Below, piece by piece: positions 1 through 64,000 of a DNA stretch of 64,000 nucleotides. The DNA comes from an uncultured delta proteobacterium (GTDB lineage Bacteria; Desulfobacterota; Desulfobaccia; Desulfobaccales; 0-14-0-80-60-11). Positions within the stretch are counted from its first letter, which is position 1. Each line of letters begins with the position of its first letter. Position numbers and translations under genes: made by a program. Where the stretch lies: contig CAVVFW010000003.1 in the NCBI GenBank assembly GCA_963747645.1, forward strand, positions 2,764 to 66,763, written 5' to 3'. Below the pieces are notes generated by a model. The model did not search any database. It saw only the letters and a list, made by a program, of their open reading frames with translations, and had not been told where the DNA came from.

Positions 1-1
1 C

Positions 2-334
2 CCTGGAGCCATCGTGGTAGTGAGCCACTCCCTGGGCCTGGACCCCCGGGAGTTGGACCGGGCCCTGATGATCATCGGCAAGCGCCCCTTCAAGGTTCGG
101 CTGGACCCCATGGGCTACTTTCGGATTACCCTGGACGGCAAGGAAATCCTGGTGGAGCACCGCTTCGAGGACGTCACCCTGAGGGAGTACCGGGGCAACA
201 CCGCGGTATACCTGCAGCACCAGATTGCCCGGGACGTGGCCCTCTCGGATATCAACCACGCCATCTACCTGGGGCGCCAGCTGGCCAAGGCCGAGATGGC
301 CCTGAAGACTGGCCGGGAGTTCGTGCAGGATTAG
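2..334 (+). CDS. 3' part of a gene cut by the window edge; C-terminal DUF4346-like domain
   Basis: The frame is open from base 2, upstream of listed ORF 14..334. The pattern LDPMGYF.I.LD..EI.VEH ... HAIYLGRQLAKAE resembles DUF4346 as I recall it. Recall-based only. Confidence 0.4.
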   Translation, partial: PGAIVVVSHSLGLDPRELDRALMIIGKRPFKVRLDPMGYFRITLDGKEILVEHRFEDVTLREYRGNTAVYLQHQIARDVALSDINHAIYLGRQLAKAEMALKTGREFVQD

Positions 335-406
335 CGGCCAGTAGTCAGCTTTCAGCTAAACAGTCATGTCCGGAGAATGTGCCACCCCTGAATTGCACGC
401 TCCTGT

Positions 407-431
407 AGGGGCGGGTTTTAAACCCGCCCCT
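407..431. repeat. REP-like GC hairpin (AGGGGCGGGTTT-T-AAACCCGCCCCT)
   Basis: Perfect 12-nt inverted repeat read directly, preceded by CTGT. The same TGTAGGGGCG...CGCCCC theme recurs at 2408, 17614 and 63282. Confidence 0.8.
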
Positions 432-551
432 GCCAGAGACTTTAACGGTAAAGCCCACGGCTCCCCAACCAACCCATGGAGCGGTCCCGGCAGCCAATCT
501 CCCGCCGGTGACGATAAGTTCGATGCCTAACCTTCCCTAGCCGGATCAGCC

Positions 552-1137
552 ATGCCCCCAGCCCCCGAACTCCAAAGCAGATTCATGGAATTTATGGTGG
601 AGCACAACCGGCCCCGGATGGACGGGTTTAAGCGCTGGGTCTTCCACCCGGGCATGCTGTTTAGGGCTCCGGGGAAATGGTGGGGGGACCGGGGCGCCAG
701 GTCTACTCCGCATGAAGGCCTGGACCTGTATCGTTTTGAAGATGCCGGCGGCCTTGCAAAAACCGTGGATCAGCATACCAAAATCCCCGGCGGCCTTTGC
801 CGGTCACATCGTCAAGATCGACCGGGATTTTCTGGGCAGGTCCATCTTTATGAGCCACGCCATCTTTACGGCCGACGGCCGGCAGCTTTTGTCGGCGTTT
901 GGCCACACCCTTCCCCGGGAGTCGCTGAAAATCGGCGACCATGTGGCCGCCGGGGAGATGATCGCCACCATCTCGGGCTCTATTGGCCCAAAAACCGCCC
1001 TGGCGCCGCATGTGCACCTTACTTTTGCCTGGGCGCCGGTCCCCCTGCCCCTGGAACGGCTTGACTGGAAAACCCTGGCTGCTGATCCCGGGATAACGCT
1101 CATTGACCCGCTCCCGGTGATTTCGCTCCCTCTATGA
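552..1137 (+). pseudogene. M23/LytM family metallopeptidase, reading frame broken near 786-792
   Basis: ORF 552..1064 carries the HxxxD motif (PHEGLDLY). ORF 712..1137, one frame over, carries the HxH motif (PHVHLTF). Joining at TKIP|AAFAGHIVKID restores a normal M23 domain. The break lies in an AAAA/CCCC run. Confidence 0.7.
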
Positions 1138-1488
1138 AGGGCCGGGGTGCCCCAGCAGGGCGCAGCCTTCGATAAGCTGATGGGAAATCCCCTAGTTCCC
1201 AGCCTGGGTAGTTTTTCATGGAGGCCGTTGTTACTATTCGTAAAATTCGCTAAGGCGGACTTCTGTGCTCCACCAGACTTCCCTCACCGGCTGAAAACCC
1301 TCTCCCCCCGGAAGAATTGAAAAAGGCACCGGGTAAGGTGAGTTTCAGGATCACTTATGGTGCATAAAATGCTCCCTCTTTCCCCGCGGGACTTTTCATG
1401 GGTTTCTGCAATTTTCCCCCTTTGCTAAGGGGAAGGGGGGATTTCTTAGGGTGCAGGTTAATAAAAGTAATCTATAAGCAAGGCTCTG

Positions 1489-2223
1489 ATGAATATCCAG
1501 AGAAAACGCCATTTGGAACCTATCGCCAGCTATCGCTTGATTCTCATCGGCACGGTCCACGGCGACCCCCGGGGCCAGGCCCGGGCCGGGGCACTCCTCA
1601 ACCACCTGGGACCGGACCTGGTAACTGTGGAGATCAGCCCCTTTTCCTTACGCTATCGCCGGCAGCATGGGGCCCGGTGGCAGCAACAGCTGGCCGGCGG
1701 CCTGGCCAAACTGCCGGAGGGCGCGGCCCTGCACCTGGCCATCCAGCGCCTGGCGGCCCAGGTGGCCATGCCCTTCGAGGTCCGGGCCGCCCAGGATTAC
1801 AGCCGGAAAGCCGGCGTCCCCTGGCGCCCCCTGGATCTGGGCTTTGTGTCCAGGCGGCACCTGCCGCGCTTTGGGCCGGAGCTCCTGAGCCCGGCAAATC
1901 TCAAGGCCTTGCTCACCACCCCTGACGGCGAGCTTAAAGATTTTGTGGCCGCGGAATTCCGCCGGGCCCGGCTGGCCTGGGGCCGAGCCCCCCGGCGGCC
2001 CATCTCTCCCGGGGCCTCCGAGACCGGGCGACGGGAAAGCTTCCTGGCTCGCAGGCTCCGGGCCCTCACCTCCCGGCATCGCCGGGTGGTCCACCTGGGC
2101 GGCTGGGAGCACCTGGTGGCCTGGGAGGATTCTCCCGGCCTGTGGGGTGATTTGGCGGATCTGCAGCCGGGGCGGCTGCTCCTGGACGAGGCGGACCGGC
2201 TGCCGGGCTCCTCAGGTGCCTAG
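1489..2223 (+). CDS. hypothetical protein, weak TraB/GumN-like resemblance
   Basis: 244-aa ORF with host-like codon usage. LILIGTVHGDP near the N terminus and RRVVHLGGWEHL near the C terminus resemble TraB-family motifs. Similarity judged by eye. Confidence 0.35.
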   Translation: MNIQRKRHLEPIASYRLILIGTVHGDPRGQARAGALLNHLGPDLVTVEISPFSLRYRRQHGARWQQQLAGGLAKLPEGAALHLAIQRLAAQVAMPFEVRAAQDYSRKAGVPWRPLDLGFVSRRHLPRFGPELLSPANLKALLTTPDGELKDFVAAEFRRARLAWGRAPRRPISPGASETGRRESFLARRLRALTSRHRRVVHLGGWEHLVAWEDSPGLWGDLADLQPGRLLLDEADRLPGSSGA

Positions 2224-2407
2224 AATCTGGGTTGCTGTCTGCTGGTTTGAAAAGTTCAAGGTTCAAAGTTAGGGGTAGGCCCATCGGGAGGTTCCTCCCG
2301 GAGAAGTGTTTTCAGGTCCGGAGCATAGTTTTCCAGGGCACTAAAAGCCGCAGGGCGCGTCTTATACCAAGTTGCGCTCATATAAGTAAGAATATCCATG
2401 ACCTGTA

Positions 2408-2461
2408 GGGGCGCACCTGCGTGTGCGCCCTCAACCCAGGGCGGACACATAGGTCCGCCCT
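2408..2461. repeat. two tandem REP-like GC hairpins
   Basis: GGGCGCAC-ctgcgt-GTGCGCCC at 2409..2430 and AGGGCGGAC-acatag-GTCCGCCCT at 2438..2461. The first is preceded by CTGTAG. Confidence 0.8.
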
Positions 2462-2769
2462 ACAAAAGCTAAATTACCTGTTTGATCTCATCTTGGTATT
2501 ACGCTCCATTCTTGGTGCGTAAGACGCCTCCTCGTAAGGGAAATTACCTTTTTACGAGGAAATTGGTGGTGGGCCGCGGCTTTATAAAAATTATCGCGTA
2601 GCACCGCGCACCTCTGGCCGGTCCACTAACGGGCGCGGCGTCCGCCCGCCCCCCGGATTTTTCATGAGTGCCAGGCGGGGCCGGGAGCCCGGCAGGAATG
2701 AAGGGCGCTACGGACAACTACTTGATTATTTGATTAAATTTCGGGAAGGTCGCCTCTCCTAAAAATTAA

Positions 2770-3522
2770 GTGCTTGAGTTTATGAAGGAAAACAGGGTAA
2801 ACTTTTCCCCGATTAACGAAGCTGTTTTTTCCCGAGCGCGACGAGAGACAGATATGGAAATTCATCCCTTTACGTTGCCGGTGGGACCGGAGCGGACTAT
2901 TAGCGCTTCCCTGGGGGTACCCCGGAGCACCACCATGGACGGGGTCCTGGTCCTGGCCCACGGGGCCAAGAACAACATGGACCAGCCTCTCCTCAAAGGG
3001 CTGCATGAGCGCCTGGCCCGGGCCGGCTTGGTCACGGTACGTTTCAATTTTCCTTATGCCGAGGTCGGCCGCAAGTGGCCCGACCGGGACGAAGCCCTGG
3101 AAGGGGTATTCCGCCTGGTCCTGGAGTATGTGGCGGAAATGGACGAACTTAAGGGGTTGGCTCTTTATCTGGGGGGCAAATCCATGGGGGCCCGCCTGGC
3201 CGCCCAGATCGTGGCCAAAGACGTGGGCGCCAGCGGCCTGGTCTTCCTGGGCTATCCGCTCCACTCCCCGGGGAAACCGGAGCAGCTCAGGGATCAACCC
3301 CTCTATCAGTTGCCCTGCCCGGCGCTGTTCATTGAGGGCGCCCGGGACCCCTTTTGCCGGATGGATCTGCTGGGGAAAGTCCTGGGCCAGATGCCGGTGC
3401 GGAGCGATCTCCACGTCATCCCCGGTGTAGGCCATTCCTTTGAGTCCGGCGGCCGCGCCATGGCTCCGGAGGTGCTGGCCCAGATCACCCGGGTGATCCT
3501 GGGCTGGCTGGGCAGTCTATAA
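2770..3522 (+). CDS. alpha/beta-fold hydrolase (KANL3/Tex30 or dienelactone-hydrolase-like)
   Basis: Contains VLVLAHGAKNNMD, GGKSMGAR (nucleophile elbow) and a C-terminal GVGHSF. Start uncertain: alternative ATGs at 2782 and 2854. Confidence 0.7.
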   Translation: MLEFMKENRVNFSPINEAVFSRARRETDMEIHPFTLPVGPERTISASLGVPRSTTMDGVLVLAHGAKNNMDQPLLKGLHERLARAGLVTVRFNFPYAEVGRKWPDRDEALEGVFRLVLEYVAEMDELKGLALYLGGKSMGARLAAQIVAKDVGASGLVFLGYPLHSPGKPEQLRDQPLYQLPCPALFIEGARDPFCRMDLLGKVLGQMPVRSDLHVIPGVGHSFESGGRAMAPEVLAQITRVILGWLGSL

Positions 3523-3654
3523 TAAGGGTAAAGGGAAAAGGGCAAAGAGGGAACCCACTGAGAGTGTTTGATCCGGCTTTTCCCCTTTTCGCCCCAACGT
3601 GATAAGCTGCAGGTAGTTTCATCCACTGATGAGTATTGAACAGGCACATTATTT

Positions 3655-5022
<1,368 letters not shown>

Positions 5023-5023
5023 G

Positions 5024-5902
5024 ATGGCCGGGCTCAACTTCCTGGACCTGAGGTCATTGCCGGTCAAAGAAGCCGAAGCGGTGATCCTGCCTATTCCCTA
5101 TGAAGCCACCACCACCTACGGGGCCGGCACCCGGGGCGGCCCGGAGGCCATTCTGGCCGCCTCCCGCCAGGTGGAGTTGTGGGACGAGGACTATGACTGG
5201 GACCCCTCGGCCGCTATCCGCCTGGCCACCGCCGCCCCCATCTTGGCCGAGGTCTCGGGCCCTGGGGCCATGGTGGAGAAAATCAAGCGGATCGTCCAGC
5301 CCTGGATCTCCCAGGGGAAACTCATCTGCGCCCTGGGGGGCGAACACACCATCACCGTGGCCCTGCTCCAGGCCATGCAGACCCGCTACCCGGACCTGAC
5401 GGTGGTGGCCCTGGACGCCCACGCCGACCTGCGGGAGAGCTACGACGGCAGCAAACTCTCCCATGCCTGCGTCATGCGCCGGGCCTATGAACTGGGGCGG
5501 CCCCTCACCCTCATGGGGGTGCGCAGCTACTCCCAGGACGACTACCAGCTCCTCCGGGTGGCGCCGCGCCTCAAAGTCTTCAAGGCCCGGGAACTGCACA
5601 CCCCGGCGGGGTGGGATAAGGCCCTGGAGCACCTGAAGGGCATAGCGGGGCCGGTGTATCTCTCCATGGACCTGGACGCCCTGGACCCCGGCATCATGCC
5701 GGCGGTAGGCACCCCGGAACCCGGCGGTTTTTCATACGGCCAGGTATTGACCATCATAGAAATCCTGGCGAAAAGGGGCCCCATCATCGGCCTGGACCTG
5801 GTGGAACTGGCCCCCATCCCCGGACACACCGTCAGCGAATTCACCGCGGCCCGGCTGCTTTATAAGGCGCTGGGGTATATTTATCACTCGCGCTTGAAAT
5901 GA
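5024..5902 (+). CDS. speB: agmatinase / ureohydrolase family
   Basis: Mn-binding motifs GGEHTIT, LDAHADL, SMDLDALDP and GLDLVE. The ATG lies 2 nt after the regulator stop codon. Confidence 0.85.
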   Translation: MAGLNFLDLRSLPVKEAEAVILPIPYEATTTYGAGTRGGPEAILAASRQVELWDEDYDWDPSAAIRLATAAPILAEVSGPGAMVEKIKRIVQPWISQGKLICALGGEHTITVALLQAMQTRYPDLTVVALDAHADLRESYDGSKLSHACVMRRAYELGRPLTLMGVRSYSQDDYQLLRVAPRLKVFKARELHTPAGWDKALEHLKGIAGPVYLSMDLDALDPGIMPAVGTPEPGGFSYGQVLTIIEILAKRGPIIGLDLVELAPIPGHTVSEFTAARLLYKALGYIYHSRLK

Positions 5903-6065
5903 TGGTATTTAGTTTTCAGTTTTCTGTAATAGAGCGGGGGGTATGGGGCTTTTTGGATGGGAGAATTTAAGACACGTTACACCTTAAGGAAGCCCCCATT
6001 TGATTTGATAAAAGTGAAAAAACCCAGCAGTGTCAGGTGAGGAAATTGCATTCGGTGGTTCTGCC

Positions 6066-6203
6066 CCCCTCACCCCAACCCTCTCCCCCCGAAGCGGCGG
6101 GAGAGGGAGTAGGAGATGTCGCGGGTTTAGTAACTATAAATCATGAAATGAGTTCCACTTTTTCCCCTCTCCCCTGATGGGGGAGAGGGTCAGGGTGAGG
6201 GGG
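6066..6203. repeat. inverted pair of CTCACCC..CCCTCTCCC-loop-GGGAGAGGG elements
   Basis: Copy 1 at 6066..6108 and reverse-oriented copy 2 at 6164..6203. Each contains its own hairpin. Related copies occur at 21438..21544 and, partially, at 1281..1313. Confidence 0.75.
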
Positions 6204-6357
6204 AAGTAATCTTCTCGGAGAAAAAAGTGGGTTCGCACATCTAGGCATGGTTGGACGGCGTATAACGAGCATCCCGCTTTGCCAAAACCAAACTGGACAC
6301 TGCTGGAAAAAACCAGAGACCAAACTGAAAACCGAAAACCGAAAACAGGATTCTAAC

Positions 6358-7438
6358 ATGCGTCGCAAACACGAAGACTTTCACGACGGGGCCCAAGACG
6401 GTCTGACCCCTTTGGAGCCCCTGGATATCACGAGCATCCATGATTTTGACGAGCTCCTGGCCGCCATGGGCCAGACCGCCTTCGGCGGCCGCAGCCTGGG
6501 GGAGGCCGCCGAGGTCCTGACCCGGATGGTGCGGGACCCGGAGTGCGCCGTGGTCGGCACCTTTTCCGGGGCCATGAGTGTCGCCAAGATGGGATTGCTC
6601 ATCTGTGAGATGATCGACCGGGGTTGGCTCAAGGTGGTCATTACCACCGGGGCCCTCATCGCCCACGGGTTTATCGAGACCCTGGGCCGGGCGCACTACA
6701 AGTACCCGGAACAGGTATCGGACCGGCAGCTCTACCAGCAGGGCTACAACCGCATTTATGACACCCTGGAGATGGAAGCCAACCTGGATTACGCCGAAGA
6801 CGTGTTCCGCAATGTGTTGGCTGGATTGGACCCCGAGGCGGTCTGGTCCTCAAGCCAGCATCTGCCGGGAGTTGGGCAAGTACCTGGCGGAACAGAGCGA
6901 CAGCCCCGGGATCTTGCGCTCCGCTTATTTGAAGGGGGTGCCGGTGTTCATCCCGGCCTTCACGGATTCAGAATTGGGCCTGGACCTGGCGGGCTTCATG
7001 GTGCGGCAGGCCCTGGCGGAGGGTAAGGACATCGCCGCGGCCCTGGGGTCGGTTTCCCTGAAGTTTAACCCTTTCCTGGACCTGAGCGCTTATGCCCAAA
7101 AGGCCCTGGAGACTCCGAAACTGGGAATCTTTACCGTGGGCGGCGGCGTCCCCCGGAACTGGGCCCAGCAGGTGGCGCCCTACCTGGATTTGCTGCAAAC
7201 CCGCCTGAACCTGGATCTGCCGGAAGTGCGGTTTCACTACGGCGTACGGCTCTGCCCCGAGCCCGCCCACTGGGGGGGCTTGAGCGGCTGCACCTTCAAG
7301 GAAGGGGTCTCCTGGGGCAAGTTTGTCTCTTTCGAAGATGGCGGCCGTTACGCCGAGGTCCTGTGCGACGCCACCATCGCCTGGCCGCTCCTCCTCAAAG
7401 GCGTCAGCCAGCGTCTGGATAAGGCGCCAACGGCTTAA
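6358..7438 (+). pseudogene. deoxyhypusine synthase-like protein, frame broken near 6859
   Basis: ORF 6247..7026 (from ATG 6358) and ORF 6758..7438 are the N and C halves of one DHS-family protein. Skipping c6859 gives ...EAVWSSSQ|ICRELGKYLAEQSD... The C half has GGGVPRNW and WGKF. Confidence 0.7.
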
Positions 7439-7458
7439 CCCGACTCCGGCAAGATCTC

Positions 7459-7584
7459 TCAGGACGGGCCGGAGCCCAGGACCGCAATACCGGCGACTAT
7501 CACCATGAAAAGCAGCACGGCCCACAGCGCCAGCTTCGCAGTGTCGACTCCCGAGATGCCCTTCACCAATTTTGTGTAGTCCAT
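7459..7584 (-). CDS. possible 41-aa single-TM small protein
   Basis: My own translation: MDYTKLVKGISGVDTAKLALWAVLLFMVIVAGIAVLGSGPS. It is below the ORF-track cutoff and has only a weak SD. Confidence 0.25.
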   Translation of the reverse strand: MDYTKLVKGISGVDTAKLALWAVLLFMVIVAGIAVLGSGPS

Positions 7585-7744
7585 AGCACACCCTGTAGGT
7601 CTGGTTTATTTACCCTGATCATATGACTGGCGGCTAAGCCTGACAATTGGGGATTTTCCTAATTTTGGGGACTAAATTCCTGAATTTATCTTAGGTATTA
7701 GGCAGAGAAGGGGAGGGGCCATCTACCTGAGGTCCCCAGGGAGA

Positions 7745-8389
7745 TTAATCGCCGGGGGACGGGGGCAGACTGCCGCACGAGACGCAACTGCAGAGCTTTT
7801 CTGTCTTTAAGGTGTGATAGCCCTCCCGGATCAGGAGGGCGACGATCACCAACCCGATGCCGGGGTCGGCCTGCCAGATGCCGAACCAATAATTGAGCCC
7901 CAGGCCGATGAGCAGGGCCACGGACAGCATGGCGCAGGCCAGGGTCTGCTTGGAGTCGGCCATGAGGCTGGCGCTGCCCAGGGATTTCCCCGTCCGGTAC
8001 TTGAGGGCGAACAACCCGGGCATGACGATGATGGAGGCCAGGGCGATGCCAATGCCCAGCAGGGTGGGGGCGGGGGCCTCCTGGAAGATTAATTTCTCCA
8101 AAGATTCATAGAGCACGTAAGCCGCCAGGACGAAGAAGGTGTACCCGACGATCTTGACGGCCCGGCGTTCCAGGCGCTCTTCCTCGGCGGCGCTCAGGGT
8201 GTCGTGCCGGGAGAACCGCCAGATCATCACCCCGCCGGACAAAGACTCCACCAGGCTGTCCAGCCCAAAGCCCACCAGGGCGATGCTCCCGGCCAGGGAG
8301 CCGGCCACCAGGGCCAGGCCGCATTCCACCACGTTGTAGGCAATGGTGAAGTAGGATAAGCGCAGAGCTTGACGATGCAGATTGCTCAT
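7745..8389 (-). CDS. cation-efflux (CDF-like) membrane protein, transmembrane domain only
   Basis: Several hydrophobic helices with the Asp/Glu pairs typical of CDF TM domains (GFGLDSLVES, LMADSKQT). Ends in CSCVSCG. Start taken at ATG 8389 (MSNLHRQ). Confidence 0.55.
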   Translation of the reverse strand: MSNLHRQALRLSYFTIAYNVVECGLALVAGSLAGSIALVGFGLDSLVESLSGGVMIWRFSRHDTLSAAEEERLERRAVKIVGYTFFVLAAYVLYESLEKLIFQEAPAPTLLGIGIALASIIVMPGLFALKYRTGKSLGSASLMADSKQTLACAMLSVALLIGLGLNYWFGIWQADPGIGLVIVALLIREGYHTLKTEKLCSCVSCGSLPPSPGD

Positions 8390-8510
8390 AAGAGAACTTA
8401 TAGGGCGGGCTGTGCCCGCCGAATCAGGGCTGCCAGGGTCCGCCCTCTCGGTTTTTCGCTGAATCAATAAACGCCTTCAGCGGGGTAGGGGGCGCACTGC
8501 GCACCAGGGT

Positions 8511-9269
8511 TTATGGCTCTCGGGAAAAAATAAACGCCTTCAGGCGGTCAAAATAAGCCTGGCCCCCCACCCCATAGACGTCGTTGTGGTGAGCCCCGGG
8601 GATGATGTAGAGGTCCTTGGGCGAGTTGGCCGCGGCAAAGAGTCGCCGGCCCATGGCCACGGGGATGACCTCGTCGTCGGAGCCGTGGACGATGAGCACC
8701 GGCACCTTTACTTTATCAATTTTCCCCAGGTTGTCATAGGGCATCGTGGGGCGCCAGTCGAACAGGAAGGGGGCGAGCATCTTGGCCATGTCAGAGGAGT
8801 TGGTGAAGGCCGACTCCAGGATCAGGGCCCGGCAGGGTTTTTGGACGGCCAGGTCCGTGGCCAGGGCAGTGCCCAGGGAGCGGCCGAACAGGACAATGTC
8901 GTGGCCGGGCATCCCCCGGGTCTCGGCCACGTAGCAGTAGGCCGCGGCCGCGTCCAGAAAGGTGCCCTCCCGGCTGATGCGGCCCTGGGAGCGGCCGTAT
9001 TCCCGGTAATCGAAGATAAAGACCTGGACCCCCGCCAGGTCGTGGAGCAGCTTGATATTTTCCAGGCGGTGGCTGATGTTGCCGGCGTTGCCGTGAAACC
9101 ACACCAGGACCGGGGCCCCGGCCCGGGGCACCCACCAGCCGTGGAGTTTTACGCCATCGGCGGCTTCAAAGAAGACGTCCTCGTATGCCAACCCGAAGTC
9201 CGCCGGGGTGCCGGCGAGATCGGAGTCAGGGAAGAAGACGATACCCTTTTCGGAATATTCCAGAATCAT
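8511..9269 (-). CDS. alpha/beta hydrolase (BEM46/ABHD13-like)
   Basis: Contains HGNAGN, GRSLGTA (GxSxG), HGSDDEVIP and a C-terminal HH. Confidence 0.8.
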   Translation of the reverse strand: MILEYSEKGIVFFPDSDLAGTPADFGLAYEDVFFEAADGVKLHGWWVPRAGAPVLVWFHGNAGNISHRLENIKLLHDLAGVQVFIFDYREYGRSQGRISREGTFLDAAAAYCYVAETRGMPGHDIVLFGRSLGTALATDLAVQKPCRALILESAFTNSSDMAKMLAPFLFDWRPTMPYDNLGKIDKVKVPVLIVHGSDDEVIPVAMGRRLFAAANSPKDLYIIPGAHHNDVYGVGGQAYFDRLKAFIFSREP

Positions 9270-9678
9270 GGCGGCCTTGTATCCGTAGTCTCAGTTTCCG
9301 GCCAGTCCGAAAGTTTAGATCACGCGAGGCGCATCCAATTAATTTGTCTTCTCTAAGAGGCGGACCTGCGTGTTGGTCCTGGATGAGGGGGGCAGACGCG
9401 GGTGCGCCCCTGCATAAGAACTTGAAACCTCTGCGCAAAGCATTTTGTCATCCTGAGTGGAGCGAAGGATCTCGTATTTTCTTGTAGTTGTGAGATTCTT
9501 CGGTCGCTCCACTCCCTCAGAATGACAGGTTAGGGGACTTTAGCAGGGGTCTCGACTCGCTATCAGTCCTCAAAAGCCCCCATAAGAAAGGATATACCTG
9601 ATGGTATACCCTTTTCCCTGGAGACACAAAAAAATAATCAGGGATTGCCTTCGGCAAAGAAAGTGCCCCCGGTCAGGC

Positions 9679-10647
9679 TCAGCTCATCAGGAACCCCACA
9701 ATGTAGCGCAGGGCCAGGGCCGAGATGACCACCCCCAGGCCGATGCGAATGAGCTTGGCGGAGAAGAATTTCTGGAGGCGGGCCCCGATGTACATGCCGG
9801 CGAAACCGCCGATGCCGAACAGCGCCCCCAGGGCCCAGTCCGGGGCCACCGGCCCGATATTGGGGTAGAAAGGGGCGATTACGGAGTAAAAGCTCACCCC
9901 GGCCACCGAGGTGAGGAAGGTGCCCATCAGGGCTGCGCCCGCGATGGTGTAGATGGGGAGTTCGAAGATGGCCGCCAGGAAGGGGGCGATGATGGCGCCG
10001 CCGCCGATGCCGTAGGTGCCGCCGATGAGCCCGACCACCAGGGCCAGGGCGAACAGGGCCGGGGCGCTGAAGGTGAAGGTCTCCCCTAAAAATTCATAGC
10101 TGACCCTTCTCAAACTCCAACTGATGGTCTTGACCCGGGCGGCCGCGGGCAGACCCCGGCCGGTGGTGTGCCCCGACTCCGCCAGGACCTTCTTCAAGCG
10201 CTCCTGGACCCGGGCCTCGAACTCCAGGATCTTGCCCTTCTTGCGCTTGGCCCGGGGAGTCTGCTCATAGAGCAGGCGCAGGCCGATATAGAGGAGCACG
10301 CAGCCCACGAAGAGCTTGAAATTTTTCGGGTCGAGCATCCAGTTGACCCGGATGAGGGCCCCGGCGAAGATGCCCGGAAGCGTCCCCAGGATCACCACCC
10401 AGGTCAGCGGCCAGTTCATCCGGCCTTCCCGGATGTAGCGGTAGACCCCGGAAGGGATGGCCACGATGTTGAAAACCAGGTTGGTGGGGGAAACTGCCGG
10501 GCTGGTGAAGTTGAGGATGCTCACCTGGAAGGGCAGCAGCAGGAAAGCCCCGGAGACCCCGCCCATGGAGGTGAAGGTGGAGACCAGCAGGGCAATGAGA
10601 GGCGGAATGAACGGGTTGACTTCCACGCCGGACACGGGAAAGAGCAT
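9679..10647 (-). CDS. TauE/SafE (TSUP) family anion exporter with a long charged central loop
   Basis: Two 4-TM halves with PxGG-type motifs (GGVSGAFLLLP, GGTYGIGGGAIIAP). Start taken at ATG 10647. Confidence 0.75.
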   Translation of the reverse strand: MLFPVSGVEVNPFIPPLIALLVSTFTSMGGVSGAFLLLPFQVSILNFTSPAVSPTNLVFNIVAIPSGVYRYIREGRMNWPLTWVVILGTLPGIFAGALIRVNWMLDPKNFKLFVGCVLLYIGLRLLYEQTPRAKRKKGKILEFEARVQERLKKVLAESGHTTGRGLPAAARVKTISWSLRRVSYEFLGETFTFSAPALFALALVVGLIGGTYGIGGGAIIAPFLAAIFELPIYTIAGAALMGTFLTSVAGVSFYSVIAPFYPNIGPVAPDWALGALFGIGGFAGMYIGARLQKFFSAKLIRIGLGVVISALALRYIVGFLMS

Positions 10648-10843
10648 AAACCCACCTCTTGTGTAATTTTTCACAAGATTAGCCAAAATTGGTACCGCTG
10701 TCAAGGAAAATTTCGGGGGCAGGGGGCAGGGGGACCAGGGGGCGAGGCTTACTTTCCTCATTACCAGTTACTTGCCGATCGTCCTGGGTATCAGATCTTA
10801 GCATCGCCCCAAGATAGAGGAAACCTCTCTCGGCGAAATCCCG

Positions 10844-11491
10844 CTAAGAGGAACCAAAACGGTAGGATTGGATGGCTTCCTCCACCCGTTTCTTCACGGC
10901 CTCCGGGACCAGTTCCTCTTCCAGTTGCGCGAGCAGCTTCCGTTCCACAAAAAATGATTTGAGAAAGAGTTTGATGGCCATGCCAATGCTGGCGATACCC
11001 GTCAGGAGGATAACCCCATCGATGATGGACCAGTAGCCCAAACCGAACATGCGGGTGAAGACAGTTCCAATCGCGATCAAGGTCAGGCCGGTCCTTAAAT
11101 AAGAAAGTTCCGTGCGCTGCTTGGCCAGAATAGTGCGGTATTGGGCTAAGTTGGTGCGAGACTGGGCCAAGCCGGTCCGGGCCCCGCTCATGCGGGTACG
11201 GACTTCGCCGAGCTTGCTGCCCATCTCGGCTCTTTTGGTGCGTTCCCGGGACCACTCGGTGCGGCGTCGGGACATGTCAGTCCTTTCCGCCGACAGTTCG
11301 GTACGCTTTTGCGAGAACTGGTTGCGCAGATAGGCCAGGAGATTCCTTTCCTCCGCCAGGAGAGTGGTTAATAGGGCCAACTTGGTACGGTCTTCGACCA
11401 GGGGCTCAAGCTTCTTGCCCCTTTCATCCACGGCCTTAAGGAATTCTTCCCCTTCCAGGATAAAGAGGTATGTGGTTTTATCGTCACTCAT
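10844..11491 (-). CDS. DUF202/YidH-like membrane protein with an expanded RT heptad-repeat region
   Basis: C-terminal ERT/RT..L motifs followed by two TM helices, as in DUF202. Arg recurs every 7 residues over about 100 aa. Confidence 0.6.
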   Translation of the reverse strand: MSDDKTTYLFILEGEEFLKAVDERGKKLEPLVEDRTKLALLTTLLAEERNLLAYLRNQFSQKRTELSAERTDMSRRRTEWSRERTKRAEMGSKLGEVRTRMSGARTGLAQSRTNLAQYRTILAKQRTELSYLRTGLTLIAIGTVFTRMFGLGYWSIIDGVILLTGIASIGMAIKLFLKSFFVERKLLAQLEEELVPEAVKKRVEEAIQSYRFGSS

Positions 11492-11930
11492 AGTAAACTC
11501 GATTATTCGTAGTTAAGTCGTTCCCCCGGCAGATGGGGGACGTAATTATGTAATTATAATACCAAATATTAGGGCCTCTAGCCTATACCTAATTTCCTGA
11601 CCTGGAAATCCCGGCACTGGGCCCAGGGTGCCAGGAAGGTAATTATGGCCTAGTCACGAGAATTGCGCATATGATCTCTTTACCGGGGGCCTGCATCTGT
11701 GGGGGAATGATTTTAGTTGTGGGTGACAGGGAAGCGCCTGAATACCGGCGTGAACGACAGGATTTTTTCACGTCGCAAAGCATAGATATGGCCTGGATAT
11801 ACGAGGTTTTTGGCCGCGTGTTACGTATCGGATCATAGCGGTTTTCAGTCCATTGGCCGGACAGAGCGCGAAATGTTCTCAAAAATGTGTTTCGTGAATT
11901 TTTATGGGAAATTAACCTATTAAGGTAAAA

Positions 11931-11959
11931 TTGACATTGTCATAAACTTGCGTTATTAT
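11931..11959 (+). promoter_or_regulatory. near-consensus sigma-70 promoter
   Basis: TTGACA (11931..11936), 17-nt spacer, TATTAT (11954..11959), in an AT-rich intergenic region. Confidence 0.6.
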
Positions 11960-11965
11960 GAATTA

Positions 11966-12092
11966 CAGACAAAATTAGAGGAGCCGCGAGACGGCGACGG
12001 AAGGCCACGTGTCTCTAAATGCAGAGATCGGTGAATGCCTGAGTTGGGAAGAGATAGCCGGGTTGCCTGGGAAGGGGCAGTTCGGCTTTTTT
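11966..12092 (+). ncRNA. candidate structured leader or small RNA of unknown class
   Basis: Lies between the promoter and an intrinsic terminator. Internal hairpins GAGAC..GTCTC and TCTCT..AGAGA. No coding potential. Confidence 0.4.
12056..12092 (+). terminator. intrinsic terminator
   Basis: AGCCGGGTTGCC-loop-GGCAGTTCGGCT forms a 12-bp stem including 3 G-U pairs, followed by TTTTTT. Confidence 0.65.
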
Positions 12093-12478
12093 GTGTCGAG
12101 ACCTGAAAGGAGGTATGACGACCCAAGGTAATCTAAGTGCATACTGTAAAGTCGTTTTGGATCCCATTTCTGGCTCCCCATGTTATTGTGGGTACCGGTT
12201 TACAAGTAAAGCTGACTTTTAAGGGTTGATTGAATCGATAAAATCGAATTTAACGGTGAGGGTCAGGCATGGCTCTGGCTCTTGTCGCCGACTTAGAATA
12301 ATAGCGTGCCATTATCGGGATCATCAGGTGCTGGGTCAAAGATGAAGATTTGATCAGATAATCGGAAGCCTTTTGGGGTGCAGCCGTTCTGTTCACAGTT
12401 ACAGAAAATTATGGCAGATAACGAAAATAATCTGATTAAGATTAAGAAATTGCAGATTAACCCCAAGCTGGAGGGCGT

Positions 12479-13678
12479 ATGAAGGAAAAAGATTTAGATC
12501 TCCTCCCCGACCATTTTGGTATGGTCTCGCGCCGGGATTTTTTGAAGTTCTGTGCGTTGGCGGCAGCCGGCATGGGATTGCCCCTGGGTATGGGGGTTAA
12601 AATCGCCGCAGCCGTTGCCAGCCTCAAGCGTCCACCAGTCATCTGGCTCTCCGGCCAGGAGTGCACCGGCTGTACCGAAACCCTGCTGCGTTCCACCCAC
12701 CCCACGGTGGAAACTCTCATTCTCGATCTGATTTCCTTGGATTACCACGAGACCTTGAGTACCCCGTCGGGGAACTTGGCGGAAGAGGCCAGACAGAGTT
12801 CCATTAATGAAAACAAGGGCAAATTCATCCTGGTGGTGGACGGTTCCATCCCCATGAAAGACGGCGGAATTTATTGCCAGATCGCCGGCCGCCCCGTGCT
12901 GCAGATCTTAAGGGAGACCGCCCCGCTGGCCATGGCGGTGATCAACATCGGCTCCTGTGCCTCCTGGGGCGGGATCCCTTCGGCCTCTCCCAACCCCACC
13001 GGGGCGGTGTCCGTTGCCGAGGCCCTGGGCGGCAAATTTACCATGATCAATATCCCGGGCTGTCCGCCAAACCCTTATAACTTTCTGTCCACCGTGCTCT
13101 ATCTCTTGACCTTCAAAAAACTTCCCGATCTGGACGATAAGGGCCGACCAAAATTTGCTTATCGCCGCCTCATCCATGAAGGCTGCGCGCGCCGGGCCCA
13201 TTTCGACGCCGGGCGCTTTGCCCTGGAGTTCGGCGACGACGGCCATCGCCGGGGCTGGTGCCTTTACAAACTGGGCTGCAAGGGGCCGGAGACCTATAAC
13301 AACTGCCCCGAGCAACTCTTCGGCGACGTCGGACCCCGGAGCTGGCCGGTGGGCACCGGCTGCCCCTGCTTCGGCTGCTCCGAGAAAGGCGTGGGGTTTA
13401 CCAAGCCTATACCTGAACAGGCCAGCCTGGCGCATTTCACCCCGGCGGGTTTACCCCTGGAAGAAGGCGGCAAGGTCCGGGTAGGGGGCGGGCAGCTGCG
13501 CCTCACTCCCCCCACCGCGTTTGCGCCTATTGAGGTCCCCGAGGGGCATGGCGTTTCCACCGCAGCCGTAGGCCTGGCGGCCGGTTTGGCCGGCCTGGCT
13601 GTGGGTGCCGGGGCAGTCACCGCCATGAAGCTACGCAAAGAAAAACCAGACTCCGATACCAAGACCGAGAAGGATTAA
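12479..13678 (+). CDS. hybO: [NiFe] hydrogenase small subunit, Tat signal, C-terminal membrane anchor (Hyd-2 type)
   Basis: SRRDFLKF twin-arginine signal, QECTGCTE, GSCASWGG, GCPPNP, CLYKLGCKGPETYNNC, and a C-terminal hydrophobic helix. Close to E. coli HybO as I recall it. Confidence 0.93.
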   Translation: MKEKDLDLLPDHFGMVSRRDFLKFCALAAAGMGLPLGMGVKIAAAVASLKRPPVIWLSGQECTGCTETLLRSTHPTVETLILDLISLDYHETLSTPSGNLAEEARQSSINENKGKFILVVDGSIPMKDGGIYCQIAGRPVLQILRETAPLAMAVINIGSCASWGGIPSASPNPTGAVSVAEALGGKFTMINIPGCPPNPYNFLSTVLYLLTFKKLPDLDDKGRPKFAYRRLIHEGCARRAHFDAGRFALEFGDDGHRRGWCLYKLGCKGPETYNNCPEQLFGDVGPRSWPVGTGCPCFGCSEKGVGFTKPIPEQASLAHFTPAGLPLEEGGKVRVGGGQLRLTPPTAFAPIEVPEGHGVSTAAVGLAAGLAGLAVGAGAVTAMKLRKEKPDSDTKTEKD

Positions 13679-13681
13679 GCT

Positions 13682-14647
13682 ATGGGACTCAGCCGACGAG
13701 ATTTTCTCAAGGTTTCCACCGGCGGGGGTCTGGCTCTGGCGTCCAGTCTCAGTCCGGTGCCGGTTGCGGCCCGGGGGCCCATACCCCGCCTCCCCGAGGC
13801 CAAGGGTATACTTTACGACGCCACGCTCTGTATCGGCTGCAAGGCCTGCATGGTGGCCTGCAAAGAATACAATAATCTGCCTCCGGAGCGCTCCAATCCT
13901 AACAGCGTCTGGGACGATCCGGCGGATCTGTCCGCCAAAACCGTCAATATCGTCAAGCTTTACACCAATGGCACCGGTGCGGTCAAAGACCGGGAGATCG
14001 ATGGTTACTCTTTCATCCGGCGTTTCTGCATGCACTGTGTTGATCCCTCCTGCGTCTCCGCCTGTCCGGTTTCGGCCCTCACCAAAGACCCGGAAACCGG
14101 GGTCGTGCGGTATAACAAGAACAACTGTATCGGCTGTCGTTACTGCCAGGTCGCCTGCCCCTACAATATCCCCAAATTCCAGTGGGACCTGGCCTTTCCC
14201 CAGATCGTCAAATGCCAGCTCTGTTCTCATCGCTTCGCCTCAGGCGGCTATTCGGCCTGCTGCGAGTTTTGCCCCACCGGCGCTTCCATCTTCGGGAACA
14301 CTCAGGACCTCTTGAAAGAAGCCAAACGGCGGCTGACGTTGACTCCCGGACAGATGGCCGAATACCCGCTGCAACGGATCGATGCACGAGAAAAGACCCA
14401 GCGCCCGGTGACGCCTTACCTCAATCACATCTATGGCGCCCGGGAAGGGGGCGGAACCCAGGTCCTCATGCTGGCCAACGTCCCCTTCACCAAGCTGGGG
14501 CTGCCGCAGTTGCCGCCTGAATCCCAGGCCAGTCGCTCCGAACTCCTTTACCATTCCCTGTATAAGGGGATGATCTTACCCTACGTCATTCTGGGCGGCC
14601 TCTTTTTCGTGATCTACAAGAATACCACCGGCCATGACTTACCCTAA
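13682..14647 (+). CDS. hybA: hydrogenase 4x[4Fe-4S] ferredoxin-type subunit with Tat signal
   Basis: SRRDFLKV signal, CIGCKACMVAC, CMHCVDPSCVSACP, CIGCRYCQVACP, and a C-terminal TM helix. Confidence 0.88.
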   Translation: MGLSRRDFLKVSTGGGLALASSLSPVPVAARGPIPRLPEAKGILYDATLCIGCKACMVACKEYNNLPPERSNPNSVWDDPADLSAKTVNIVKLYTNGTGAVKDREIDGYSFIRRFCMHCVDPSCVSACPVSALTKDPETGVVRYNKNNCIGCRYCQVACPYNIPKFQWDLAFPQIVKCQLCSHRFASGGYSACCEFCPTGASIFGNTQDLLKEAKRRLTLTPGQMAEYPLQRIDAREKTQRPVTPYLNHIYGAREGGGTQVLMLANVPFTKLGLPQLPPESQASRSELLYHSLYKGMILPYVILGGLFFVIYKNTTGHDLP

Positions 14648-14664
14648 ACTGGAGAAAGTCAGTT

Positions 14665-15909
14665 ATGTCTGAATTCGAGGAATCTTCAGGGAGGCAAGCG
14701 GTCGCCAGTTCGTCTGGGGCCGGGGCGCACGCCCGGGCTCTGACCGATTGGGAAACTTTAGGAGGCAAGGTGGTCACCAAGCCTTTTCTGGTCCTGGCCG
14801 CCTTTGCCCTGATCGGCGTCATCCTCATGATCTACCGATATGTCTTCGGCCTGGGAGCTGTCACTAACCTGAGCGACGGCTATCCCTGGGGCCTCTGGAT
14901 CACCTACGATGTCCTGGTGGGCACTGCCCTGGGTTGCGGCGGCTACGCAGTGGCCATCCTGGTCTATGCCTTAAACCGCTGGCGTTACCACCCCGTGGTA
15001 CGTTCCGCAATCCTCACCAGCGTCTTCGGCTACACCCTGGCGGGCCTGGCCATTTTCCTGGACATCGGGCGTTACTGGAACGGCTATCGGCTCTTCTTGC
15101 CCTGGACAGTCAATTTTAACTCCGTCCTGGTGGAAGTGGCCCTGTGTATTGCCGCTTATGTGCTGGTGCTGTGGATCGAACTGCTGCCCAGCGTCCTGGA
15201 AGGGTACCCCCAAAACTCCAAGGCCGTGGCCTGGCATGATCGCCTGGACCGCTGGCTGCCGGTCATCGCCGCCGTGGGCATTCTGCTGCCCACTATGCAC
15301 CAGTCTTCCCTGGGGACGTTGATGATCCTTGCCGGCTATAAGTTATCGCCTCTCTGGCAAACCCCGCTGCTGCCCTTCTTTTTCCTGCTCTCGGCCATTG
15401 CCATGGGCTTTGCCGTGACGGTCTTCGAGTCCATTCTCTCTTCCCTGGCCTTCAAGCGGCCCTTTGAGACCCCCATGTTAGCCCGGATCTCCGTAGGCAT
15501 GGTCTGGCTCATCGTCGTCTTCCTGGCCGTCCGCTTCGCCGATCTTCTCTTCCGGGGCGCCCCGTCCTTCAACAGCGGTTTCGAGAGCCGCATGTTCCTC
15601 CTGGAAACCATCTTATTCCTGGTGCCGGTTCTGCTGTTATTCATCCCCGAGCCGCGACGCAGCCTCCGCTGGCTGTTCCTGACTTCGGCCTCCATGCTCC
15701 TGGCCGGTTCTCTCTATCGCTTCAACGTCTTTCTCATCGGTTACAGCCCCGGGCCCGGTTGGCGTTATTTCCCGGCCGTCCCGGAAATTATGATTACGCT
15801 GGGCATCGTGGCCATCGAACTTATGGCCTATCTCTATTTTTTGAAAAGATTCCCGGTACTCCATCGCGCCCACTCCAACCTTGCCTTAAGGAGATCTGAC
15901 CATGGCTAA
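14665..15909 (+). CDS. hybB: NrfD/PsrC-family integral membrane subunit of the hydrogenase
   Basis: 414-aa polytopic membrane protein in the hybB position between hybA and hybC. Confidence 0.8.
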
Positions 15910-17602
15910 AAGAATTGTCATCGACCCCATAACCAGGATCGAGGGGCATCTGCGCATAGAATGCGAAGTTGACGGCGGCAAAGTGACCAAGGCCTGGTCC
16001 TCGGGCCAGATGTGGCGCGGCATCGAGGTCATCCTCAAGGGCCGGGACCCCCGGGATGCTCCCACTTTCTGCCAACGAATCTGCGGGGTCTGAACTACGG
16101 TACACGCCTTGGCCTCGGCGAGGTCAATTGAAAACGCCCTGAAGATGGAAGTGCCCTTAAACGGCCAGTATATCCGGAACCTCATGATGGCGGCGCACGC
16201 CACGCACGACCACATCGTGCATTTTTACATCCTCTCGGCCCTGGACTGGGTGGACATCACCTCGGCCCTGAAGGCTGACCCCAAAAAAGCGGCGCAGTTG
16301 GCCGACAGCCTCTCTTCCTGGCCCCGGAACGACTACAAGGAGCTCAAAACGGTCCAGGACAAGCTCAAGACCATCGTGGCCTCGGGCCAATTGGGGATCT
16401 TCGCCAACGGCTATTGGGGCCATCCGGCCATGAAACTGCCCCCGGAGGTCAACCTTCTGGCCGTCACCCATTACCTCCAGGCCCTGGAGTACCAGCGTAA
16501 GGCCAACATGATCGTCTCCATCCTGGGGAGTAAGACCCCCCATGTCCAAAACATCGTGCCGGGCGGCGTCTCCACCGCGATTAACCTGGATTCCCCCTCG
16601 GCCCTTAACATGGAGCGGCTCTATTATATTAAGACCCTCATCGACGAGGTGGGCGACTTCGTCAAGAACGCCTACCTGGTGGACGTCTGCGCCGTGGGCG
16701 CCCTCTATGCCGACTGGACCAAGTACGGGGCCGGGGTTACCAACTACCTGTCGGCCCCTGACATGCCCATGGACCCCAAGGGCACAGTCTTCAACCTCCC
16801 CGGCGGGTATATCCAAAATGGCGACCTGACAACCTTCAAGCCCATCAGTTCTTACCACGACGACTACTTCCGGGAAGGCGTCAGGGAGTCCATCAAGCAC
16901 TCCTGGTACGATGGCGACTGGACCAAGCATCCCTGGGATGAGAGCACCGATCCCAAGTACACCGGCTTTAAGGATGACGGCAAGTATTCCTGGGTCAAGG
17001 CCCCGTCTTTCTATGACCAGCCGGCCCAGGTGGGCCCCCTGGCCAACGTCCTCTGCATGTACGCTGCCGGCCACGCCCCTACCAAAAAGTATGTCGGCCA
17101 GGCCCTGGCCACCGTCAGCAAATTGGCGGGCGCCCAGGTGGGGCCGGAGGCCCTCCACTCCACCATCGGCCGCCACGCCGCCCGGGCCATCCGCTGCGCC
17201 GTGCTCTACGATGAACTGAACACCCAATGGCAGGCCCTGGTGAACAACATCGCCAAGGGCGATCTCACCATCTGCACCCCTTACCCCATGAAGGCGGGGG
17301 AAAGTCGGGGCTTCGGGTTCCACGAGGCGCCCCGGGGCATCCTGTCCCATTGGGTGGTCATCGAAGACAACAAGATCAAAAACTACCAGGCCGTAGTGCC
17401 TTCCACCTGGAACGCCGGGCCCCGGAACCAGAGCGACGCCCCGGGTCCTTACGAGGCCTCCCTGGTCGGCAATCCGGTGGTGGACCCGGAAAAGCCCCTG
17501 GAGGTGATACGCACCGTTCACTCCTTCGACCCCTGCCTGGCCTGCGCCATTCACCTCACCGACGCCGCCGGCCGACCCATCATCCAGGTTAAGGCCTTGT
17601 GA
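15902..17602 (+). CDS. hybC: [NiFe] hydrogenase large subunit interrupted by one in-frame TGA (16091..16093) at the second Cys of RxCGxC. Candidate selenocysteine codon, or a nonsense mutation.
   Basis: ORFs 15902..16093 and 16109..17602 share one frame. Readthrough gives QRICGV[TGA]TTVHALAS. The C-terminal motif is DPCLACAIH. Strong resemblance to E. coli HybC throughout. Confidence 0.85.
16109..16127 (+). promoter_or_regulatory. stem-loop in the position expected for a bacterial SECIS element
   Basis: TTGGCCT-CGGCG-AGGTCAA, 7 bp including one G-U pair, begins 15 nt after the TGA. The loop G residues lie about 26 nt from the U of UGA. Confidence 0.35.
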
Positions 17603-17613
17603 TCCCGGCTCCC

Positions 17614-17647
17614 ACAGGGGCGAACCTCGTGTTCGCCCTGTTTCTTC
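17614..17647 (+). terminator. REP-like hairpin, probable terminator after hybC
   Basis: ACAGGGGCGAAC-ctcgt-GTTCGCCCTGT followed by TTCTTCC, starting 12 nt after the stop codon. Confidence 0.5.
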
Positions 17648-17742
17648 CTAAGGTTTTTTAGAGGGATTTACTCTGCGGTAGGATCGCCAGCCCCTGCGCT
17701 TTGATCGGCAGGGGCTCAGTTTTTTATCTTATCGGATTGGGT

Positions 17743-18138
17743 TTATTGAGAACTCTTCTCTCGTGTGGTTCTTACTTCTGTAACCATGGCGGCAGTAACG
17801 GAGTCGGCCCGATTAGACCAGGCCTGGCGAATATAAGTAGCTACTGCGGCCACCTTTGGATCATTTAACGTCATCTTCCAGCCAGGCATCGTCCCGGCCC
17901 CCTCCCTGCCATAGAGGATAACGGCGATCACCTCCTTAGGGTCTCCGGTAACAAAGTCATCATAATTCAATGCTGATTTGCTATACAGGACCCCGCCCCC
18001 CTTAACGCCATGACAAGCAACGCAATAGGTTTTATAAATTGCCTGGCCTTCCAGGAAATTTGGACCAGTCTCCTGAGAGCACCCAATGGAGAAAGCTGCA
18101 ATCAACGTTATAAATAAACCGACTTTGATCGTTCTCAA
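17743..18138 (-). CDS. monoheme c-type cytochrome, lipoprotein signal
   Basis: Single CVACH heme motif, distal MPGW, and a lipobox FSIGC after a hydrophobic N terminus. Confidence 0.8.
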   Translation of the reverse strand: MRTIKVGLFITLIAAFSIGCSQETGPNFLEGQAIYKTYCVACHGVKGGGVLYSKSALNYDDFVTGDPKEVIAVILYGREGAGTMPGWKMTLNDPKVAAVATYIRQAWSNRADSVTAAMVTEVRTTREKSSQ

Positions 18139-18219
18139 CTTACACCTCGAATAGTGTGAAGAATTTCGTAATTATATCTTATTATAGAAATTATGTTTTG
18201 ATCCTTTTTACTGAGGTGC

Positions 18220-18980
18220 TCAGAATTTTGGGGTGAATTGCTGGAGTTCATGGATCGCCAGCTTTTTCTCAAGATCAGCCACCTGCCCGACAATCTTCGC
18301 ATAGCCGTCTGGGCCAAACAGCTTCTGTTCTTCCCGGTCAAAGGTCTCACCCACTGCGGTAAATTCCTTGGGTGAGATTATCGAACGAAAGGCCGGAAAA
18401 AGTACGGTATCTTCCCAGGCTGCATGGCGACGGTAGACCTGATTGAAGGTGTTAAGAAATTCTGCGATTCTTAAGCGCTCCAAGGGTTTTTCAGCGTATC
18501 CCCGGTGCTGAGGATTTTGACTTTATCTATCAACTTTCGCCCCGCCAGATGTTGTTGGTAGAGGATCGCTACCAGTTCAACCATCTTGCCGGTATTGGCG
18601 AACCAGTTGAACACATGGAACTGTTCGTTCGTTTCATGATAATCTTGGATAAACCGGCGAATAATTTCATTAGCTTCCGTCAAGACGTGCAGAGGAAATT
18701 CTCCCCCCTGTTTCAGCCGTCTGGCAATTTCATCATAGACGAGCATGATGCGCCTGAGGACTCCGTGCTCTCGCATCAAATCCTCAGTCGGAGGGATTTT
18801 CCAGGCTTTCCTCTCCTTTTCGGGCTCCCCCAGACAGGATGCTCCGAGGAGGCCGGTGGCGGCAATCAGCGTGCCGCTTTTGATAAGAAAATTTCGTCGA
18901 CTCTCCCTCGGATCGGTGGTATCTTTCATGAGAAGCCTCCCCGGATACTGACCAGGCGGTAACTCCTTTTTGTTCTTCAT
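18220..18980 (-). pseudogene. hemerythrin/HHE-domain protein with Tat signal, frame broken near 18483-18491
   Basis: ORF 18471..18980 has SRRNFLIKSG and EDLMREHGVLRR. ORF 18220..18483 has H.AWEDTVLFPAF. They join as ...TLKN(P)LERLRIAEF across a GGG/TTTTT run. Confidence 0.6.
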
Positions 18981-19373
18981 AGTTTTATAATTTAAGTCAA
19001 AAATTTAGTTTTGCAATGTATCCCAGGCAGACTTTGGTTTATAAATGCATTTTCTCTTGCAACTGCCGTTGATAACTAGAATAATCATTTCCGTTTCATG
19101 ACAGGAAAAAACGCAAGGGCCCGGGAGGGGATTGATAACCCTCGTGTAATAAACAGGTTAACCAGAAAAAATATCCAGGTCTGAAAAGAGTTCTCTCCTT
19201 ATTTTTTATGGGCCTATCCGGGATTAAACTCTGGCTCATTCAAGGCCTGTAGATTAGTCCCTTTGGCCGGGGTTCAGACCGCTATCCCTGGTTAACCTTT
19301 TAAGAAATTGTTACGGTAACCCCAAGGCTTTTGGCGCCCCGGCGCCTTTGGCACTTCGCGTGAGGTCTATCCT

Positions 19374-19862
19374 TTGGAAAAAACGATCACCCTTATCGGT
19401 CTTGGGAACCTCCTCATGCGGGATGAAGGGGTGGGGGTTCAGGCGGTGCGGGCGCTGGAGGAACGCTATGAACTGCCTCCGGACCTGGAAGTGGTGGACG
19501 GCGGCACCGCCGGCCTGGACCTGCTGCCATACATCGAGGGCCGCGACCGGGTGCTCTTTGTGGATGCGGTCAATTTTCGCCAGGAGCCGGGTTACATCGG
19601 GGTCCTGGAAAATGAGGAGATCCCGGCCCTGTTCGCGGCCAAGGAGTCCCTGCACCACCTGGGCCTTATGGACGTTCTGGCCGCAGCCCGGCTCCTGGAT
19701 GCCTTCCCCCGGGAGGTCTGCCTCATCGGCATTCAACCCCTGATTCTGGATATTGGCCTGGAGCTATCTGAGTTGCTGCAAGGGAAAATGGAACTACTGC
19801 TAACACGAATCATTGCCAAATTAGAGGAATGGCTCCTCCATGTAACTCAGCGCCGAACGTAA
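19374..19862 (+). CDS. hybD: hydrogenase maturation endopeptidase
   Basis: Contains LIGLGNLLMRDEGVG, VVDGGTAG and LHHLG. TTG start. Confidence 0.85.
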   Translation: MEKTITLIGLGNLLMRDEGVGVQAVRALEERYELPPDLEVVDGGTAGLDLLPYIEGRDRVLFVDAVNFRQEPGYIGVLENEEIPALFAAKESLHHLGLMDVLAAARLLDAFPREVCLIGIQPLILDIGLELSELLQGKMELLLTRIIAKLEEWLLHVTQRRT

Positions 19863-20077
19863 AATCCCCTAATACCTTCAGGGCATGGGAGAAACCTTTG
19901 CATCGAGTATTGCGGAAATGGCAACCATCTCCCCTAGATGTATACGTGGAAGAGCATAAGGGCAGTGCGGACTCTGGAAGGCGGCACTTGAAGCCGATCG
20001 GCTATATACAGACGGTCTTAATACCAACGATGCAAAGATCAGGCCCTGAAATCTTTCAGACTCCAATTCAGGTCTCA

Positions 20078-21046
20078 TTAAAAATGGTCGTATGGTATCC
20101 CCAACAGCAGCCTGACGTGGTCCTCGACGCATTCTTCCAGCACCTCCAGGTTGTACCCACCTTCCAGCACGGTGATGAGCCGGCCTGAAGCGGTCTCCAA
20201 TGCCAAATCCAAGATCAACTGCGCCATGTCCCGATATCCATGCTTTGTCACCCGCATTTCGGCTAGGGGATCTTTCTCATGGGCGTCAAACCCCGCAGAG
20301 ATAAAGACCAGCTGGGGGGCGAACTGTCGCAGCCGGGGCAGCGCCTGACTCTTCAGGGCCTCCAGGTACTCGGCATCGCCGCTCCGGATCGGCAGAGGCA
20401 GGTTCAGGGTGAAACCCTTACCCGCACCTGTGCCCTCTTCTTGGCGGTAGCCGGTGCCCGGGTAGCAATATTGCGGGTCACCGTGCAGCGACACGAAAAA
20501 GACCCGAGGGTCGGCCTCGAACAAGTGTTGGGTGCCGTTGCCGTGATGGACGTCCCAGTCGATGATGGCCACCCGCTTCAGGCCGTATTTCTCCAGGGCG
20601 TATACCGCCCCGATAGCCACGTTATTGAAAAAGCAGAACCCCATGGCCCGATCCCTTTCGGCATGGTGCCCCGGGGGCCTCACGGCGCAGAAGGCGTTGT
20701 CCACCTGGCCGCTCATCACCGCGTCCACGGCCAACATTACTCCACCAACGGCCAGCAAGGCAGTCTCATACGAGTCCTTGGAGATGCCGCAGTCCTGCTC
20801 CTCGAAGATTGGTTTGCCCTGCTCACAGGCCTCTTTAAACCGCTGAATATAGACTCGATCGTGGAGCCGCTCCACCCATTCCAGCGGAGCGTAGTCGGGT
20901 CTGAGGCGCACCAATAACTCCAGTACGTCATTCATCTCGAGATCGCTCTGGATCGCCTTCAGCCGGGCGAGACGTTCCGGATGCCCTGAGCCTGGATCAT
21001 GCAATAGATAACGCAGTGCATAAACGTAGCCGGTACGACGCAACAT
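20078..21046 (-). CDS. histone deacetylase family amidohydrolase (AcuC / acetylpolyamine amidohydrolase-like)
   Basis: Contains RPPGHHA, DWDVHHGNGTQ, YPGTG and LEGGYN. Confidence 0.85.
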   Translation of the reverse strand: MLRRTGYVYALRYLLHDPGSGHPERLARLKAIQSDLEMNDVLELLVRLRPDYAPLEWVERLHDRVYIQRFKEACEQGKPIFEEQDCGISKDSYETALLAVGGVMLAVDAVMSGQVDNAFCAVRPPGHHAERDRAMGFCFFNNVAIGAVYALEKYGLKRVAIIDWDVHHGNGTQHLFEADPRVFFVSLHGDPQYCYPGTGYRQEEGTGAGKGFTLNLPLPIRSGDAEYLEALKSQALPRLRQFAPQLVFISAGFDAHEKDPLAEMRVTKHGYRDMAQLILDLALETASGRLITVLEGGYNLEVLEECVEDHVRLLLGIPYDHF

Positions 21047-21385
21047 AGCCTTGTCCTAGTTTTCCTCGTGGGTCAATAAGTCAGGATTATTTTAACATAA
21101 TCTGAGAGGCAAGCCGGGCAAATCAAAGGTATTCTCTAGATTCGCCCACCTGATACAACTCAGTAAATCTGATCAATAGGGGGATCCCTGCCTGGGGTTC
21201 ATAGGCCGGCAATCAACTAGGTGTCTGTGCCGATGGAGCGGTATGCGCAAGTTCTGAAAAAAATTGACGTATCAGGAAATTTTGAGCTATCATGCCTTCC
21301 ACGAGGAGGGTTGCCTGAGAAAAGAGGTACGTTTCGGGGTCAGGAATCGTGAAAGGGGTCCCCAACTACTGATTTTGGTCAGACG

Positions 21386-21592
21386 GACCTAGTATCGTGT
21401 TTCGGAAGTAGCTTCAATAAGTGAGGGTCCTAAAATTCCCCCTCCCCTGGTGGGAGGGGGTTAGGGGGAGGGGGGATAAGGCTCTGTACCTTTTCACGGT
21501 TTCGTCACCCCCACCCTAACCCTCCCCCATCAAGGGGGAGGGAACAAGAGGTTTTCCTTTTTTAAGGTTTTCCTGAAACGCAACACTAGGTC
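21386..21592. repeat. ~207-bp imperfect palindromic MITE-like element
   Basis: Terminal arms GACCTAGTATCGTGTTTCGGAAG (21386..21408) and its inverted counterpart (21570..21592) match at 17 of 23 positions. They enclose an inverted pair of CCCTCCCC-loop-GGGAGGG..TAGGG elements (21438..21476 and 21505..21544). Confidence 0.6.
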
Positions 21593-21646
21593 ATTATGAG
21601 ATGGCCCCCGGGCTCTTTGCCCATTAAGACGGGAGTTCTGGCAATT

Positions 21647-23035
21647 CTATTTGATCGATTCGATTTGCCTGGAGTACGTGATGCCAAAGCGCTTCATGCG
21701 ATTCCACACGGTTACCCGGCAAATCCCCAGGATCTCGGCGGCTACCGATTGGTTGCCCTTGGCCCGGGCCAGGGCATCGATGAGCTGTCGTTTGCCGATT
21801 TCCTGTTTGGTGGGGAGAGCGACATCCACATCATCGTTTGATTTTTCCTCTTTGAGAATATCGGGCGGCAGGTGATGGGGCTGAATTAAAGGCTCCTGGC
21901 AGGTCACGAAGGCATATTCGAAGGCGCTCTTGAGCTCCCGGACATTGCCGGGCCAGGGGTATCTGATGAGAACCTCCAGCGCCGGATTGCTTATTCCTTC
22001 GATGCTTTTACCACTCTTAATGCGCAATTTCCGAAAGAAGGATTCGGCCAGCAGAGGTATGTCTTCGACCCGCTCCCGGAGTGGCGGCATTTGGATCGGG
22101 ATCACGTTGATCCGAAAGTAGAGGTCTTTTCTGAAGGCCCCGGTTTTCACCAGGCTGGAGAGGTTTTTGTTCGTGGCCGAGATGATCCGCACGTCTACCG
22201 GTATGGACTTGTTGTCGCCCACCCGTTCGATGACTTTTTCTTCCAGCACCCGGAGGAGCTTCACCTGAGTGGAAAGGGGCAGATCCCCGATCTCGTCGAG
22301 AAAGATGTCGCCGCCCTGAGCCATTTCAAATCTTCCGGCCCGGCCCTTGTAAGCGCCGGTATAGGCTCCCTTGACATGTCCGAAGAGTTCGCTCTCCAGG
22401 AGAGATTCCGTCAGGGCGGCGCAGTTCACCTTGACATAGGCGCTCTTCTTCCGGTCCCCCAGTTGATGGATGGCCCGGGCCGCAAGTTCCTTGCCGGTGC
22501 CGCTTTCGCCTAGGATGATCACCGGGGCGTCCGATTGGGCGGCATTTTCGATGAGAGAAAACACCTGCTGCATGGGTGCGGAAGCGCCGATCAAGCCCTG
22601 AAAGGCGTCTTCAGATCGCAGGTGTCGGCGAATCGCGGCAATCTGTTTGTCTTTGGCCACGATCTCCGTGATATCGGTGATCGTTTCGACGGCGCCGATC
22701 ACTCTGCCTTTGCCGTCATGGAGTTGGGCGGCATTTTTGAGCACCGGCACGTAGGTCCCATCTTTCCGCATAATCGTGCAGCGGCGCATATTCATAGCCC
22801 CGGTTTTAAAGAGGAGACACCAGTGGCTGCCACACTTTTCCCGAGCCAGGTTAAAGATGCTGCAGTTCAATATCGAACATTTCTGACCGATGAGTTCCTC
22901 GTGAGTATAATCGGTTATCGTCTCCAGGGCCCGGTTCACTGACAGGATTGAGCCGCTGGTGTCCACGACCATGATGCCATCCCGGATAGTATTGACGATA
23001 GTTTTCCAATACCGATCCATTTCCTCTTCAAACAT
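21647..23035 (-). CDS. sigma-54-dependent transcriptional activator with an N-terminal Cys-rich PAS domain
   Basis: PAS domain (IMVVDTSGSILSVNRALETI), Cys motif C-x4-C-x10-C-x4-C, Walker A GESGTGKE, GAYTGA, and HTH AAEILGICRVTVWNRMKRFGI. Confidence 0.92.
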   Translation of the reverse strand: MFEEEMDRYWKTIVNTIRDGIMVVDTSGSILSVNRALETITDYTHEELIGQKCSILNCSIFNLAREKCGSHWCLLFKTGAMNMRRCTIMRKDGTYVPVLKNAAQLHDGKGRVIGAVETITDITEIVAKDKQIAAIRRHLRSEDAFQGLIGASAPMQQVFSLIENAAQSDAPVIILGESGTGKELAARAIHQLGDRKKSAYVKVNCAALTESLLESELFGHVKGAYTGAYKGRAGRFEMAQGGDIFLDEIGDLPLSTQVKLLRVLEEKVIERVGDNKSIPVDVRIISATNKNLSSLVKTGAFRKDLYFRINVIPIQMPPLRERVEDIPLLAESFFRKLRIKSGKSIEGISNPALEVLIRYPWPGNVRELKSAFEYAFVTCQEPLIQPHHLPPDILKEEKSNDDVDVALPTKQEIGKRQLIDALARAKGNQSVAAEILGICRVTVWNRMKRFGITYSRQIESIK

Positions 23036-23220
23036 ATCTCCCCTGCCTTCCTTTCAAAATCTTAGCACTTTGAACCCAATATCACAAGCCTGCCGTTTAA
23101 TTTTGCAACAGTTGTTTAAAAACGCTTCTTAGCATATTAAACACCAGATTTCACAAACATTTCCAGGATAAAACTGTAATTTATATAAATATCAGGTAGA
23201 TACACGGTATTTGCCTCGGT

Positions 23221-23235
23221 TGGCACCAAACTTGC
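23221..23235 (+). promoter_or_regulatory. sigma-54 (-24/-12) promoter
   Basis: TGGCAC-caaac-TTGC, an exact match to TGGCAC-N5-TTGC. It is divergent from the activator gene and upstream of the TusA-like/metF/hdrA cluster. Confidence 0.85.
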
Positions 23236-23268
23236 GGGTTAAGCGGGGTGGGGAAAGGGAGGAAGGCG

Positions 23269-23508
23269 TTGAAGCCCAAAGCCGATTATGTCCTCGATTT
23301 CAGCCAAACCATCACACCCTTTGCTCTGCTCAAAATGACGCAGGTGATGCGGGAGATGAATAGGGATGAGGTTTTGGAGATCATCACGCGAGATGCGGTT
23401 GCCCGGACGGATGTCTTTAAGTTGATACCCACGGCGTCCTGCGAAGTGATTGATATGGAGTTTAACAAGGACGCTGATTTCTTTCGCATTCGGGTGAAGC
23501 GAATCTGA
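23269..23508 (+). CDS. TusA/SirA-fold protein lacking the CPxP cysteine
   Basis: LDFSQTITPFALLK aligns with LDxxGxxCPxPxxxxK, but Thr replaces Cys. TTG 23269 follows GGGAGG. The listed start at 23248 would leave no leader after the promoter. Confidence 0.55.
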   Translation: MKPKADYVLDFSQTITPFALLKMTQVMREMNRDEVLEIITRDAVARTDVFKLIPTASCEVIDMEFNKDADFFRIRVKRI

Positions 23509-23545
23509 AGCCTGGGTAGGCGATGACCAAAGGAAGAGGGAGCCT

Positions 23546-24418
23546 ATGAGTTTTCAAAAACGATTGTTGTCCGGCGAATTCGTGGTCCTGGCAGAGATGA
23601 ATACCCCCAAAGGGGTCGACACCTCGCAGCTGGTGTCCCAGGCGCGCCGGCTCAAGGGGCGGGTTGACGCGGTCACCGTGCCGGATATGGACAACGGCAT
23701 CATGCGGATGAGCGCTTTAGCCGGGGGCGTGCTGCTGAATCAGCAGGGGATTGAGCCGATCATCCATGTCTACTGCCGGGACCGGAACCGGATGGCCCTG
23801 CAGGGAGATGTATTGGCGGCTTATGGCCTGGGCATCCAAAATCTGATGGTGGTGGGCAGCGAAGACCTCGCCTATTGCGATCATCAGGATATGAAGACCG
23901 TCAACGACCTCGATGAGCTGGGCCTGATCGGCGCCATCCGTTCCCTGGAGCGGGGGGTGGATTTGGCCGGCCTGGAACTCAACGGCGCGCCGAGTTTCAT
24001 TGTGGGCTGCACTATGCAGCAATGGGCGGATGAGCCGGCCCTGGACCGCGAGCTTGAGGCCGCCAGCAAGAAGGTGGAAGCAGGGGCGGGGTTTGTGGTT
24101 ACCCCTGCGGTCTATGACCTGGACCTTTTCAGATCGTTCAGGGAACGGGCCCAGGGCTTGGGAGTGCCGGTGATCGCCACCGTATTCTTGCTGAAATCCG
24201 TGGGCTCAGCCCGATACATCGCCAACACCGAACCGGCTTCGGGCCTGTCGGAGGATTTGATCCGGCGGATTCGCAAGGCTTCCGACCGGGAAAATGAATG
24301 CCTTCGGGTGGCCGGGGAGACTGCCGCGGCTTTAAAGGAACTGGCGCAGGGAGTGCGGTTTGTCACCCTGGGTTGGGAGCACCGCCTCCCCGCCATTTTA
24401 GACTATGCGGGCCTTTGA
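23546..24418 (+). CDS. methylenetetrahydrofolate reductase family paralog (MetF-like 1)
   Basis: TIM-barrel MTHFR pattern (VPDMDNG, IIHVYCRDRNR, GIQNLMVVGSED, GAGFVVTPAVYD). Divergent from the second copy. Confidence 0.7.
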   Translation: MSFQKRLLSGEFVVLAEMNTPKGVDTSQLVSQARRLKGRVDAVTVPDMDNGIMRMSALAGGVLLNQQGIEPIIHVYCRDRNRMALQGDVLAAYGLGIQNLMVVGSEDLAYCDHQDMKTVNDLDELGLIGAIRSLERGVDLAGLELNGAPSFIVGCTMQQWADEPALDRELEAASKKVEAGAGFVVTPAVYDLDLFRSFRERAQGLGVPVIATVFLLKSVGSARYIANTEPASGLSEDLIRRIRKASDRENECLRVAGETAAALKELAQGVRFVTLGWEHRLPAILDYAGL

Positions 24419-24482
24419 TACCGGATACGCCCTCAGGCTTCCGGAGCTGCATTGAAATCTTAAAGAGAAGATTAGGATAGCC

Positions 24483-27400
24483 ATGCCAGAGAAAAAGAAA
24501 TTCCAATCCAGCAATAAGGTGCTTGTGGTCGGTGGGGGCATGGGCGGCATCAGGGCCGCCCTGGACCTGGCGGAAACGGGCCGGGATGTCGTGCTGATCG
24601 ACAAAGACTTTGCCATCGGCGGTCTCATGACCCAGCTCGACCGGACCTTTCCCACCAATAATTGCGATCTCTGCACCCTGTCACCCCATCTCTCGGAAAG
24701 CGGCCGCAAACTGCACATCCAGCTCATGACGATGACCCAGTTGAGCGACCTTTCCGGAGAGGCAGGCCGTTTCACCGCGACCCTCACAACGAAGCCCCGC
24801 TATATTAATTTGCTGAAATGCACGGGGTGCGGTGAGTGCGCCCGCAAATTCCCCGATTCGGTGCGCTTCACGCCAGGCCTCGACCATCGGGCGCCCACCT
24901 GTATGCGCTATCCCCAGGGGACCCCGTATGCCTATTCAATCATTAAGGATGAACGCACCGACTTTGAGGCCCTGGCCAAATGCTGCCCGGCTAATGCGAT
25001 CCTGCCCGATGATCCCAAAAAAGAGCAGGAAATCGAGATCGGGTCCATCATCCTGGCGCCCGGGGCGGACGTGTTCAATCCGCAGATCCTGGACACCTAC
25101 GGCTACGGCGTCAATCCGAACGTGGTCACCAGCCTGGAATATGAGCGGATTCTCTCGGCGTCCGGGCCGACCAAGGGAGAGCTCGTGCGGCCCTCGGACG
25201 GCAATCGGCCCAAAAAGATCGCCTGGATTCAGTGCGTCGGGTCCCGGGGGATTCAAGTAGGCTCGGTCTCTTACTGCTCCAGCGCCTGCTGCATGTTTGC
25301 TCTGAAGGAAGCGATTGTCACCCGGGAGCGCTTCTATGACGATATGGAAACGACCCTGTTCTACATGGACATGCGCACTTCGGGCAAAGATTACGAGCTC
25401 TACCTCCAGCGGGCCATCAACGATTACGGCATTCGCCTGGTGCGGGCCCGCCCCCATACCGTCGAACCGATCATCGCAGCCGGGACCCCGACGGGAGACC
25501 TCCAAATCAGATACCCCTCGGAGGCTGAAAACTCCTTTCTGACGGAAGTCTTCGACATGGTGGTCCTGGCGACCGGTTTCCGGGTGTCGCCGGAAGTCAA
25601 GGATTTGTCCGACAAGATCGGCATCGACCTCAATGAGCACAATTTCGCCCGGACGGGAAGCTTCGATCCGGTGGCCACCTCCAAGCCTGGCATCTATGTC
25701 TGCGGCATGTTCCAAGGCCCCAAGGACATCCCCGAAACCATGGTCCAGGCCAGTGCCGCGGCTGCCAGTGCCGCCCGGGACCTGACGCCATTGCGAGTGG
25801 TGGCGGAAGCCAAAGAAGTGCTGTTGCCGGAGCGCAGCGTTGCCGGCGAAGAGCCGAGGATCGGGGTCTTTGTGTGCGACTGCGGTCTCAATATCGGCGG
25901 GGTGGTTAATGTGGAGGAAGTTGCCGCGAGTATGGCCGACCTGCCGCAGGTGGTCGTGTCCGAGACCATCGGCCACGGCTGCAGCAGCGCTTCCTTGGAG
26001 CATATCCGAAGCAGCATTCTGGCGAAAAATCTTAACCGGGTGGTCGTGGGGGCCTGCTCGCCCAGGACGCATGAAAATCTTTTTCAGGAAACCGTGCGCA
26101 AGGCGGGCTTGAACAAGTACCTGGTGGAAATCGCCAACCTGAGGGACCAGGATACCTGGGTCCATCCGAACCTCCCCGGCGCTGCCGCCGAAAAGGCCAA
26201 CGAACTCGTGCGCATGGCGGTGTCGGCGGTGCGTCTCGCCCGGCCGCTGGCCGACCTGACCCTGCCGATGAACAAAGATGTCCTGGTGGTGGGGGGCGGT
26301 ATTGCCGGGATGACGGCGGCGCTGAGGCTCGCGGATATGGGCTATAAAGTCCACCTGGTGGAACGCTCCAAGGAACTCGGCGGGGTGGCGAAGAAGATTC
26401 GCAGGACCCTCGAGGGCGAAGACGTGCAGGCCCACGTCGCCGATCTCGTCAAGAGAACGGAAGGGCACGAGCGTATCCAGGTGTGGAAGCAATCCATGGT
26501 GGTGGACCACTCGGGCATGGCCGGCATGTTCAGGACCGGCATCCAGGTGGGGCCCCAGATGTTCTACCGGGAACTCCGCCACGGCATCACGATCCTGGCG
26601 ACCGGGGCGCTCCCCAACCGTCCCCAGGAGTATCTCTTGGGACGGCATCAGGCCGTGACCACGCAGCTCGATCTCGGGGTCCTGCTGGCCGACAACCCCG
26701 AGGCTGCGAAGGCCTGGCAGAACGTGGCCATGATTCAATGCGTCGGGTCACGCGTTCCCGAAAATCCCAACTGCTCCCGGGTGTGCTGCCAGGGGGCCGT
26801 TAAAAACGCCCTGCATATCCTTGAACTGAATCCCGAAGCCAAGATTTTCGTGCTTTATCGCGACATGCGCACACCGGGCTTTGAGGAAGATTATTACCGC
26901 AAAGCGAGGGAACAGGGGGTCATTTTTGTCACCTATAAACTTGAGGACAAGCCGGTGGTCGCCGCCGATGGGACGGGGGTAAGCGTTAGTTTTACCGACC
27001 CGATTTTAGGACGTGAAGTAAAAATTCCGGCAGACTGTCTGGCTCTCAGCACCGGCTTGGTGGCCGATGAGGAGTCGTCGGAAGATCTGGGCATGATCTT
27101 CCGCCTGCCCAGGACCCCGGATGGGTATTTTCTCGAGGACCACGTCAAACTCAGGCCCATCGATCTGCCGATCCCGGGGTTCTTTGTGGCCGGGACCGCG
27201 CATGCGCCCAAGACCATCCGGGAGACCATCGCCCAGGCGCAGGCCGCGGCGGGACGGGCCCAGACTTTCCTGGCCCGGGACAGCATCAACCTGGGGGCGC
27301 TGGTGGCTCAGGTAGAAGGGGAGCTGTGCGCCGCCTGCCTCATCTGCGTGCGGGCCTGCCCCTTCGGGGTGCCGTTCATCAATGAGGAAGGGCACTCGGA

Positions 27401-27533
27401 GATCGACCCGGCCAAGTGCCACGGCTGCGGCGTCTGTGCCTCGGAATGTCCCGCCAAGGCGATTCAGCTCATGCAGTATGAGGACGATCATATCATGGCG
27501 AAGTTAGACGGACTTTTAGAAGGGATAATGTAA
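24483..27533 (+). CDS. hdrA: HdrA-like flavoprotein with two tandem HdrA modules and a C-terminal 2x[4Fe-4S] ferredoxin domain
   Basis: VLVVGGGMGG and VLVVGGGIAG dinucleotide folds. QCVGSR..C..CC occurs twice. C-terminal CAACLICVRACP and CHGCGVCASECP. Confidence 0.88.
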   Translation: MPEKKKFQSSNKVLVVGGGMGGIRAALDLAETGRDVVLIDKDFAIGGLMTQLDRTFPTNNCDLCTLSPHLSESGRKLHIQLMTMTQLSDLSGEAGRFTATLTTKPRYINLLKCTGCGECARKFPDSVRFTPGLDHRAPTCMRYPQGTPYAYSIIKDERTDFEALAKCCPANAILPDDPKKEQEIEIGSIILAPGADVFNPQILDTYGYGVNPNVVTSLEYERILSASGPTKGELVRPSDGNRPKKIAWIQCVGSRGIQVGSVSYCSSACCMFALKEAIVTRERFYDDMETTLFYMDMRTSGKDYELYLQRAINDYGIRLVRARPHTVEPIIAAGTPTGDLQIRYPSEAENSFLTEVFDMVVLATGFRVSPEVKDLSDKIGIDLNEHNFARTGSFDPVATSKPGIYVCGMFQGPKDIPETMVQASAAAASAARDLTPLRVVAEAKEVLLPERSVAGEEPRIGVFVCDCGLNIGGVVNVEEVAASMADLPQVVVSETIGHGCSSASLEHIRSSILAKNLNRVVVGACSPRTHENLFQETVRKAGLNKYLVEIANLRDQDTWVHPNLPGAAAEKANELVRMAVSAVRLARPLADLTLPMNKDVLVVGGGIAGMTAALRLADMGYKVHLVERSKELGGVAKKIRRTLEGEDVQAHVADLVKRTEGHERIQVWKQSMVVDHSGMAGMFRTGIQVGPQMFYRELRHGITILATGALPNRPQEYLLGRHQAVTTQLDLGVLLADNPEAAKAWQNVAMIQCVGSRVPENPNCSRVCCQGAVKNALHILELNPEAKIFVLYRDMRTPGFEEDYYRKAREQGVIFVTYKLEDKPVVAADGTGVSVSFTDPILGREVKIPADCLALSTGLVADEESSEDLGMIFRLPRTPDGYFLEDHVKLRPIDLPIPGFFVAGTAHAPKTIRETIAQAQAAAGRAQTFLARDSINLGALVAQVEGELCAACLICVRACPFGVPFINEEGHSEIDPAKCHGCGVCASECPAKAIQLMQYEDDHIMAKLDGLLEGIM

Positions 27534-27973
27534 TGGAGAATTTCGAACCGGTAATTGTCGCTTTCTGCTGTCACTACTGCGCTTACACGGCTGCGGACAT
27601 GGCCGGCAGCATGAGGCTGCGCTATCCTCCCAACGTGAAAATCATCCGGGTGCCCTGCTTGGGGAAGGTAGATGCGATTCACATCATGAAATCCCTGGAG
27701 AAGGGCGCGGACGGGGTATACGTGGCCGGCTGTCTGGAGGGGGATTGCCATTTCAAGAGTGGCAACATCAGGGCAGCCCATCGGGTGGATTACCTCAAGA
27801 AGCTCCTCGATGAGATCGGCATCGGCGCCGAGCGCGTCGAGATGTTCGCCATGTCCGCGGGTATGGGCGAGCGCTTTGCGCAAACCGCCACCGATTTCAC
27901 CGAGAAGATTCGGAAACTTGGACCCAATCCCGCCAAGGTGGCGCGGCATGAAGATCAGCGGGCTGCAGGTTGA
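27533..27973 (+). CDS. mvhD: MvhD-like (methyl-viologen-reducing hydrogenase delta subunit family) [2Fe-2S] protein
   Basis: Contains IVAFCCHYCAY, VPCLGKVD and AGCLEGDCHF. The ATG overlaps the hdrA stop codon. Confidence 0.88.
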   Translation: MENFEPVIVAFCCHYCAYTAADMAGSMRLRYPPNVKIIRVPCLGKVDAIHIMKSLEKGADGVYVAGCLEGDCHFKSGNIRAAHRVDYLKKLLDEIGIGAERVEMFAMSAGMGERFAQTATDFTEKIRKLGPNPAKVARHEDQRAAG

Positions 27974-28001
27974 ATCGATAAGAACAGGAGACTGAGCAAA
28001 G

Positions 28002-28670
28002 ATGATTACTGCTGAACGAAAACCTATGGAAGAGCTTATCCAATGCGTTAAGCCGTATCGCAGCATCCTGCTGGCCGGCTGTAATGAGTGCGTTACGGTG
28101 TGCGCCGCGGGAGGCCGGAAGGAGGTCGGGGTCCTGGCCTCGGCGCTCAAGATGCATTTTATGAAAGCAGGCAAACCTCTCGAAATCAGAGAAATCACCC
28201 TCGAGAGGCAATGTGATCCCGAGTATATAGAGGAGTTGGCGCCGCTCATCGACCAGGTGGACGCGGTGCTCTCCATGGCCTGCGGCTGCGGCGTGCAGGA
28301 AGTTGCCCGACGCTTCCATGATAAGCCGGTCTTCCCGGTGGTGAACACCAAGTTTATGGGAGCCTCCGAGCATCAGGGGGTCTGGGCTGAGCGCTGCCAG
28401 GGCTGCGGCGACTGCGTCCTGGGGTCCACCGGCGGCGTCTGCCCGGTGGCCCGGTGCTCGAAGCAACTGTTTAACGGTCCGTGCGGCGGCTCCACCAACG
28501 GCAAGTGCGAGGTTGACCCGAATATGGACTGCGCCTGGCAGCTCATTTGGGACCGCCTCAAAGCCCTGGGAATGACGGAAAGGTACGAAGAGAACCTGCC
28601 GGCCAAAGATTGGCGTCCGGCTGGGGGCGCGGGGCCGCGGAAAATCATCAGAGAGGATATGGCGCTATGA
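28002..28670 (+). CDS. metV: MetV-type Cys-rich subunit of acetogen-type methylene-THF reductase
   Basis: Many Cys (GCNECVTVCAAG, CGCGVQE, CQGCGDCVLGSTGGVCPVARC, CGGSTNGKCE). Overlaps the metF start (ATGA). Confidence 0.75.
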   Translation: MITAERKPMEELIQCVKPYRSILLAGCNECVTVCAAGGRKEVGVLASALKMHFMKAGKPLEIREITLERQCDPEYIEELAPLIDQVDAVLSMACGCGVQEVARRFHDKPVFPVVNTKFMGASEHQGVWAERCQGCGDCVLGSTGGVCPVARCSKQLFNGPCGGSTNGKCEVDPNMDCAWQLIWDRLKALGMTERYEENLPAKDWRPAGGAGPRKIIREDMAL

Positions 28671-29629
28671 AAACGGCAAGCACTCTGGAAAAAATACTGG
28701 CATCAGGCGATCTGGCAGTCACCTCCGAGTGCGGGCCGCCCCGGGGCACTTCAGCCCAGAAGGTCCGGGAAAAGGCCGAAATGCTTAGGGGTTTTGTGGA
28801 CGGGGTCAATGTCACCGACAACCAGACCGCCATGGTCAGAATGTCCAGCCTGGCCGCCTGTATCATCATCAAGCAGATGGGGCTCAACCCCATCCTCCAA
28901 ATGGTGACCCGGGACCGCAACCGGTTGGCGATGCAGAGCGATATCCTGGGGGCCTATGCCCATGGCATCGATACCATGCTCTGCCTGTCCGGCGACCATC
29001 CCCACTTCGGCGACCACCCCATGGCCGCCTCGGTGCACGACATCGACTCGATCCAGATGATCCAGATGGTAAAGGAGATGCGGGATGAAGGGCTGTTCCA
29101 GGGCGGGGATAAGATCGACGAGCCTCCGCAAATGTTTATCGGCGCCGCGGCCAATCCTTTCGCCGACCCTTTTGAACTGCGGGTTGCCCGCCTGGCGAAG
29201 AAGGTGAAGGCCGGGGTCGATTTCATCCAGACCCAGTGCATCTACAACCTCGATAAATTTGAAAAGTGGATGGCAGGGGTCCGGGATCGGGGCCTGCATG
29301 AGCAAGTCTACATCATGGCCGGCATCACCCCTATGAAGTCGGTGGGTATGGCGCGCTACATGAAAAATAAGGTGCCGGGGATGGATGTGCCGGATGAGGT
29401 GGTGAAACGCATGGGGGGGGTGCCCAAGGACAAGCAGGCTGACGAGGGCATCAAAATCTGCCTGGAGACCATCGAGCGTCTTAAAGGAGTGGAAGGTGTC
29501 CGGGGATTTCACATCATGGCGATTGAGTGGGAGCAGAAGGTCGGCGAGATCATGGAACGGGCGGGACTTCTGCCTAGACCTAACAGTGTAAATTCGGCGG
29601 TTCAAAACGTGCGAGGAGGCAACTCATGA
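28667..29629 (+). CDS. metF: methylenetetrahydrofolate reductase (acetogen/MetFV type)
   Basis: Contains VNVTDNQ, ILQMVTRDRNR, DTMLCLSGDHP, GVDFIQTQCIYN and GFHIMAI. Start taken at ATG 28667. Confidence 0.85.
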   Translation: MKTASTLEKILASGDLAVTSECGPPRGTSAQKVREKAEMLRGFVDGVNVTDNQTAMVRMSSLAACIIIKQMGLNPILQMVTRDRNRLAMQSDILGAYAHGIDTMLCLSGDHPHFGDHPMAASVHDIDSIQMIQMVKEMRDEGLFQGGDKIDEPPQMFIGAAANPFADPFELRVARLAKKVKAGVDFIQTQCIYNLDKFEKWMAGVRDRGLHEQVYIMAGITPMKSVGMARYMKNKVPGMDVPDEVVKRMGGVPKDKQADEGIKICLETIERLKGVEGVRGFHIMAIEWEQKVGEIMERAGLLPRPNSVNSAVQNVRGGNS

Positions 29630-30015
29630 GCGACAAAGATCTGATTTTGGTAGTGGACGATGATCCGGATCTGGTGGATATGGTAGCCACAAAGCTTGAG
29701 GCCAATAACTACAGGACCGCCAAGGCTTACGATGGCGTCCAGGCCTGGGAGAAGATCAGGCTGGAGAAGCCCACCATGGTGATCATGGACGTCATGATGC
29801 CCAACAAGGACGGCTATGTGACCTGCGAAGAGATCAAGAAGGACCCTGATTATAAAGATATTCCAGTGGTTCTGCTCACCGCAGTCGTGGATAACCTGCC
29901 GACAACCAGCTATACCCACCACGAAGGCAGAACCACTCCGGCGGACGATTTCATTCCCAAGCCCGTAGACCTGGATAAGCTCATGGATATCGTCCAGGAA
30001 AATCTCGCGCGCTGA
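29626..30015 (+). CDS. single-domain response regulator (REC only)
   Basis: Contains ILVVDDDPD, DVMMPNKDG and FIPKP. The ATG overlaps the metF stop codon. Confidence 0.85.
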   Translation: MSDKDLILVVDDDPDLVDMVATKLEANNYRTAKAYDGVQAWEKIRLEKPTMVIMDVMMPNKDGYVTCEEIKKDPDYKDIPVVLLTAVVDNLPTTSYTHHEGRTTPADDFIPKPVDLDKLMDIVQENLAR

Positions 30016-30018
30016 CGA

Positions 30019-30066
30019 GGTTCAAAGTTCAAAGTTCAAGGTTCTTTGAGCTTTGAACTTTGAACC
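30019..30066. repeat. 48-nt hairpin built from GTTCAAA heptamers
   Basis: GGTTCAAAGTTCAAAG (30019..30034) is the exact reverse complement of CTTTGAACTTTGAACC (30051..30066). A related heptamer string occurs at 2253..2270. Confidence 0.85.
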
Positions 30067-31639
30067 GGTGGCCAAAGATGATGGGTTTTTCTATGGTCAA
30101 AGGAGCCGATGGAATTACGACAGAGTTCGATTGGCGGTCGAGGGTATTCGATTCACTTTCTCTGCCCGCCCTGATTTTGGAGCCGAACCGGATTGTTCTC
30201 GATGCTAACAAAGCCTTTTTGAAGAAGTTTGACATTACGTAAAGATGAGATCATCGGCCAAACCTGCCATGAATTTTATTACCAGTCTGAAGAGCCTTGT
30301 CCTTATGAAACCTGTCCGCTTCCCAAGGTGCTGGCTGAAAAAGCCGGACAGACGATTCTTAGACGCGTCAAGATCTCCGGTAGAACAGAAAAGTGGGAGG
30401 ACCGGATCTTCTCGCCCATTCTGGATAATGCCGGTGAGGTCAGATACATCATCGAGAAAATCCGGGATGTCACGCATGTCAAGAGGCTGGAAAGAGAGCT
30501 TTCCGGGGTTAAGGTGTTCATGGAAAAGTTTGTCCAGAGCTCGATGAGCGCCATCTTTGCCGTAGACCGGCGTGGAAAGATCCTGGTCATGAACCCGGCC
30601 GCAGAAGAGCTTACCGGCTATACCTTCCAGGAGGCCAGAAGCAAAATTACGGTCATAGACCTTTATCCGCCAGGACAGGCGAAAGAAATCATGCGCAAAC
30701 TCAGGAGTGAAGCCTTCGGAGGAAAAGGGAAGCTGCCTTGCAGCCAGACCACCCTGGTAAACGCGCAGGGGGAAGAGATTCCGGTGGAGCTGACCGCGGC
30801 GATCATTTATGAGGGTGGCAAAGAAGTGGCCACCATGGGTATCTTTAATGACCTCAGGGAGAAACTTGCCCAGGAGGAGAAGATTAAAGAGGTGCTTGAT
30901 GAGAGCAGCCCAGGCGGAGAAAATGGCCTCACTCGGTCAACTCGCGGCCGGCGTGGCCCATGAGATCAACAATCCCCTGACCGGCATCCTCCTGTATGGC
31001 GGCCTGCTTCTGGAAGACCTGCCAAAGGACGATCCTAAATATCAGGATATGCAGTCTATCATCGAAGACGCCAATCAATGCCGCAACATTGTCAAGAGCC
31101 TTCTGGCTTACAGCCGGCAGACAAGCGCCAACAAAGAGACCCTGGACTTCAATGACCTGGTCGAACAGAGCCTGAGCCTCATTCGGGATCAGAGCCTGTT
31201 CATCAATATAGAGGTGGTTAAAGAGCTATCGGACGAGGAAATGCTGATTAGAGTGGACCGGAGCCAGCTCAACCAGGTGATTATCAACCTGGTCATCAAC
31301 GCCGTTGATGCCATGGAGAGAAAAGGTACCCTGACCCTCCGGACCTACTGCGATAAGGGGAAGAGGAAAGGGGCCGGGAAAAAAGCCGCCGCAGGTTTCG
31401 CCTACCTGGAAGTCTCCGATACCGGATGCGGCATATCCGAGGATAATCTTCCCCGGATATTTGACCCATTCTTTACGACCAAAGACCTGGGAAAAGGCAC
31501 CGGTTTAGGCCTGAGCACCGTCTATGGGATTGTCCAGGAGAATGGTGGCACTATCTGGGTGAAAGAAACCAGCCAGGCAGGAACCACCTTCATACTGGAA
31601 CTTCCCCTTTGTCGAGGTGCAGATGAACATAAGCTCTAA
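30060..31639 (+). pseudogene. PAS/PAS sensor histidine kinase, two frame breaks (about 30240 and about 30898)
   Basis: Three consecutive frames: ...KAFLKKFDIT | KDEIIGQTCHEF...EKIKEVL | MRAAQAEKMASLGQLAAGVAHEINNP...HATPase (DTGCGI, GTGLGLS). Confidence 0.75.
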
Positions 31640-31680
31640 CAATCTATCTGCTATGCACCCAGGGGAAGGGGTCTGAAATC

Positions 31681-33201
31681 GTGGTCGAGAAAATGGCCGC
31701 AATCAATCGTTCCGCCCCCACCATTCTGGTTATCGACGATGAGGAGCGGGTGCGCGAAGGCTGCCGGAAGGTCCTGGTCCGGGATGGGTATGAAGTGACG
31801 ATTGCCGAATCCGGGGAAGTTGGGCTGAAAATGATCGAGCGCCGCCATTATGACATCATCCTCCTGGACCTGATGATGCCCAGTCTTTCCGGGTTCGATG
31901 TGCTGGCCCACGTCAAGACGCTGCACCCTGACACGGTAATCATCGTGATCAGCGGGTATGCTACGGTGGAAAACTCCATCGAGGCCATGAAAAGAGGGGC
32001 TTTCGATTTTATCCCCAAACCCTTCTCACCCGAACAACTGCGGGTCCTTACCAAAAAGGCCATCGAATACACCCGGACCATGCAGGACATTGCCGACGAG
32101 AAGTCGCGGATGCGCGTGCTCATCAATCTTCTCACGGACGGCGTCATGGCCACGGATAGCCAAAAGCGCGTCGTGCTCGCCAACCCGGCATTTCTGAGAA
32201 TGGCGGGATGCCGGGAAGTCCAGGCCGTCGGGCGCACAGTCGGTGAAATCATCCACGATGAACAGCTTGAACAGATGATTGACCGGGCGCTGGCCATATC
32301 TGGAGACGCTCTCGTGGAACTGACCCAAGAGATCTGCTGCGAAGCCGAGCCGGATCAGTCGGGTCCGATCCTGAATGCCCGCTGCATTCCCTATATCGAC
32401 CGGGCCGGCCGGAACGTGGGCACCATCACCGTACTGCACGACATCACTACTTTGAAGCGCATGGACCAGATCAAATCGGAATTCGTCTCCATGGTCTCCC
32501 ACGAAATTCGGAGTCCGTTGAATTCGGTCCTGGCCCAGATCAAGGTGATCCTCGACGGCCTGGCCGGCGAGGTTACCGCAAGGCAACAAGAAATTCTGGG
32601 CCGGGCCTCGGAAAAGGTCAAGAGCCTGGTGTGTCTTTCGTCCGAACTCCTGGACCTGGCCCGTATTGAGTCCGGCCTGATCCGCCAGGAGAGGGAGCAG
32701 TTCAACCTGGCCGACATCCTCAAGGATCAGGTGGTCTTCCATGGCGCCACGGCTCAGGCCAAGGGGATCTCCCTGGAGCTGGAGCCTCTCCCCAAGCTTG
32801 CTCCCGTGTTTGCCGCCCGGCGCAACATGGAAGAGGTCTTCTCCAATCTCATCAGCAACGCCATCAACTATACGCCCGCAGGTGGAAAAGTGGTCGTTGC
32901 CGCCGCCATGGAAAGCGGCTACCTCAGGGCGAGTGTGTCCGATAACGGTATCGGTATGGCCCCAGAAGACCTGGGCCACATTTTTAATCGTTTCTACCGG
33001 ATAAAAAACGACCAGACGAGATTTATCATCGGTACCGGTCTGGGACTCGCCATCGTCAAAAGCATCGTGGAAGCCCACAACGGCTTTATCCGCGTGGAAA
33101 GCGAGCCTGACCGCGGCAGTACATTTCAGGTCTACATCCCCTGCCCGGATCATGACCACGGACTGCGGCCGGATCGGGTGAAGAATTCTAAAAAGGTTTA
33201 A
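31681..33201 (+). CDS. hybrid REC-PAS-HisKA-HATPase sensor kinase
   Basis: Contains ILVIDDEE..DLMMP, a PAS domain, the H-box SMVSHEIRSPLN, DNGIGM and GTGLGLAIV. Confidence 0.88.
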   Translation: MVEKMAAINRSAPTILVIDDEERVREGCRKVLVRDGYEVTIAESGEVGLKMIERRHYDIILLDLMMPSLSGFDVLAHVKTLHPDTVIIVISGYATVENSIEAMKRGAFDFIPKPFSPEQLRVLTKKAIEYTRTMQDIADEKSRMRVLINLLTDGVMATDSQKRVVLANPAFLRMAGCREVQAVGRTVGEIIHDEQLEQMIDRALAISGDALVELTQEICCEAEPDQSGPILNARCIPYIDRAGRNVGTITVLHDITTLKRMDQIKSEFVSMVSHEIRSPLNSVLAQIKVILDGLAGEVTARQQEILGRASEKVKSLVCLSSELLDLARIESGLIRQEREQFNLADILKDQVVFHGATAQAKGISLELEPLPKLAPVFAARRNMEEVFSNLISNAINYTPAGGKVVVAAAMESGYLRASVSDNGIGMAPEDLGHIFNRFYRIKNDQTRFIIGTGLGLAIVKSIVEAHNGFIRVESEPDRGSTFQVYIPCPDHDHGLRPDRVKNSKKV

Positions 33202-33217
33202 AAGGAAGGAGAATATT

Positions 33218-34537
33218 ATGCAGGCTGCCGTGACACCTCAAAAACTACCTGAGCCCATCAAAGAGGCCCTGGCAAAATTCAACCTGAATCTGTGCATGAC
33301 CTGCGGGACCTGCACCAGCGGCTGCCCCGTCACGGGAACGCCGGGGATGGAAGGGTGGGATACCAGAAAGGTCCTGCGGATGCTGCACTTCGGCATGGTT
33401 GATGAGGTGGTCGACTCGAAGTTTCCCTGGGTGTGCACCGGCTGCGGCCGCTGCGCCCACGCCTGCCCGATGAATCTCGATATCCCCTACATCATGCTGC
33501 ACATGAAGTCCTTGCGCCCCAGGGACAAAGTGCCGGGCATTCTCCACAAGGGCGCCGAACACTGCTTTAACACCGGCAATAACATGGCGATCCCCTTGGA
33601 GGATTACCTGTTTCTCATGTCCGACATGGGCAAAGAGATGGCCGACGAAGACTGCCCCGGCTTCTATGTGCCCCTCGATAAAGAGGGGGCCGACACGCTC
33701 TTCTACCCGAATTCCAAGGAAGTCTTTGCCGACAATGAGGATATGAAATGGTGGTGGAAAATTTTTTACGCCGCCCGGGAAAACTGGACCATTCCCTCGG
33801 AAAACTGGGAGTCGGTGGACTGGGGTCTGTTTACCGGGAACTATGAGTACATCAAGACCTTTGCCCAGCGCAAGATCGACTTCATGAAGGAGCACCACGT
33901 CAAACAGATGATCATGCCGGATTGCGGCGGGGGCTCCTACGGCTGCCGCGTGGGCATGAAGTTGTGTGTCAAAGAGAGCCCGGAAAATGAGATCAACTAT
34001 ATATATCTCTACGAATATCTCGTTAACCTGATTAAATCGGGCCGGATCAAGCTCGATAAAAGCGTCAACGCCGGAAAGATCTTCACCTGGCATGACTCCT
34101 GTAAACACGGCCGGGAGCTCGAGCGTCATTTCGGCAAGGGTTTCTATGAGGAGCCCCGCTGGATTATCCAACAATGCGCTGACAACTTTGTCGATATGGA
34201 GCCGAACCGGGCCAACGGCCACTGCTGCGGCGCCGGCGGCGGCATGTGGCCGGGCCCCTATGAAGCGGAATCCGCCTGGCACGGAAAAGCCAAATACGAA
34301 TCCATCAAGAACAGCGGCGCCAATGTCCTGGTGGTCGCCTGCTCCAACTGCCACGACCAGCTCATGAAACGCGTTCCCAAATTCAATCCCGAGTATAAAT
34401 ATGAGGTGAAGTACCTTTGGGAACTGGTGGCCGATAGCCTTATCCTAGAGCCGTGGACCGAAGAGGAAATCGCGCGGGGTGAGGCCGAAGGCGCAGCCCA
34501 GTGGGAGCGGTTTGGCGTTGAGATGGATGAGGAATAG
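33218..34537 (+). CDS. HdrD/DsrK-like Fe-S oxidoreductase (2x[4Fe-4S] plus two CCG domains)
   Basis: Contains CMTCGTCTSGCP, CTGCGRCAHACP, PDCGGGSYGC, WHDSCKHGRE, HCCGAGGG and VACSNCHDQL. Confidence 0.8.
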   Translation: MQAAVTPQKLPEPIKEALAKFNLNLCMTCGTCTSGCPVTGTPGMEGWDTRKVLRMLHFGMVDEVVDSKFPWVCTGCGRCAHACPMNLDIPYIMLHMKSLRPRDKVPGILHKGAEHCFNTGNNMAIPLEDYLFLMSDMGKEMADEDCPGFYVPLDKEGADTLFYPNSKEVFADNEDMKWWWKIFYAARENWTIPSENWESVDWGLFTGNYEYIKTFAQRKIDFMKEHHVKQMIMPDCGGGSYGCRVGMKLCVKESPENEINYIYLYEYLVNLIKSGRIKLDKSVNAGKIFTWHDSCKHGRELERHFGKGFYEEPRWIIQQCADNFVDMEPNRANGHCCGAGGGMWPGPYEAESAWHGKAKYESIKNSGANVLVVACSNCHDQLMKRVPKFNPEYKYEVKYLWELVADSLILEPWTEEEIARGEAEGAAQWERFGVEMDEE

Positions 34538-35101
34538 GCTCGAGAGGATTAGCGAAAACCGGCCCGGCGCCGGCAAGCACCAAGGCATGAGACTGTTTTG
34601 ACACCGCGTTAACCGGCCGGGCAAAGGGGGTCTTCGGCCAAAAATCGCCACAGTAATTCTCGACAATTTCATTATACCCAATCACGCGGTGCGGATAGTA
34701 GGGAGCTTTTATAAGCATAGCCGGCGCGTGGTTGGGTGTTGCTCAACCTAAAATTTGGCAATCTCAAAGTCTCCATTATCCAATCTTTATTGCCAGATAC
34801 CCTGCCAAAACCTTCCTTTTCGTCGAGCCAGCATAAATTCCAGATATGATTCGCATATCATCCAAGAGCTCCTGTGGGGGGAACGATTTCAGGTGTCCGC
34901 GTTTGAAAGAAGGCGGATTTTGGGCTGGGAAAGCAAAGGCCCTTCAGGGCGAAAAGAGTCGATATGGACTGTATATGGAAGGTTTTTGGCTCGTTGATAA
35001 CTATCGGATCATAGCAGTAAGCCGCATCCTCATATTCATTAAATTTCATTCAAGGAATAACAACTTGATGGGTTGTTATCTTTTCCAGAAATGAGAAAGG
35101 T

Positions 35102-36037
35102 TCACGGTGCCAGTTTTCCTTCCTCTGCCAAATGACTGAGCAGCAAGTGGAAGTAAACGAGCCCGCCAAACGGTTGCCAGCCGGCCAGCAATCGCCCGAC
35201 CTCCTGATAATCTAGCGGCTCCGGTAATGCCAACCAGGCTTGCAGCCGCCGGCGGGCACCCACATCGTCTCCCGGGAAGATCCGCCACCTACCCAAGCCC
35301 CGCAGCAATACGTATTCCGCGCTCCAGCGGCCGATTCCCCGTAAGGCCTCCAGGTATTTGACGGCCTGCCCGTCGTCCAGGAGCTCAAGCTTGTCGAGGT
35401 CTATGAGGCCCTGGGCGACCCCCTGGGCCAGGTCCACCAGGGTGCGCCCCTTGCTGCGGCTGAACCCCAGGCGGCGGAGGTTCTCCGGGTCTGCCCCCGC
35501 CAGGTCTACAGGCCGCGGAAAGGCAGGGATGACCTCGCCAGCCTCCAGAAAACCAAGACCATACGAGGCTGCCAGCCGGTTGAGCAAATAAATGCCGACG
35601 GTGAGACTGATCTGCTGGCAGGCGACGGCATTGACCATGGCCTCGAAAACGCTGGGAAAACGAGGTGGCTTGACCCCCCGCCAGGGCTGGATCAACTCCC
35701 GCAGTCGCGGGCTTTGTCTGGCCAGACGGTAAAGGCCCGCTATATCAGCGTCCAAGCCGAGCATTTGCGTCAGCAAAGCCTTGAGGGCCGGAACTGCCCT
35801 CGTTTCATCCATGGTTTCGCCCCTGATCTTCACTTGCAGCCTGGGGGCATCCACCGGCCCGGTCTGGACGACGGTGGCGAGCACCGGTTCTCCTTGAACC
35901 ACCAGTACTCTCCGATAGGTCCGGCCGTCCCAGCTGTCCACCAAGTTGTGGGAGCGCCGCCGCAGCACCCAAACGGTCAGATCCAGGCGGAAAGGGGAAC
36001 TTGGAGTCAGCTCGAAGGAGATGTTGGTCAAGAACAA
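35102..36037 (-). CDS. alkA: DNA-3-methyladenine glycosylase II (AlkA, HhH-GPD family)
   Basis: Contains FEAMVNAVACQQIS, GIGRWSAEYVLLRGLG and FPGDDVGARR. Confidence 0.8.
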   Translation of the reverse strand: MFLTNISFELTPSSPFRLDLTVWVLRRRSHNLVDSWDGRTYRRVLVVQGEPVLATVVQTGPVDAPRLQVKIRGETMDETRAVPALKALLTQMLGLDADIAGLYRLARQSPRLRELIQPWRGVKPPRFPSVFEAMVNAVACQQISLTVGIYLLNRLAASYGLGFLEAGEVIPAFPRPVDLAGADPENLRRLGFSRSKGRTLVDLAQGVAQGLIDLDKLELLDDGQAVKYLEALRGIGRWSAEYVLLRGLGRWRIFPGDDVGARRRLQAWLALPEPLDYQEVGRLLAGWQPFGGLVYFHLLLSHLAEEGKLAP

Positions 36038-36184
36038 GTCCTCTCCTGGAAGAGTCGATACACCGTAGCCCGGACCTCGTCTGAAAACAGCCCGCTCAAA
36101 TCGGCAATTTCCTCCATCACCTCCAGCCCATGATGCTTTCGAAACCCCGACAGCAGTTCTCGCAAGGCGCCGTCGAGTCTCCGG

Positions 36185-37191
36185 TCAAGGTTGCAAAACG
36201 ATCCTGTACCTCGGTTTGCCGTGCCGTAATTTCTCCAGAGCGTCATTAATTTCACTAAATTTAAAGGTCTCAATAGTGGGCTGGATATGATGCCTGGCCG
36301 CAAAGTCAAGCATAGTCGCAATCGCCGCCGGACTGCCAGTCGGGCTGCTGGAGATATGGATTTTTGGCCCAGCAGCATGGGGAAAAGTGGCACTGTCAGC
36401 GGCTGGGTCACAGCACCCACCAGGTGCAGACGGCCTTGCGGCCGCAGGACCCCAATATAGGCCTCCCAATCCAACGGCACATTCACCGTCGACAGGATGA
36501 AATCCAAAGAGTTGGCCGCCTTCCTCAAAGCCTCGGGATCACGCGAATTGATGACGTAATCAGCGCCGAAGCCTCTTGGCTTCAGTCCTCCTTCTCCGGG
36601 CTGCTGGAGAAGGCCGTCACCTCGCAGCCCCAGGCATGAGCAAATTTCAAGGCCATATGGCCAAGCCCTCCGATGCCGATGACCCCCACCCGAGCCGTTG
36701 GCTTAATATCGGCCAGCAGCAGCGGGTAAAAGACGGTAATACCACCGCACAAGAGGGGACCGGTGCTTTGGGGGTCAAGCTGGTCAGGCAGAGGGAAGAC
36801 CCAGGCGGCGTTGGCCCGGACGCGGTCGGCAAAGCCCCCGTGGTGGCCGACTATGGTACCCACCGCAGAGGCGCAGAGGTGATGATTGCCGGATTTGCAC
36901 CATTCGCAGGTCAGGCAGGAGTCGGCAAACCATCCCAAACCGACCCGTTGACCGAGCGTCAATCCCTGGGCGTGAGGGCCCAGGCCGGCGACGGTACCGA
37001 TCAACCTCATGTCCGGGAACCAAGGGATATTGGCTGATTCCCCATTCATTGTCCAACATACTGAGATCGCTGTGACACAACCCGCAATATTCTACCTTGA
37101 TCTCAACCTGGTTGTCTCCCAGGGGGCCGGGGTCGAAGGTGAACGGCTCCAGCGCGCCCCCTGGTTTAGTGGCGGCATAACCTGTAATCAT
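36185..37191 (-). pseudogene. zinc-dependent (cinnamyl-type) alcohol dehydrogenase with about four frame breaks
   Basis: Pieces [18 protein letters not shown] | [40 protein letters not shown] | EAKRL | GADYVINS..LLGQKSIS | SSPTGSPAAIATMLDFAARH..RYRIVLQP lie in different frames. Breaks near 37004, 36578, 36560 and 36365. Confidence 0.75.
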
Positions 37192-37212
37192 GGATGATCT
37201 CCTTTTTCTTTA

Positions 37213-37612
37213 CTATTGTCCGGGGAACCGGCGGCGAATTTCTTCGATTCTTTTCCGGTTTACGCCCAGATCGCTATAGCCTACCCGCGAGGCCGAACGG
37301 ACATCGATGCGCCTCGCGTTGTCGTCGAACAGGAACTCCACGTCGTCCACGAACCGCCACAGGGCGCTGGTGAACTCCGCTCGCCAGTAATTGGCCTCGC
37401 GCGTCACCAAATGGGAACGCTTCATGCCGGCAATGGCCCGCTCGAGTTGCTGGCGCGCCTGCTCCGGCTCGCCGCTGTAAGTAAGCGCCTCGATATAAGT
37501 GCTGCTTGTCGCTCGCCGCCGCCTGGCTCGACACGCAATTAGGCTTATTCGGGCACGGGGCGAGCCGCCCGTCCACGATCCCGAGGCCAGGGTGTTTTCC
37601 GTTGGTTGCCAC
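37213..37612 (-). pseudogene. DUF1499 family protein, frame broken near 37497-37501
   Basis: The N-terminal part (LAPCPNKPNCVSSQ) is in frame with 37612. The C-terminal part (YIEALTYSGEPEQ..DDVEFLFD..IDVRSASRVGYSDLGVNRKR) is in the frame of ORF 37213..37761. Confidence 0.65.
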
Positions 37613-37672
37613 CTTATTTCTCCGTCATCCTGGTTAAGTCGAAAATTTTTTGAAGCATCCGCACTGACCGTC

Positions 37673-38537
37673 CTACTGTTCGTTAGACATGAAACGGCGA
37701 ACGAGTTCGGCGATTTCATCGGCCGCGGTATCCAGGGCAAAGTGCCCCGCCTCAAGGACATGAACCTGAGCCTTCGGAACGTCGCGGCGGTACGCCTCGG
37801 GCTCTGTCAGCTCAAATGATAAATCGTACTTTCCCCAGAGCACCAAGAGACGCGGCTGAGTCTTTTGCATCCATGCCTGCCACTTCGGGTAGGCGTCCAC
37901 ATTGGTACGGTAGTCGTAGAAAAGATCACTTTGGATGTCTGCCTCGCCTGGACTTGTTCAGGAAAGCGTATTCGTCGGTCCAGAGATCGGGATCGTATTT
38001 CTCGGGGTTCGGGTCGTTGCCGACGTGCCGCGTACGCGTGGTCCCCAGAGAGAGCAAGTTGGTCCGCAGCTCGGCTTCGTGGGAGGCGCGGTCCGCCCAG
38101 AATGCACGCCTGGTCTTCCAGTTTTCGCCGAGGCCTTCGTTATGGGCCACAGCATCTTGAACGATCAGGGCTTCGACACGATTCGGATGGGCAAGCGCCA
38201 TCCGAAAGCCGACCGGCCCGCCGTAGTCCTGCATGTAAAGGGTATATTTGGTCAGGTTCAGCGCCTCGGTAAAGTGATCCATCACCTCGGCGATGTTGTC
38301 GAAGGTGTACGAGAACTCCTTAGGTGCCGGCGCATCGCTGTGCCCGAAGCCAGGGTAGTCGGGAGCGACCATGTGAAACTCAGCCGCCAGCCGCATGAGC
38401 AGCGGCTCGAACATGCGAGAAGACGACGGAAGTCCGTGAAGCAGGAGAATGGTCGGTGCGTCCTGCGGTCCGGCTTGGCGGTAGAAGATGGAGAGGCCGT
38501 CCACTTTCACTGTGCGGTATGAGATATGCTGGGCCAT
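37673..38537 (-). pseudogene. alpha/beta hydrolase (epoxide hydrolase / haloalkane dehalogenase-like), frame broken near 37952
   Basis: ORF 37926..38687 (from MAQHISY at 38537; LLHGLPSSS, MQDYGGPVG) and ORF 37673..37900 (WGKYD, GHFALD) join if t37952 is removed: ...FLNK|PGEADIQSDLFYDYRTNVDAYPKW. Confidence 0.75.
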
Positions 38538-38556
38538 CGCAGACTCCCTCGACTGA

Positions 38557-39051
38557 TCAGGGCTTAACTTCCAAGATGACTTCCAGTTCGACCGGCGAAC
38601 CGAGTGGAAGGCTGGCCACGCCAAAGACAAGGCGCGAAGAGACGGCCTGCTCGCCGAGGACATCTCGAAGCAATTCTGACGCCGCATCGGCGACCTTTGC
38701 GTGCTCAGTGAACTCAGGCGTCGCGGCGACGTACACGCCGAGCCTCACGACGCGGGCCACGCGGTTCAATGAGCCTAAACGCTCCTTGATGAGCGCCATC
38801 GCATTGAGTGCGGCGATATATGCCGCTTCCCGGCCCGCCTTCACGTCAAGGTTTTTGCCGACGACGCCAACTACTGTAGCGCTGTGGCCCGAGGTGGCGA
38901 GCATCCCGCTCAGGAAAAGAAGATTGCCCGTCTGAACAGCAGGCACGTACGCACCAAAAGGCGTCGGCGCATCGGGCAGATGAATGCCGAGCTTGGCAAG
39001 TCGGTCCTCGGCGGTCGTTGAGTTTGTGGCCATGCCGGAAACTCCCTGCAT
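38557..39051 (-). CDS. RidA/YjgF family protein
   Basis: YjgF-fold pattern (NLLFLSGM, VVRLGVYV, LPLGSPVELEVI). Confidence 0.75.
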   Translation of the reverse strand: MQGVSGMATNSTTAEDRLAKLGIHLPDAPTPFGAYVPAVQTGNLLFLSGMLATSGHSATVVGVVGKNLDVKAGREAAYIAALNAMALIKERLGSLNRVARVVRLGVYVAATPEFTEHAKVADAASELLRDVLGEQAVSSRLVFGVASLPLGSPVELEVILEVKP

Positions 39052-39780
39052 TTACCAGCGGCCCAAATGGGCGCCGCCATCGACGTACAGGATGTGGCCA
39101 GTGACCGTCGCGGCGTCCATCAGGTACATGACCGCATCCGTGATGTCTCTGACCGTGGAAGGCCGACCCATCGGCGACAGGCTTTCCATGACGTCCTTTG
39201 GAGTGTTTTGGTGAAGTGGCGTGTAGACCGTGCCGGGCGCGACGGCGTTTACGCGAATCCCTTCTTTCGCGTACTCCATCGCCAGGTGCTGGGTGATCGT
39301 TTCAAGACCACCTTTGGTGATCATCGGCACTGACGCGGTAACACCCCGGATCGGGTTGCGAGCCAGGGCCGCGGTGATCGTGACGATGCTTCCGCCGGTC
39401 TTCTGCGCTAACATTTGCTTGATGGAGAGCTGGGTAACATACAGGAAACCCTCGAGGTTCGTTGCGACGAGTGACCTGAAGTCCTCGGCGGTGTAGTCTG
39501 TGAACGGCTTGGTGAAGAAGATGCCGGCGTTATTGACGAGTGCGTCGATCGACTTGAAGCGGGATAGCGCCGTCTCAACGATCTTGGCGGCAGTTGCCGG
39601 CTCGCCAATGTGGCCGTCCACCAGGGCAACATGGTTGGAAGCCGCGACCTCGGTGGATTGGGTCATCCTTCGGGAATTGGCCACGACGTTGAAACCTCGT
39701 TCGACAAACCCTTTCACGATTCCCGCACCGATCCCCTGTGAAGCTCCGGTCACGATGGCTGTCTTTTGTGGGCCGCTCAT
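39052..39780 (-). CDS. SDR family oxidoreductase
   Basis: Contains TGASQGIG and NNAG. The usual YxxxK position reads MITKGG (atypical). Also PGTVYTP. Confidence 0.8.
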   Translation of the reverse strand: MSGPQKTAIVTGASQGIGAGIVKGFVERGFNVVANSRRMTQSTEVAASNHVALVDGHIGEPATAAKIVETALSRFKSIDALVNNAGIFFTKPFTDYTAEDFRSLVATNLEGFLYVTQLSIKQMLAQKTGGSIVTITAALARNPIRGVTASVPMITKGGLETITQHLAMEYAKEGIRVNAVAPGTVYTPLHQNTPKDVMESLSPMGRPSTVRDITDAVMYLMDAATVTGHILYVDGGAHLGRW

Positions 39781-40030
39781 GCTTGCTTACCTCGCATACG
39801 TCTCGTCGCCAGAGAACTTCCTCCAGCGTTACTTCCTTCTTCCTGATGTAAGTTAGCAAACGCTGTTGCCGATGCCGGTGATTCGGTCCATGGTGCTTTG
39901 CAAATATCTTCCTGTAACTACAATAGGTTGTAAAAAGCGCCCCAACCCCATTTTCACGCCTACGAGGCGTCCCCAGAAGAGAGCTGTGCGTAGATCGCGG
40001 CCTGGTGATGAGGTCGGACCCTTCTGGCGT

Positions 40031-40897
40031 TCACTGGGCCGGCTGATAGATCTCGTCGGCGGCTACTGAGGCGACGCCGAGTTCGGCCGCGACCGCGTCG
40101 ATCGCTTGCTGCGCGATGTTGAGGTCCACTTGGCCGTCGGGGGTGAAGTACGGGCCGACGTAGCGCTCATAGTACCGCTGCGCTTCATCACGCGTCAGCC
40201 GGTTGAGAAACGAGGCGATGTAGTCGACGGCCAGGCTGGGCTGTTCGGCGATCGTCCTGAGGGCCCGCTGGTTGGCCCGCACCAGCGCCTGCAACGCCGG
40301 GCTGTCCAGCGGGATATGAACGGGGTCCACGGCGACGCCCACAGTAGGGATCTGGAAGTGATCGCCGACCCAGGCCAGCACTCGGAACCCCTCCTCCTCG
40401 GCGACCTGTTCGGGTGAGAGCGTGCTGCCTACGTAGGCGGCGTCGATGGAGCCGTCCCGAAGGCGTCGCAGATCCATCTGATAGTCACCCGGAGCCCGCA
40501 CCACACATTCCAGGTCACGATCGGGGTCCAGGCCGTGCCGGCGCAAGACGATCCGCGCGAAACAACCGGGGGCGGTGTGGGCGGCGTGGACCGCCAGGCG
40601 GCGCCCGCGCAGATCCGCCATGGAGGTCACCTCGGCGCCGCCGAGAAACCAGAACAGCGGACGATGGGTGTTGACGCAGAGCACTTGCCAACCGATGCCT
40701 TCAGTCAGCCGCGAACACAGGGCCCGACCTAGACCGATCATGGCGCCGCGGCGCAGACGCTCCGCTTTCCACCTAATCCCGTCGCGGATGGCAACGTGAA
40801 CACCCTCATCCGTGTAATAGCCCTCCTGGTCGGCAATATAGGCGACCAGTTCCTCGTGGATACCACGCCCGACATAGGCCAAGTCGATAGTGTGCAT
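40031..40897 (-). CDS. NMT1/THI5- or SsuA-like substrate-binding-fold protein without an obvious signal peptide
   Basis: Periplasmic-binding-protein type II pattern judged by eye. Start taken at MHTIDLAY. Confidence 0.45.
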   Translation of the reverse strand: MHTIDLAYVGRGIHEELVAYIADQEGYYTDEGVHVAIRDGIRWKAERLRRGAMIGLGRALCSRLTEGIGWQVLCVNTHRPLFWFLGGAEVTSMADLRGRRLAVHAAHTAPGCFARIVLRRHGLDPDRDLECVVRAPGDYQMDLRRLRDGSIDAAYVGSTLSPEQVAEEEGFRVLAWVGDHFQIPTVGVAVDPVHIPLDSPALQALVRANQRALRTIAEQPSLAVDYIASFLNRLTRDEAQRYYERYVGPYFTPDGQVDLNIAQQAIDAVAAELGVASVAADEIYQPAQ

Positions 40898-40945
40898 GGG
40901 GAGACAGCCCTCCTTCCGATCCGATCTGGTGCGTCGCAGTCCCAT

Positions 40946-41704
40946 TCAATCCATTACAACCCCGCCGTTGACCGGGATGGTGTGGCCGGTGGTGAAGCCA
41001 GAATCCTCGCTGGCGAAGAACGCCACCGTCCTGGCCACGTCCTCGGGCCGGACAAGCCGCCCCATCGGCGTGGCCGCAGCGAGCTCATGCAACTTCTCCG
41101 GCGTCAAGTGCCCGGCCATTGCCGTTCCCTCCACTGTTGCTGGTGCGACGAGGTTCGCGGTGATCCCGTGCGGCGCCAGCTCGAGCGCGATGAACCGGAC
41201 AAACTGGTCCATCGCCGCCTTGGCGGTGCCCAGCGTGATCATCCCGTCGCGCGGATGGCGGGACAACACCGCGGTGAGATAGACCAACCGACCGTAGCCG
41301 CGGGAAATCATCCCCGGCACGATGGCTTTCGTCAACAGGAAGGCGGCCCGCAGCTCTCCGTCCAGCTTGCCGCCCAGCTGTTCCCAGGTCAGCTCGGCGA
41401 ACGAGGTGATGGCATAAGGTATCAACGCGTTGTGCACGAGCACGTCCACGCCACCCCACCGCTGATCGATTTCGCCTACCATGCCGGCGACATCACCAGG
41501 TGCGGTGACGTCGGCCTTAATCGCCACGGCCTCGCCACCAGCCGCGCTGATGGCCGCCACCACCTCCTCTGCTTGCGGGGCACTGGCGTGATAATTGACG
41601 ACCACCCGAAACCCCCGCTCCGCGAGGACTAATGCGGTCGCCGCACCGATTCCCCGCGAGCCGCCGGTGACTAAAGCAACCTTACCCGTAAGTGGCTTCT
41701 CCAT
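40946..41704 (-). CDS. SDR family oxidoreductase (FabG-like)
   Basis: Contains TGGSRGIG and NALI. No clear YxxxK motif found by eye. C-terminal GHTIPVNGG. Confidence 0.8.
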   Translation of the reverse strand: MEKPLTGKVALVTGGSRGIGAATALVLAERGFRVVVNYHASAPQAEEVVAAISAAGGEAVAIKADVTAPGDVAGMVGEIDQRWGGVDVLVHNALIPYAITSFAELTWEQLGGKLDGELRAAFLLTKAIVPGMISRGYGRLVYLTAVLSRHPRDGMITLGTAKAAMDQFVRFIALELAPHGITANLVAPATVEGTAMAGHLTPEKLHELAAATPMGRLVRPEDVARTVAFFASEDSGFTTGHTIPVNGGVVMD

Positions 41705-42037
41705 GAGAATATCTCCTTAATGAGAATTGCAGTGAACGCGCCTGGTGCCGATTCTGGATGTTGAAATCAGGTGATTTGAAAGCCCTGATTCCCGAAGTCT
41801 GTTGGCCCGGTTCGGAGATCGGAGGGGAATGGATCGCAGGGCCTATGAGGAAAAGGGCATTGGAGACGATCATAAAATAGGTCCTAAGATCGCTGTGTCA
41901 AGAGAACTGCGATGATGGGAAAGGCAAGATGGTATTCCCGCGCCCGGTCAATCATGCGGCAATAGTTTGATAATCGACGCCGGCTCTAAACAATCTTAGA
42001 AACATTGATGGGATTAAATGTATTCTTGGGAGCCCTG

Positions 42038-44107
42038 TTACCTGCGGGCGATCAGCCCAACCACCGAATGCGGGTGGGCCAGATAAGTCGCGCTCGTGAC
42101 CTTTGGAGCCTCAGACCCGGGGCAGATGTCATACGGGGCACCTATATTCGTATCCAACCAACGATACCACCCTTGCTGTTCATCTGCCTTCAGGGTAGGC
42201 AGCTCAAACTCCAAAGATTCCCCATAGGCATTGAAGATAAGGTGGCAAAAAAGCTTGCCCTCAGGGTCCCGGATGGTGATCGCCAGGCTGTGATCTTCGT
42301 CGCCCCAGCTTTGTTGATTCAGGCGGACTCCATGGAACGTAATTTCCAGGCGAGCGAAGATCTGATTGAGGGTCGGGTCTTCCGGATGGCCCTGGTATAG
42401 GTCCGGCGGCTGCAGGCGGATGGCGATTAACTGCTTAACGAACCGATGGATATCGGGATGCCTGTCAAGCCAGGTCCAATCCAACCAGCTCATCTCATTG
42501 TCCTGACAGTAGGCATTGTTGTTGCCCTGCTGGCTGCGCCGGAACTCGTCGCCCATTGAAAGCATGGGTGTCCCTATGGCCAAGAGGGTGAGAGCCAGGA
42601 AATTTTTCACCTGGCGATTGCGGAGACGTTCAATTTCAGGGTCATCGGTAACCCCCTCGATTCCGCAGTTCCAGCTGAGATTGTTGTCGGTGCCGTCTCG
42701 GTTGTCCTCGCGGTTGGCTTCATTATGCTTCTGTTGATAGGAAACCAGGTCATTGAGGGTGAATCCATCATGGCAGGTAATAAAATTAATGCTCGGCTCA
42801 GACTCCGGCTTTATCGGTCCAAATATATCGCCACTGCCCAATATCCGGCAGGCCAGATTCCTGACAGTGCCTCGGTCACTACGGAAGAAAGCGCGCACGT
42901 CATCCCTGAATTTGCCGTTCCATTCCTTCCAGAAATCGCCGACAAAGGTTCCTACCTGGTACAAGCCGGCGGCGTCCCAGGCCTCGGCGATGAGCTTGAT
43001 GCCGGCCAGTACCGGATCGGAGTCAATATCCCAGATGATGGGGGGATTTGCCAGGGGGACGCCTGATTCGTCCCGGGAGAGGACCGAAGCCAAGTCAAAC
43101 CGGAAGCCGTCCACGTGCATTTCCTGAACCCAGTAGCGCAGGCTGTCGATGATCAGGCGGCGGACCACGGGATGATTAGCATTTAAGGTGTTACCGGTGC
43201 CGCTATAATTGGCATAAGTTGACCGGTCTTTATCCAGGATATAATACGCTTCATTTTCCAGGCCGCGCCAACTCAGAGTCGGGCCCAGATGGTTACCCTC
43301 CGCCGAATGATTGAAAACCACATCCAGGATCACTTCGATACCGGCGCGATGCAGCGACTTGACCAAATCCCGGAACTCATCCAATACATCCAGGGGGTTC
43401 GGCGAAAATCCGTATCCCTGGTGGGGGGCAAAAAAGGAGACCGGCGAATAGCCCCAGTAATTGTGCAGCCCGGCTGGGGCGTCCTGCTCATCAAAATGAA
43501 AGATGGGGAGCAATTCCACGGCAGTAATCCCCAGATCCTGAAGATAGGGAATCTTTTCCGCCAACCCGGCAAAGGTGCCGCGTTTCTCCGGAGAAACCCC
43601 GGAACTGGGGTGGCGGGTGAATCCACCCACATGCAGCTCATAGATTACCGTCCGGGGAAAGGGTCTTTTTAAAGGAGTATCCCCTTCCCAGTCATAACTA
43701 CCCGAAGCCGTCACGACGCTCTTCATCGCCTGGGCCGCATTGTCTCCCGGCTGCGAGGCCGCCAGGCGGCTGTAATTCTGCGGGACGGCCACGGCCCGGG
43801 CGTACGGATCAAGCAAGACCTTCTCCGGGTCAAAGCGGAGGCCCCGTTGAGGTTCAAAAGGGCCCAGAGCCCGATATCCATATAGCTGCCCCGGCTTGAG
43901 ACCGGGCACCGAAACGTGCCAGTAATGGTAGGTCCGGTTCTTTACCGGGTCCAGGGTAATCACCCTGGGGTTTGAGTCGGTTACCTTATCAAACAGCAGC
44001 AATTCCATGCCGGTGGCGTTTTTGGAGAAGACCGAGAAATTCACCGCATCAGCATTGAGCGTTGCTCCCAGGGGAGAGCTCTGACCTAACGTGATTGTTG
44101 AACTCAT
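42038..44107 (-). CDS. glgX: glycogen debranching enzyme
   Basis: 689 aa. N-terminal CBM48-like region and GH13 motifs (DVVFNHS, GFRFDLAS, EAWD, FITCHDGF). Confidence 0.9.
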   Translation of the reverse strand: MSSTITLGQSSPLGATLNADAVNFSVFSKNATGMELLLFDKVTDSNPRVITLDPVKNRTYHYWHVSVPGLKPGQLYGYRALGPFEPQRGLRFDPEKVLLDPYARAVAVPQNYSRLAASQPGDNAAQAMKSVVTASGSYDWEGDTPLKRPFPRTVIYELHVGGFTRHPSSGVSPEKRGTFAGLAEKIPYLQDLGITAVELLPIFHFDEQDAPAGLHNYWGYSPVSFFAPHQGYGFSPNPLDVLDEFRDLVKSLHRAGIEVILDVVFNHSAEGNHLGPTLSWRGLENEAYYILDKDRSTYANYSGTGNTLNANHPVVRRLIIDSLRYWVQEMHVDGFRFDLASVLSRDESGVPLANPPIIWDIDSDPVLAGIKLIAEAWDAAGLYQVGTFVGDFWKEWNGKFRDDVRAFFRSDRGTVRNLACRILGSGDIFGPIKPESEPSINFITCHDGFTLNDLVSYQQKHNEANREDNRDGTDNNLSWNCGIEGVTDDPEIERLRNRQVKNFLALTLLAIGTPMLSMGDEFRRSQQGNNNAYCQDNEMSWLDWTWLDRHPDIHRFVKQLIAIRLQPPDLYQGHPEDPTLNQIFARLEITFHGVRLNQQSWGDEDHSLAITIRDPEGKLFCHLIFNAYGESLEFELPTLKADEQQGWYRWLDTNIGAPYDICPGSEAPKVTSATYLAHPHSVVGLIARR

Positions 44108-44117
44108 AGGTTCCTGC

Positions 44118-44246
44118 CTATTTTCTCCCTAGCTGCTCTTTCGCCGCCGCCACTAGGCGTTCCGGCTCGAACCCGAACTTCTGCTGGAGTTCCTTGAGGG
44201 GCGCCGAGGCCCCGAAGGTCTTCACCTTAGTCTCAGGGTGCGCGCT
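44118..44246 (-). pseudogene. remnant encoding only the last ~40 residues of a transketolase
   Basis: My own translation: ...HPETKVKTFGASAPLKELQQKFGFEPERLVAAAKEQLGRK*. FGASAP...FGF is the conserved transketolase C terminus. An in-frame TAG lies immediately upstream and there is no N-terminal part. Confidence 0.6.
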
Positions 44247-44271
44247 CTATTGCTTACTTTTCAGGCTCGAT

Positions 44272-45210
44272 TCATCGTCCTCTGGGAATGAAGCCGGGAA
44301 TACCGGTCTGGGTGACGGGATTAAATCTATACTCTGTCTTGATACCCTCACTTATTTCTTTCATGGCGGTTTCCGGAAGGGCGGCAACCTCGAAGTTTTC
44401 TCTAATGCGGCTCGGGGCCTTCGAGGTGGTCAGGAGGGCTGTACCCCGCTGGAGAGCCCAGGCGAGCAAAACCTGGGCCGGGGTCTGGTTGACCCTCTTG
44501 GCGATGTTAGTGATCACCGGGTCTTCCAGCAATTTTGGTTCGATGGCATGGCCCAAAGGCGCAAAAGCCTGCATCACGATGCCATGCCGTTTGCAAAAAT
44601 CCAGCATTTCCCACTGCGGCAGGTACGGATGAGATTCCACCTGCAGCACCGCTGGTTTTACCCTGGCGGCTGCGAAAATCTCCTGGAGCTGCGCCAGACT
44701 GACGTCCGACAGGCCGATGGCCTTGCACCTACCCGTCTCTACCAGACTCTCCATGGCTTTCCAGGTGTCCAGCAACGTTACGGCCTCATCATAAATAACC
44801 TTGCCGCTTTCATCTCTGGGGTCCTGCTCGTCTCCGGGTTTGAAGGCAAATGGAGTATGAACGGCATATAGGTCGGCATATTCGAGCCGGAGTCTCCTGA
44901 GGCTCGCTTCGAAGGCGGGTCGGACCCGTTCCGGTCGGTGATTGTTGTTCCAGAGCTTCGTGCCGATGAACACCTCCTCACGGCTGACTTTGCCGGATTG
45001 GAACATCTGCTGAAATGCCTCGCCCACCGCGGTTTCATTACGATACCGTTCGGCACAGTCGAATTGACGAAATCCTACTTCTAAGGCGGCTATAACGGCA
45101 TTTTTAGTGTCAGTGGGATCAGGAATGAGTGTGCCAAAACCAAGGGCAGGAAAGGCAAGGCCGTTATTAAGCACGAGCTTTGTAAAGCGAAGGTTGTCTG
45201 AGATTTCCAT
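44272..45210 (-). CDS. aldo/keto reductase
   Basis: Contains GFGT, FDCAERYRNE, KLWNNNH and VESHPYL. Confidence 0.85.
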   Translation of the reverse strand: MEISDNLRFTKLVLNNGLAFPALGFGTLIPDPTDTKNAVIAALEVGFRQFDCAERYRNETAVGEAFQQMFQSGKVSREEVFIGTKLWNNNHRPERVRPAFEASLRRLRLEYADLYAVHTPFAFKPGDEQDPRDESGKVIYDEAVTLLDTWKAMESLVETGRCKAIGLSDVSLAQLQEIFAAARVKPAVLQVESHPYLPQWEMLDFCKRHGIVMQAFAPLGHAIEPKLLEDPVITNIAKRVNQTPAQVLLAWALQRGTALLTTSKAPSRIRENFEVAALPETAMKEISEGIKTEYRFNPVTQTGIPGFIPRGR

Positions 45211-45219
45211 AGAATATCC

Positions 45220-45771
45220 CTATTTCTTTACCACCTGAACGATGACTCTTGTACCGTTGCTAACGGTATCGTACACCGGCGATAGTCTAATGAGCTCCTT
45301 CAGCGTTTCCACATTTTCAGGATTCGTCTCCACCTTGAAGTTGACCCTGATTTCTTGATAGCCTGGCCTTACTTCATCAGAGATTGCCAATAAACCCCTT
45401 AGGTCAAGATCCCCCACCAACTCCGATTCCACTTTTTCCAATCTTATGCCGCGAACTGCGGCATGGTAAACCATGGTCGTAGTCATTCAAGCTGCCAGGG
45501 CATTCAGGAGGTGTTCCACAGGATTCGCTGCTTGATCGTGTCCCGCCATGATAGGGGGTTCGTCTGCATCAATTATAAATCGTTGGGTATGAGCAATCTC
45601 CTGACCAGCACTATAAAAGCCGGTGACGGTAGTACGATTATGCCCGCCGTCGATCCATTCATTGTTAGCCCGGAATTTGGACTTGGCAAGGTCAGGTTTT
45701 TCATTTATGGCGTTAATCAAACCTGTAACGATCTCCACATCCACACCATTCAAGATTTTTTCTTGTGACAT
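45220..45771 (-). CDS. OsmC-like peroxiredoxin with in-frame TGA (45487..45489) at the catalytic Cys position; candidate selenoprotein
   Basis: ORFs 45487..45822 and 45220..45486 are contiguous in one frame. Readthrough gives NPVEHLLNALAA[TGA]MTTTMVYHAA, matching the OsmC LL.AL..C motif. ATG 45771 is preceded by AGGAGG. Confidence 0.75.
45446..45464 (-). promoter_or_regulatory. stem-loop downstream of the OsmC TGA (SECIS candidate)
   Basis: On the minus strand, ATGCCGC-AGTTC-GCGGCAT is a perfect 7-bp stem starting 22 nt after the TGA. An overlapping alternative stem is CATGG-TTTA-CCATG. Confidence 0.35.
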
Positions 45772-45913
45772 TGTGGTCCTCCTGTCTTTTAGATGGTCGA
45801 TGACCCAGTCGCCGCTTTTCACTTCTTCAATGATCGCCAGTCACCGGACGCATGTGCTCGCCTTCAGGATCGGCCATGATATCCGTTAACGCGTCTGATT
45901 ATCTCCTGCCAAT

Positions 45914-46279
45914 TCACAATTCTGACGCGGCCTTATCAGGAATTTGGGGCCAGTATTTCTCCGACTTCGGAAGATAACCCTTTGTATCCGCGCTCCACTT
46001 CTCGAGGATCGTCGGATTCAGATTGAAATAGAACTTCCCATCCCCAATGCGCCATGATCCGGGATCGATATCAAACTTTTTTCCCATGGCGACCCCGAAA
46101 GCACAATATCCACCATATTGGGGTAGATAATTTTCAGGATTTGCCTTGAAGGCTTCACGATTTGCAGGAGAAGCGAAAAGATACTTCCCGCCGTGGTATT
46201 CCACCTCAAGATCGGAACGGCCGGGAACTGGGCGTCCCTCCGTGAAGTAAGCTACCGGATCATAGCCCCGAATCATCAA
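45914..46279 (-). CDS. YHS-domain protein
   Basis: Contains GYDPVAYF, KYLFAS..N...F, and YLPQYGGYCAFG. No signal peptide is found upstream in frame, so it may be N-terminally truncated. Confidence 0.65.
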   Translation of the reverse strand: MMIRGYDPVAYFTEGRPVPGRSDLEVEYHGGKYLFASPANREAFKANPENYLPQYGGYCAFGVAMGKKFDIDPGSWRIGDGKFYFNLNPTILEKWSADTKGYLPKSEKYWPQIPDKAASEL

Positions 46280-47652
46280 GCCGGTGGCATCGTTATTAAC
46301 CTCAGGAGTCGACCTGATTGATTCCTCCTTGCATAGCGAACTATGCCAAAAGTAATCATAAGCTCGCGCATTTCAAGTCGTCCCGGGTCTCTTAGCCTTA
46401 ATTGTTCAGTCCTTCGAGGAAAGGATCCCAGTCCACCACGCCATGGAAGGGTGACCCAAATACCCTCTCCCTGGGAATAAAAGGCTATTGAAGTCTATCG
46501 GTATAAGAAGTATTCAGAGTAGCGATTAACTTGCGAGACTGTCGAAAAAGGCTAGAGCTCAGCTGATTTCCCTCCTATGAACATTTCTGTCCGGCTACAC
46601 AATGATTAAACATAGGGTTCTCTCCTTTAATGAATTTCCTACTCAGAAAAGCCCAGGTTTTTGTCGCGTCCGGCTGATGGATTCGTTGGAGTTGGAGGTA
46701 GGCGGAGTAAAGGTCTTGGGTGTTGGAGAAAAGACGGGCCGGGCAGGTTGGTCACAACCTCCAGCTGAGGTAGTTGTCGGGGAACTTCTTCCTTACCGGG
46801 TTAATCAAGGCCGCGGCTATACCTTCGACAAAAACAGCCAGGCCGGAGATCAGCGGAGTTAAGCCGTCAATCACTTACCCAGTAGCGGAAAAATTGTCCT
46901 GTCAGCTAAGCCCCCGGGTGAGATTTTCGGCGGAGTCCAACAACGGCATGAACTTGGCCGCATTATCTACCCTGCATCAGCTGCCTGTAGCTAACGCTCT
47001 ACGCATACAGGGCGCCTGGCCTCATGTGATCGAGTATCCAGGCAGTCACCTTTCATTTGGGGGGGTGGGGGCTCGCACCCCCGGGGGGGCCCCAGGGATG
47101 GGACCCATGCTCAGACCAGGGCCCAAGCAGAATATTCATTATTACGGTCGTGCTGGGGCCTTGCCAGAGGGGTACCTGGAAATCGGCCTTGGCGATTTCG
47201 ACCCTGGAAATTTTTTCCTGAATTTGTCCACGTAGAGCCATTAAATTTGACCTAATTGGGCTGCTGATGGGGGGGGTGAATGGTAAGAGCAGGGGTCAGG
47301 GCGGGTGAACCAACTATCCGTCGTTAACGTTTGTCCCGGTCGGGGCGGAGCCTGACCCGCAATCCTCTTTGGTTCCCAGCGCACCGATAGCGTTATCAGT
47401 CCACCCGTCAGCGGTGCCCATAAACCTTCGGGCCAGGCCCAAACAAAATAAAAGGTTTCCATCCCTTAACTGTCTCCATGGGAGGGCTATTGGCCCTCAG
47501 CCGAGGGAGATTCTTGCGCTTTAGGCTGCATCTTTGGTTTCGATGGATTGCCCCACTAAAACTATCGCAAGAGCCCTGATCCAGGTTCGAGCGGTGAACC
47601 GATCTAGATCCAATGAAGCAGCATAGGAGCAAGAATGAGTATCACGCTGGTT

Positions 47653-48000
47653 TTATTTGGGATATTCCTTGCCGTTAATTTTATCAATTACCAGAAAATA
47701 TGCCCCACGCGGCAACCTTCCCTCTATGGTCACCGTTTCCCCTTTTTTTGCGAAGCCACTTAATATCTCCTCTTTAACATTGGTGATTTTATATTCTTCA
47801 TGTGGTTTTTGTCTAAATGCTATATATCCTCCAGAAGTTTTATCCCTGGTTATCTTAGCAATCATGGTAACTACGGGTACTTGACGTTGAACTTTCCCTG
47901 CAGTTTGATCGGGTTTAGTTTGAGAAAAACCTATATTAACAGTCATAAGACCAACCAAGAGACCTACAATGATCACCCACAGCATTTTTTTGTGGTTCAT
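47653..48000 (-). CDS. small exported or membrane-anchored hypothetical protein
   Basis: N-terminal hydrophobic helix (MLWVIIVGLLVGLMTV) followed by a beta-rich ~85-aa domain. AT-richer than its neighbours. Lies directly downstream of cusA. Confidence 0.45.
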   Translation of the reverse strand: MNHKKMLWVIIVGLLVGLMTVNIGFSQTKPDQTAGKVQRQVPVVTMIAKITRDKTSGGYIAFRQKPHEEYKITNVKEEILSGFAKKGETVTIEGRLPRGAYFLVIDKINGKEYPK

Positions 48001-48084
48001 TTTCTTTCTCCATAGTAATCTATTTTTTGGTTACATCAAGGTGATAGAAAGCTTCATGTTAGTTTATCCCACCGAGATAAACAA

Positions 48085-51000
48085 TTAAACCTCTTTTTTC
48101 ACCTCGAAGTTCCATTTCCAGATTTCGTAGATGGCCGGGTAGACCATCAGCTCCAGGAGGAACGAGGTGAAGATGCCGCCGATCATGGGGGCGGCGATGC
48201 GTTTCATGACGTCGGCGCCGGTCCCGGTGGCCCACATGATGGGAATCAGCCCCAACAGCAGGGTGGCGGCAGTCATGAACTTGGGCCGGATCCGCTTGGC
48301 GGCGCCGTCCACGATGGCGGCGTGCAATTCCGGGAGGTTCCGGAGCCGCCCTTCGGCTTTGGCCTGGGCGTAGGCCAGGTCAAGGTAGAGCAGCATGAAG
48401 ATACCCGTCTCCGCATCCACGCCCAGAAGCGCGATCAGCCCCACCCAGACCGCAATGCTCATGTTATAGCCCAGGAGGTACAGGAACCAGATGGCCCCCA
48501 CCGCCGAGAACGGCACCGCCAGGATGATGAGCATGGTCTTGGTGATGGACCGGGTATTCATGTAGAGGAGCAGAAAGATCAGAAACAGGGTCAGGGGCAC
48601 CACCAGCAGCAGGCGCTCCTTCACCCGCTGGGCCGCCTCGTACTGGCCGCTCCAGGAGATGGCGTACCCCGGCGGCAGTTTCAATTTGTCCTTGAGCAGG
48701 GCGGCCGCGGCCTCGACATAGCCGTTGGGGTCCCGGCCGGCGATATCGATATACACGTAGCCGGTGAGCAGCCCGTCTTCATCCCGGATCATGGCCGGCC
48801 CGCTCACCGTCTTGATGCTGGCCAGCTGACCCAGGGGGATCTGCCGCTTGCCATTGTCCGCCGGCACCAGGATGCGTTCCAGGGCGCTGAAGTCGGACCG
48901 GAAATCCCGCTGGTAGCGCACATTGACGCCGTAGCGTTCCCGGCCTTCCACGGTGGTGGTCACGTTCTCCCCGCCGATGGCGCTGCTGATCACCTCCTGG
49001 ACCTCGGCGATGCTCAGGCCGTAGCGGGCCAGTTCCTCCCGGCGCCAATCGAAGTCGAGAAAATAGCCGGTCCCGGTCCGTTCGGCGAAGACGCTCCGGG
49101 TCCCTTTGACGGCCGGCAGCAGGGATTCGATCCGGGACCCGATCGTTTCGATGGTCTTGACGTCGGCCCCGGAGATCTTGATGCCGATGGGGGTCCGGAG
49201 GCCGGTGCTCAACATCTCGATGCGGCCCTTGATGGGCATGGTCCAGGAGTTGGCCAGGCCGGGCAGTTTCAGGGCCTCGTTCATTTCGGTGATGAGCTCA
49301 TCCTGGGTCAGGTGGGGGCGCCATTGCGCTTTGGGTTTAAGCGTGATCAACGTCTCCAGCATGGACACCGGGGCCGGGTCGGTTGAGGTCTCGGCGCGGC
49401 CCGCCTTGCCCAGGACCCGGTCCACCTCGGGGAAGCCCTTGATGATGCGGTCGGTGACCTGGAGCAGTTTCTGGGCCTCGCCGATGGAGATCCCGGGCAT
49501 GGTGGAGGGCATGTAGAGAATGGCGCCTTCCTCCAGGGGCGGCATAAATTCCGAGCCCAGGTGGGCATAGACCGGCAGCGTGATGAGCACCAGGGCCAGG
49601 GCCCCGCCGATCACCCACCATTTCCGGCGCAGCGACCAGGTGACTAATGGTTCGTAAAACCGGATCAAGCGCCGGCTGATGGGGTGCTTTTCCTCGGGAT
49701 AAATGGTGCCCACGGCCACGGCGTTGGTTATCCGGCACAACCAGGGGGGCCGGAAGTTGAAGTTCCGCACGTGGGTGAACAGGAGCCTGAGGGCCGGGTC
49801 CAGGGTGATGGCCAGGACCGCGGCCACCAGCATGGCGAGGTTCTTGGTGTAGGCCAGGGGCTTGAACATCCGGCCTTCCACGGACTCGAGGCTCAGCACC
49901 GGCAGAAACGCCACCCCGATCACCAGCAGCGCGAAGAACGACGGCCCCGCCACCTCCTTGACCGCCTTGATAATGACCTCCTGGTAGTCCTCCAGGCGGC
50001 CCGACAGGTTCCATCTCTCCAGCTTCTTGTGGACCTGCTCCACCATGACGATGGCCGCGTCCACCAACGCCCCCACCGCGATGATGATCCCCCCCAGGGA
50101 CATGATGTTGGCCGTGACCCCCATCATCCGAAACGGGATGAAGGAGATCAGCACCGCCACCGGGATGGTGATCACCGGGATGATGGCGCTGGGAAAGTGC
50201 CACAGGAAGATCAGGATCACCAGGGAGACGGTGATCAGCACCTCCACCAGGGTGGACTTCATGTTGCCGATGGCCCGCTGGATCAGGTCCGACCGGTCGT
50301 AGATGGGGACAATCTGGACGCCGGCGGGCAGCCCCGGTTCGATCTCCTTGATCTTGGCCTTGACCCGGTCGATGACGTCCAGGGCATTTTGGCCCTCCCG
50401 CATGACGATGATCCCGGAGACCACCTCCCCGGTCCCGTCCAGGTCGGTGACGCCCCGCCTGAGGTCCGGCCCCATAACCACCCGGCCGACATCCTTGACC
50501 CGGATGGGCGTCCCGTCGGGGCTGGCGGTCAGGACGATATTCTCAAAATCCTTCAGGGAGCGGGCGTAGCCCCGGCCCCGCACCATGTACTCGGTGCCGC
50601 CGAACTCGATCAGGCGCCCCCCGACCTCCTGGTTGCCGCCGGCCACGGCCTTCACCACCTGGTTGATGGACAGATTGTAGGCCTGCAGCCGGTTGGGGTC
50701 CACGTTGACCTGGTACTGCCGGGCGAATCCCCCCACCGGCGCCACCTCCGCCACCCCGGGGACGGCCTTGAGGTAATAGCGCAGGTACCAGTCCTGGTAA
50801 GACCGCAGCTCCTCCAGGCTGTGCTTGCCGGTGGGGTCCACCAGGGCGTATTGGAAGACCCAGCCCAGGCCGGTGGCGTCCGGACCCAATTCGGTCCTGA
50901 CCCCGGCGGGCAGCCGGGGCAGCACCCCGGAGAGGTATTCCAGGGTCCGGGACCGGGCCCAGTAGATGTCGGTGCCGTCTTCGAAAATCACGTAGACGTA

Positions 51001-51270
51001 GGAGTAGCCGAAGTCCGAGAAGCCCCGCACCGATTTCACCCGGGGGGCGCCCACCATGGCGGTGACGATGGGGTAGGTCACCTGGTCTTCCATGATGTCC
51101 GGGCTGCGGTCCCACCGGGAGTAGATGATCACCTGGGTGTCCGTCAGGTCCGGGACCGCGTCCAGGGTCAAATGCTGCATCGACCACCATCCCATCATGC
51201 AGGCCGCAGCCACGATGATGAAGACAATGATCTTGTTGTGCACCGAAAAATCGATGATCCGGTTAATCAT
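48085..51270 (-). CDS. cusA: CusA/CzcA family heavy-metal efflux RND pump
   Basis: 1061 aa with 12-TM RND architecture and an HME-type N terminus (MINRIIDFSV.NK). Confidence 0.92.
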   Translation of the reverse strand: MINRIIDFSVHNKIIVFIIVAAACMMGWWSMQHLTLDAVPDLTDTQVIIYSRWDRSPDIMEDQVTYPIVTAMVGAPRVKSVRGFSDFGYSYVYVIFEDGTDIYWARSRTLEYLSGVLPRLPAGVRTELGPDATGLGWVFQYALVDPTGKHSLEELRSYQDWYLRYYLKAVPGVAEVAPVGGFARQYQVNVDPNRLQAYNLSINQVVKAVAGGNQEVGGRLIEFGGTEYMVRGRGYARSLKDFENIVLTASPDGTPIRVKDVGRVVMGPDLRRGVTDLDGTGEVVSGIIVMREGQNALDVIDRVKAKIKEIEPGLPAGVQIVPIYDRSDLIQRAIGNMKSTLVEVLITVSLVILIFLWHFPSAIIPVITIPVAVLISFIPFRMMGVTANIMSLGGIIIAVGALVDAAIVMVEQVHKKLERWNLSGRLEDYQEVIIKAVKEVAGPSFFALLVIGVAFLPVLSLESVEGRMFKPLAYTKNLAMLVAAVLAITLDPALRLLFTHVRNFNFRPPWLCRITNAVAVGTIYPEEKHPISRRLIRFYEPLVTWSLRRKWWVIGGALALVLITLPVYAHLGSEFMPPLEEGAILYMPSTMPGISIGEAQKLLQVTDRIIKGFPEVDRVLGKAGRAETSTDPAPVSMLETLITLKPKAQWRPHLTQDELITEMNEALKLPGLANSWTMPIKGRIEMLSTGLRTPIGIKISGADVKTIETIGSRIESLLPAVKGTRSVFAERTGTGYFLDFDWRREELARYGLSIAEVQEVISSAIGGENVTTTVEGRERYGVNVRYQRDFRSDFSALERILVPADNGKRQIPLGQLASIKTVSGPAMIRDEDGLLTGYVYIDIAGRDPNGYVEAAAALLKDKLKLPPGYAISWSGQYEAAQRVKERLLLVVPLTLFLIFLLLYMNTRSITKTMLIILAVPFSAVGAIWFLYLLGYNMSIAVWVGLIALLGVDAETGIFMLLYLDLAYAQAKAEGRLRNLPELHAAIVDGAAKRIRPKFMTAATLLLGLIPIMWATGTGADVMKRIAAPMIGGIFTSFLLELMVYPAIYEIWKWNFEVKKEV

Positions 51271-51271
51271 G

Positions 51272-53707
51272 CTACCGCCCTTCGGTCTGGGGCAGGACTG
51301 GGGGGGCTACCGATTTAGGAGTCACCATCCTTCCGCCTCTGAACCTCCCATCTTTTCCGGGGATGATGGACGGCATCGGCTGCTGCGAAATCAAGCCGCC
51401 TTCGGGGGTTTTGTTTAGATAGCGCTTGGGGTCTTTGTCAAACTCCTGCTTGCATCGTTGGGAGCAGAAAGAGTAGGTCTTTCCCTGGTAAACGCTTTTT
51501 TGGATCACGCCGCGAGTTACACCCCGCCTCACCTCTTTGCCACAAACCGGGTCTCTGACCTCGGCCGCTAACCCTTTGGTGGTCCCGGGTGGACTTGTCG
51601 GCCCCGGAGCCAGGGGTTGAGCCTGGGGTTTCCTCATGTCCAGACCGGGCGCGGGGCTCGTTTCAGGGCTAGCCGCCGCCGGCCCCGAGCCAGGGACGGC
51701 CTTGATGGCGTACTTTCCGGGGTCTCGCTCAAACTCCCGCTTGCACTCGTCGGAGCAAAAATAATAGAGCTTCCCCTGATATGCAGATTTATAGGTCAGG
51801 GCTCGGACGACCTCCTCACCCAGCTTCATGCCGCAAACCGGGTCTTTGTCCGTCACCGGGGTATTATGCAAGTTCTCGGGCAGATTAGCTTTTCGACCGC
51901 TTTCCAAGTTTGTTGCCGGTTGGTGTGCCTCACTCTGGCCGGGTTGCAGTTCCATGGGTTTCTTCAGTTCCGTTTTGGCCGCCGGACTCTCGGCCGGAAG
52001 CGGGACAGCTGGCTTGTTGGCATACTCTTTGGGGGCTTTATCAAACTGTTCCATGCTGGAGTAATGGCGGAAGTAATACGTTTTGCCCTCATACTCTCTT
52101 TTTAAACCCAAGGTCGCAGCATAACCGACGTCCACCTCAAGGTTGCTGACGGGGTCCCTGGCGCTGGCCGACTCGGCGGCCTTTTTGACGCCGTCGTCAC
52201 TGCCAGCGGACTTTGGGGCCTCTCCCGCTTTCCCCGCATAGCGTCCCGGATTCTTTGCGAAATGCTCTTTGCATCCCTCTGAGCAGAAATAATAGGTCTG
52301 ATTTTCGAAAGTGCTTTTGAAACCCGTGGCCTTGGCCTTGCTCTCATCCACCTTGAGCCCGCAGACCGGGTCCTTGGTGACCGCGCCGAACATCCCGGCA
52401 GCCGCCAGCCTCATCCGGCTCTCGGAGTCGATGAGGAAATTTCCCGAGATGACGATCTTTTCCCCCGGCTCGAGGCCCTTGACGATCTCCACCCGGTCAC
52501 CGAAGCGCCAACCAATGGTCACTTCCCGGGGCTCGAAGTATCCATCGCCCCGATCCACCCACACGATCTTTTTGAGTCCGGTGTCAAGGAGCGCGTCCGC
52601 CGGCACCGTCATGGCCGCCGGCAGGTCCACCGGAAACTCCAGGTCCACGAACATGTCGGGCCTGAGGGCATAATCGAGGTTGTCAATCTCCAGGCGCACT
52701 TTATAGGTTCGGGTGACCGGGTCGACCTGGGGCAGGATATCGCTCACCCTGCCCCAAAGGGTTTGGTGATCGTTGGGCAGAGTTACCCGCACCTTAACCC
52801 CGGGGAGAGCATATTTTGCTTCATTGTCATACAGGTCTGCCAGGATCCAGACATGGCTCAAATCCGCCAGCTTGTAAAAATCCTCATTCCGGGTGAACTT
52901 TTGTCCCTCGGAGACGTTCCGGTTCAGGATAAAACTCGTTACCGGGGCGCTGATGAGAATATTCTGAGTGAGCAGGCGGGTCCGGCCCAGTTCCTTGATC
53001 TGCAACTTGCTCATGCCCAGGTTTTCCAGGTTTTCCTCGGCCCCCCGTATCTGGGCGCTGGTGGTGACCAGCTGACTCTCAACTGACTGCCCGGCTGTTC
53101 TGATGCGGTCCAGGGCGCCCAGGGCGTAAAAATAGGCCTGCTCGGCGGTGATAAAGTCCCGGCTGTAGAAGGAGAGCAGCGGCTCGTCCTTCATGACCAG
53201 GCTGCCGGTAGAGTTGTCGAAAATTTTCAGGACCCAGCCATCCACGAAGGCATTGAGCCGGTAGATCCGGGTCTCGTCAACGGCCACCCTTCCCAGGGCG
53301 CGCAGGGTGTGTTTGAAAGGGGCTTTCTCCACCACCCCTAGCCGCACCCCGATGAGCTGCTGTTTCTGGGAGGTCACCTTGACCGCCCCGGGCGGCAGGT
53401 TGGCGGGCGGGACCTCCTGGCCCTCGTCGGCATAGACCGGCTCCATCTTCATGCCGCAGGGGGCCAGACCCGGCTTAGGCGACGTGTGCGCCGGGTTCAT
53501 GGGGTCAACATAGTGGAGAATACGCCGGCCATTGGCAGGTCCCGACCGGCTGGTTTTGCGGGAGCCATACCACGAACCGGCCAGAAAGGCGGTCAGAATC
53601 ACCACGAATACTATGAGGTATAGCGGTTTCTGGGTCAGGAGCCGGTAATAACCGGCCCATTTTGGACGGGCCTTGCTATTGCCGTCCTTCGAGGGGTCTG
53701 GTTGCAT
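51272..53707 (-). CDS. cusB: CusB-like periplasmic adaptor with an N-terminal metal-binding motif and four C-terminal YHS/TRASH domains
   Basis: YVDPMNPAHTS..CGMKM, then an MFP barrel/lipoyl region, then four DPV(C/S)G..Y.G..Y(Y/S)F(C/R)... repeats. Three have the Cys triad and one is degenerate. Confidence 0.85.
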   Translation of the reverse strand: MQPDPSKDGNSKARPKWAGYYRLLTQKPLYLIVFVVILTAFLAGSWYGSRKTSRSGPANGRRILHYVDPMNPAHTSPKPGLAPCGMKMEPVYADEGQEVPPANLPPGAVKVTSQKQQLIGVRLGVVEKAPFKHTLRALGRVAVDETRIYRLNAFVDGWVLKIFDNSTGSLVMKDEPLLSFYSRDFITAEQAYFYALGALDRIRTAGQSVESQLVTTSAQIRGAEENLENLGMSKLQIKELGRTRLLTQNILISAPVTSFILNRNVSEGQKFTRNEDFYKLADLSHVWILADLYDNEAKYALPGVKVRVTLPNDHQTLWGRVSDILPQVDPVTRTYKVRLEIDNLDYALRPDMFVDLEFPVDLPAAMTVPADALLDTGLKKIVWVDRGDGYFEPREVTIGWRFGDRVEIVKGLEPGEKIVISGNFLIDSESRMRLAAAGMFGAVTKDPVCGLKVDESKAKATGFKSTFENQTYYFCSEGCKEHFAKNPGRYAGKAGEAPKSAGSDDGVKKAAESASARDPVSNLEVDVGYAATLGLKREYEGKTYYFRHYSSMEQFDKAPKEYANKPAVPLPAESPAAKTELKKPMELQPGQSEAHQPATNLESGRKANLPENLHNTPVTDKDPVCGMKLGEEVVRALTYKSAYQGKLYYFCSDECKREFERDPGKYAIKAVPGSGPAAASPETSPAPGLDMRKPQAQPLAPGPTSPPGTTKGLAAEVRDPVCGKEVRRGVTRGVIQKSVYQGKTYSFCSQRCKQEFDKDPKRYLNKTPEGGLISQQPMPSIIPGKDGRFRGGRMVTPKSVAPPVLPQTEGR

Positions 53708-53802
53708 GTTGCTCAGCGCTCTCCGATAAATTCCGCCCCTAAGTCGCGGAAGACCGGCCCCGGCGCCTTAGCGCCGGGGCCGGCTGGATTGAACCTGCCA
53801 AT

Positions 53803-56022
53803 TTAATTTTTCTTCCCTGAGGACTTGGTCTTTTTAACCGTAGCCGCACCCGGCGCCTTCAGGGTTGAGCCCGACGCAGCCACTGGGTTGGTGACTATCA
53901 GGGCGTGCATCATGTCGTGCTCTTCGTGTTCCAGGATGTGGCAGTGCCACACGTACTCGTTGGCGTTGGGAATACCCGCGGTTGCAAGCCTCGGGCTTGG
54001 GGGTATCGTGAGCCCAGCAGGGATGCTCGCATTTTGGTAAACTGACATATCGGGTAGATCAAACTTGGCGATCAACGTGATCACCTCGCCGGGGTTCATC
54101 TTGACCGTTTCCTTCCAGCCCCGCTCGTTCAGGTCCGGTCCCCGGGCCGGGCCGGTGTAGATGATAGTCGGGTAAGGCGCCGGATCAAACGGCTGCCGGG
54201 AAATGATCTGCCAGTTGACCAGGTGGATGTGCATGGGATGGGTGTCGCCGGTGAGGTTGGCAATGCGCCAGACCTGGTAATCCCCGGCCGCAACGATCTG
54301 GGCCGCGCCCGGAATACTCGGCGAAGCCAGATAGGGGATACCGAAAGTTCCATCGCCTTGGAGAACGGTGCCGCCGACCATCTGGATCAGACGCCCGAAT
54401 GTATCCGCACCTTCGTTCAGGCTTATGTCCATCGACGTCTGCCCCGCGGCCTGGGCGACGATGGAGGGCGGATCCAGGGCCGGCAGCACCAATGCCGCCG
54501 GACGGTCCGGCGCGCCCTTACGCGGCCTCACGATGATTTGCATGATGGTCCGGGTGTTGGGACCAAAGCCCGGGTCCGTCGTGACCGGGTTCGGGCTGCC
54601 GGGGTAATAGTCGGTGGTATCATCCCCCCCGGGGAAGGGCGCCGCGGCGTCATTGTACAGGAGAAGTTTAGTGTTGGCTGGCACGGTGGAGAAATCGACG
54701 ATCCATTCGGCGCGCTCCGCCGGCGCCAATAAGAGCGTGTTGAGGGGCGTATTGCCGGTCAGGGTCACCGGTGCGGGCAAAAAGCCCCCTTCCGTGGCGT
54801 ATTGGACGAAGGCCGGCCCCACCGTGGGGTTGGCGTAACCGTTCAAGGGTTCGCCGGGGACACTGGGGTCCTCAAGAACCAGCCTGAGCCTCAGGAACCG
54901 GGCGTTGCAGGCGTTCAGGGCCATAAACCGGTACTTCCGCTGCTCCACCTCGACATAGGGGTAAACCAGGCCGTTGACCAGCATGGTGTCCCCGAAGAAT
55001 TCCGGCACACACGAGGGGAGGGGAAGATCAACGGTAGTCGGGGGCGGTCCGTCATAAACACTGGGATACCACAAATCGCCGGGGCCACCGCGGCCCCCAT
55101 TGAGGAGGTCGGGATTTCCAGTTGGCGGTATGAAGGTCTTGTCCTGGAAGACCAGGGGGATGAGCCGGCCCAGCGGGGGGATCTTCCCGGCAGTCTCCAG
55201 CGCTGCCACCTCAGCATCCCGGATATAGTAGCCGGTGGCGATCCCGGCATAGGCGTTCAGGCGGGTGATGCCCAGGGCATGGTCGTGGTACCACATCAGC
55301 CGGTAGCTCTGGTCGTTGGGGTAGAGGTAGTCGGCCTGGCCTTGCACCATGGTATTGTAGCCCGGCAACGAGTCCAGATACCCGGCGGGGCCGTTCAGAA
55401 AACTGGTGCCCTGGGCGTAGTTAGGCCCCGCGGGGGTCCACCAGTCAAAGGGGCCGCCGTCACTGATCCAGGGAATTAACCCGCCGTGGAGATGCACCGC
55501 AGCCCGGTTCTCGGCCTGGCCGGTTCCGGCTCCGGGAAGGCTGATGTCCACCGGCAGGATGTGGGTTCCCGGCAGGGCGTTGGTAAACCGGATGCGCACC
55601 GGGGTGTGTCGGTTGGCGATAATCAGGCCGCCGATATGGGTCTGTGGCACCGCGTTAGCCAGGGTATCCCGATAGCCCCACAGGGTGGTGCCGGCAAAGC
55701 CGGGTATATAGGCGGGCTTTGATGGGTCGACGAAATCCGGATGCAGGACCTGGTTGAACTGGCCGATGGTCACCTGATAGTAATCCGTGCCGGTAAAATA
55801 CGGATCATCGCTCCTCGTCGGCATCTGGATCAGCGGCTGGCCAGGCGCCTGGGGCAGAGCGGGCAGCGTGGGCAGCATTTGATTGAATTTCGTCAGTGCC
55901 GGGCTGTTGGCCACGGCCCAGGCTTGGGACAGGCCCACTCCCTTCTTAAGGCTGAACTTCAATGGCAGGGCGCCCATAACTCCGGCTGCGCCCATAATCT
56001 TCAAGAATTTTCTTCGCTCCAT
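53803..56022 (-). CDS. Tat-exported multicopper oxidase
   Basis: MERRKFLKIMG signal and copper ligand motifs HLHGG, WYHDHA, HPMHIHL, HCHILEHEEHDMM. Confidence 0.9.
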   Translation of the reverse strand: MERRKFLKIMGAAGVMGALPLKFSLKKGVGLSQAWAVANSPALTKFNQMLPTLPALPQAPGQPLIQMPTRSDDPYFTGTDYYQVTIGQFNQVLHPDFVDPSKPAYIPGFAGTTLWGYRDTLANAVPQTHIGGLIIANRHTPVRIRFTNALPGTHILPVDISLPGAGTGQAENRAAVHLHGGLIPWISDGGPFDWWTPAGPNYAQGTSFLNGPAGYLDSLPGYNTMVQGQADYLYPNDQSYRLMWYHDHALGITRLNAYAGIATGYYIRDAEVAALETAGKIPPLGRLIPLVFQDKTFIPPTGNPDLLNGGRGGPGDLWYPSVYDGPPPTTVDLPLPSCVPEFFGDTMLVNGLVYPYVEVEQRKYRFMALNACNARFLRLRLVLEDPSVPGEPLNGYANPTVGPAFVQYATEGGFLPAPVTLTGNTPLNTLLLAPAERAEWIVDFSTVPANTKLLLYNDAAAPFPGGDDTTDYYPGSPNPVTTDPGFGPNTRTIMQIIVRPRKGAPDRPAALVLPALDPPSIVAQAAGQTSMDISLNEGADTFGRLIQMVGGTVLQGDGTFGIPYLASPSIPGAAQIVAAGDYQVWRIANLTGDTHPMHIHLVNWQIISRQPFDPAPYPTIIYTGPARGPDLNERGWKETVKMNPGEVITLIAKFDLPDMSVYQNASIPAGLTIPPSPRLATAGIPNANEYVWHCHILEHEEHDMMHALIVTNPVAASGSTLKAPGAATVKKTKSSGKKN

Positions 56023-56194
56023 GATGCACCCCCTGGTATCGTGATAAGGGTTGATTATTTCCGCCCCTCAGGGCGGTGCTGCGTCGAGGCTGTTGCCGTC
56101 AACCGGGCCAGAATGCGGTTACCTCCAGCGAGTTAAACCGGTTCAGATCGTACGCCAGCCAGCCACATTTTACTGAGCTCAGGGCGGAGGCGAG

Positions 56195-57015
56195 TTACCC
56201 TCTCAGCCTCCGCCTCGCCACCACCAGGCCCACCAGCCCGCTGCCGAACAGCCACACGGACGGAGGCAGGGGCACCGTGGAAGAGGCGCCTTCAACGCTG
56301 GCGTTCAAGGTAAAGTCCAGATACACAGTTTCCCCTACAGTCAAGTTGGTCAGGTTAAAGGTAAATCCGGTCAAGGCGTTGCCGGGGGTGGAAAAAGTCC
56401 CAAAGGGGTCGGTCGGTTCACTAACCAATAAATTTTGGTAATTGAAGTTGTCTCCGGCGAGTACCCGTGACCCACTTGCCTATAGCCACTAAAGAAACGG
56501 TGGTATTGAGATTGGAATACCCGTTTAAAAGATAAAAAACGGTATTGCTGGATTGATTCACCGCGTAACTCAGAGATTGAGCCCCGGGAGTGATGGTAAT
56601 CGAGGCAGTACGCGGCGTCCGCCATAAACTCCAGGTAGAGATAATTTAGTGTAGACTGCGAGATGCTGCCGAAGGGACTCGGAGCGGCGCTTGACATGCC
56701 GAGACTCATGCCAAAAGAACCGACAAAGGTGGTTGTGGCCGTAGTGGCTCCCATCGGGGCAATTCCTGCAACGGTGGCCGCAGTGCCGGATACGTCCGAA
56801 AAGTCGCTGTTATTGGTAAACGCTATGCTACTAACCTCGCCATAGGCGGTGGCAGAGGCAGACGCATAGGTATTGGCCGGAACCAGCGTCAGCCCGGTTC
56901 CAGAAATACCCAGGTCCAGGCTCTGAGTCAGCGAGACGTTGCTCGCCAGGGCCGGCGCCGCCGCCAAAACCAGGCTCAGGGCCAACAACAACAAAAGCAA
57001 TCGATTGTGTTTCAT
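56195..57015 (-). pseudogene. PEP-CTERM-anchored secreted protein with two frame breaks (about 56607 and about 56462)
   Basis: Signal peptide MKHNRLLLLLLALSLVLAAAPALA at the 5' end. The C-terminal VPLPPSVWLFGSGLVGLVVARRRLRG (PEP-CTERM) is in another frame. The middle piece (TASITITPGAQSLSYAVNQ...) is in the third frame. Confidence 0.7.
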
Positions 57016-57043
57016 AATACCTCCATTTCAAGTTATTGCCTTG

Positions 57044-57061
57044 CCAGGTACCGGTACCTGG
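57044..57061. promoter_or_regulatory. perfect 18-bp palindrome upstream of the PEP-CTERM gene
   Basis: CCAGGTACCGGTACCTGG, 29 nt upstream of ATG 57015 (minus strand). Confidence 0.4.
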
Positions 57062-57684
57062 GGCTAATTATCCCCCGCTCCTGCGGGTGGTAAGGACCTC
57101 AATTGGCCCCCTAAATAGTGGTTGAAGAATCCAGACCGGCGTGTTGACAACGCCGGTTAGAGATTTGGAGCCACCTCCCCTGAGAAGGGAGCCGAACCTC
57201 GAGACTCCTCTGTTGGTCCCATCCACACCTGAGAATGCCCCCCGCTGCCGCGCCCCGGAATTAGTTATTGTCGACCTGCCAAGTATGAAATAACCAGTTT
57301 TATTTTAAGCGATTATCGAATTCTATGTTTTGTCAGTATTATAATCGGGGAGGGGACTCTGTCAATAGGCATACTATTCCCGAAATTATAAAGGTTAAAC
57401 GGACCTCCAAAAATCCTCAAGCTTTAACCAGCTGAATTAATATGCAATTTAACCTAGCACCACATGAATCCTTTTGACGGGTCTCAGTCGGATTGTTGGA
57501 GGGCGGTACCGCGGTTATTTCTGTCAACACATTTAGATCATTAGGTAATTACAACATCACTCTCAAGAGCCCACGCCTCCGTCGCTCCTCCTTGACATAG
57601 CATATATCAGGTAACCTAATTGATTTATTGATAAATAAGCTAATTACCCAAAAGCTGGAAAATCATGTAGCCCCTTTCATTATG

Positions 57685-57750
57685 AATAGGTAAAAGTGCC
57701 TAGTCTGAAATAGGTAAAAGTGCCTAGTCCTAAACCAAGCGAAAGTGCCT
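57685..57750 (+). repeat. iterated 21-bp direct repeats (two exact, one partial) with about 24-bp spacing
   Basis: AATAGGTAAAAGTGCCTAGTC occurs at 57685..57705 and 57709..57729. The core AAAGTGCCT recurs at 57742..57750. An inverted copy, GACTAGGCAC, lies at 57868..57877. Confidence 0.85.
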
Positions 57751-58341
57751 CAATTCGCCCCGTGGACTCAACCCCCTGGCCTGATACAACCCGGAACGGT
57801 GTGGACCTCACGAACTGCGGCCGGGGCAGGCTGATCCGCCGCCGGTTGATCGTGGTCCCTCACTTTAGACTAGGCACCTTTCTCGGCAGCAGAAATACCA
57901 CGGGGTTCTACCGGCAATGCCAGGGGGGAAATTCCCTTGGTAAAGCACCCTTTCAATCCTCAAATTTGCACGATCAGCACCTACCCTTAGGGGGACCCCA
58001 GGGGGTATGCCGCTCGATGGCGTTTTGGAGCGTGGGGGACCCATAAGGACTAGACGCCACGGCCCTAGTTTATTGGGCAACAAGCCAGGCTTAAGGGATG
58101 AATTCCACGAGCGCAGCTTGCCTCCCCAGGAACCCTCTTTACCGCATTCTCCTTGACTCTACTGGTCGGAATTCGGGAGCACTATGGGAGCACTTTCCTG
58201 CCCGGAAGGGGGTAAAATGGAGGTATTTGGGGTAGCATCAAGTAAATGAGGCCTTGAACCTAACTCGTTGATGAACCTAAAAAAGCCAGTGTTTTCCCGT
58301 CTCTGCCGTTTTCAGATTAAGGGACTGTTAACCACCTCGTC

Positions 58342-58369
58342 GGCGGTTCGAGTCCGTCCCGGGGAGCCA
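58342..58369 (+). other. tRNA 3'-end-like fragment (T arm + acceptor strand + GCCA), with no matching 5' half
   Basis: GGCGG-TTCGAGT-CCGTC, then CCGGGGA, then G-CCA. The T loop fits the TTCRANN pattern. The required 5' strand TCCCCGG and the D and anticodon arms are not found upstream. Confidence 0.5.
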
Positions 58370-59713
58370 GTAATAGCGAGGGCTTGGCTATTGGGCCAGG
58401 CCCTTTTCTTAGCTTGATGAATAACTGGCTGATTATATCCAACTAGATTTTGCGGCCTACCCGAGACCTGATATCCAGGCCCCATCTGGCACGTGTCATA
58501 TTCCCGCGATAAGTGACGAAGCTAGCAAATGATCAGCTGGAAGGGGTTGGTATGGCAGGCTTTTTTGAAGAGATCTCTCCCCCAGAAATTTGTGCTGAGA
58601 TGCGTCCCAAAAGAGATCTGGATTAGCGGGAGGAATTTTTTGAGGTTTGAACTCAGGAGAGAGGCTCTCAAATCCATGTTTTGGTGCGATGGCCAAGGCT
58701 GCCTCATAATTTCAGTTAATACATCCAACCATCCATGGTCTAATCATTAAAGGGGTTGCGATCCTCAATTAATTTTAACCCCTGACGGTTTGTTCCGTTG
58801 CAAAAAGGATGAGAACTATGGATGCTTCTTTCTTCATCAGCTTCTGCCTTGTTTTCGCCGGTGGTTTATTTGCCTTAGTATGCTGCATACTAAGCTTGGT
58901 GTTCCCTTCCCAAAAGGGACAAGTATTGTTTGATTTTTTATCCTGGCCGCATCATAAGCTGCTAACCATGCCCGCAGGGTCGCCCTCAAGACCTGCGTAA
59001 CATTGCGGGCAATCGCCTAACGGCCACTGATACACCAGGCTTTAGCTGTGGAAGGCGGGGTTCCCCCGGTCGGCTGAATTCCTCGCATCATTCCGCTGCT
59101 GAGCCGCTGATTCCAGACCCCAACCCGGACCAACGCATGGCCTGCGGCATAATCTCTGGTGATTTTAGTCAATGGGGGAGAAAAGGCGCTTGGTTGACGA
59201 TGGTGGCGAGGGCTTCCTCTTACATCGGCTTCGGGACACCGATGCAACGACGGACCAGGGTCTTAGGGTTATTGCTGGTTATGTTCCATTGTATCCGAAG
59301 ACCATATCAGTGAAAAATATGCTGCGCTATCGATGTGGCGGTTTAAAACCCTTCTGACCAATATTATTGCAATAGCCCAATAAATCCCTATCCCTAAGCA
59401 TACTCCCAAAAAGAGTAACCACATTGTGCCCTCTCCTTTGTGTCTAATCATAAGGGAAGAGGATGGTTATGAAAATCAGGGAAATCCCAGTTTTAGGCGT
59501 TGAAAGACCTGAAATTTTCCCGATTACTGCCTAAAAGGGGCAGGTCAGTGGCGCCTGGATAACGCCAGGGGACCCTGTGCCGGGGCCGAAGCCGACCCCG
59601 TGAGATCAGAGCCTCGACAAACTCACCAAAGCCCACAATTCCTTCCCGCTCACGGCGCAGAAGACGCGCCTGGGCCGGTGCCCGCTGCCGCCTTTTTCTG
59701 AAAAACCTGGGGG

Positions 59714-64000: not shown

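Follow-up and report, generated by a model that had tools for sequence, protein, structure and literature searches.

In the 64-kb stretch of DNA analyzed here (the window), we identified a Hyb-type [NiFe] hydrogenase large-subunit gene in which codon 64 is an in-frame UGA and whose product very probably carries selenocysteine (Sec), directed by a SECIS element and SelB, in place of a cysteine that bridges Ni and Fe. Sec had been proposed at this codon in an earlier note on the same DNA, together with the claim that Sec was undescribed at this ligand. The first part is strongly supported by the conservation of the TGA and of a downstream hairpin and by purifying selection, but the second did not hold (see below).

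The ORFs at 15902..16093 and 16109..17602 lie in one frame, with the TGA as the sole interruption. In the product obtained by joining them, the Pfam NiFeSe_Hases domain (PF00374) spans residues 39-551 (E = 1e-218), and residues 1-566 align with residues 1-567 of HybC of Escherichia coli hydrogenase-2 (Hyd-2) without a shift around the TGA, which falls on HybC Cys64. At the C terminus, the read-through product has the ordinary motif DPCLACAIH and a 15-residue extension after His551. The earlier note had read the shared frame, the placement of the TGA on the second Cys of RxCGxC, and the C-terminal motif in the same way, and the E. coli HybC sequence that it gave for the TGA position was correct. 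At the ligand positions, then, three Cys are encoded and the fourth is the UGA codon. The top PDB matches of the joined product are, without exception, large chains of Hyd-2 from E. coli or Citrobacter, matched over their full length (E ~1e-235), of which E. coli Hyd-2 HybC (PDB codes 6EN9 and 6EHQ) is the best solved structure (E = 3e-235, collinear and full length); Group 1b and 1d enzymes score behind these chains (E ~1e-166 to 1e-140). A Shine-Dalgarno sequence, AAGGAG, lies 9 nt upstream of ATG 15902.

The gene belongs to an operon that encodes, in order, a TAT small subunit, a HybA-type FeS protein, a HybB-type (NrfD) protein, and the large subunit (Table 1). This order is shared with relatives and with E. 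coli Hyd-2 (HybOABC, Group 1c), whose large subunit likewise ends in DPCxxCxxH plus an extension and which also has a HycI/HybD-type protease nearby. The 3' end of the HybB-like gene overlaps the start of hybC by 8 nt; the gene order of this region is also found in relatives L001 and L002, in both of which hybC is followed by a protease 69-75% identical to that of the window. The operon and the maturation protease genes are intact. The window differs from E. coli Hyd-2 in having UGA and a SECIS-like hairpin at codon 64, where HybC has Cys64 (TGC/TGT), and in the ~1.8 kb, with opposite-strand cytochrome c and hemerythrin genes, that separate hybC from the protease gene in this window only. Based on the best HybC match and the operon structure, the large subunit is Hyb-type and probably Group 1c-like. 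The G+C content of the DNA is 57.9%, and judging by its relatives it probably comes from a Desulfobaccales-like bacterium.

Table 1. Coordinates of the hydrogenase genes, the two in-frame UGA codons, and the associated hairpins in the window
Feature	Position	Strand	Details
HybO-like hydrogenase small subunit, TAT signal	12479..13678	+	Pfam Oxidored_q6, NiFe_hyd_SSU_C, TAT_signal
HybA-like 4Fe-4S ferredoxin-type subunit	13682..14647	+	Pfam Fer4_11 and other Fer4 families; weak TAT signal
HybB-like integral membrane subunit (NrfD family)	14665..15909	+	Pfam NrfD
Hyb-type [NiFe] hydrogenase large subunit	15902..17602	+	566 codons, with UGA in frame at codon 64
UGA codon, predicted selenocysteine	16091..16093	+	Second (Ni-Fe bridging) Cys of RxCGxC, equivalent to HybC Cys64
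SECIS-like hairpin, type I	16109..16127	+	UUGGCCUC-GGC-GAGGUCAA; stem 15 nt after UGA, G first in apical loop
HycI/HybD-type hydrogenase maturation endopeptidase	19374..19862	+	Pfam HycI, E = 6e-30
OsmC-like gene; UGA in frame at 45487..45489 (UxxT motif)	45220..45771	-	OsmC domain spans the TGA
Hairpin of OsmC-like gene	45446..45464	-	AUGCCGC-AGUUC-GCGGCAU, 22 nt after UGA

TGA is the normal stop of 9 of the 27 confident, Pfam-supported genes in the window; therefore, a global reassignment of this codon was rejected. A blind scan of the window for same-frame ORF pairs split by TGA returned 72 candidates, nearly all of them off-frame noise of the G+C-rich DNA, and found support only for hybC and the OsmC-like gene. 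In the latter, the TGA falls on an invariant Cys, described as catalytic in the earlier note; 113 of 120 homologs have Cys there, and OsmC-like UxxT proteins are a listed selenoprotein family (PMC9312934). Being a second candidate selenoprotein gene, it supports the probable decoding of Sec in the same genome. None of selA, selB, selC, and selD was found among the ORFs scanned within the 64-kb window, and ARAGORN recovered no tRNA of any kind within it and no tRNA-Sec in the fetched loci of relatives, which are genome fragments.

To place the TGA in a family context, we used a comparison set of 87 related loci that includes the 80 nearest species representatives. The equivalent of codon 64 is TGA in 27 of the 87 loci and TGC or TGT in 60, and the TGA form is present in 24 of the 80 representatives. 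Loci with TGA span Desulfobaccales, Nitrospirota/Thermodesulfovibrionales, Desulfobulbia, and Desulfobacterales/Nitrospinaceae-labelled metagenome-assembled genomes (MAGs), and an NJ tree places them in at least four clades. A pattern scan of metagenomes for the TGA form gave at least 120 matches, and 128 unique Sec-type sequences among the matches listed share this TGA. The genomes and metagenomes that carry it number in the dozens, were independently assembled, and differ at many synonymous sites. Among 120 database homologs, 110 have Cys at the equivalent of codon 64, and truncated calls make up the remaining 10. In public databases, the TGA-type genes are split by gene callers into pieces of 63 aa and 485-497 aa. 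On either side of the TGA, sequences of the window clade have a dN/dS of 0.04-0.16, at a dS of 0.45-0.8. The frame stays open for ~502 codons to a normal DPCxxC C terminus in the Sec-type loci that are long enough to judge, with two exceptions among the 130 unique sequences listed, one of which (L172) is a spurious non-hydrogenase match; DPCxxC itself is present in all 87 readable Sec-type loci listed.

The stem-loop that had been described downstream of the TGA exists and can be drawn with 8 bp and a 3-nt loop or with 7 bp and a 5-nt loop; its apical loop, GGC, starts 23 nt after the UGA. A stem-loop directly downstream of the UGA at such a spacing is usual for bacterial SECIS elements. Alignment of hybC orthologs, a check suggested in the earlier note, showed that many diverged relatives have kept TGA and hairpin together. 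Perfect-stem hairpins of -7 kcal/mol or lower follow the codon in 94% of the 128 unique Sec-type sequences among the matches listed versus 10% of 59 Cys-type sequences, these being sequences that share phylogeny and hence not independent trials. By the same local perfect-stem measure, the hairpin is absent from the nearest Cys-type relatives, L014 and L051. This measure replaced the minimum free energy of the entire 51 nt downstream, which did not separate Sec and Cys forms as expected, the G+C-rich Cys forms folding slightly better.

The hairpins fall into four architectures, with loops that begin 18-27 nt after the UGA. In all four, G occupies loop position 1 or 2, so that both the window and its relatives conform to the rule that a SECIS has G at one of these positions of the apical loop (PMC13582414). 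Type IV hairpins show an A-U to U-A compensation at 24:24, without mismatches. In type I hairpins, U-A to C-G and G-U/A-U changes are seen, and 96.7% of the cells are paired in an alignment of 19 distinct sequences; in the same alignment, third-codon positions are invariant at 5 of 6 sites inside the hairpin versus 0 of 9 outside (Fisher p ~0.002). Formal covariation in type I is modest because most stem pairs are invariant, with one pair alone changed on both sides. Taken across the alignments, the hairpin bears the signs of selection at the RNA level and is specific to the UGA forms. Folded as a single sequence, region 16085-16150 (66 nt) is no better than its shuffles (z = 0.22); the window fold alone being indistinguishable from chance, the significance of the hairpin comes from the comparison with relatives. 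A search of the entire window against Rfam at gathering thresholds gave no family match, and when 16060-16180 was scanned permissively, the sole match was to a snoRNA, by chance. Because Rfam has, to our knowledge, no bacterial SECIS family that would fit, these searches say nothing either way.

We propose the following scheme for expression of the gene. The joined frame would encode one full-length large subunit, as a 566-residue precursor, of a membrane-bound periplasmic uptake [NiFe] hydrogenase. The hairpin 15 nt downstream would act as a bacterial SECIS that brings SelB with Sec-tRNA(Sec) to the ribosome paused at the UGA of codon 64, which would be recoded as Sec; its delivery would allow translation past the codon. 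The product would have the ligand set CxxU...CxxC, with Se in place of the sulfur of one of the two Ni/Fe-bridging cysteines, a geometry suggested by homology to the solved Cys enzymes and by the literature. Maturation would proceed as usual, through C-terminal cleavage by the HycI-type protease encoded downstream. The roles of SelB and tRNA-Sec and the incorporation of Se are predictions from the sequence comparisons described above.

A different amino acid could be inserted by the same kind of route: were the UGA read as Cys via a tRNA(ReC)/SelB-like system, the product would be an all-Cys [NiFe] hydrogenase made in a SECIS-dependent manner. We regard this as unlikely, although tRNA(ReC) is known from Desulfobacterota-type lineages, including some Desulfobacterota, and genomes that encode it may translate these UGA codons as Cys, which limits any call made by bioinformatics alone (PMC13582414). 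The conserved UGA and hairpin fit Cys recoding equally well. However, the window contains no tRNA and hence offers no positive evidence for it, the second in-frame UGA lies in a member of a listed selenoprotein family, and UGA plus SECIS have been kept repeatedly and over the long term in at least four clades, a persistence that is easier to explain if the inserted residue differs chemically from a Cys encoded by TGC or TGT.

It is highly improbable that the gene is genuinely split into a 63-residue peptide and a separately initiated chain of 485-497 residues, or that the UGA serves as a regulatory terminator. Split large subunits do occur in nature, as in Methanococcus voltae with its separate small VhuU peptide, and TTG 16109 and ATG 16145 are possible downstream starts. 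Against this, no Shine-Dalgarno sequence was visible upstream of either start when the sequence was inspected, the break would remove exactly one of the four metal ligands, residues 65-69 or 65-81, which are conserved in relatives, would be lost, and the conserved hairpin with its constrained synonymous sites would be left without a role. A pseudogene or an error in sequencing or assembly is scarcely credible and, by the sequences compared, already refuted for the family: a single base change does turn TGC or TGT into TGA, database calls are already split at this point, and the 1.8-kb opposite-strand stretch before the protease is peculiar to this window, but the identical TGA in dozens of genomes and metagenomes assembled independently of one another, the dN/dS of ~0.1 on either side of it, the ~502 codons open downstream in loci long enough to judge, the co-occurring hairpin, and the intact flanking operon genes effectively exclude the nonsense mutation and base-call error that had been put forward as equally possible.

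Sec decoding of codon 64 would add to a small set of known cases. The earlier note correctly stated that known [NiFeSe] hydrogenases carry Sec in the C-terminal DPUxxC motif; its statement that Sec at an N-terminal ligand position was undescribed is wrong, at least on the earlier reports of N-terminal CXXU sequences as they are cited in PMC13582414. Baltazar et al. 2011 are cited there for two such sequences in Group 1 and one in Group 3, and Takano et al. 2026 themselves describe 27 CXXU-type enzymes of Group 4, with Sec predicted to bridge Ni and Fe (PMC13582414); Evans et al. 2021 also mention "purported examples" of substitution of the bridging Cys (PMC8020662). With UGA on the second N-terminal Cys and an ordinary C-terminal CXXC, the window enzyme would belong with these variants, with which it also shares a SECIS with G at apical loop position 1 or 2, a mosaic Sec/Cys distribution that implies repeated gain or loss, and misannotation as truncated genes. 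Unlike the Group 4 enzymes of Takano et al., it is of Hyb-type Group 1, and the TGA form, at the 24 of 80 given above, is far more frequent than the ~0.2% reported for Group 4 (PMC13582414). The two Group 1 sequences of Baltazar et al., as cited there, are likened to it by motif. Nothing in the literature searched described Sec in an enzyme of Group 1c or of the Hyb type, and there appears to be no characterized enzyme of the Group 1 CXXU kind.

The canonical [NiFeSe] enzymes (Group 1a Hys of Desulfovibrio/Desulfomicrobium, PDB codes 1CC1 and 2WPN; Vhu/Fru of Methanococcus) belong to the same superfamily (PF00374) and likewise have one of four Ni ligands encoded by UGA. In these, however, Sec is the terminal Ni ligand in DPUxxC, the mark of the Hys type, whereas the window enzyme has DPCLACAIH there and its predicted Sec is N-terminal and bridging; Hys large subunits are also much less similar to its product (E ~1e-84, partial coverage). 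An experimental parallel is E. coli Hyd-1 engineered as the variant C79U, with Sec at the equivalent position, which proved compatible with assembly and H2 oxidation, retaining 13% of native activity, the highest of four Sec variants, with a lower KM for H2 than the native enzyme (PMC8020662). It differs in that Sec was inserted artificially by a UAG/EF-Tu-programmed system into an O2-tolerant enzyme of Group 1d whose evolution took place without Se at this site.

Because TGA-type genes are annotated in two pieces, a 63-aa fragment and a truncated large subunit, metabolic reconstructions from Desulfobaccales, Desulfobulbia, and Nitrospirota MAGs may score the uptake hydrogenase as broken. These genes are probably also undercounted wherever a selenoproteome survey or a hydrogenase classifier works from called proteins. 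The literature treats the N-terminal CXXU variant as a rare exception; in the relatives and metagenomes compared here, the TGA form is common. We consider it rather likely that Se as a Ni-Fe bridging ligand in Group 1 is a widespread and repeatedly evolved natural class and not a rare curiosity. This class may comprise at least four Hyb-type clades and a separate Group 1 lineage that is 40-50% identical, with their own SECIS architectures, and in anoxic sediments and peat it may be common among Desulfobaccales, Desulfobulbia, and Nitrospirota/Thermodesulfovibrionales. High H2-production activity and recovery from O2 damage make the [NiFeSe] hydrogenases valuable, and what is understood of their mechanism comes entirely from enzymes whose Se is at the terminal Ni ligand. 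If the proposal is true, native enzymes would be available that could be compared directly with Hyd-1 C79U, to test what such engineered variants approximate. A natural bridging-Se family would offer a second, evolution-tested tuning of the Ni-Fe site: nature would have selected Se at a second active-site position of hydrogenases, implying a catalytic or stability benefit different from that of the terminal-ligand [NiFeSe] enzymes.

Pfam searches delineated a four-gene hydrogenase operon in the window, all on the + strand (see table), in which the large-subunit gene, hybC, has a 566-codon frame whose sole interruption is the TGA at 16091..16093, confirming on the DNA what the earlier note had read from it. 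Read through the TGA, the product aligns end to end with HybC of E. coli hydrogenase-2 (PDB 6EN9_L; E = 3e-235), and because this alignment is ungapped around the TGA, the codon corresponds to HybC Cys64, the second Cys of the RxCGxC motif, as had been proposed. The C terminus, as also claimed, has the ordinary DPCLACAIH motif, followed by a 15-residue extension. A good match to the Shine-Dalgarno sequence (AAGGAG) lies upstream of the ATG at 15902; the possible restarts at 16109 and 16145 have none preceding them. With a gene for a HycI-type maturation protease nearby, the operon looks functional. In the window, ~1.8 kb (17603-19373) separates this gene from hybC, with two opposite-strand genes in between; in the related loci L001 and L002, the protease gene follows only 200-300 nt after hybC. 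Codon 57 of hybC (16070-16072) encodes an extra Cys seven residues ahead of the TGA (F-C-Q-R-I-C-G-V-U, with U for the TGA) at a variable position, mostly Thr in relatives (some Ala, Met, Val, or Ser) and Val in E. coli HybC.

Genes and elements of the window that bear on the analysis
Feature	Coordinates	Strand	Remarks
TAT-signal small subunit	12479..13678	+	Pfam
HybA-like 4Fe-4S protein	13682..14647	+	Pfam
NrfD-type HybB-like membrane protein	14665..15909	+	Pfam
NiFeSe_Hases large subunit (hybC)	15902..17602	+	full-length domain, Pfam E 1e-218
c-type cytochrome	17743-18138	opposite
Hemerythrin-domain protein	18471-18980	opposite
HycI-type maturation protease	19374..19862
MTHFR-domain gene	23546-24418
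HdrA-like flavoprotein/ferredoxin fusion	24483-27533		1016 residues
Second MTHFR-domain gene	28547-29629
OsmC-like gene	45220..45771	-	in-frame TGA 45487..45489; hairpin 45446-45464
YHS-domain protein	45914-46279	-
AcrB/CusA-type RND pump	48085-51270	-
CusB/HlyD-type fusion protein	51272-53707	-	three YHS domains
Multicopper-oxidase-domain protein	53803-56022	-

Close homologs recovered by protein search are of two kinds, those of 566 residues with Cys at the site and those of 485-497 residues (85-91% identical) that start just past it. The DNA of the short ones is split as in the window (a 63-codon ORF, the TGA, and a 497-codon ORF), and metagenome contigs obtained independently from different samples have this split too, their TGA unchanged amid many synonymous differences. 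Such Sec-type genes (TGA at this codon) are present in public databases only as shortened proteins. Species-representative genomes contributed the 80 nearest loci, 24 with TGA and 56 with TGC or TGT (Cys-type); with the window and six metagenome loci added, TGA occurs in 27 of 87. Neighbor-joining analysis distributes the TGA forms over at least four clades: the window's Desulfobaccales clade, a Nitrospirota pair, a clade labelled Desulfobacterales/Nitrospinaceae, and a large one of Desulfobulbia and Thermodesulfovibrionales. A scan of metagenome contigs for the exact pattern CG-V-TGA-T-[TS]-V-H-A gave at least 120 matches, and genome loci and the metagenome matches listed together comprise at least 128 unique Sec-type sequences. 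Within the window's clade (dS 0.45-0.8), dN/dS is 0.04-0.16 over codons 1-63 and 0.10-0.19 over codons 65-566. Wherever a Sec-type locus is long enough for a judgement, the frame remains open for ~502 codons, as far as a normal DPCxxC motif (two exceptions in 130 unique sequences, one of them a spurious non-hydrogenase match). Of the 27 Pfam-supported window genes, 9 end in TGA as an ordinary stop, indicating a code without global reassignment.

The hairpin UUGGCCUC-GGC-GAGGUCAA at 16109..16127 is present as first described, beginning 15 nt past the TGA; by itself, this region of the window folds no better than shuffled sequence (z = 0.22). Four hairpin architectures, in slightly different registers, occur among the Sec-type sequences listed: type I, the window's (YUGRCCUC-GGY-GAGGUCRR); type II (ACGCACUG-GCUU-CAGUGCGU); type III (CUCGGUC-CGGGC-GAUCGAG); and type IV (CWGCUC-CGUGC-GAGCWG). 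Their loops begin 18-27 nt downstream of the UGA, and in all four the first or second loop position is G, the rule for bacterial SECIS elements according to Takano et al. (PMC13582414). Type IV displays a clean compensatory swap among the matches listed (A-U, n = 24; U-A, n = 24; mismatches, 0). Across 19 distinct aligned type I sequences, 96.7% of the alignment cells are paired, one pair is altered on both sides (U-A, 6; C-G, 8; mismatch, 5), two others show G-U/A-U or U-A/U-G changes, and the covariation score is equalled by only 3 of 500 shuffles. More telling is the constraint on synonymous sites: five of the six third-codon positions within the type I hairpin are invariant and the sixth, facing U, is only A or G, versus 9/9 variable outside it (Fisher p ~0.002, inside versus outside, by our own arithmetic). 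The ortholog comparison suggested in the earlier note found a perfect-stem hairpin (-7 kcal/mol or better) in 94% of 128 unique Sec-type sequences, among the matches listed, versus 10% of 59 Cys-type sequences, proportions that, given the kinship of the sequences, do not represent independent trials. The independence of the four architectures does carry weight. The nearest Cys-type relatives, the Desulfobaccales loci L014 and L051, encode SVRAV and lack the hairpin where the window encodes SARSI. Their nesting inside the otherwise Sec-type window clade, with an ancestral-looking SVRAV, points to a recent reversion from Sec to Cys, to recombination, or to an artefact of the tree. Type IV loci (e.g., L088, L090, L092, L103, and L114) form a distinct Group 1 large-subunit lineage, 40-50% identical to the window protein; its metagenome loci share the CGV-TGA-TTVH codon context and often lack the HybB-like gene upstream.

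The other reported TGA, in the OsmC-like gene, also held up: 113 of 120 homologs have Cys at this position, the TGA gives a UxxT motif, and a 7-bp hairpin lies 22 nt past it. OsmC-like UxxT proteins are a listed prokaryotic selenoprotein family (PMC9312934), which the window gene matches. Three database homologs have W at this position, probably the TGA rendered as Trp by the gene caller. Two Cys-position UGA codons within 30 kb argue for Sec decoding of UGA in the host genome; no sel gene and no tRNA of any kind was found within the 64-kb window. Elsewhere, the 23546-29629 cluster resembles a methylene-tetrahydrofolate reductase module of the MetF/HdrA type found in Wood-Ljungdahl organisms (its HdrA-like gene showed no in-frame TGA), and 45914-56022 probably constitutes a block for resistance to copper or heavy metals.

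Comparative sequence evidence indicates that the hybC TGA is a real selenoprotein-type recoding site. We consider it highly probable that the hairpin would act as a SECIS recruiting SelB with Sec-tRNA(Sec), that selenocysteine would be inserted at UGA-64, and that the mature enzyme would carry Se instead of sulfur at one of the pair of cysteines that bridge Ni and Fe, a position predicted from the literature (PMC13582414; PMC8020662) and by homology with Cys enzymes of solved structure. The chief competing explanation still standing is that tRNA(ReC) recodes this UGA as Cys, which Takano et al. (PMC13582414) acknowledge as a limitation; the Sec and Cys readings are inseparable by sequence alone. 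A nonsense mutation or base-call error, which the earlier note had held equally possible, is refuted for the family-wide pattern by the conserved TGA (27/87 loci), the low dN/dS on both sides (0.04-0.19), the open frame, and the use of TGA as an ordinary stop; for hybC itself, a pseudogene, a sequencing error, or a genuinely split gene is in each case extremely improbable.

By every feature tested, the window sequence is that of a Hyb-type (Group 1c-like) uptake hydrogenase. We rejected its identity as a canonical [NiFeSe] hydrogenase, as its C-terminal motif is DPCxxC rather than the defining DPUxxC; it belongs with the N-terminal CXXU variants. Such sequences are already in the literature, so the earlier suggestion that Sec at this ligand position is undescribed was overstated: as cited in Takano et al. 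2026 (PMC13582414), Baltazar et al. 2011 had two Group 1 and one Group 3 CXXU sequences, the Sec being a predicted Ni-Fe bridging ligand, and Takano et al. added 27 from Group 4. Evans et al. 2021 (PMC8020662) mention "purported examples" of such variants, and their engineered C79U form of E. coli Hyd-1 kept 13% activity, the highest of four Sec variants. Our literature search found neither a description of N-terminal Sec in Hyb-type enzymes nor a characterised native enzyme with it. The residual value of the finding lies in the breadth of occurrence and in there apparently being no biochemical work on any natural bridging-Se hydrogenase. The literature treats N-terminal Sec as an exception in Group 1; here it is predicted for 24 of the 80 closest species representatives, with several origins, and also for the distinct type IV lineage, which suggests that it is common.

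Follow-up and report, generated by a model that had tools for sequence, protein, structure and literature searches.

The closest described counterpart of the locus analysed here is the Hdr-type (type IV) methylene-tetrahydrofolate (methylene-THF) reductase HdrCBA-MvhD-MetVF of Sporomusa ovata and Moorella thermoacetica (PMC9430772, citing Mock et al. 2014), in which mvhD and a double HdrA likewise precede metV-metF. The HdrA proteins of S. ovata and Moorella have the same double build and follow the same E/K logic as the one described below, and S. ovata membranes showed neither bifurcation nor confurcation with the related complex (PMC9430772), a result that speaks against the function we favour. 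A second precedent is the BamE/BamF/BamD system, in which BamD passes a high-potential electron to ETF (preprint 10.64898/2026.04.10.717634). The gene set further resembles the repertoire of Desulfobacterium autotrophicum HRM2, where mvhD comes after hdrA or hdrL at each of numerous loci and where soluble HdrD proteins, including a selenoprotein, and a Wood-Ljungdahl metF group also occur (PMC2702500); a second MetF paralog, embedded two-component genes and sigma-54 control are not described in the portion of that account drawn on here. We found no paper in the open literature on the operon variant presented in the following.

Gene order and predicted sigma-54 control

The window, i.e. the whole 64-kb stretch of DNA that was analysed, harbors between 21647 and 34537 a divergent sigma-54 activator, a -24/-12 promoter and genes for a TusA-like protein, a MetF paralog (MetFp1), a double HdrA, MvhD, MetV and MetF, followed up to 34537 by REC, a PAS kinase, a REC-PAS kinase and an HdrD-like protein. 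Gene calls were checked by Pfam and NCBIfam profiles, and all genes named in a preliminary description were recovered in their places:

21647..23035, minus strand: sigma-54 enhancer-binding activator, divergent (Pfam Sigma54_activat, 236 bits; PAS, AAA+, HTH_8)
23221..23236, plus strand: predicted sigma-54 -24/-12 promoter TGGCAC-N5-TTGC, sequence TGGCACcaaacTTGC (23221-23235)
23269..23508, plus strand: TusA-fold protein (PF01206, 33.9 bits), TTG start after the ribosome-binding site GGGAGGAAGG
23546..24418, plus strand: MetFp1, MTHFR family, 290 aa (PF02219, 77 bits, full length)
24483..27533, plus strand: fused double HdrA, 1016 aa, two HdrA units (alignments to 5ODC chain A)
27533..27973, plus strand: MvhD-type [2Fe-2S] adaptor, 146 aa (PF02662, 176.5 bits; VhuD is the best NCBIfam match)
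28002..28670, plus strand: MetV, small Fe-S subunit of MetVF-type reductases (PF12225, 129 bits)
28667..29629, plus strand: MetF, catalytic methylene-THF reductase subunit, 320 aa (PF02219, 136 bits)
29626..30015, plus strand: single-domain response regulator, REC (PF00072, 80.9 bits)
30019..30066, plus strand: strong stem-loop between the REC and kinase genes (about 22 paired bases, -42.3 kcal/mol, z-score -6.8)
30079..31639, plus strand: frameshifted PAS histidine kinase (PAS, HisKA and HATPase_c matches in two frames)
31681..33201, plus strand: REC-PAS-HisKA-HATPase kinase (Pfam)
33218..34537, plus strand: soluble HdrD-like Fe-S protein, 2x[4Fe-4S] and CCG domain (PF02754 and Fer4 families)

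The genes are as tightly packed as had been described, with a 1-nt stop/start overlap (TAATG) at hdrA/mvhD and a shared ATGA at both metV/metF and metF/REC, and the 16-nt gap between the last kinase and the CCG gene contains the ribosome-binding site AAGGAAGGAG. A block of about 13 kb (21598-34711) is co-inherited with close relatives, among which the flanks of the cluster vary.

The sigma-54 control proposed earlier is supported by both promoter and activator. TGGCACcaaacTTGC is the sole match with one mismatch to the consensus upstream of any gene within the window, and the motif is kept in 45 of 58 related loci, at most 200 nt upstream of the TusA-like gene. The activator possesses a GAYTGA loop at residue 223 and the Walker A motif GESGTGK at 176, the four cysteines of its PAS domain are invariant in 50 orthologs, and its gene lies upstream in 53 of the 66 related loci with enough sequence there. 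The TusA-like assignment of the leader gene holds with respect to its PF01206 match and had to be corrected in that the carrier cysteine is missing: the protein carries ITPF in place of CPxP, and its orthologs share no conserved cysteine.

The regulators downstream of metF recur in related loci, where REC is kept at the same position and the REC-PAS-HisKA-HATPase kinase also follows the PAS kinase. As previously noted, the PAS kinase gene is broken. Relative to the intact relatives L004 and L007, in which it forms one open frame of 526-533 aa, it bears two +1 insertions (about 30240 and 30894) that distribute it over the frames 30229-30963 and 30809-31639, and its start is corrected to near 30079. 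This frameshift in the present assembly counts against our reading, as does the hairpin after REC, which could uncouple the genes upstream of it, those of the enzyme, from those for the kinases and the HdrD-like protein. The hairpin is not directly followed by a U-tract, and L007 shows a matching palindrome at the corresponding position.

Judged from sequence, we consider it reasonably probable that the block 21598-34711 is a single co-inherited, sigma-54-dependent unit and that it encodes a Desulfobacterota-type variant of the Wood-Ljungdahl Hdr-type methylene-THF reductase.

A double HdrA with a MetF paralog at the position of HdrBC

An alignment of HdrA in three stretches to 5ODC chain A, together with the mutual alignment of its halves, shows that TrxR1, into which a one-cluster ferredoxin domain is inserted, is followed by the HdrA N-domain and TrxR2, and that the protein ends in a 2x[4Fe-4S] domain. 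E221 and K275 are the counterparts of E356 and K409 in methanogen HdrA, while TrxR2 has glycine at the signature glutamate position and a lysine at 774; the bifurcation-type Glu/Lys signature and the Cys pair (C61/C64) are confined to the first flavin domain. S. ovata HdrA similarly has an extra N-terminal TrxR domain bearing the only complete signature. Tandem HdrA is hence ruled out as a feature special to this cluster, since the Hdr-type reductases of S. ovata and Moorella possess it too (PMC9430772, PMC9012536). BamE, compared by its description, is a fused HdrA dimer as well; its bifurcating flavin sits in the first TrxR domain, close to a Cys pair, and it works with an MvhD-type adaptor. 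In contrast to the Bam system, MvhD is short here (146 aa), K774 occupies the position of a Gln in the second flavin domain of BamE, MetVF and MetFp1 take the place of BamBC and BamGHI as catalytic and input modules, and the unit contains no ETF genes.

Conservation of these residues bears on whether the complex bifurcates at all. A linear electron chain, e.g. one that starts at a quinol-linked donor or at ferredoxin and ends at methylene-THF, or its reverse, as proposed for S. ovata, would leave the double HdrA as wire and scaffold only. For S. ovata HdrCBA-MvhD-MetVF, neither co-reduction nor co-oxidation of NAD(P) or ferredoxin was found (PMC9430772). The missing glutamate in the second flavin domain likewise favours such a chain, as does the inserted ferredoxin domain, which renders ferredoxin docking uncertain and thereby also weighs against our reading because it retains cysteines for one cluster only. 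Against it, E221 and K275 of TrxR1, together with its C61/C64 pair, do not vary among 63 HdrA orthologs, in which 27 cysteines overall are invariant, Pfam revealed no membrane anchor or quinone-binding subunit among the cluster genes, and the genome's sister cluster has a GltD-like, NAD(P)H-binding insertion of the kind typical of HdrL/Nfn-type modules that bifurcate. We thus regard a purely linear chain as quite unlikely.

The absence of HdrB and HdrC next to HdrA was confirmed: neither gene is present at this locus, nor within about 10 kb of hdrA in any of 80 related loci. The preliminary description had named co-regulated hdrBC elsewhere, with the HdrD-like gene on a transcript of its own, as evidence that would speak against its reading; hdrBC-like genes do occur on contig C18, each beside its own hdrA/mvhD. 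Unlike the S. ovata and Moorella operons, the locus has a second MTHFR-family gene at the position of hdrC and hdrB, a leader gene for a Cys-less TusA-like protein, embedded REC and two PAS kinases, a sigma-54 activator and, in some lineages only, a fused HdrD-like gene. A Moorella-like GltD/NfnB insertion is found in the sister cluster.

The first MetF-like gene, whose membership of an unrelated enzyme family would have spoken against the earlier reading, falls into the MTHFR family (PF02219). MetFp1 is a distinct conserved paralog that forms a clade apart from MetF, with 29-30% identity to the genome's three MetF copies, 46% to the paralog of the second cluster and 62-98% among orthologs across orders. 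MetF itself, aligned to Thermus MTHFR 3APT/1V93, retains the SGD motif. The MetFp1 and MetF trees display an identical type A/type B split.

These observations raise the question whether MetFp1, rather than the HdrD-like protein, replaces HdrBC by docking on HdrA as a second electron output or input, in which case the five core genes would encode a self-contained complex and the terminal HdrD-like gene would be a passenger confined to certain lineages and more general in its role. MetFp1 occupies the exact hdrCB position of the Moorella and S. ovata operons, is present in 80 of 80 loci whereas the HdrD-like gene is not invariant, co-diversifies with MetF and is nearest to MetV-independent YitJ-type MTHFR domains (32-41% identity to the MTHFR half of the fusion proteins). 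However, two enzymes acting on one -200 mV couple cannot alone supply both bifurcation arms, and MetFp1, with just two invariant cysteines, lacks an Fe-S motif for taking single electrons from HdrA. Since HdrD-like genes were also recruited to the cluster twice, independently, we hold this substitution to be unlikely, even though the unrelated contexts of HdrD-like orthologs described below favour it.

The HdrD-like protein as candidate partner

The HdrD-like protein combines an HdrC-like 2x[4Fe-4S] N-terminus, which aligns to HdrC of 5ODC, with one complete CCG motif (C295, C336, C337, C375, C378) and one degenerate motif; paralogs carry Sec at Cys236. It scores far below the NCBIfam cut-offs of the HmcF, TmcB and DsrK models. 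In this build it is similar to BamD, likewise a soluble HdrD-like (fused HdrCB) subunit with one complete and one altered non-cubane site.

Its proposed role as the acceptor side is upheld in part. The gene lies inside the co-inherited block, which is shared with G401, it is conserved at 81-95% compared to 63-66% for the kinases, and in Desulfobacterales a different HdrD-like gene, this one containing Sec, follows the TusA-like gene and lies upstream of the MetF paralog. For these reasons the protein is a plausible partner. On the other side, an adjacent HdrD-like gene of either kind is missing from 16 of the 24 loci with full coverage, orthologs occur in unrelated gene contexts, and 12 of 29 genomes holding them are devoid of the MetF-paralog family.

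Distribution and proposed function

The core order MetF paralog/HdrA/MvhD/MetV/MetF/REC/kinase/kinase, whose conservation had been suggested as a check, was found in all 80 loci inspected from at least 522 matches and thus exceeds chance. The matches range over Desulfobaccales, Syntrophobacteraceae, Desulfobacterales, Desulfatiglandales and Desulfobulbales. Of 401 genomes sampled from the phylum, 119 have the MetFp1 family; among 12 contexts fetched from that search, 9 place it beside HdrA or HdrL, MvhD, MetV and MetF. The operon is common in sulfate-reducing and syntrophic bacteria; the module is a widespread Desulfobacterota form not peculiar to this genome and, by its sequence, a variant of a known enzyme type instead of a new kind of system. 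The earlier view that described complexes do not explain the module is partly supported.

The host genome encodes CODH/ACS, Fhs and DsrAB, and contains, besides the cluster described, a second and paralogous one that includes an NAD(P)H-binding HdrL, and a third metVF pair adjoining fhs; genomes carrying the cluster type have 4-7 MTHFR genes each. The operon might accordingly serve conditional catabolism of methyl groups (e.g. from methoxylated or methylated compounds) or a non-folate pterin, leaving core Wood-Ljungdahl flux to the fhs-adjacent metVF. Three MetVF systems in one genome, one of them beside fhs, dedicated sensors with a sigma-54 activator, differing flanks in close relatives and the failure to find the cluster type in three same-genus genomes, which also counts against our reading, are compatible with such a role. 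Yet the unit has neither methyltransferase nor corrinoid-protein genes according to Pfam, the cluster MetF shares 61-65% identity with the two further copies, and the cluster is widespread among complete oxidisers that use the Wood-Ljungdahl pathway, which makes this role very unlikely.

In the preferred reading of an Hdr-type reductase, MetF with MetV would interconvert methyl-THF and methylene-THF, and MvhD would transfer electrons to or from the flavin of TrxR1, which may link the -200 mV folate couple to low-potential and higher-potential partners. The former would be ferredoxin, via the one-cluster inserted domain; the higher-potential branch would in this lineage most likely run via the HdrD-like protein, by analogy to BamD for BamE, and in lineages without it may run via the MetF paralog at the HdrCB position. 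The PAS activator with its four invariant cysteines and the embedded REC and kinases may activate the operon in response to a particular redox state or substrate supply. Since the genome holds two other MetVF systems, the one described here would be conditional and not a housekeeping enzyme.

Gene content and junctions of the cluster

The ORF listing, domain scans and junction sequences bear out the gene list of the preliminary description together with its overlapping start and stop codons. The unit, running from the sigma-54 activator through the HdrD-like gene, is arranged as follows.

Features of the unit in the window (coordinates, strand, feature, basis)
21647-23035, minus strand: PAS-AAA+-HTH_8 sigma-54 activator (ORF listing and domain scans)
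23221-23235, facing away from the activator: sigma-54 -24/-12 element TGGCACcaaacTTGC (match to TGGCAC-N5-TTGC)
23269-23508, plus strand: TusA-like protein (domain scan)
23546-24418, plus strand: MetFp1, the MTHFR-family paralog (PF02219, 77.1 bits)
24483-27533, plus strand: HdrA, 1016 aa (match to 5ODC_A, the methanogen HdrA, E 1.5e-159)
27533-27973, plus strand: MvhD (PF02662, 176 bits)
28002-28670, plus strand: MetV (PF12225, 129 bits)
28667-29629, plus strand: MetF (PF02219, 136 bits)
29626-30015, plus strand: REC (domain scan)
about 30079-31639, plus strand: PAS histidine kinase, frameshifted (domain scan)
31681-33201, plus strand: REC-PAS-HisKA-HATPase kinase (domain scan)
33218-34537, plus strand: HdrD-like protein, 439 aa, 2x[4Fe-4S] and CCG domain (domain scan)

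The start of mvhD overlaps the stop of hdrA in TAATG, metV/metF and metF/REC are joined by ATGA, and the last kinase is separated by 16 nt, with a good ribosome-binding site, from the CCG-domain (HdrD-like) gene. The PAS kinase is indeed broken: compared with intact relatives it carries two single-base insertions, near 30240 and 30894, and the kinase is a single open frame of 526-533 aa in the related cluster loci L004 and L007. Decay and an assembly error are equally likely causes of these frameshifts. The gap between REC and this kinase holds a stem-loop (30019-30066; about 22 paired bases, -42 kcal/mol, z-score -6.8) with no adjoining U-tract, which could serve as an attenuator inside the operon or as an mRNA stabiliser. 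It is built of GTTCAAA-type repeats and has a palindromic match at the equivalent place in L007.

A membrane protein that could be an HdrE- or DsrM-like partner was looked for and none is encoded within the unit; the gene following the HdrD-like gene is AlkA-like and lies on the minus strand. A Hyb-type [NiFe] hydrogenase operon (12479-17602; small subunit, 4Fe-4S protein, NrfD-like membrane protein and large subunit) is found 6 kb upstream; we rejected it as a partner because relatives do not keep it together with the cluster. The window also contains a copper/silver-type efflux set on the minus strand (48085-56022) with an AcrB-family pump, a membrane-fusion protein with three YHS domains and a multicopper-oxidase-like protein. 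The TusA-like protein scores 33.9 with PF01206 (cut-off 28.6) and reads ITPF at the place of CPxP, and the orthologs shown, taken from 58 loci, share no conserved Cys. Since the CPxP Cys is missing, an identity as TusA sulfur carrier was discarded.

Conservation, inheritance and predicted control of the unit

An alignment search for MetFp1 orthologs among species-representative genomes returned at least 522 loci, the best 80 of which were inspected and span the Desulfobaccales, Syntrophobacteraceae, Desulfobacterales, Desulfatiglandales, Desulfocapsaceae and Desulfobulbaceae. Throughout these best 80 of at least 522 loci the order MetFp1-HdrA-MvhD-MetV-MetF-REC-PAS kinase-REC/PAS kinase is retained wherever the contig is long enough, so the comparison of gene neighbourhoods that the preliminary description had called for yields a conserved core. 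Its observation that HdrA has no adjacent hdrB or hdrC likewise stands, as a separate HdrB or HdrC homolog is absent from the window cluster and from the same 80 loci.

Across 401 genomes sampled evenly from the phylum, MetFp1-family proteins, collected at E <= 1e-60, a threshold that leaves out canonical MetF, occur in 119 genomes and in 64 of 254 genera. The window's own MetFp1 type (at least 59% identity) is present in 14 of the 401, and three genomes of the same genus carry a 47-48% form only. Locus and genome counts are descriptive here and not statistical tests, because the genomes are kin to one another. The cluster in the window is an ordinary example of a widespread module and not peculiar to this genome.

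Nucleotide similarity of about 92% with the closest relative starts at 21598, 49 nt past the activator stop, and stops near 34711, about 170 nt past the HdrD-like stop, with unrelated flanks on either side. Since the similarity is confined to this stretch, the unit from activator to HdrD-like gene travels, or is retained, as one block. A contig from another relative, with a cluster copy only 86% identical, matches the AlkA flank (35102-36037) at 97% identity, and this mosaic pattern at the block edges hints at exchange of the unit.

The activator carries a GAYTGA loop of the GAFTGA type and a Walker A motif, and the -24/-12 motif TGGCAC-N5-TTGC is present in 45 of 58 related loci. Of the 66 loci with room on the contig, 53 have the activator upstream and 54 the TusA-like gene. 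Having both a -24/-12 element and a GAFTGA-type activator, the unit qualifies as a putative sigma-54-dependent operon. Residues 53, 58, 73 and 86 of the activator's PAS domain are four Cys, and because they are invariant in 50 orthologs, they suggest a Cys-ligated cofactor or a redox switch; NreB-like proteins are a precedent for such a cysteine-bearing PAS sensor. From the promoter, the activator with its four invariant PAS Cys and the embedded REC and kinase genes we infer that the unit is regulated.

HdrA, the two MetF paralogs and related reductases

The HdrA of the window is a fused double protein. Its residues 11-365 match 5ODC_A 144-494 (TrxR core with inserted ferredoxin domain), residues 456-634 match 5ODC_A 2-180 (N-terminal domain and start of a second TrxR core), and residues 835-1012 match 5ODC_A 471-650 (end of the second core and C-terminal 2x[4Fe-4S] domain). 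The first flavin domain, TrxR1, carries E221 and K275 where the methanogen HdrA has E356 and K409, together with the C61/C64 pair, and its inserted domain has cysteines for one cluster only; in the second, TrxR2, there is no inserted domain, Gly occupies the Glu position, and a Lys is retained at 774. These residues are invariant in 63 orthologs. The TrxR1 cluster C251/C265/C269/C270 corresponds to the place of HdrC or BamD.

Membership of MetFp1 in an unrelated enzyme family, which would have counted against the preliminary description, is refuted by its full-length match to PF02219 (77.1 bits against a gathering cut-off of 24, with residues 4-288 covering profile positions 3-286). An ESM Atlas look-up gave the label 'MTHFR family' and nothing more. 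The catalytic acids of MTHFR in E. coli are Glu28 and Asp120. In MetFp1 the N-terminal Glu, E17, is invariant in the ortholog alignment (A1), and Glu106 followed by Asp107 stands at the place of the RGD-motif Asp of human MTHFR; canonical MetF retains an SGD motif. The nearest longer relatives of MetFp1 are YitJ-type homocysteine methyltransferase/MTHFR fusions (32-41% identity), and none of the longer homologs examined is fused to an Hdr or Fe-S domain. The phylogeny of the two paralogs, proposed earlier and run here as a quick maximum-likelihood tree with SH-aLRT support, places MetFp1 and MetF in separate groups parted by one branch (support 88).

The genome (3.6 Mb, 32 contigs, about 90% complete) encodes CODH/ACS, DsrAB and Fhs, five MTHFR-family genes and 14 MvhD matches. 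A second cluster lies outside the window on the same contig (C3:106181-113603; locus L001, 4182-17700) in the order REC, MetFp1', HdrL-type HdrA, MvhD', MetV', MetF', REC, two PAS kinases and the start of a REC-AAA+ activator. Its MetFp1' and MetF' are 46% and 65% identical to the window copies, its HdrA contains an inserted NfnB/GltD-like NAD(P)H-binding module, and its MvhD' has an in-frame TGA; no sigma-54 motif was found ahead of it. We call clusters with the plain double HdrA type A and those with the HdrL form type B. In both the MetFp1 and the MetF group type A is a clade with support 99, and type B stands apart from it with support 93-97, which fits a divergence of whole clusters. MetFp1 accompanies a type A or type B HdrA with MvhD, MetV and MetF in 9 of 12 contexts sampled across the phylum.

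A third, solitary metV-metF pair (C4:223978-227801; L002) adjoins fhs, the formate-THF ligase gene, and may be the housekeeping pathway enzyme. Genomes with type A hold 4-7 MTHFR genes, so this cluster is never the sole reductase. The possibility that hdrBC might be found elsewhere, co-regulated with the cluster, is borne out as to their presence, since hdrBC-like genes occur on contig C18, but each sits beside its own hdrA/mvhD. This dense Hdr region without MetF (C18:12000-32000; L003) comprises HdrA-like/MvhD, HdrC/HdrB-like, HdrL-type HdrA, MvhD, a further double HdrA and HdrC/HdrB-like genes, and holds one of about ten double-HdrA loci in the genome.

Compared with the Hdr-type (type IV) methylene-THF reductase HdrCBA-MvhD-MetVF, the window cluster likewise has MetF adjoining MetV, with MvhD and a multi-domain HdrA directly upstream that contains two TrxR units and the E/K signature in one of them. 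It differs in having no separate HdrB or HdrC, and a fused HdrD-like gene stands alone at the operon end. We therefore describe its product, as predicted from the genes, as an Hdr-type methylene-THF reductase-like complex. Comparative genomics of sulfate reducers has reportedly noted hdrA/mvhD adjoining metF. MetFV-HdrABC-MvhD is documented in acetogens and marine Chloroflexi, and delta-proteobacterial Met homologs were noted, their hdrABC being presumed to be located elsewhere (PMC6085437, PMC5736913, PMC10553843). The S. ovata HdrA, which bears the signature solely in an extra N-terminal TrxR domain, has the same build as the window HdrA, and the GltD insertion of type B matches the Moorella HdrA (PMC9430772), which is fused (PMC9012536). 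Within the open literature searched, we found no account of a second MetF paralog, embedded two-component genes or HdrD recruitment.

The HdrD-like protein and the proposed electron coupling

Eight N-terminal Cys of the HdrD-like protein align with HdrC of 5ODC (2x[4Fe-4S]). The C-terminal CCG motif is complete (C295...C336C337...C375xxC378) and the first CCG domain is degenerate. An equivalog assignment was rejected for HmcF, TmcB and DsrK, as the scores (145, 134 and 129 bits) are far under the respective cut-offs of 750, 735 and 400. The codon equivalent to Cys236 is TGA, presumably read as selenocysteine, in a paralog of the same genome (C31:59469-60722) and in the Desulfobacterales form encoded upstream of MetFp1 (L059:8688-9887).

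The HdrD-like protein had been raised as a possible acceptor side of the complex. In favour of this, its gene is part of the co-inherited block and its conservation is 81-95%, whereas that of the kinases is 63-66%. Moreover, in 22 of 66 loci the TusA-like gene and MetFp1 are separated by a gene of a distinct Sec-containing HdrD subfamily (31-35% identical), which implies two independent recruitments. Against it, 16 of the 24 loci covered on both sides have neither form, the other eight having the downstream one. Orthologs of at least 62% identity occur in 29 of the 401 genomes, just 17 of which have the MetFp1 family, and elsewhere they lie in unrelated contexts, beside ABC transporter genes, a BadF/BcrA-type ATPase gene, an MBOAT gene, or other HdrA/MvhD/Fe-S/NAD-binding genes. 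Our reading is that the HdrD-like protein partners HdrA-type modules facultatively and that this lineage has linked it to its reductase operon.

The best-supported reading of the gene set is that HdrA would link the methyl/methylene-THF couple, through its flavin, to two partners, one of low and one of higher potential. In a rival reading, the second arm of this coupling would be MetFp1 and not the HdrD-like protein, as MetFp1 sits where hdrCB normally are. Among solved systems, the nearest counterpart of the HdrA/MvhD/HdrD trio is BamE/BamF/BamD of class II benzoyl-CoA reductase, in which the first flavin bifurcates and BamD gives the high-potential electron to ETF (preprint 10.64898/2026.04.10.717634). 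Like BamDEF, the unit encodes a fused HdrA dimer, an MvhD-like adaptor and an HdrD-like subunit; unlike there, BamBC (AOR-type) and BamGHI (HydABC-type) domains are absent from the unit's twelve genes. In vitro, no bifurcation was seen with the related complex of S. ovata (PMC9430772). It is conceivable, though we hold it to be rather unlikely, that in Desulfobacterota a MetV-independent MTHFR paralog has taken the place of HdrBC, in some lineages together with a Cys- or Sec-type HdrD-like protein, and that the fused HdrA flavin would then couple the oxidation of methyl-THF or the reduction of methylene-THF to ferredoxin and a soluble high-potential carrier such as ETF or DsrC.

No redox step of the Wood-Ljungdahl pathway is less well understood than the one catalysed by methylene-THF reductase; which electron partners serve it physiologically is unsettled in acetogens and has hardly been studied in sulfate reducers with a reversed pathway. 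The five-gene module, present in about 30% of sampled Desulfobacterota genomes as judged by the MetFp1 family, is free of HdrBC, includes a second MetF-type flavoprotein in every case and brings sensors of its own. With Desulfoferrobacter suflitae DRH4, Desulforhabdus sp. TSK and Desulfatitalea alkaliphila M08but as cultured carriers, it is a testable candidate for coupling this step to energy conservation.
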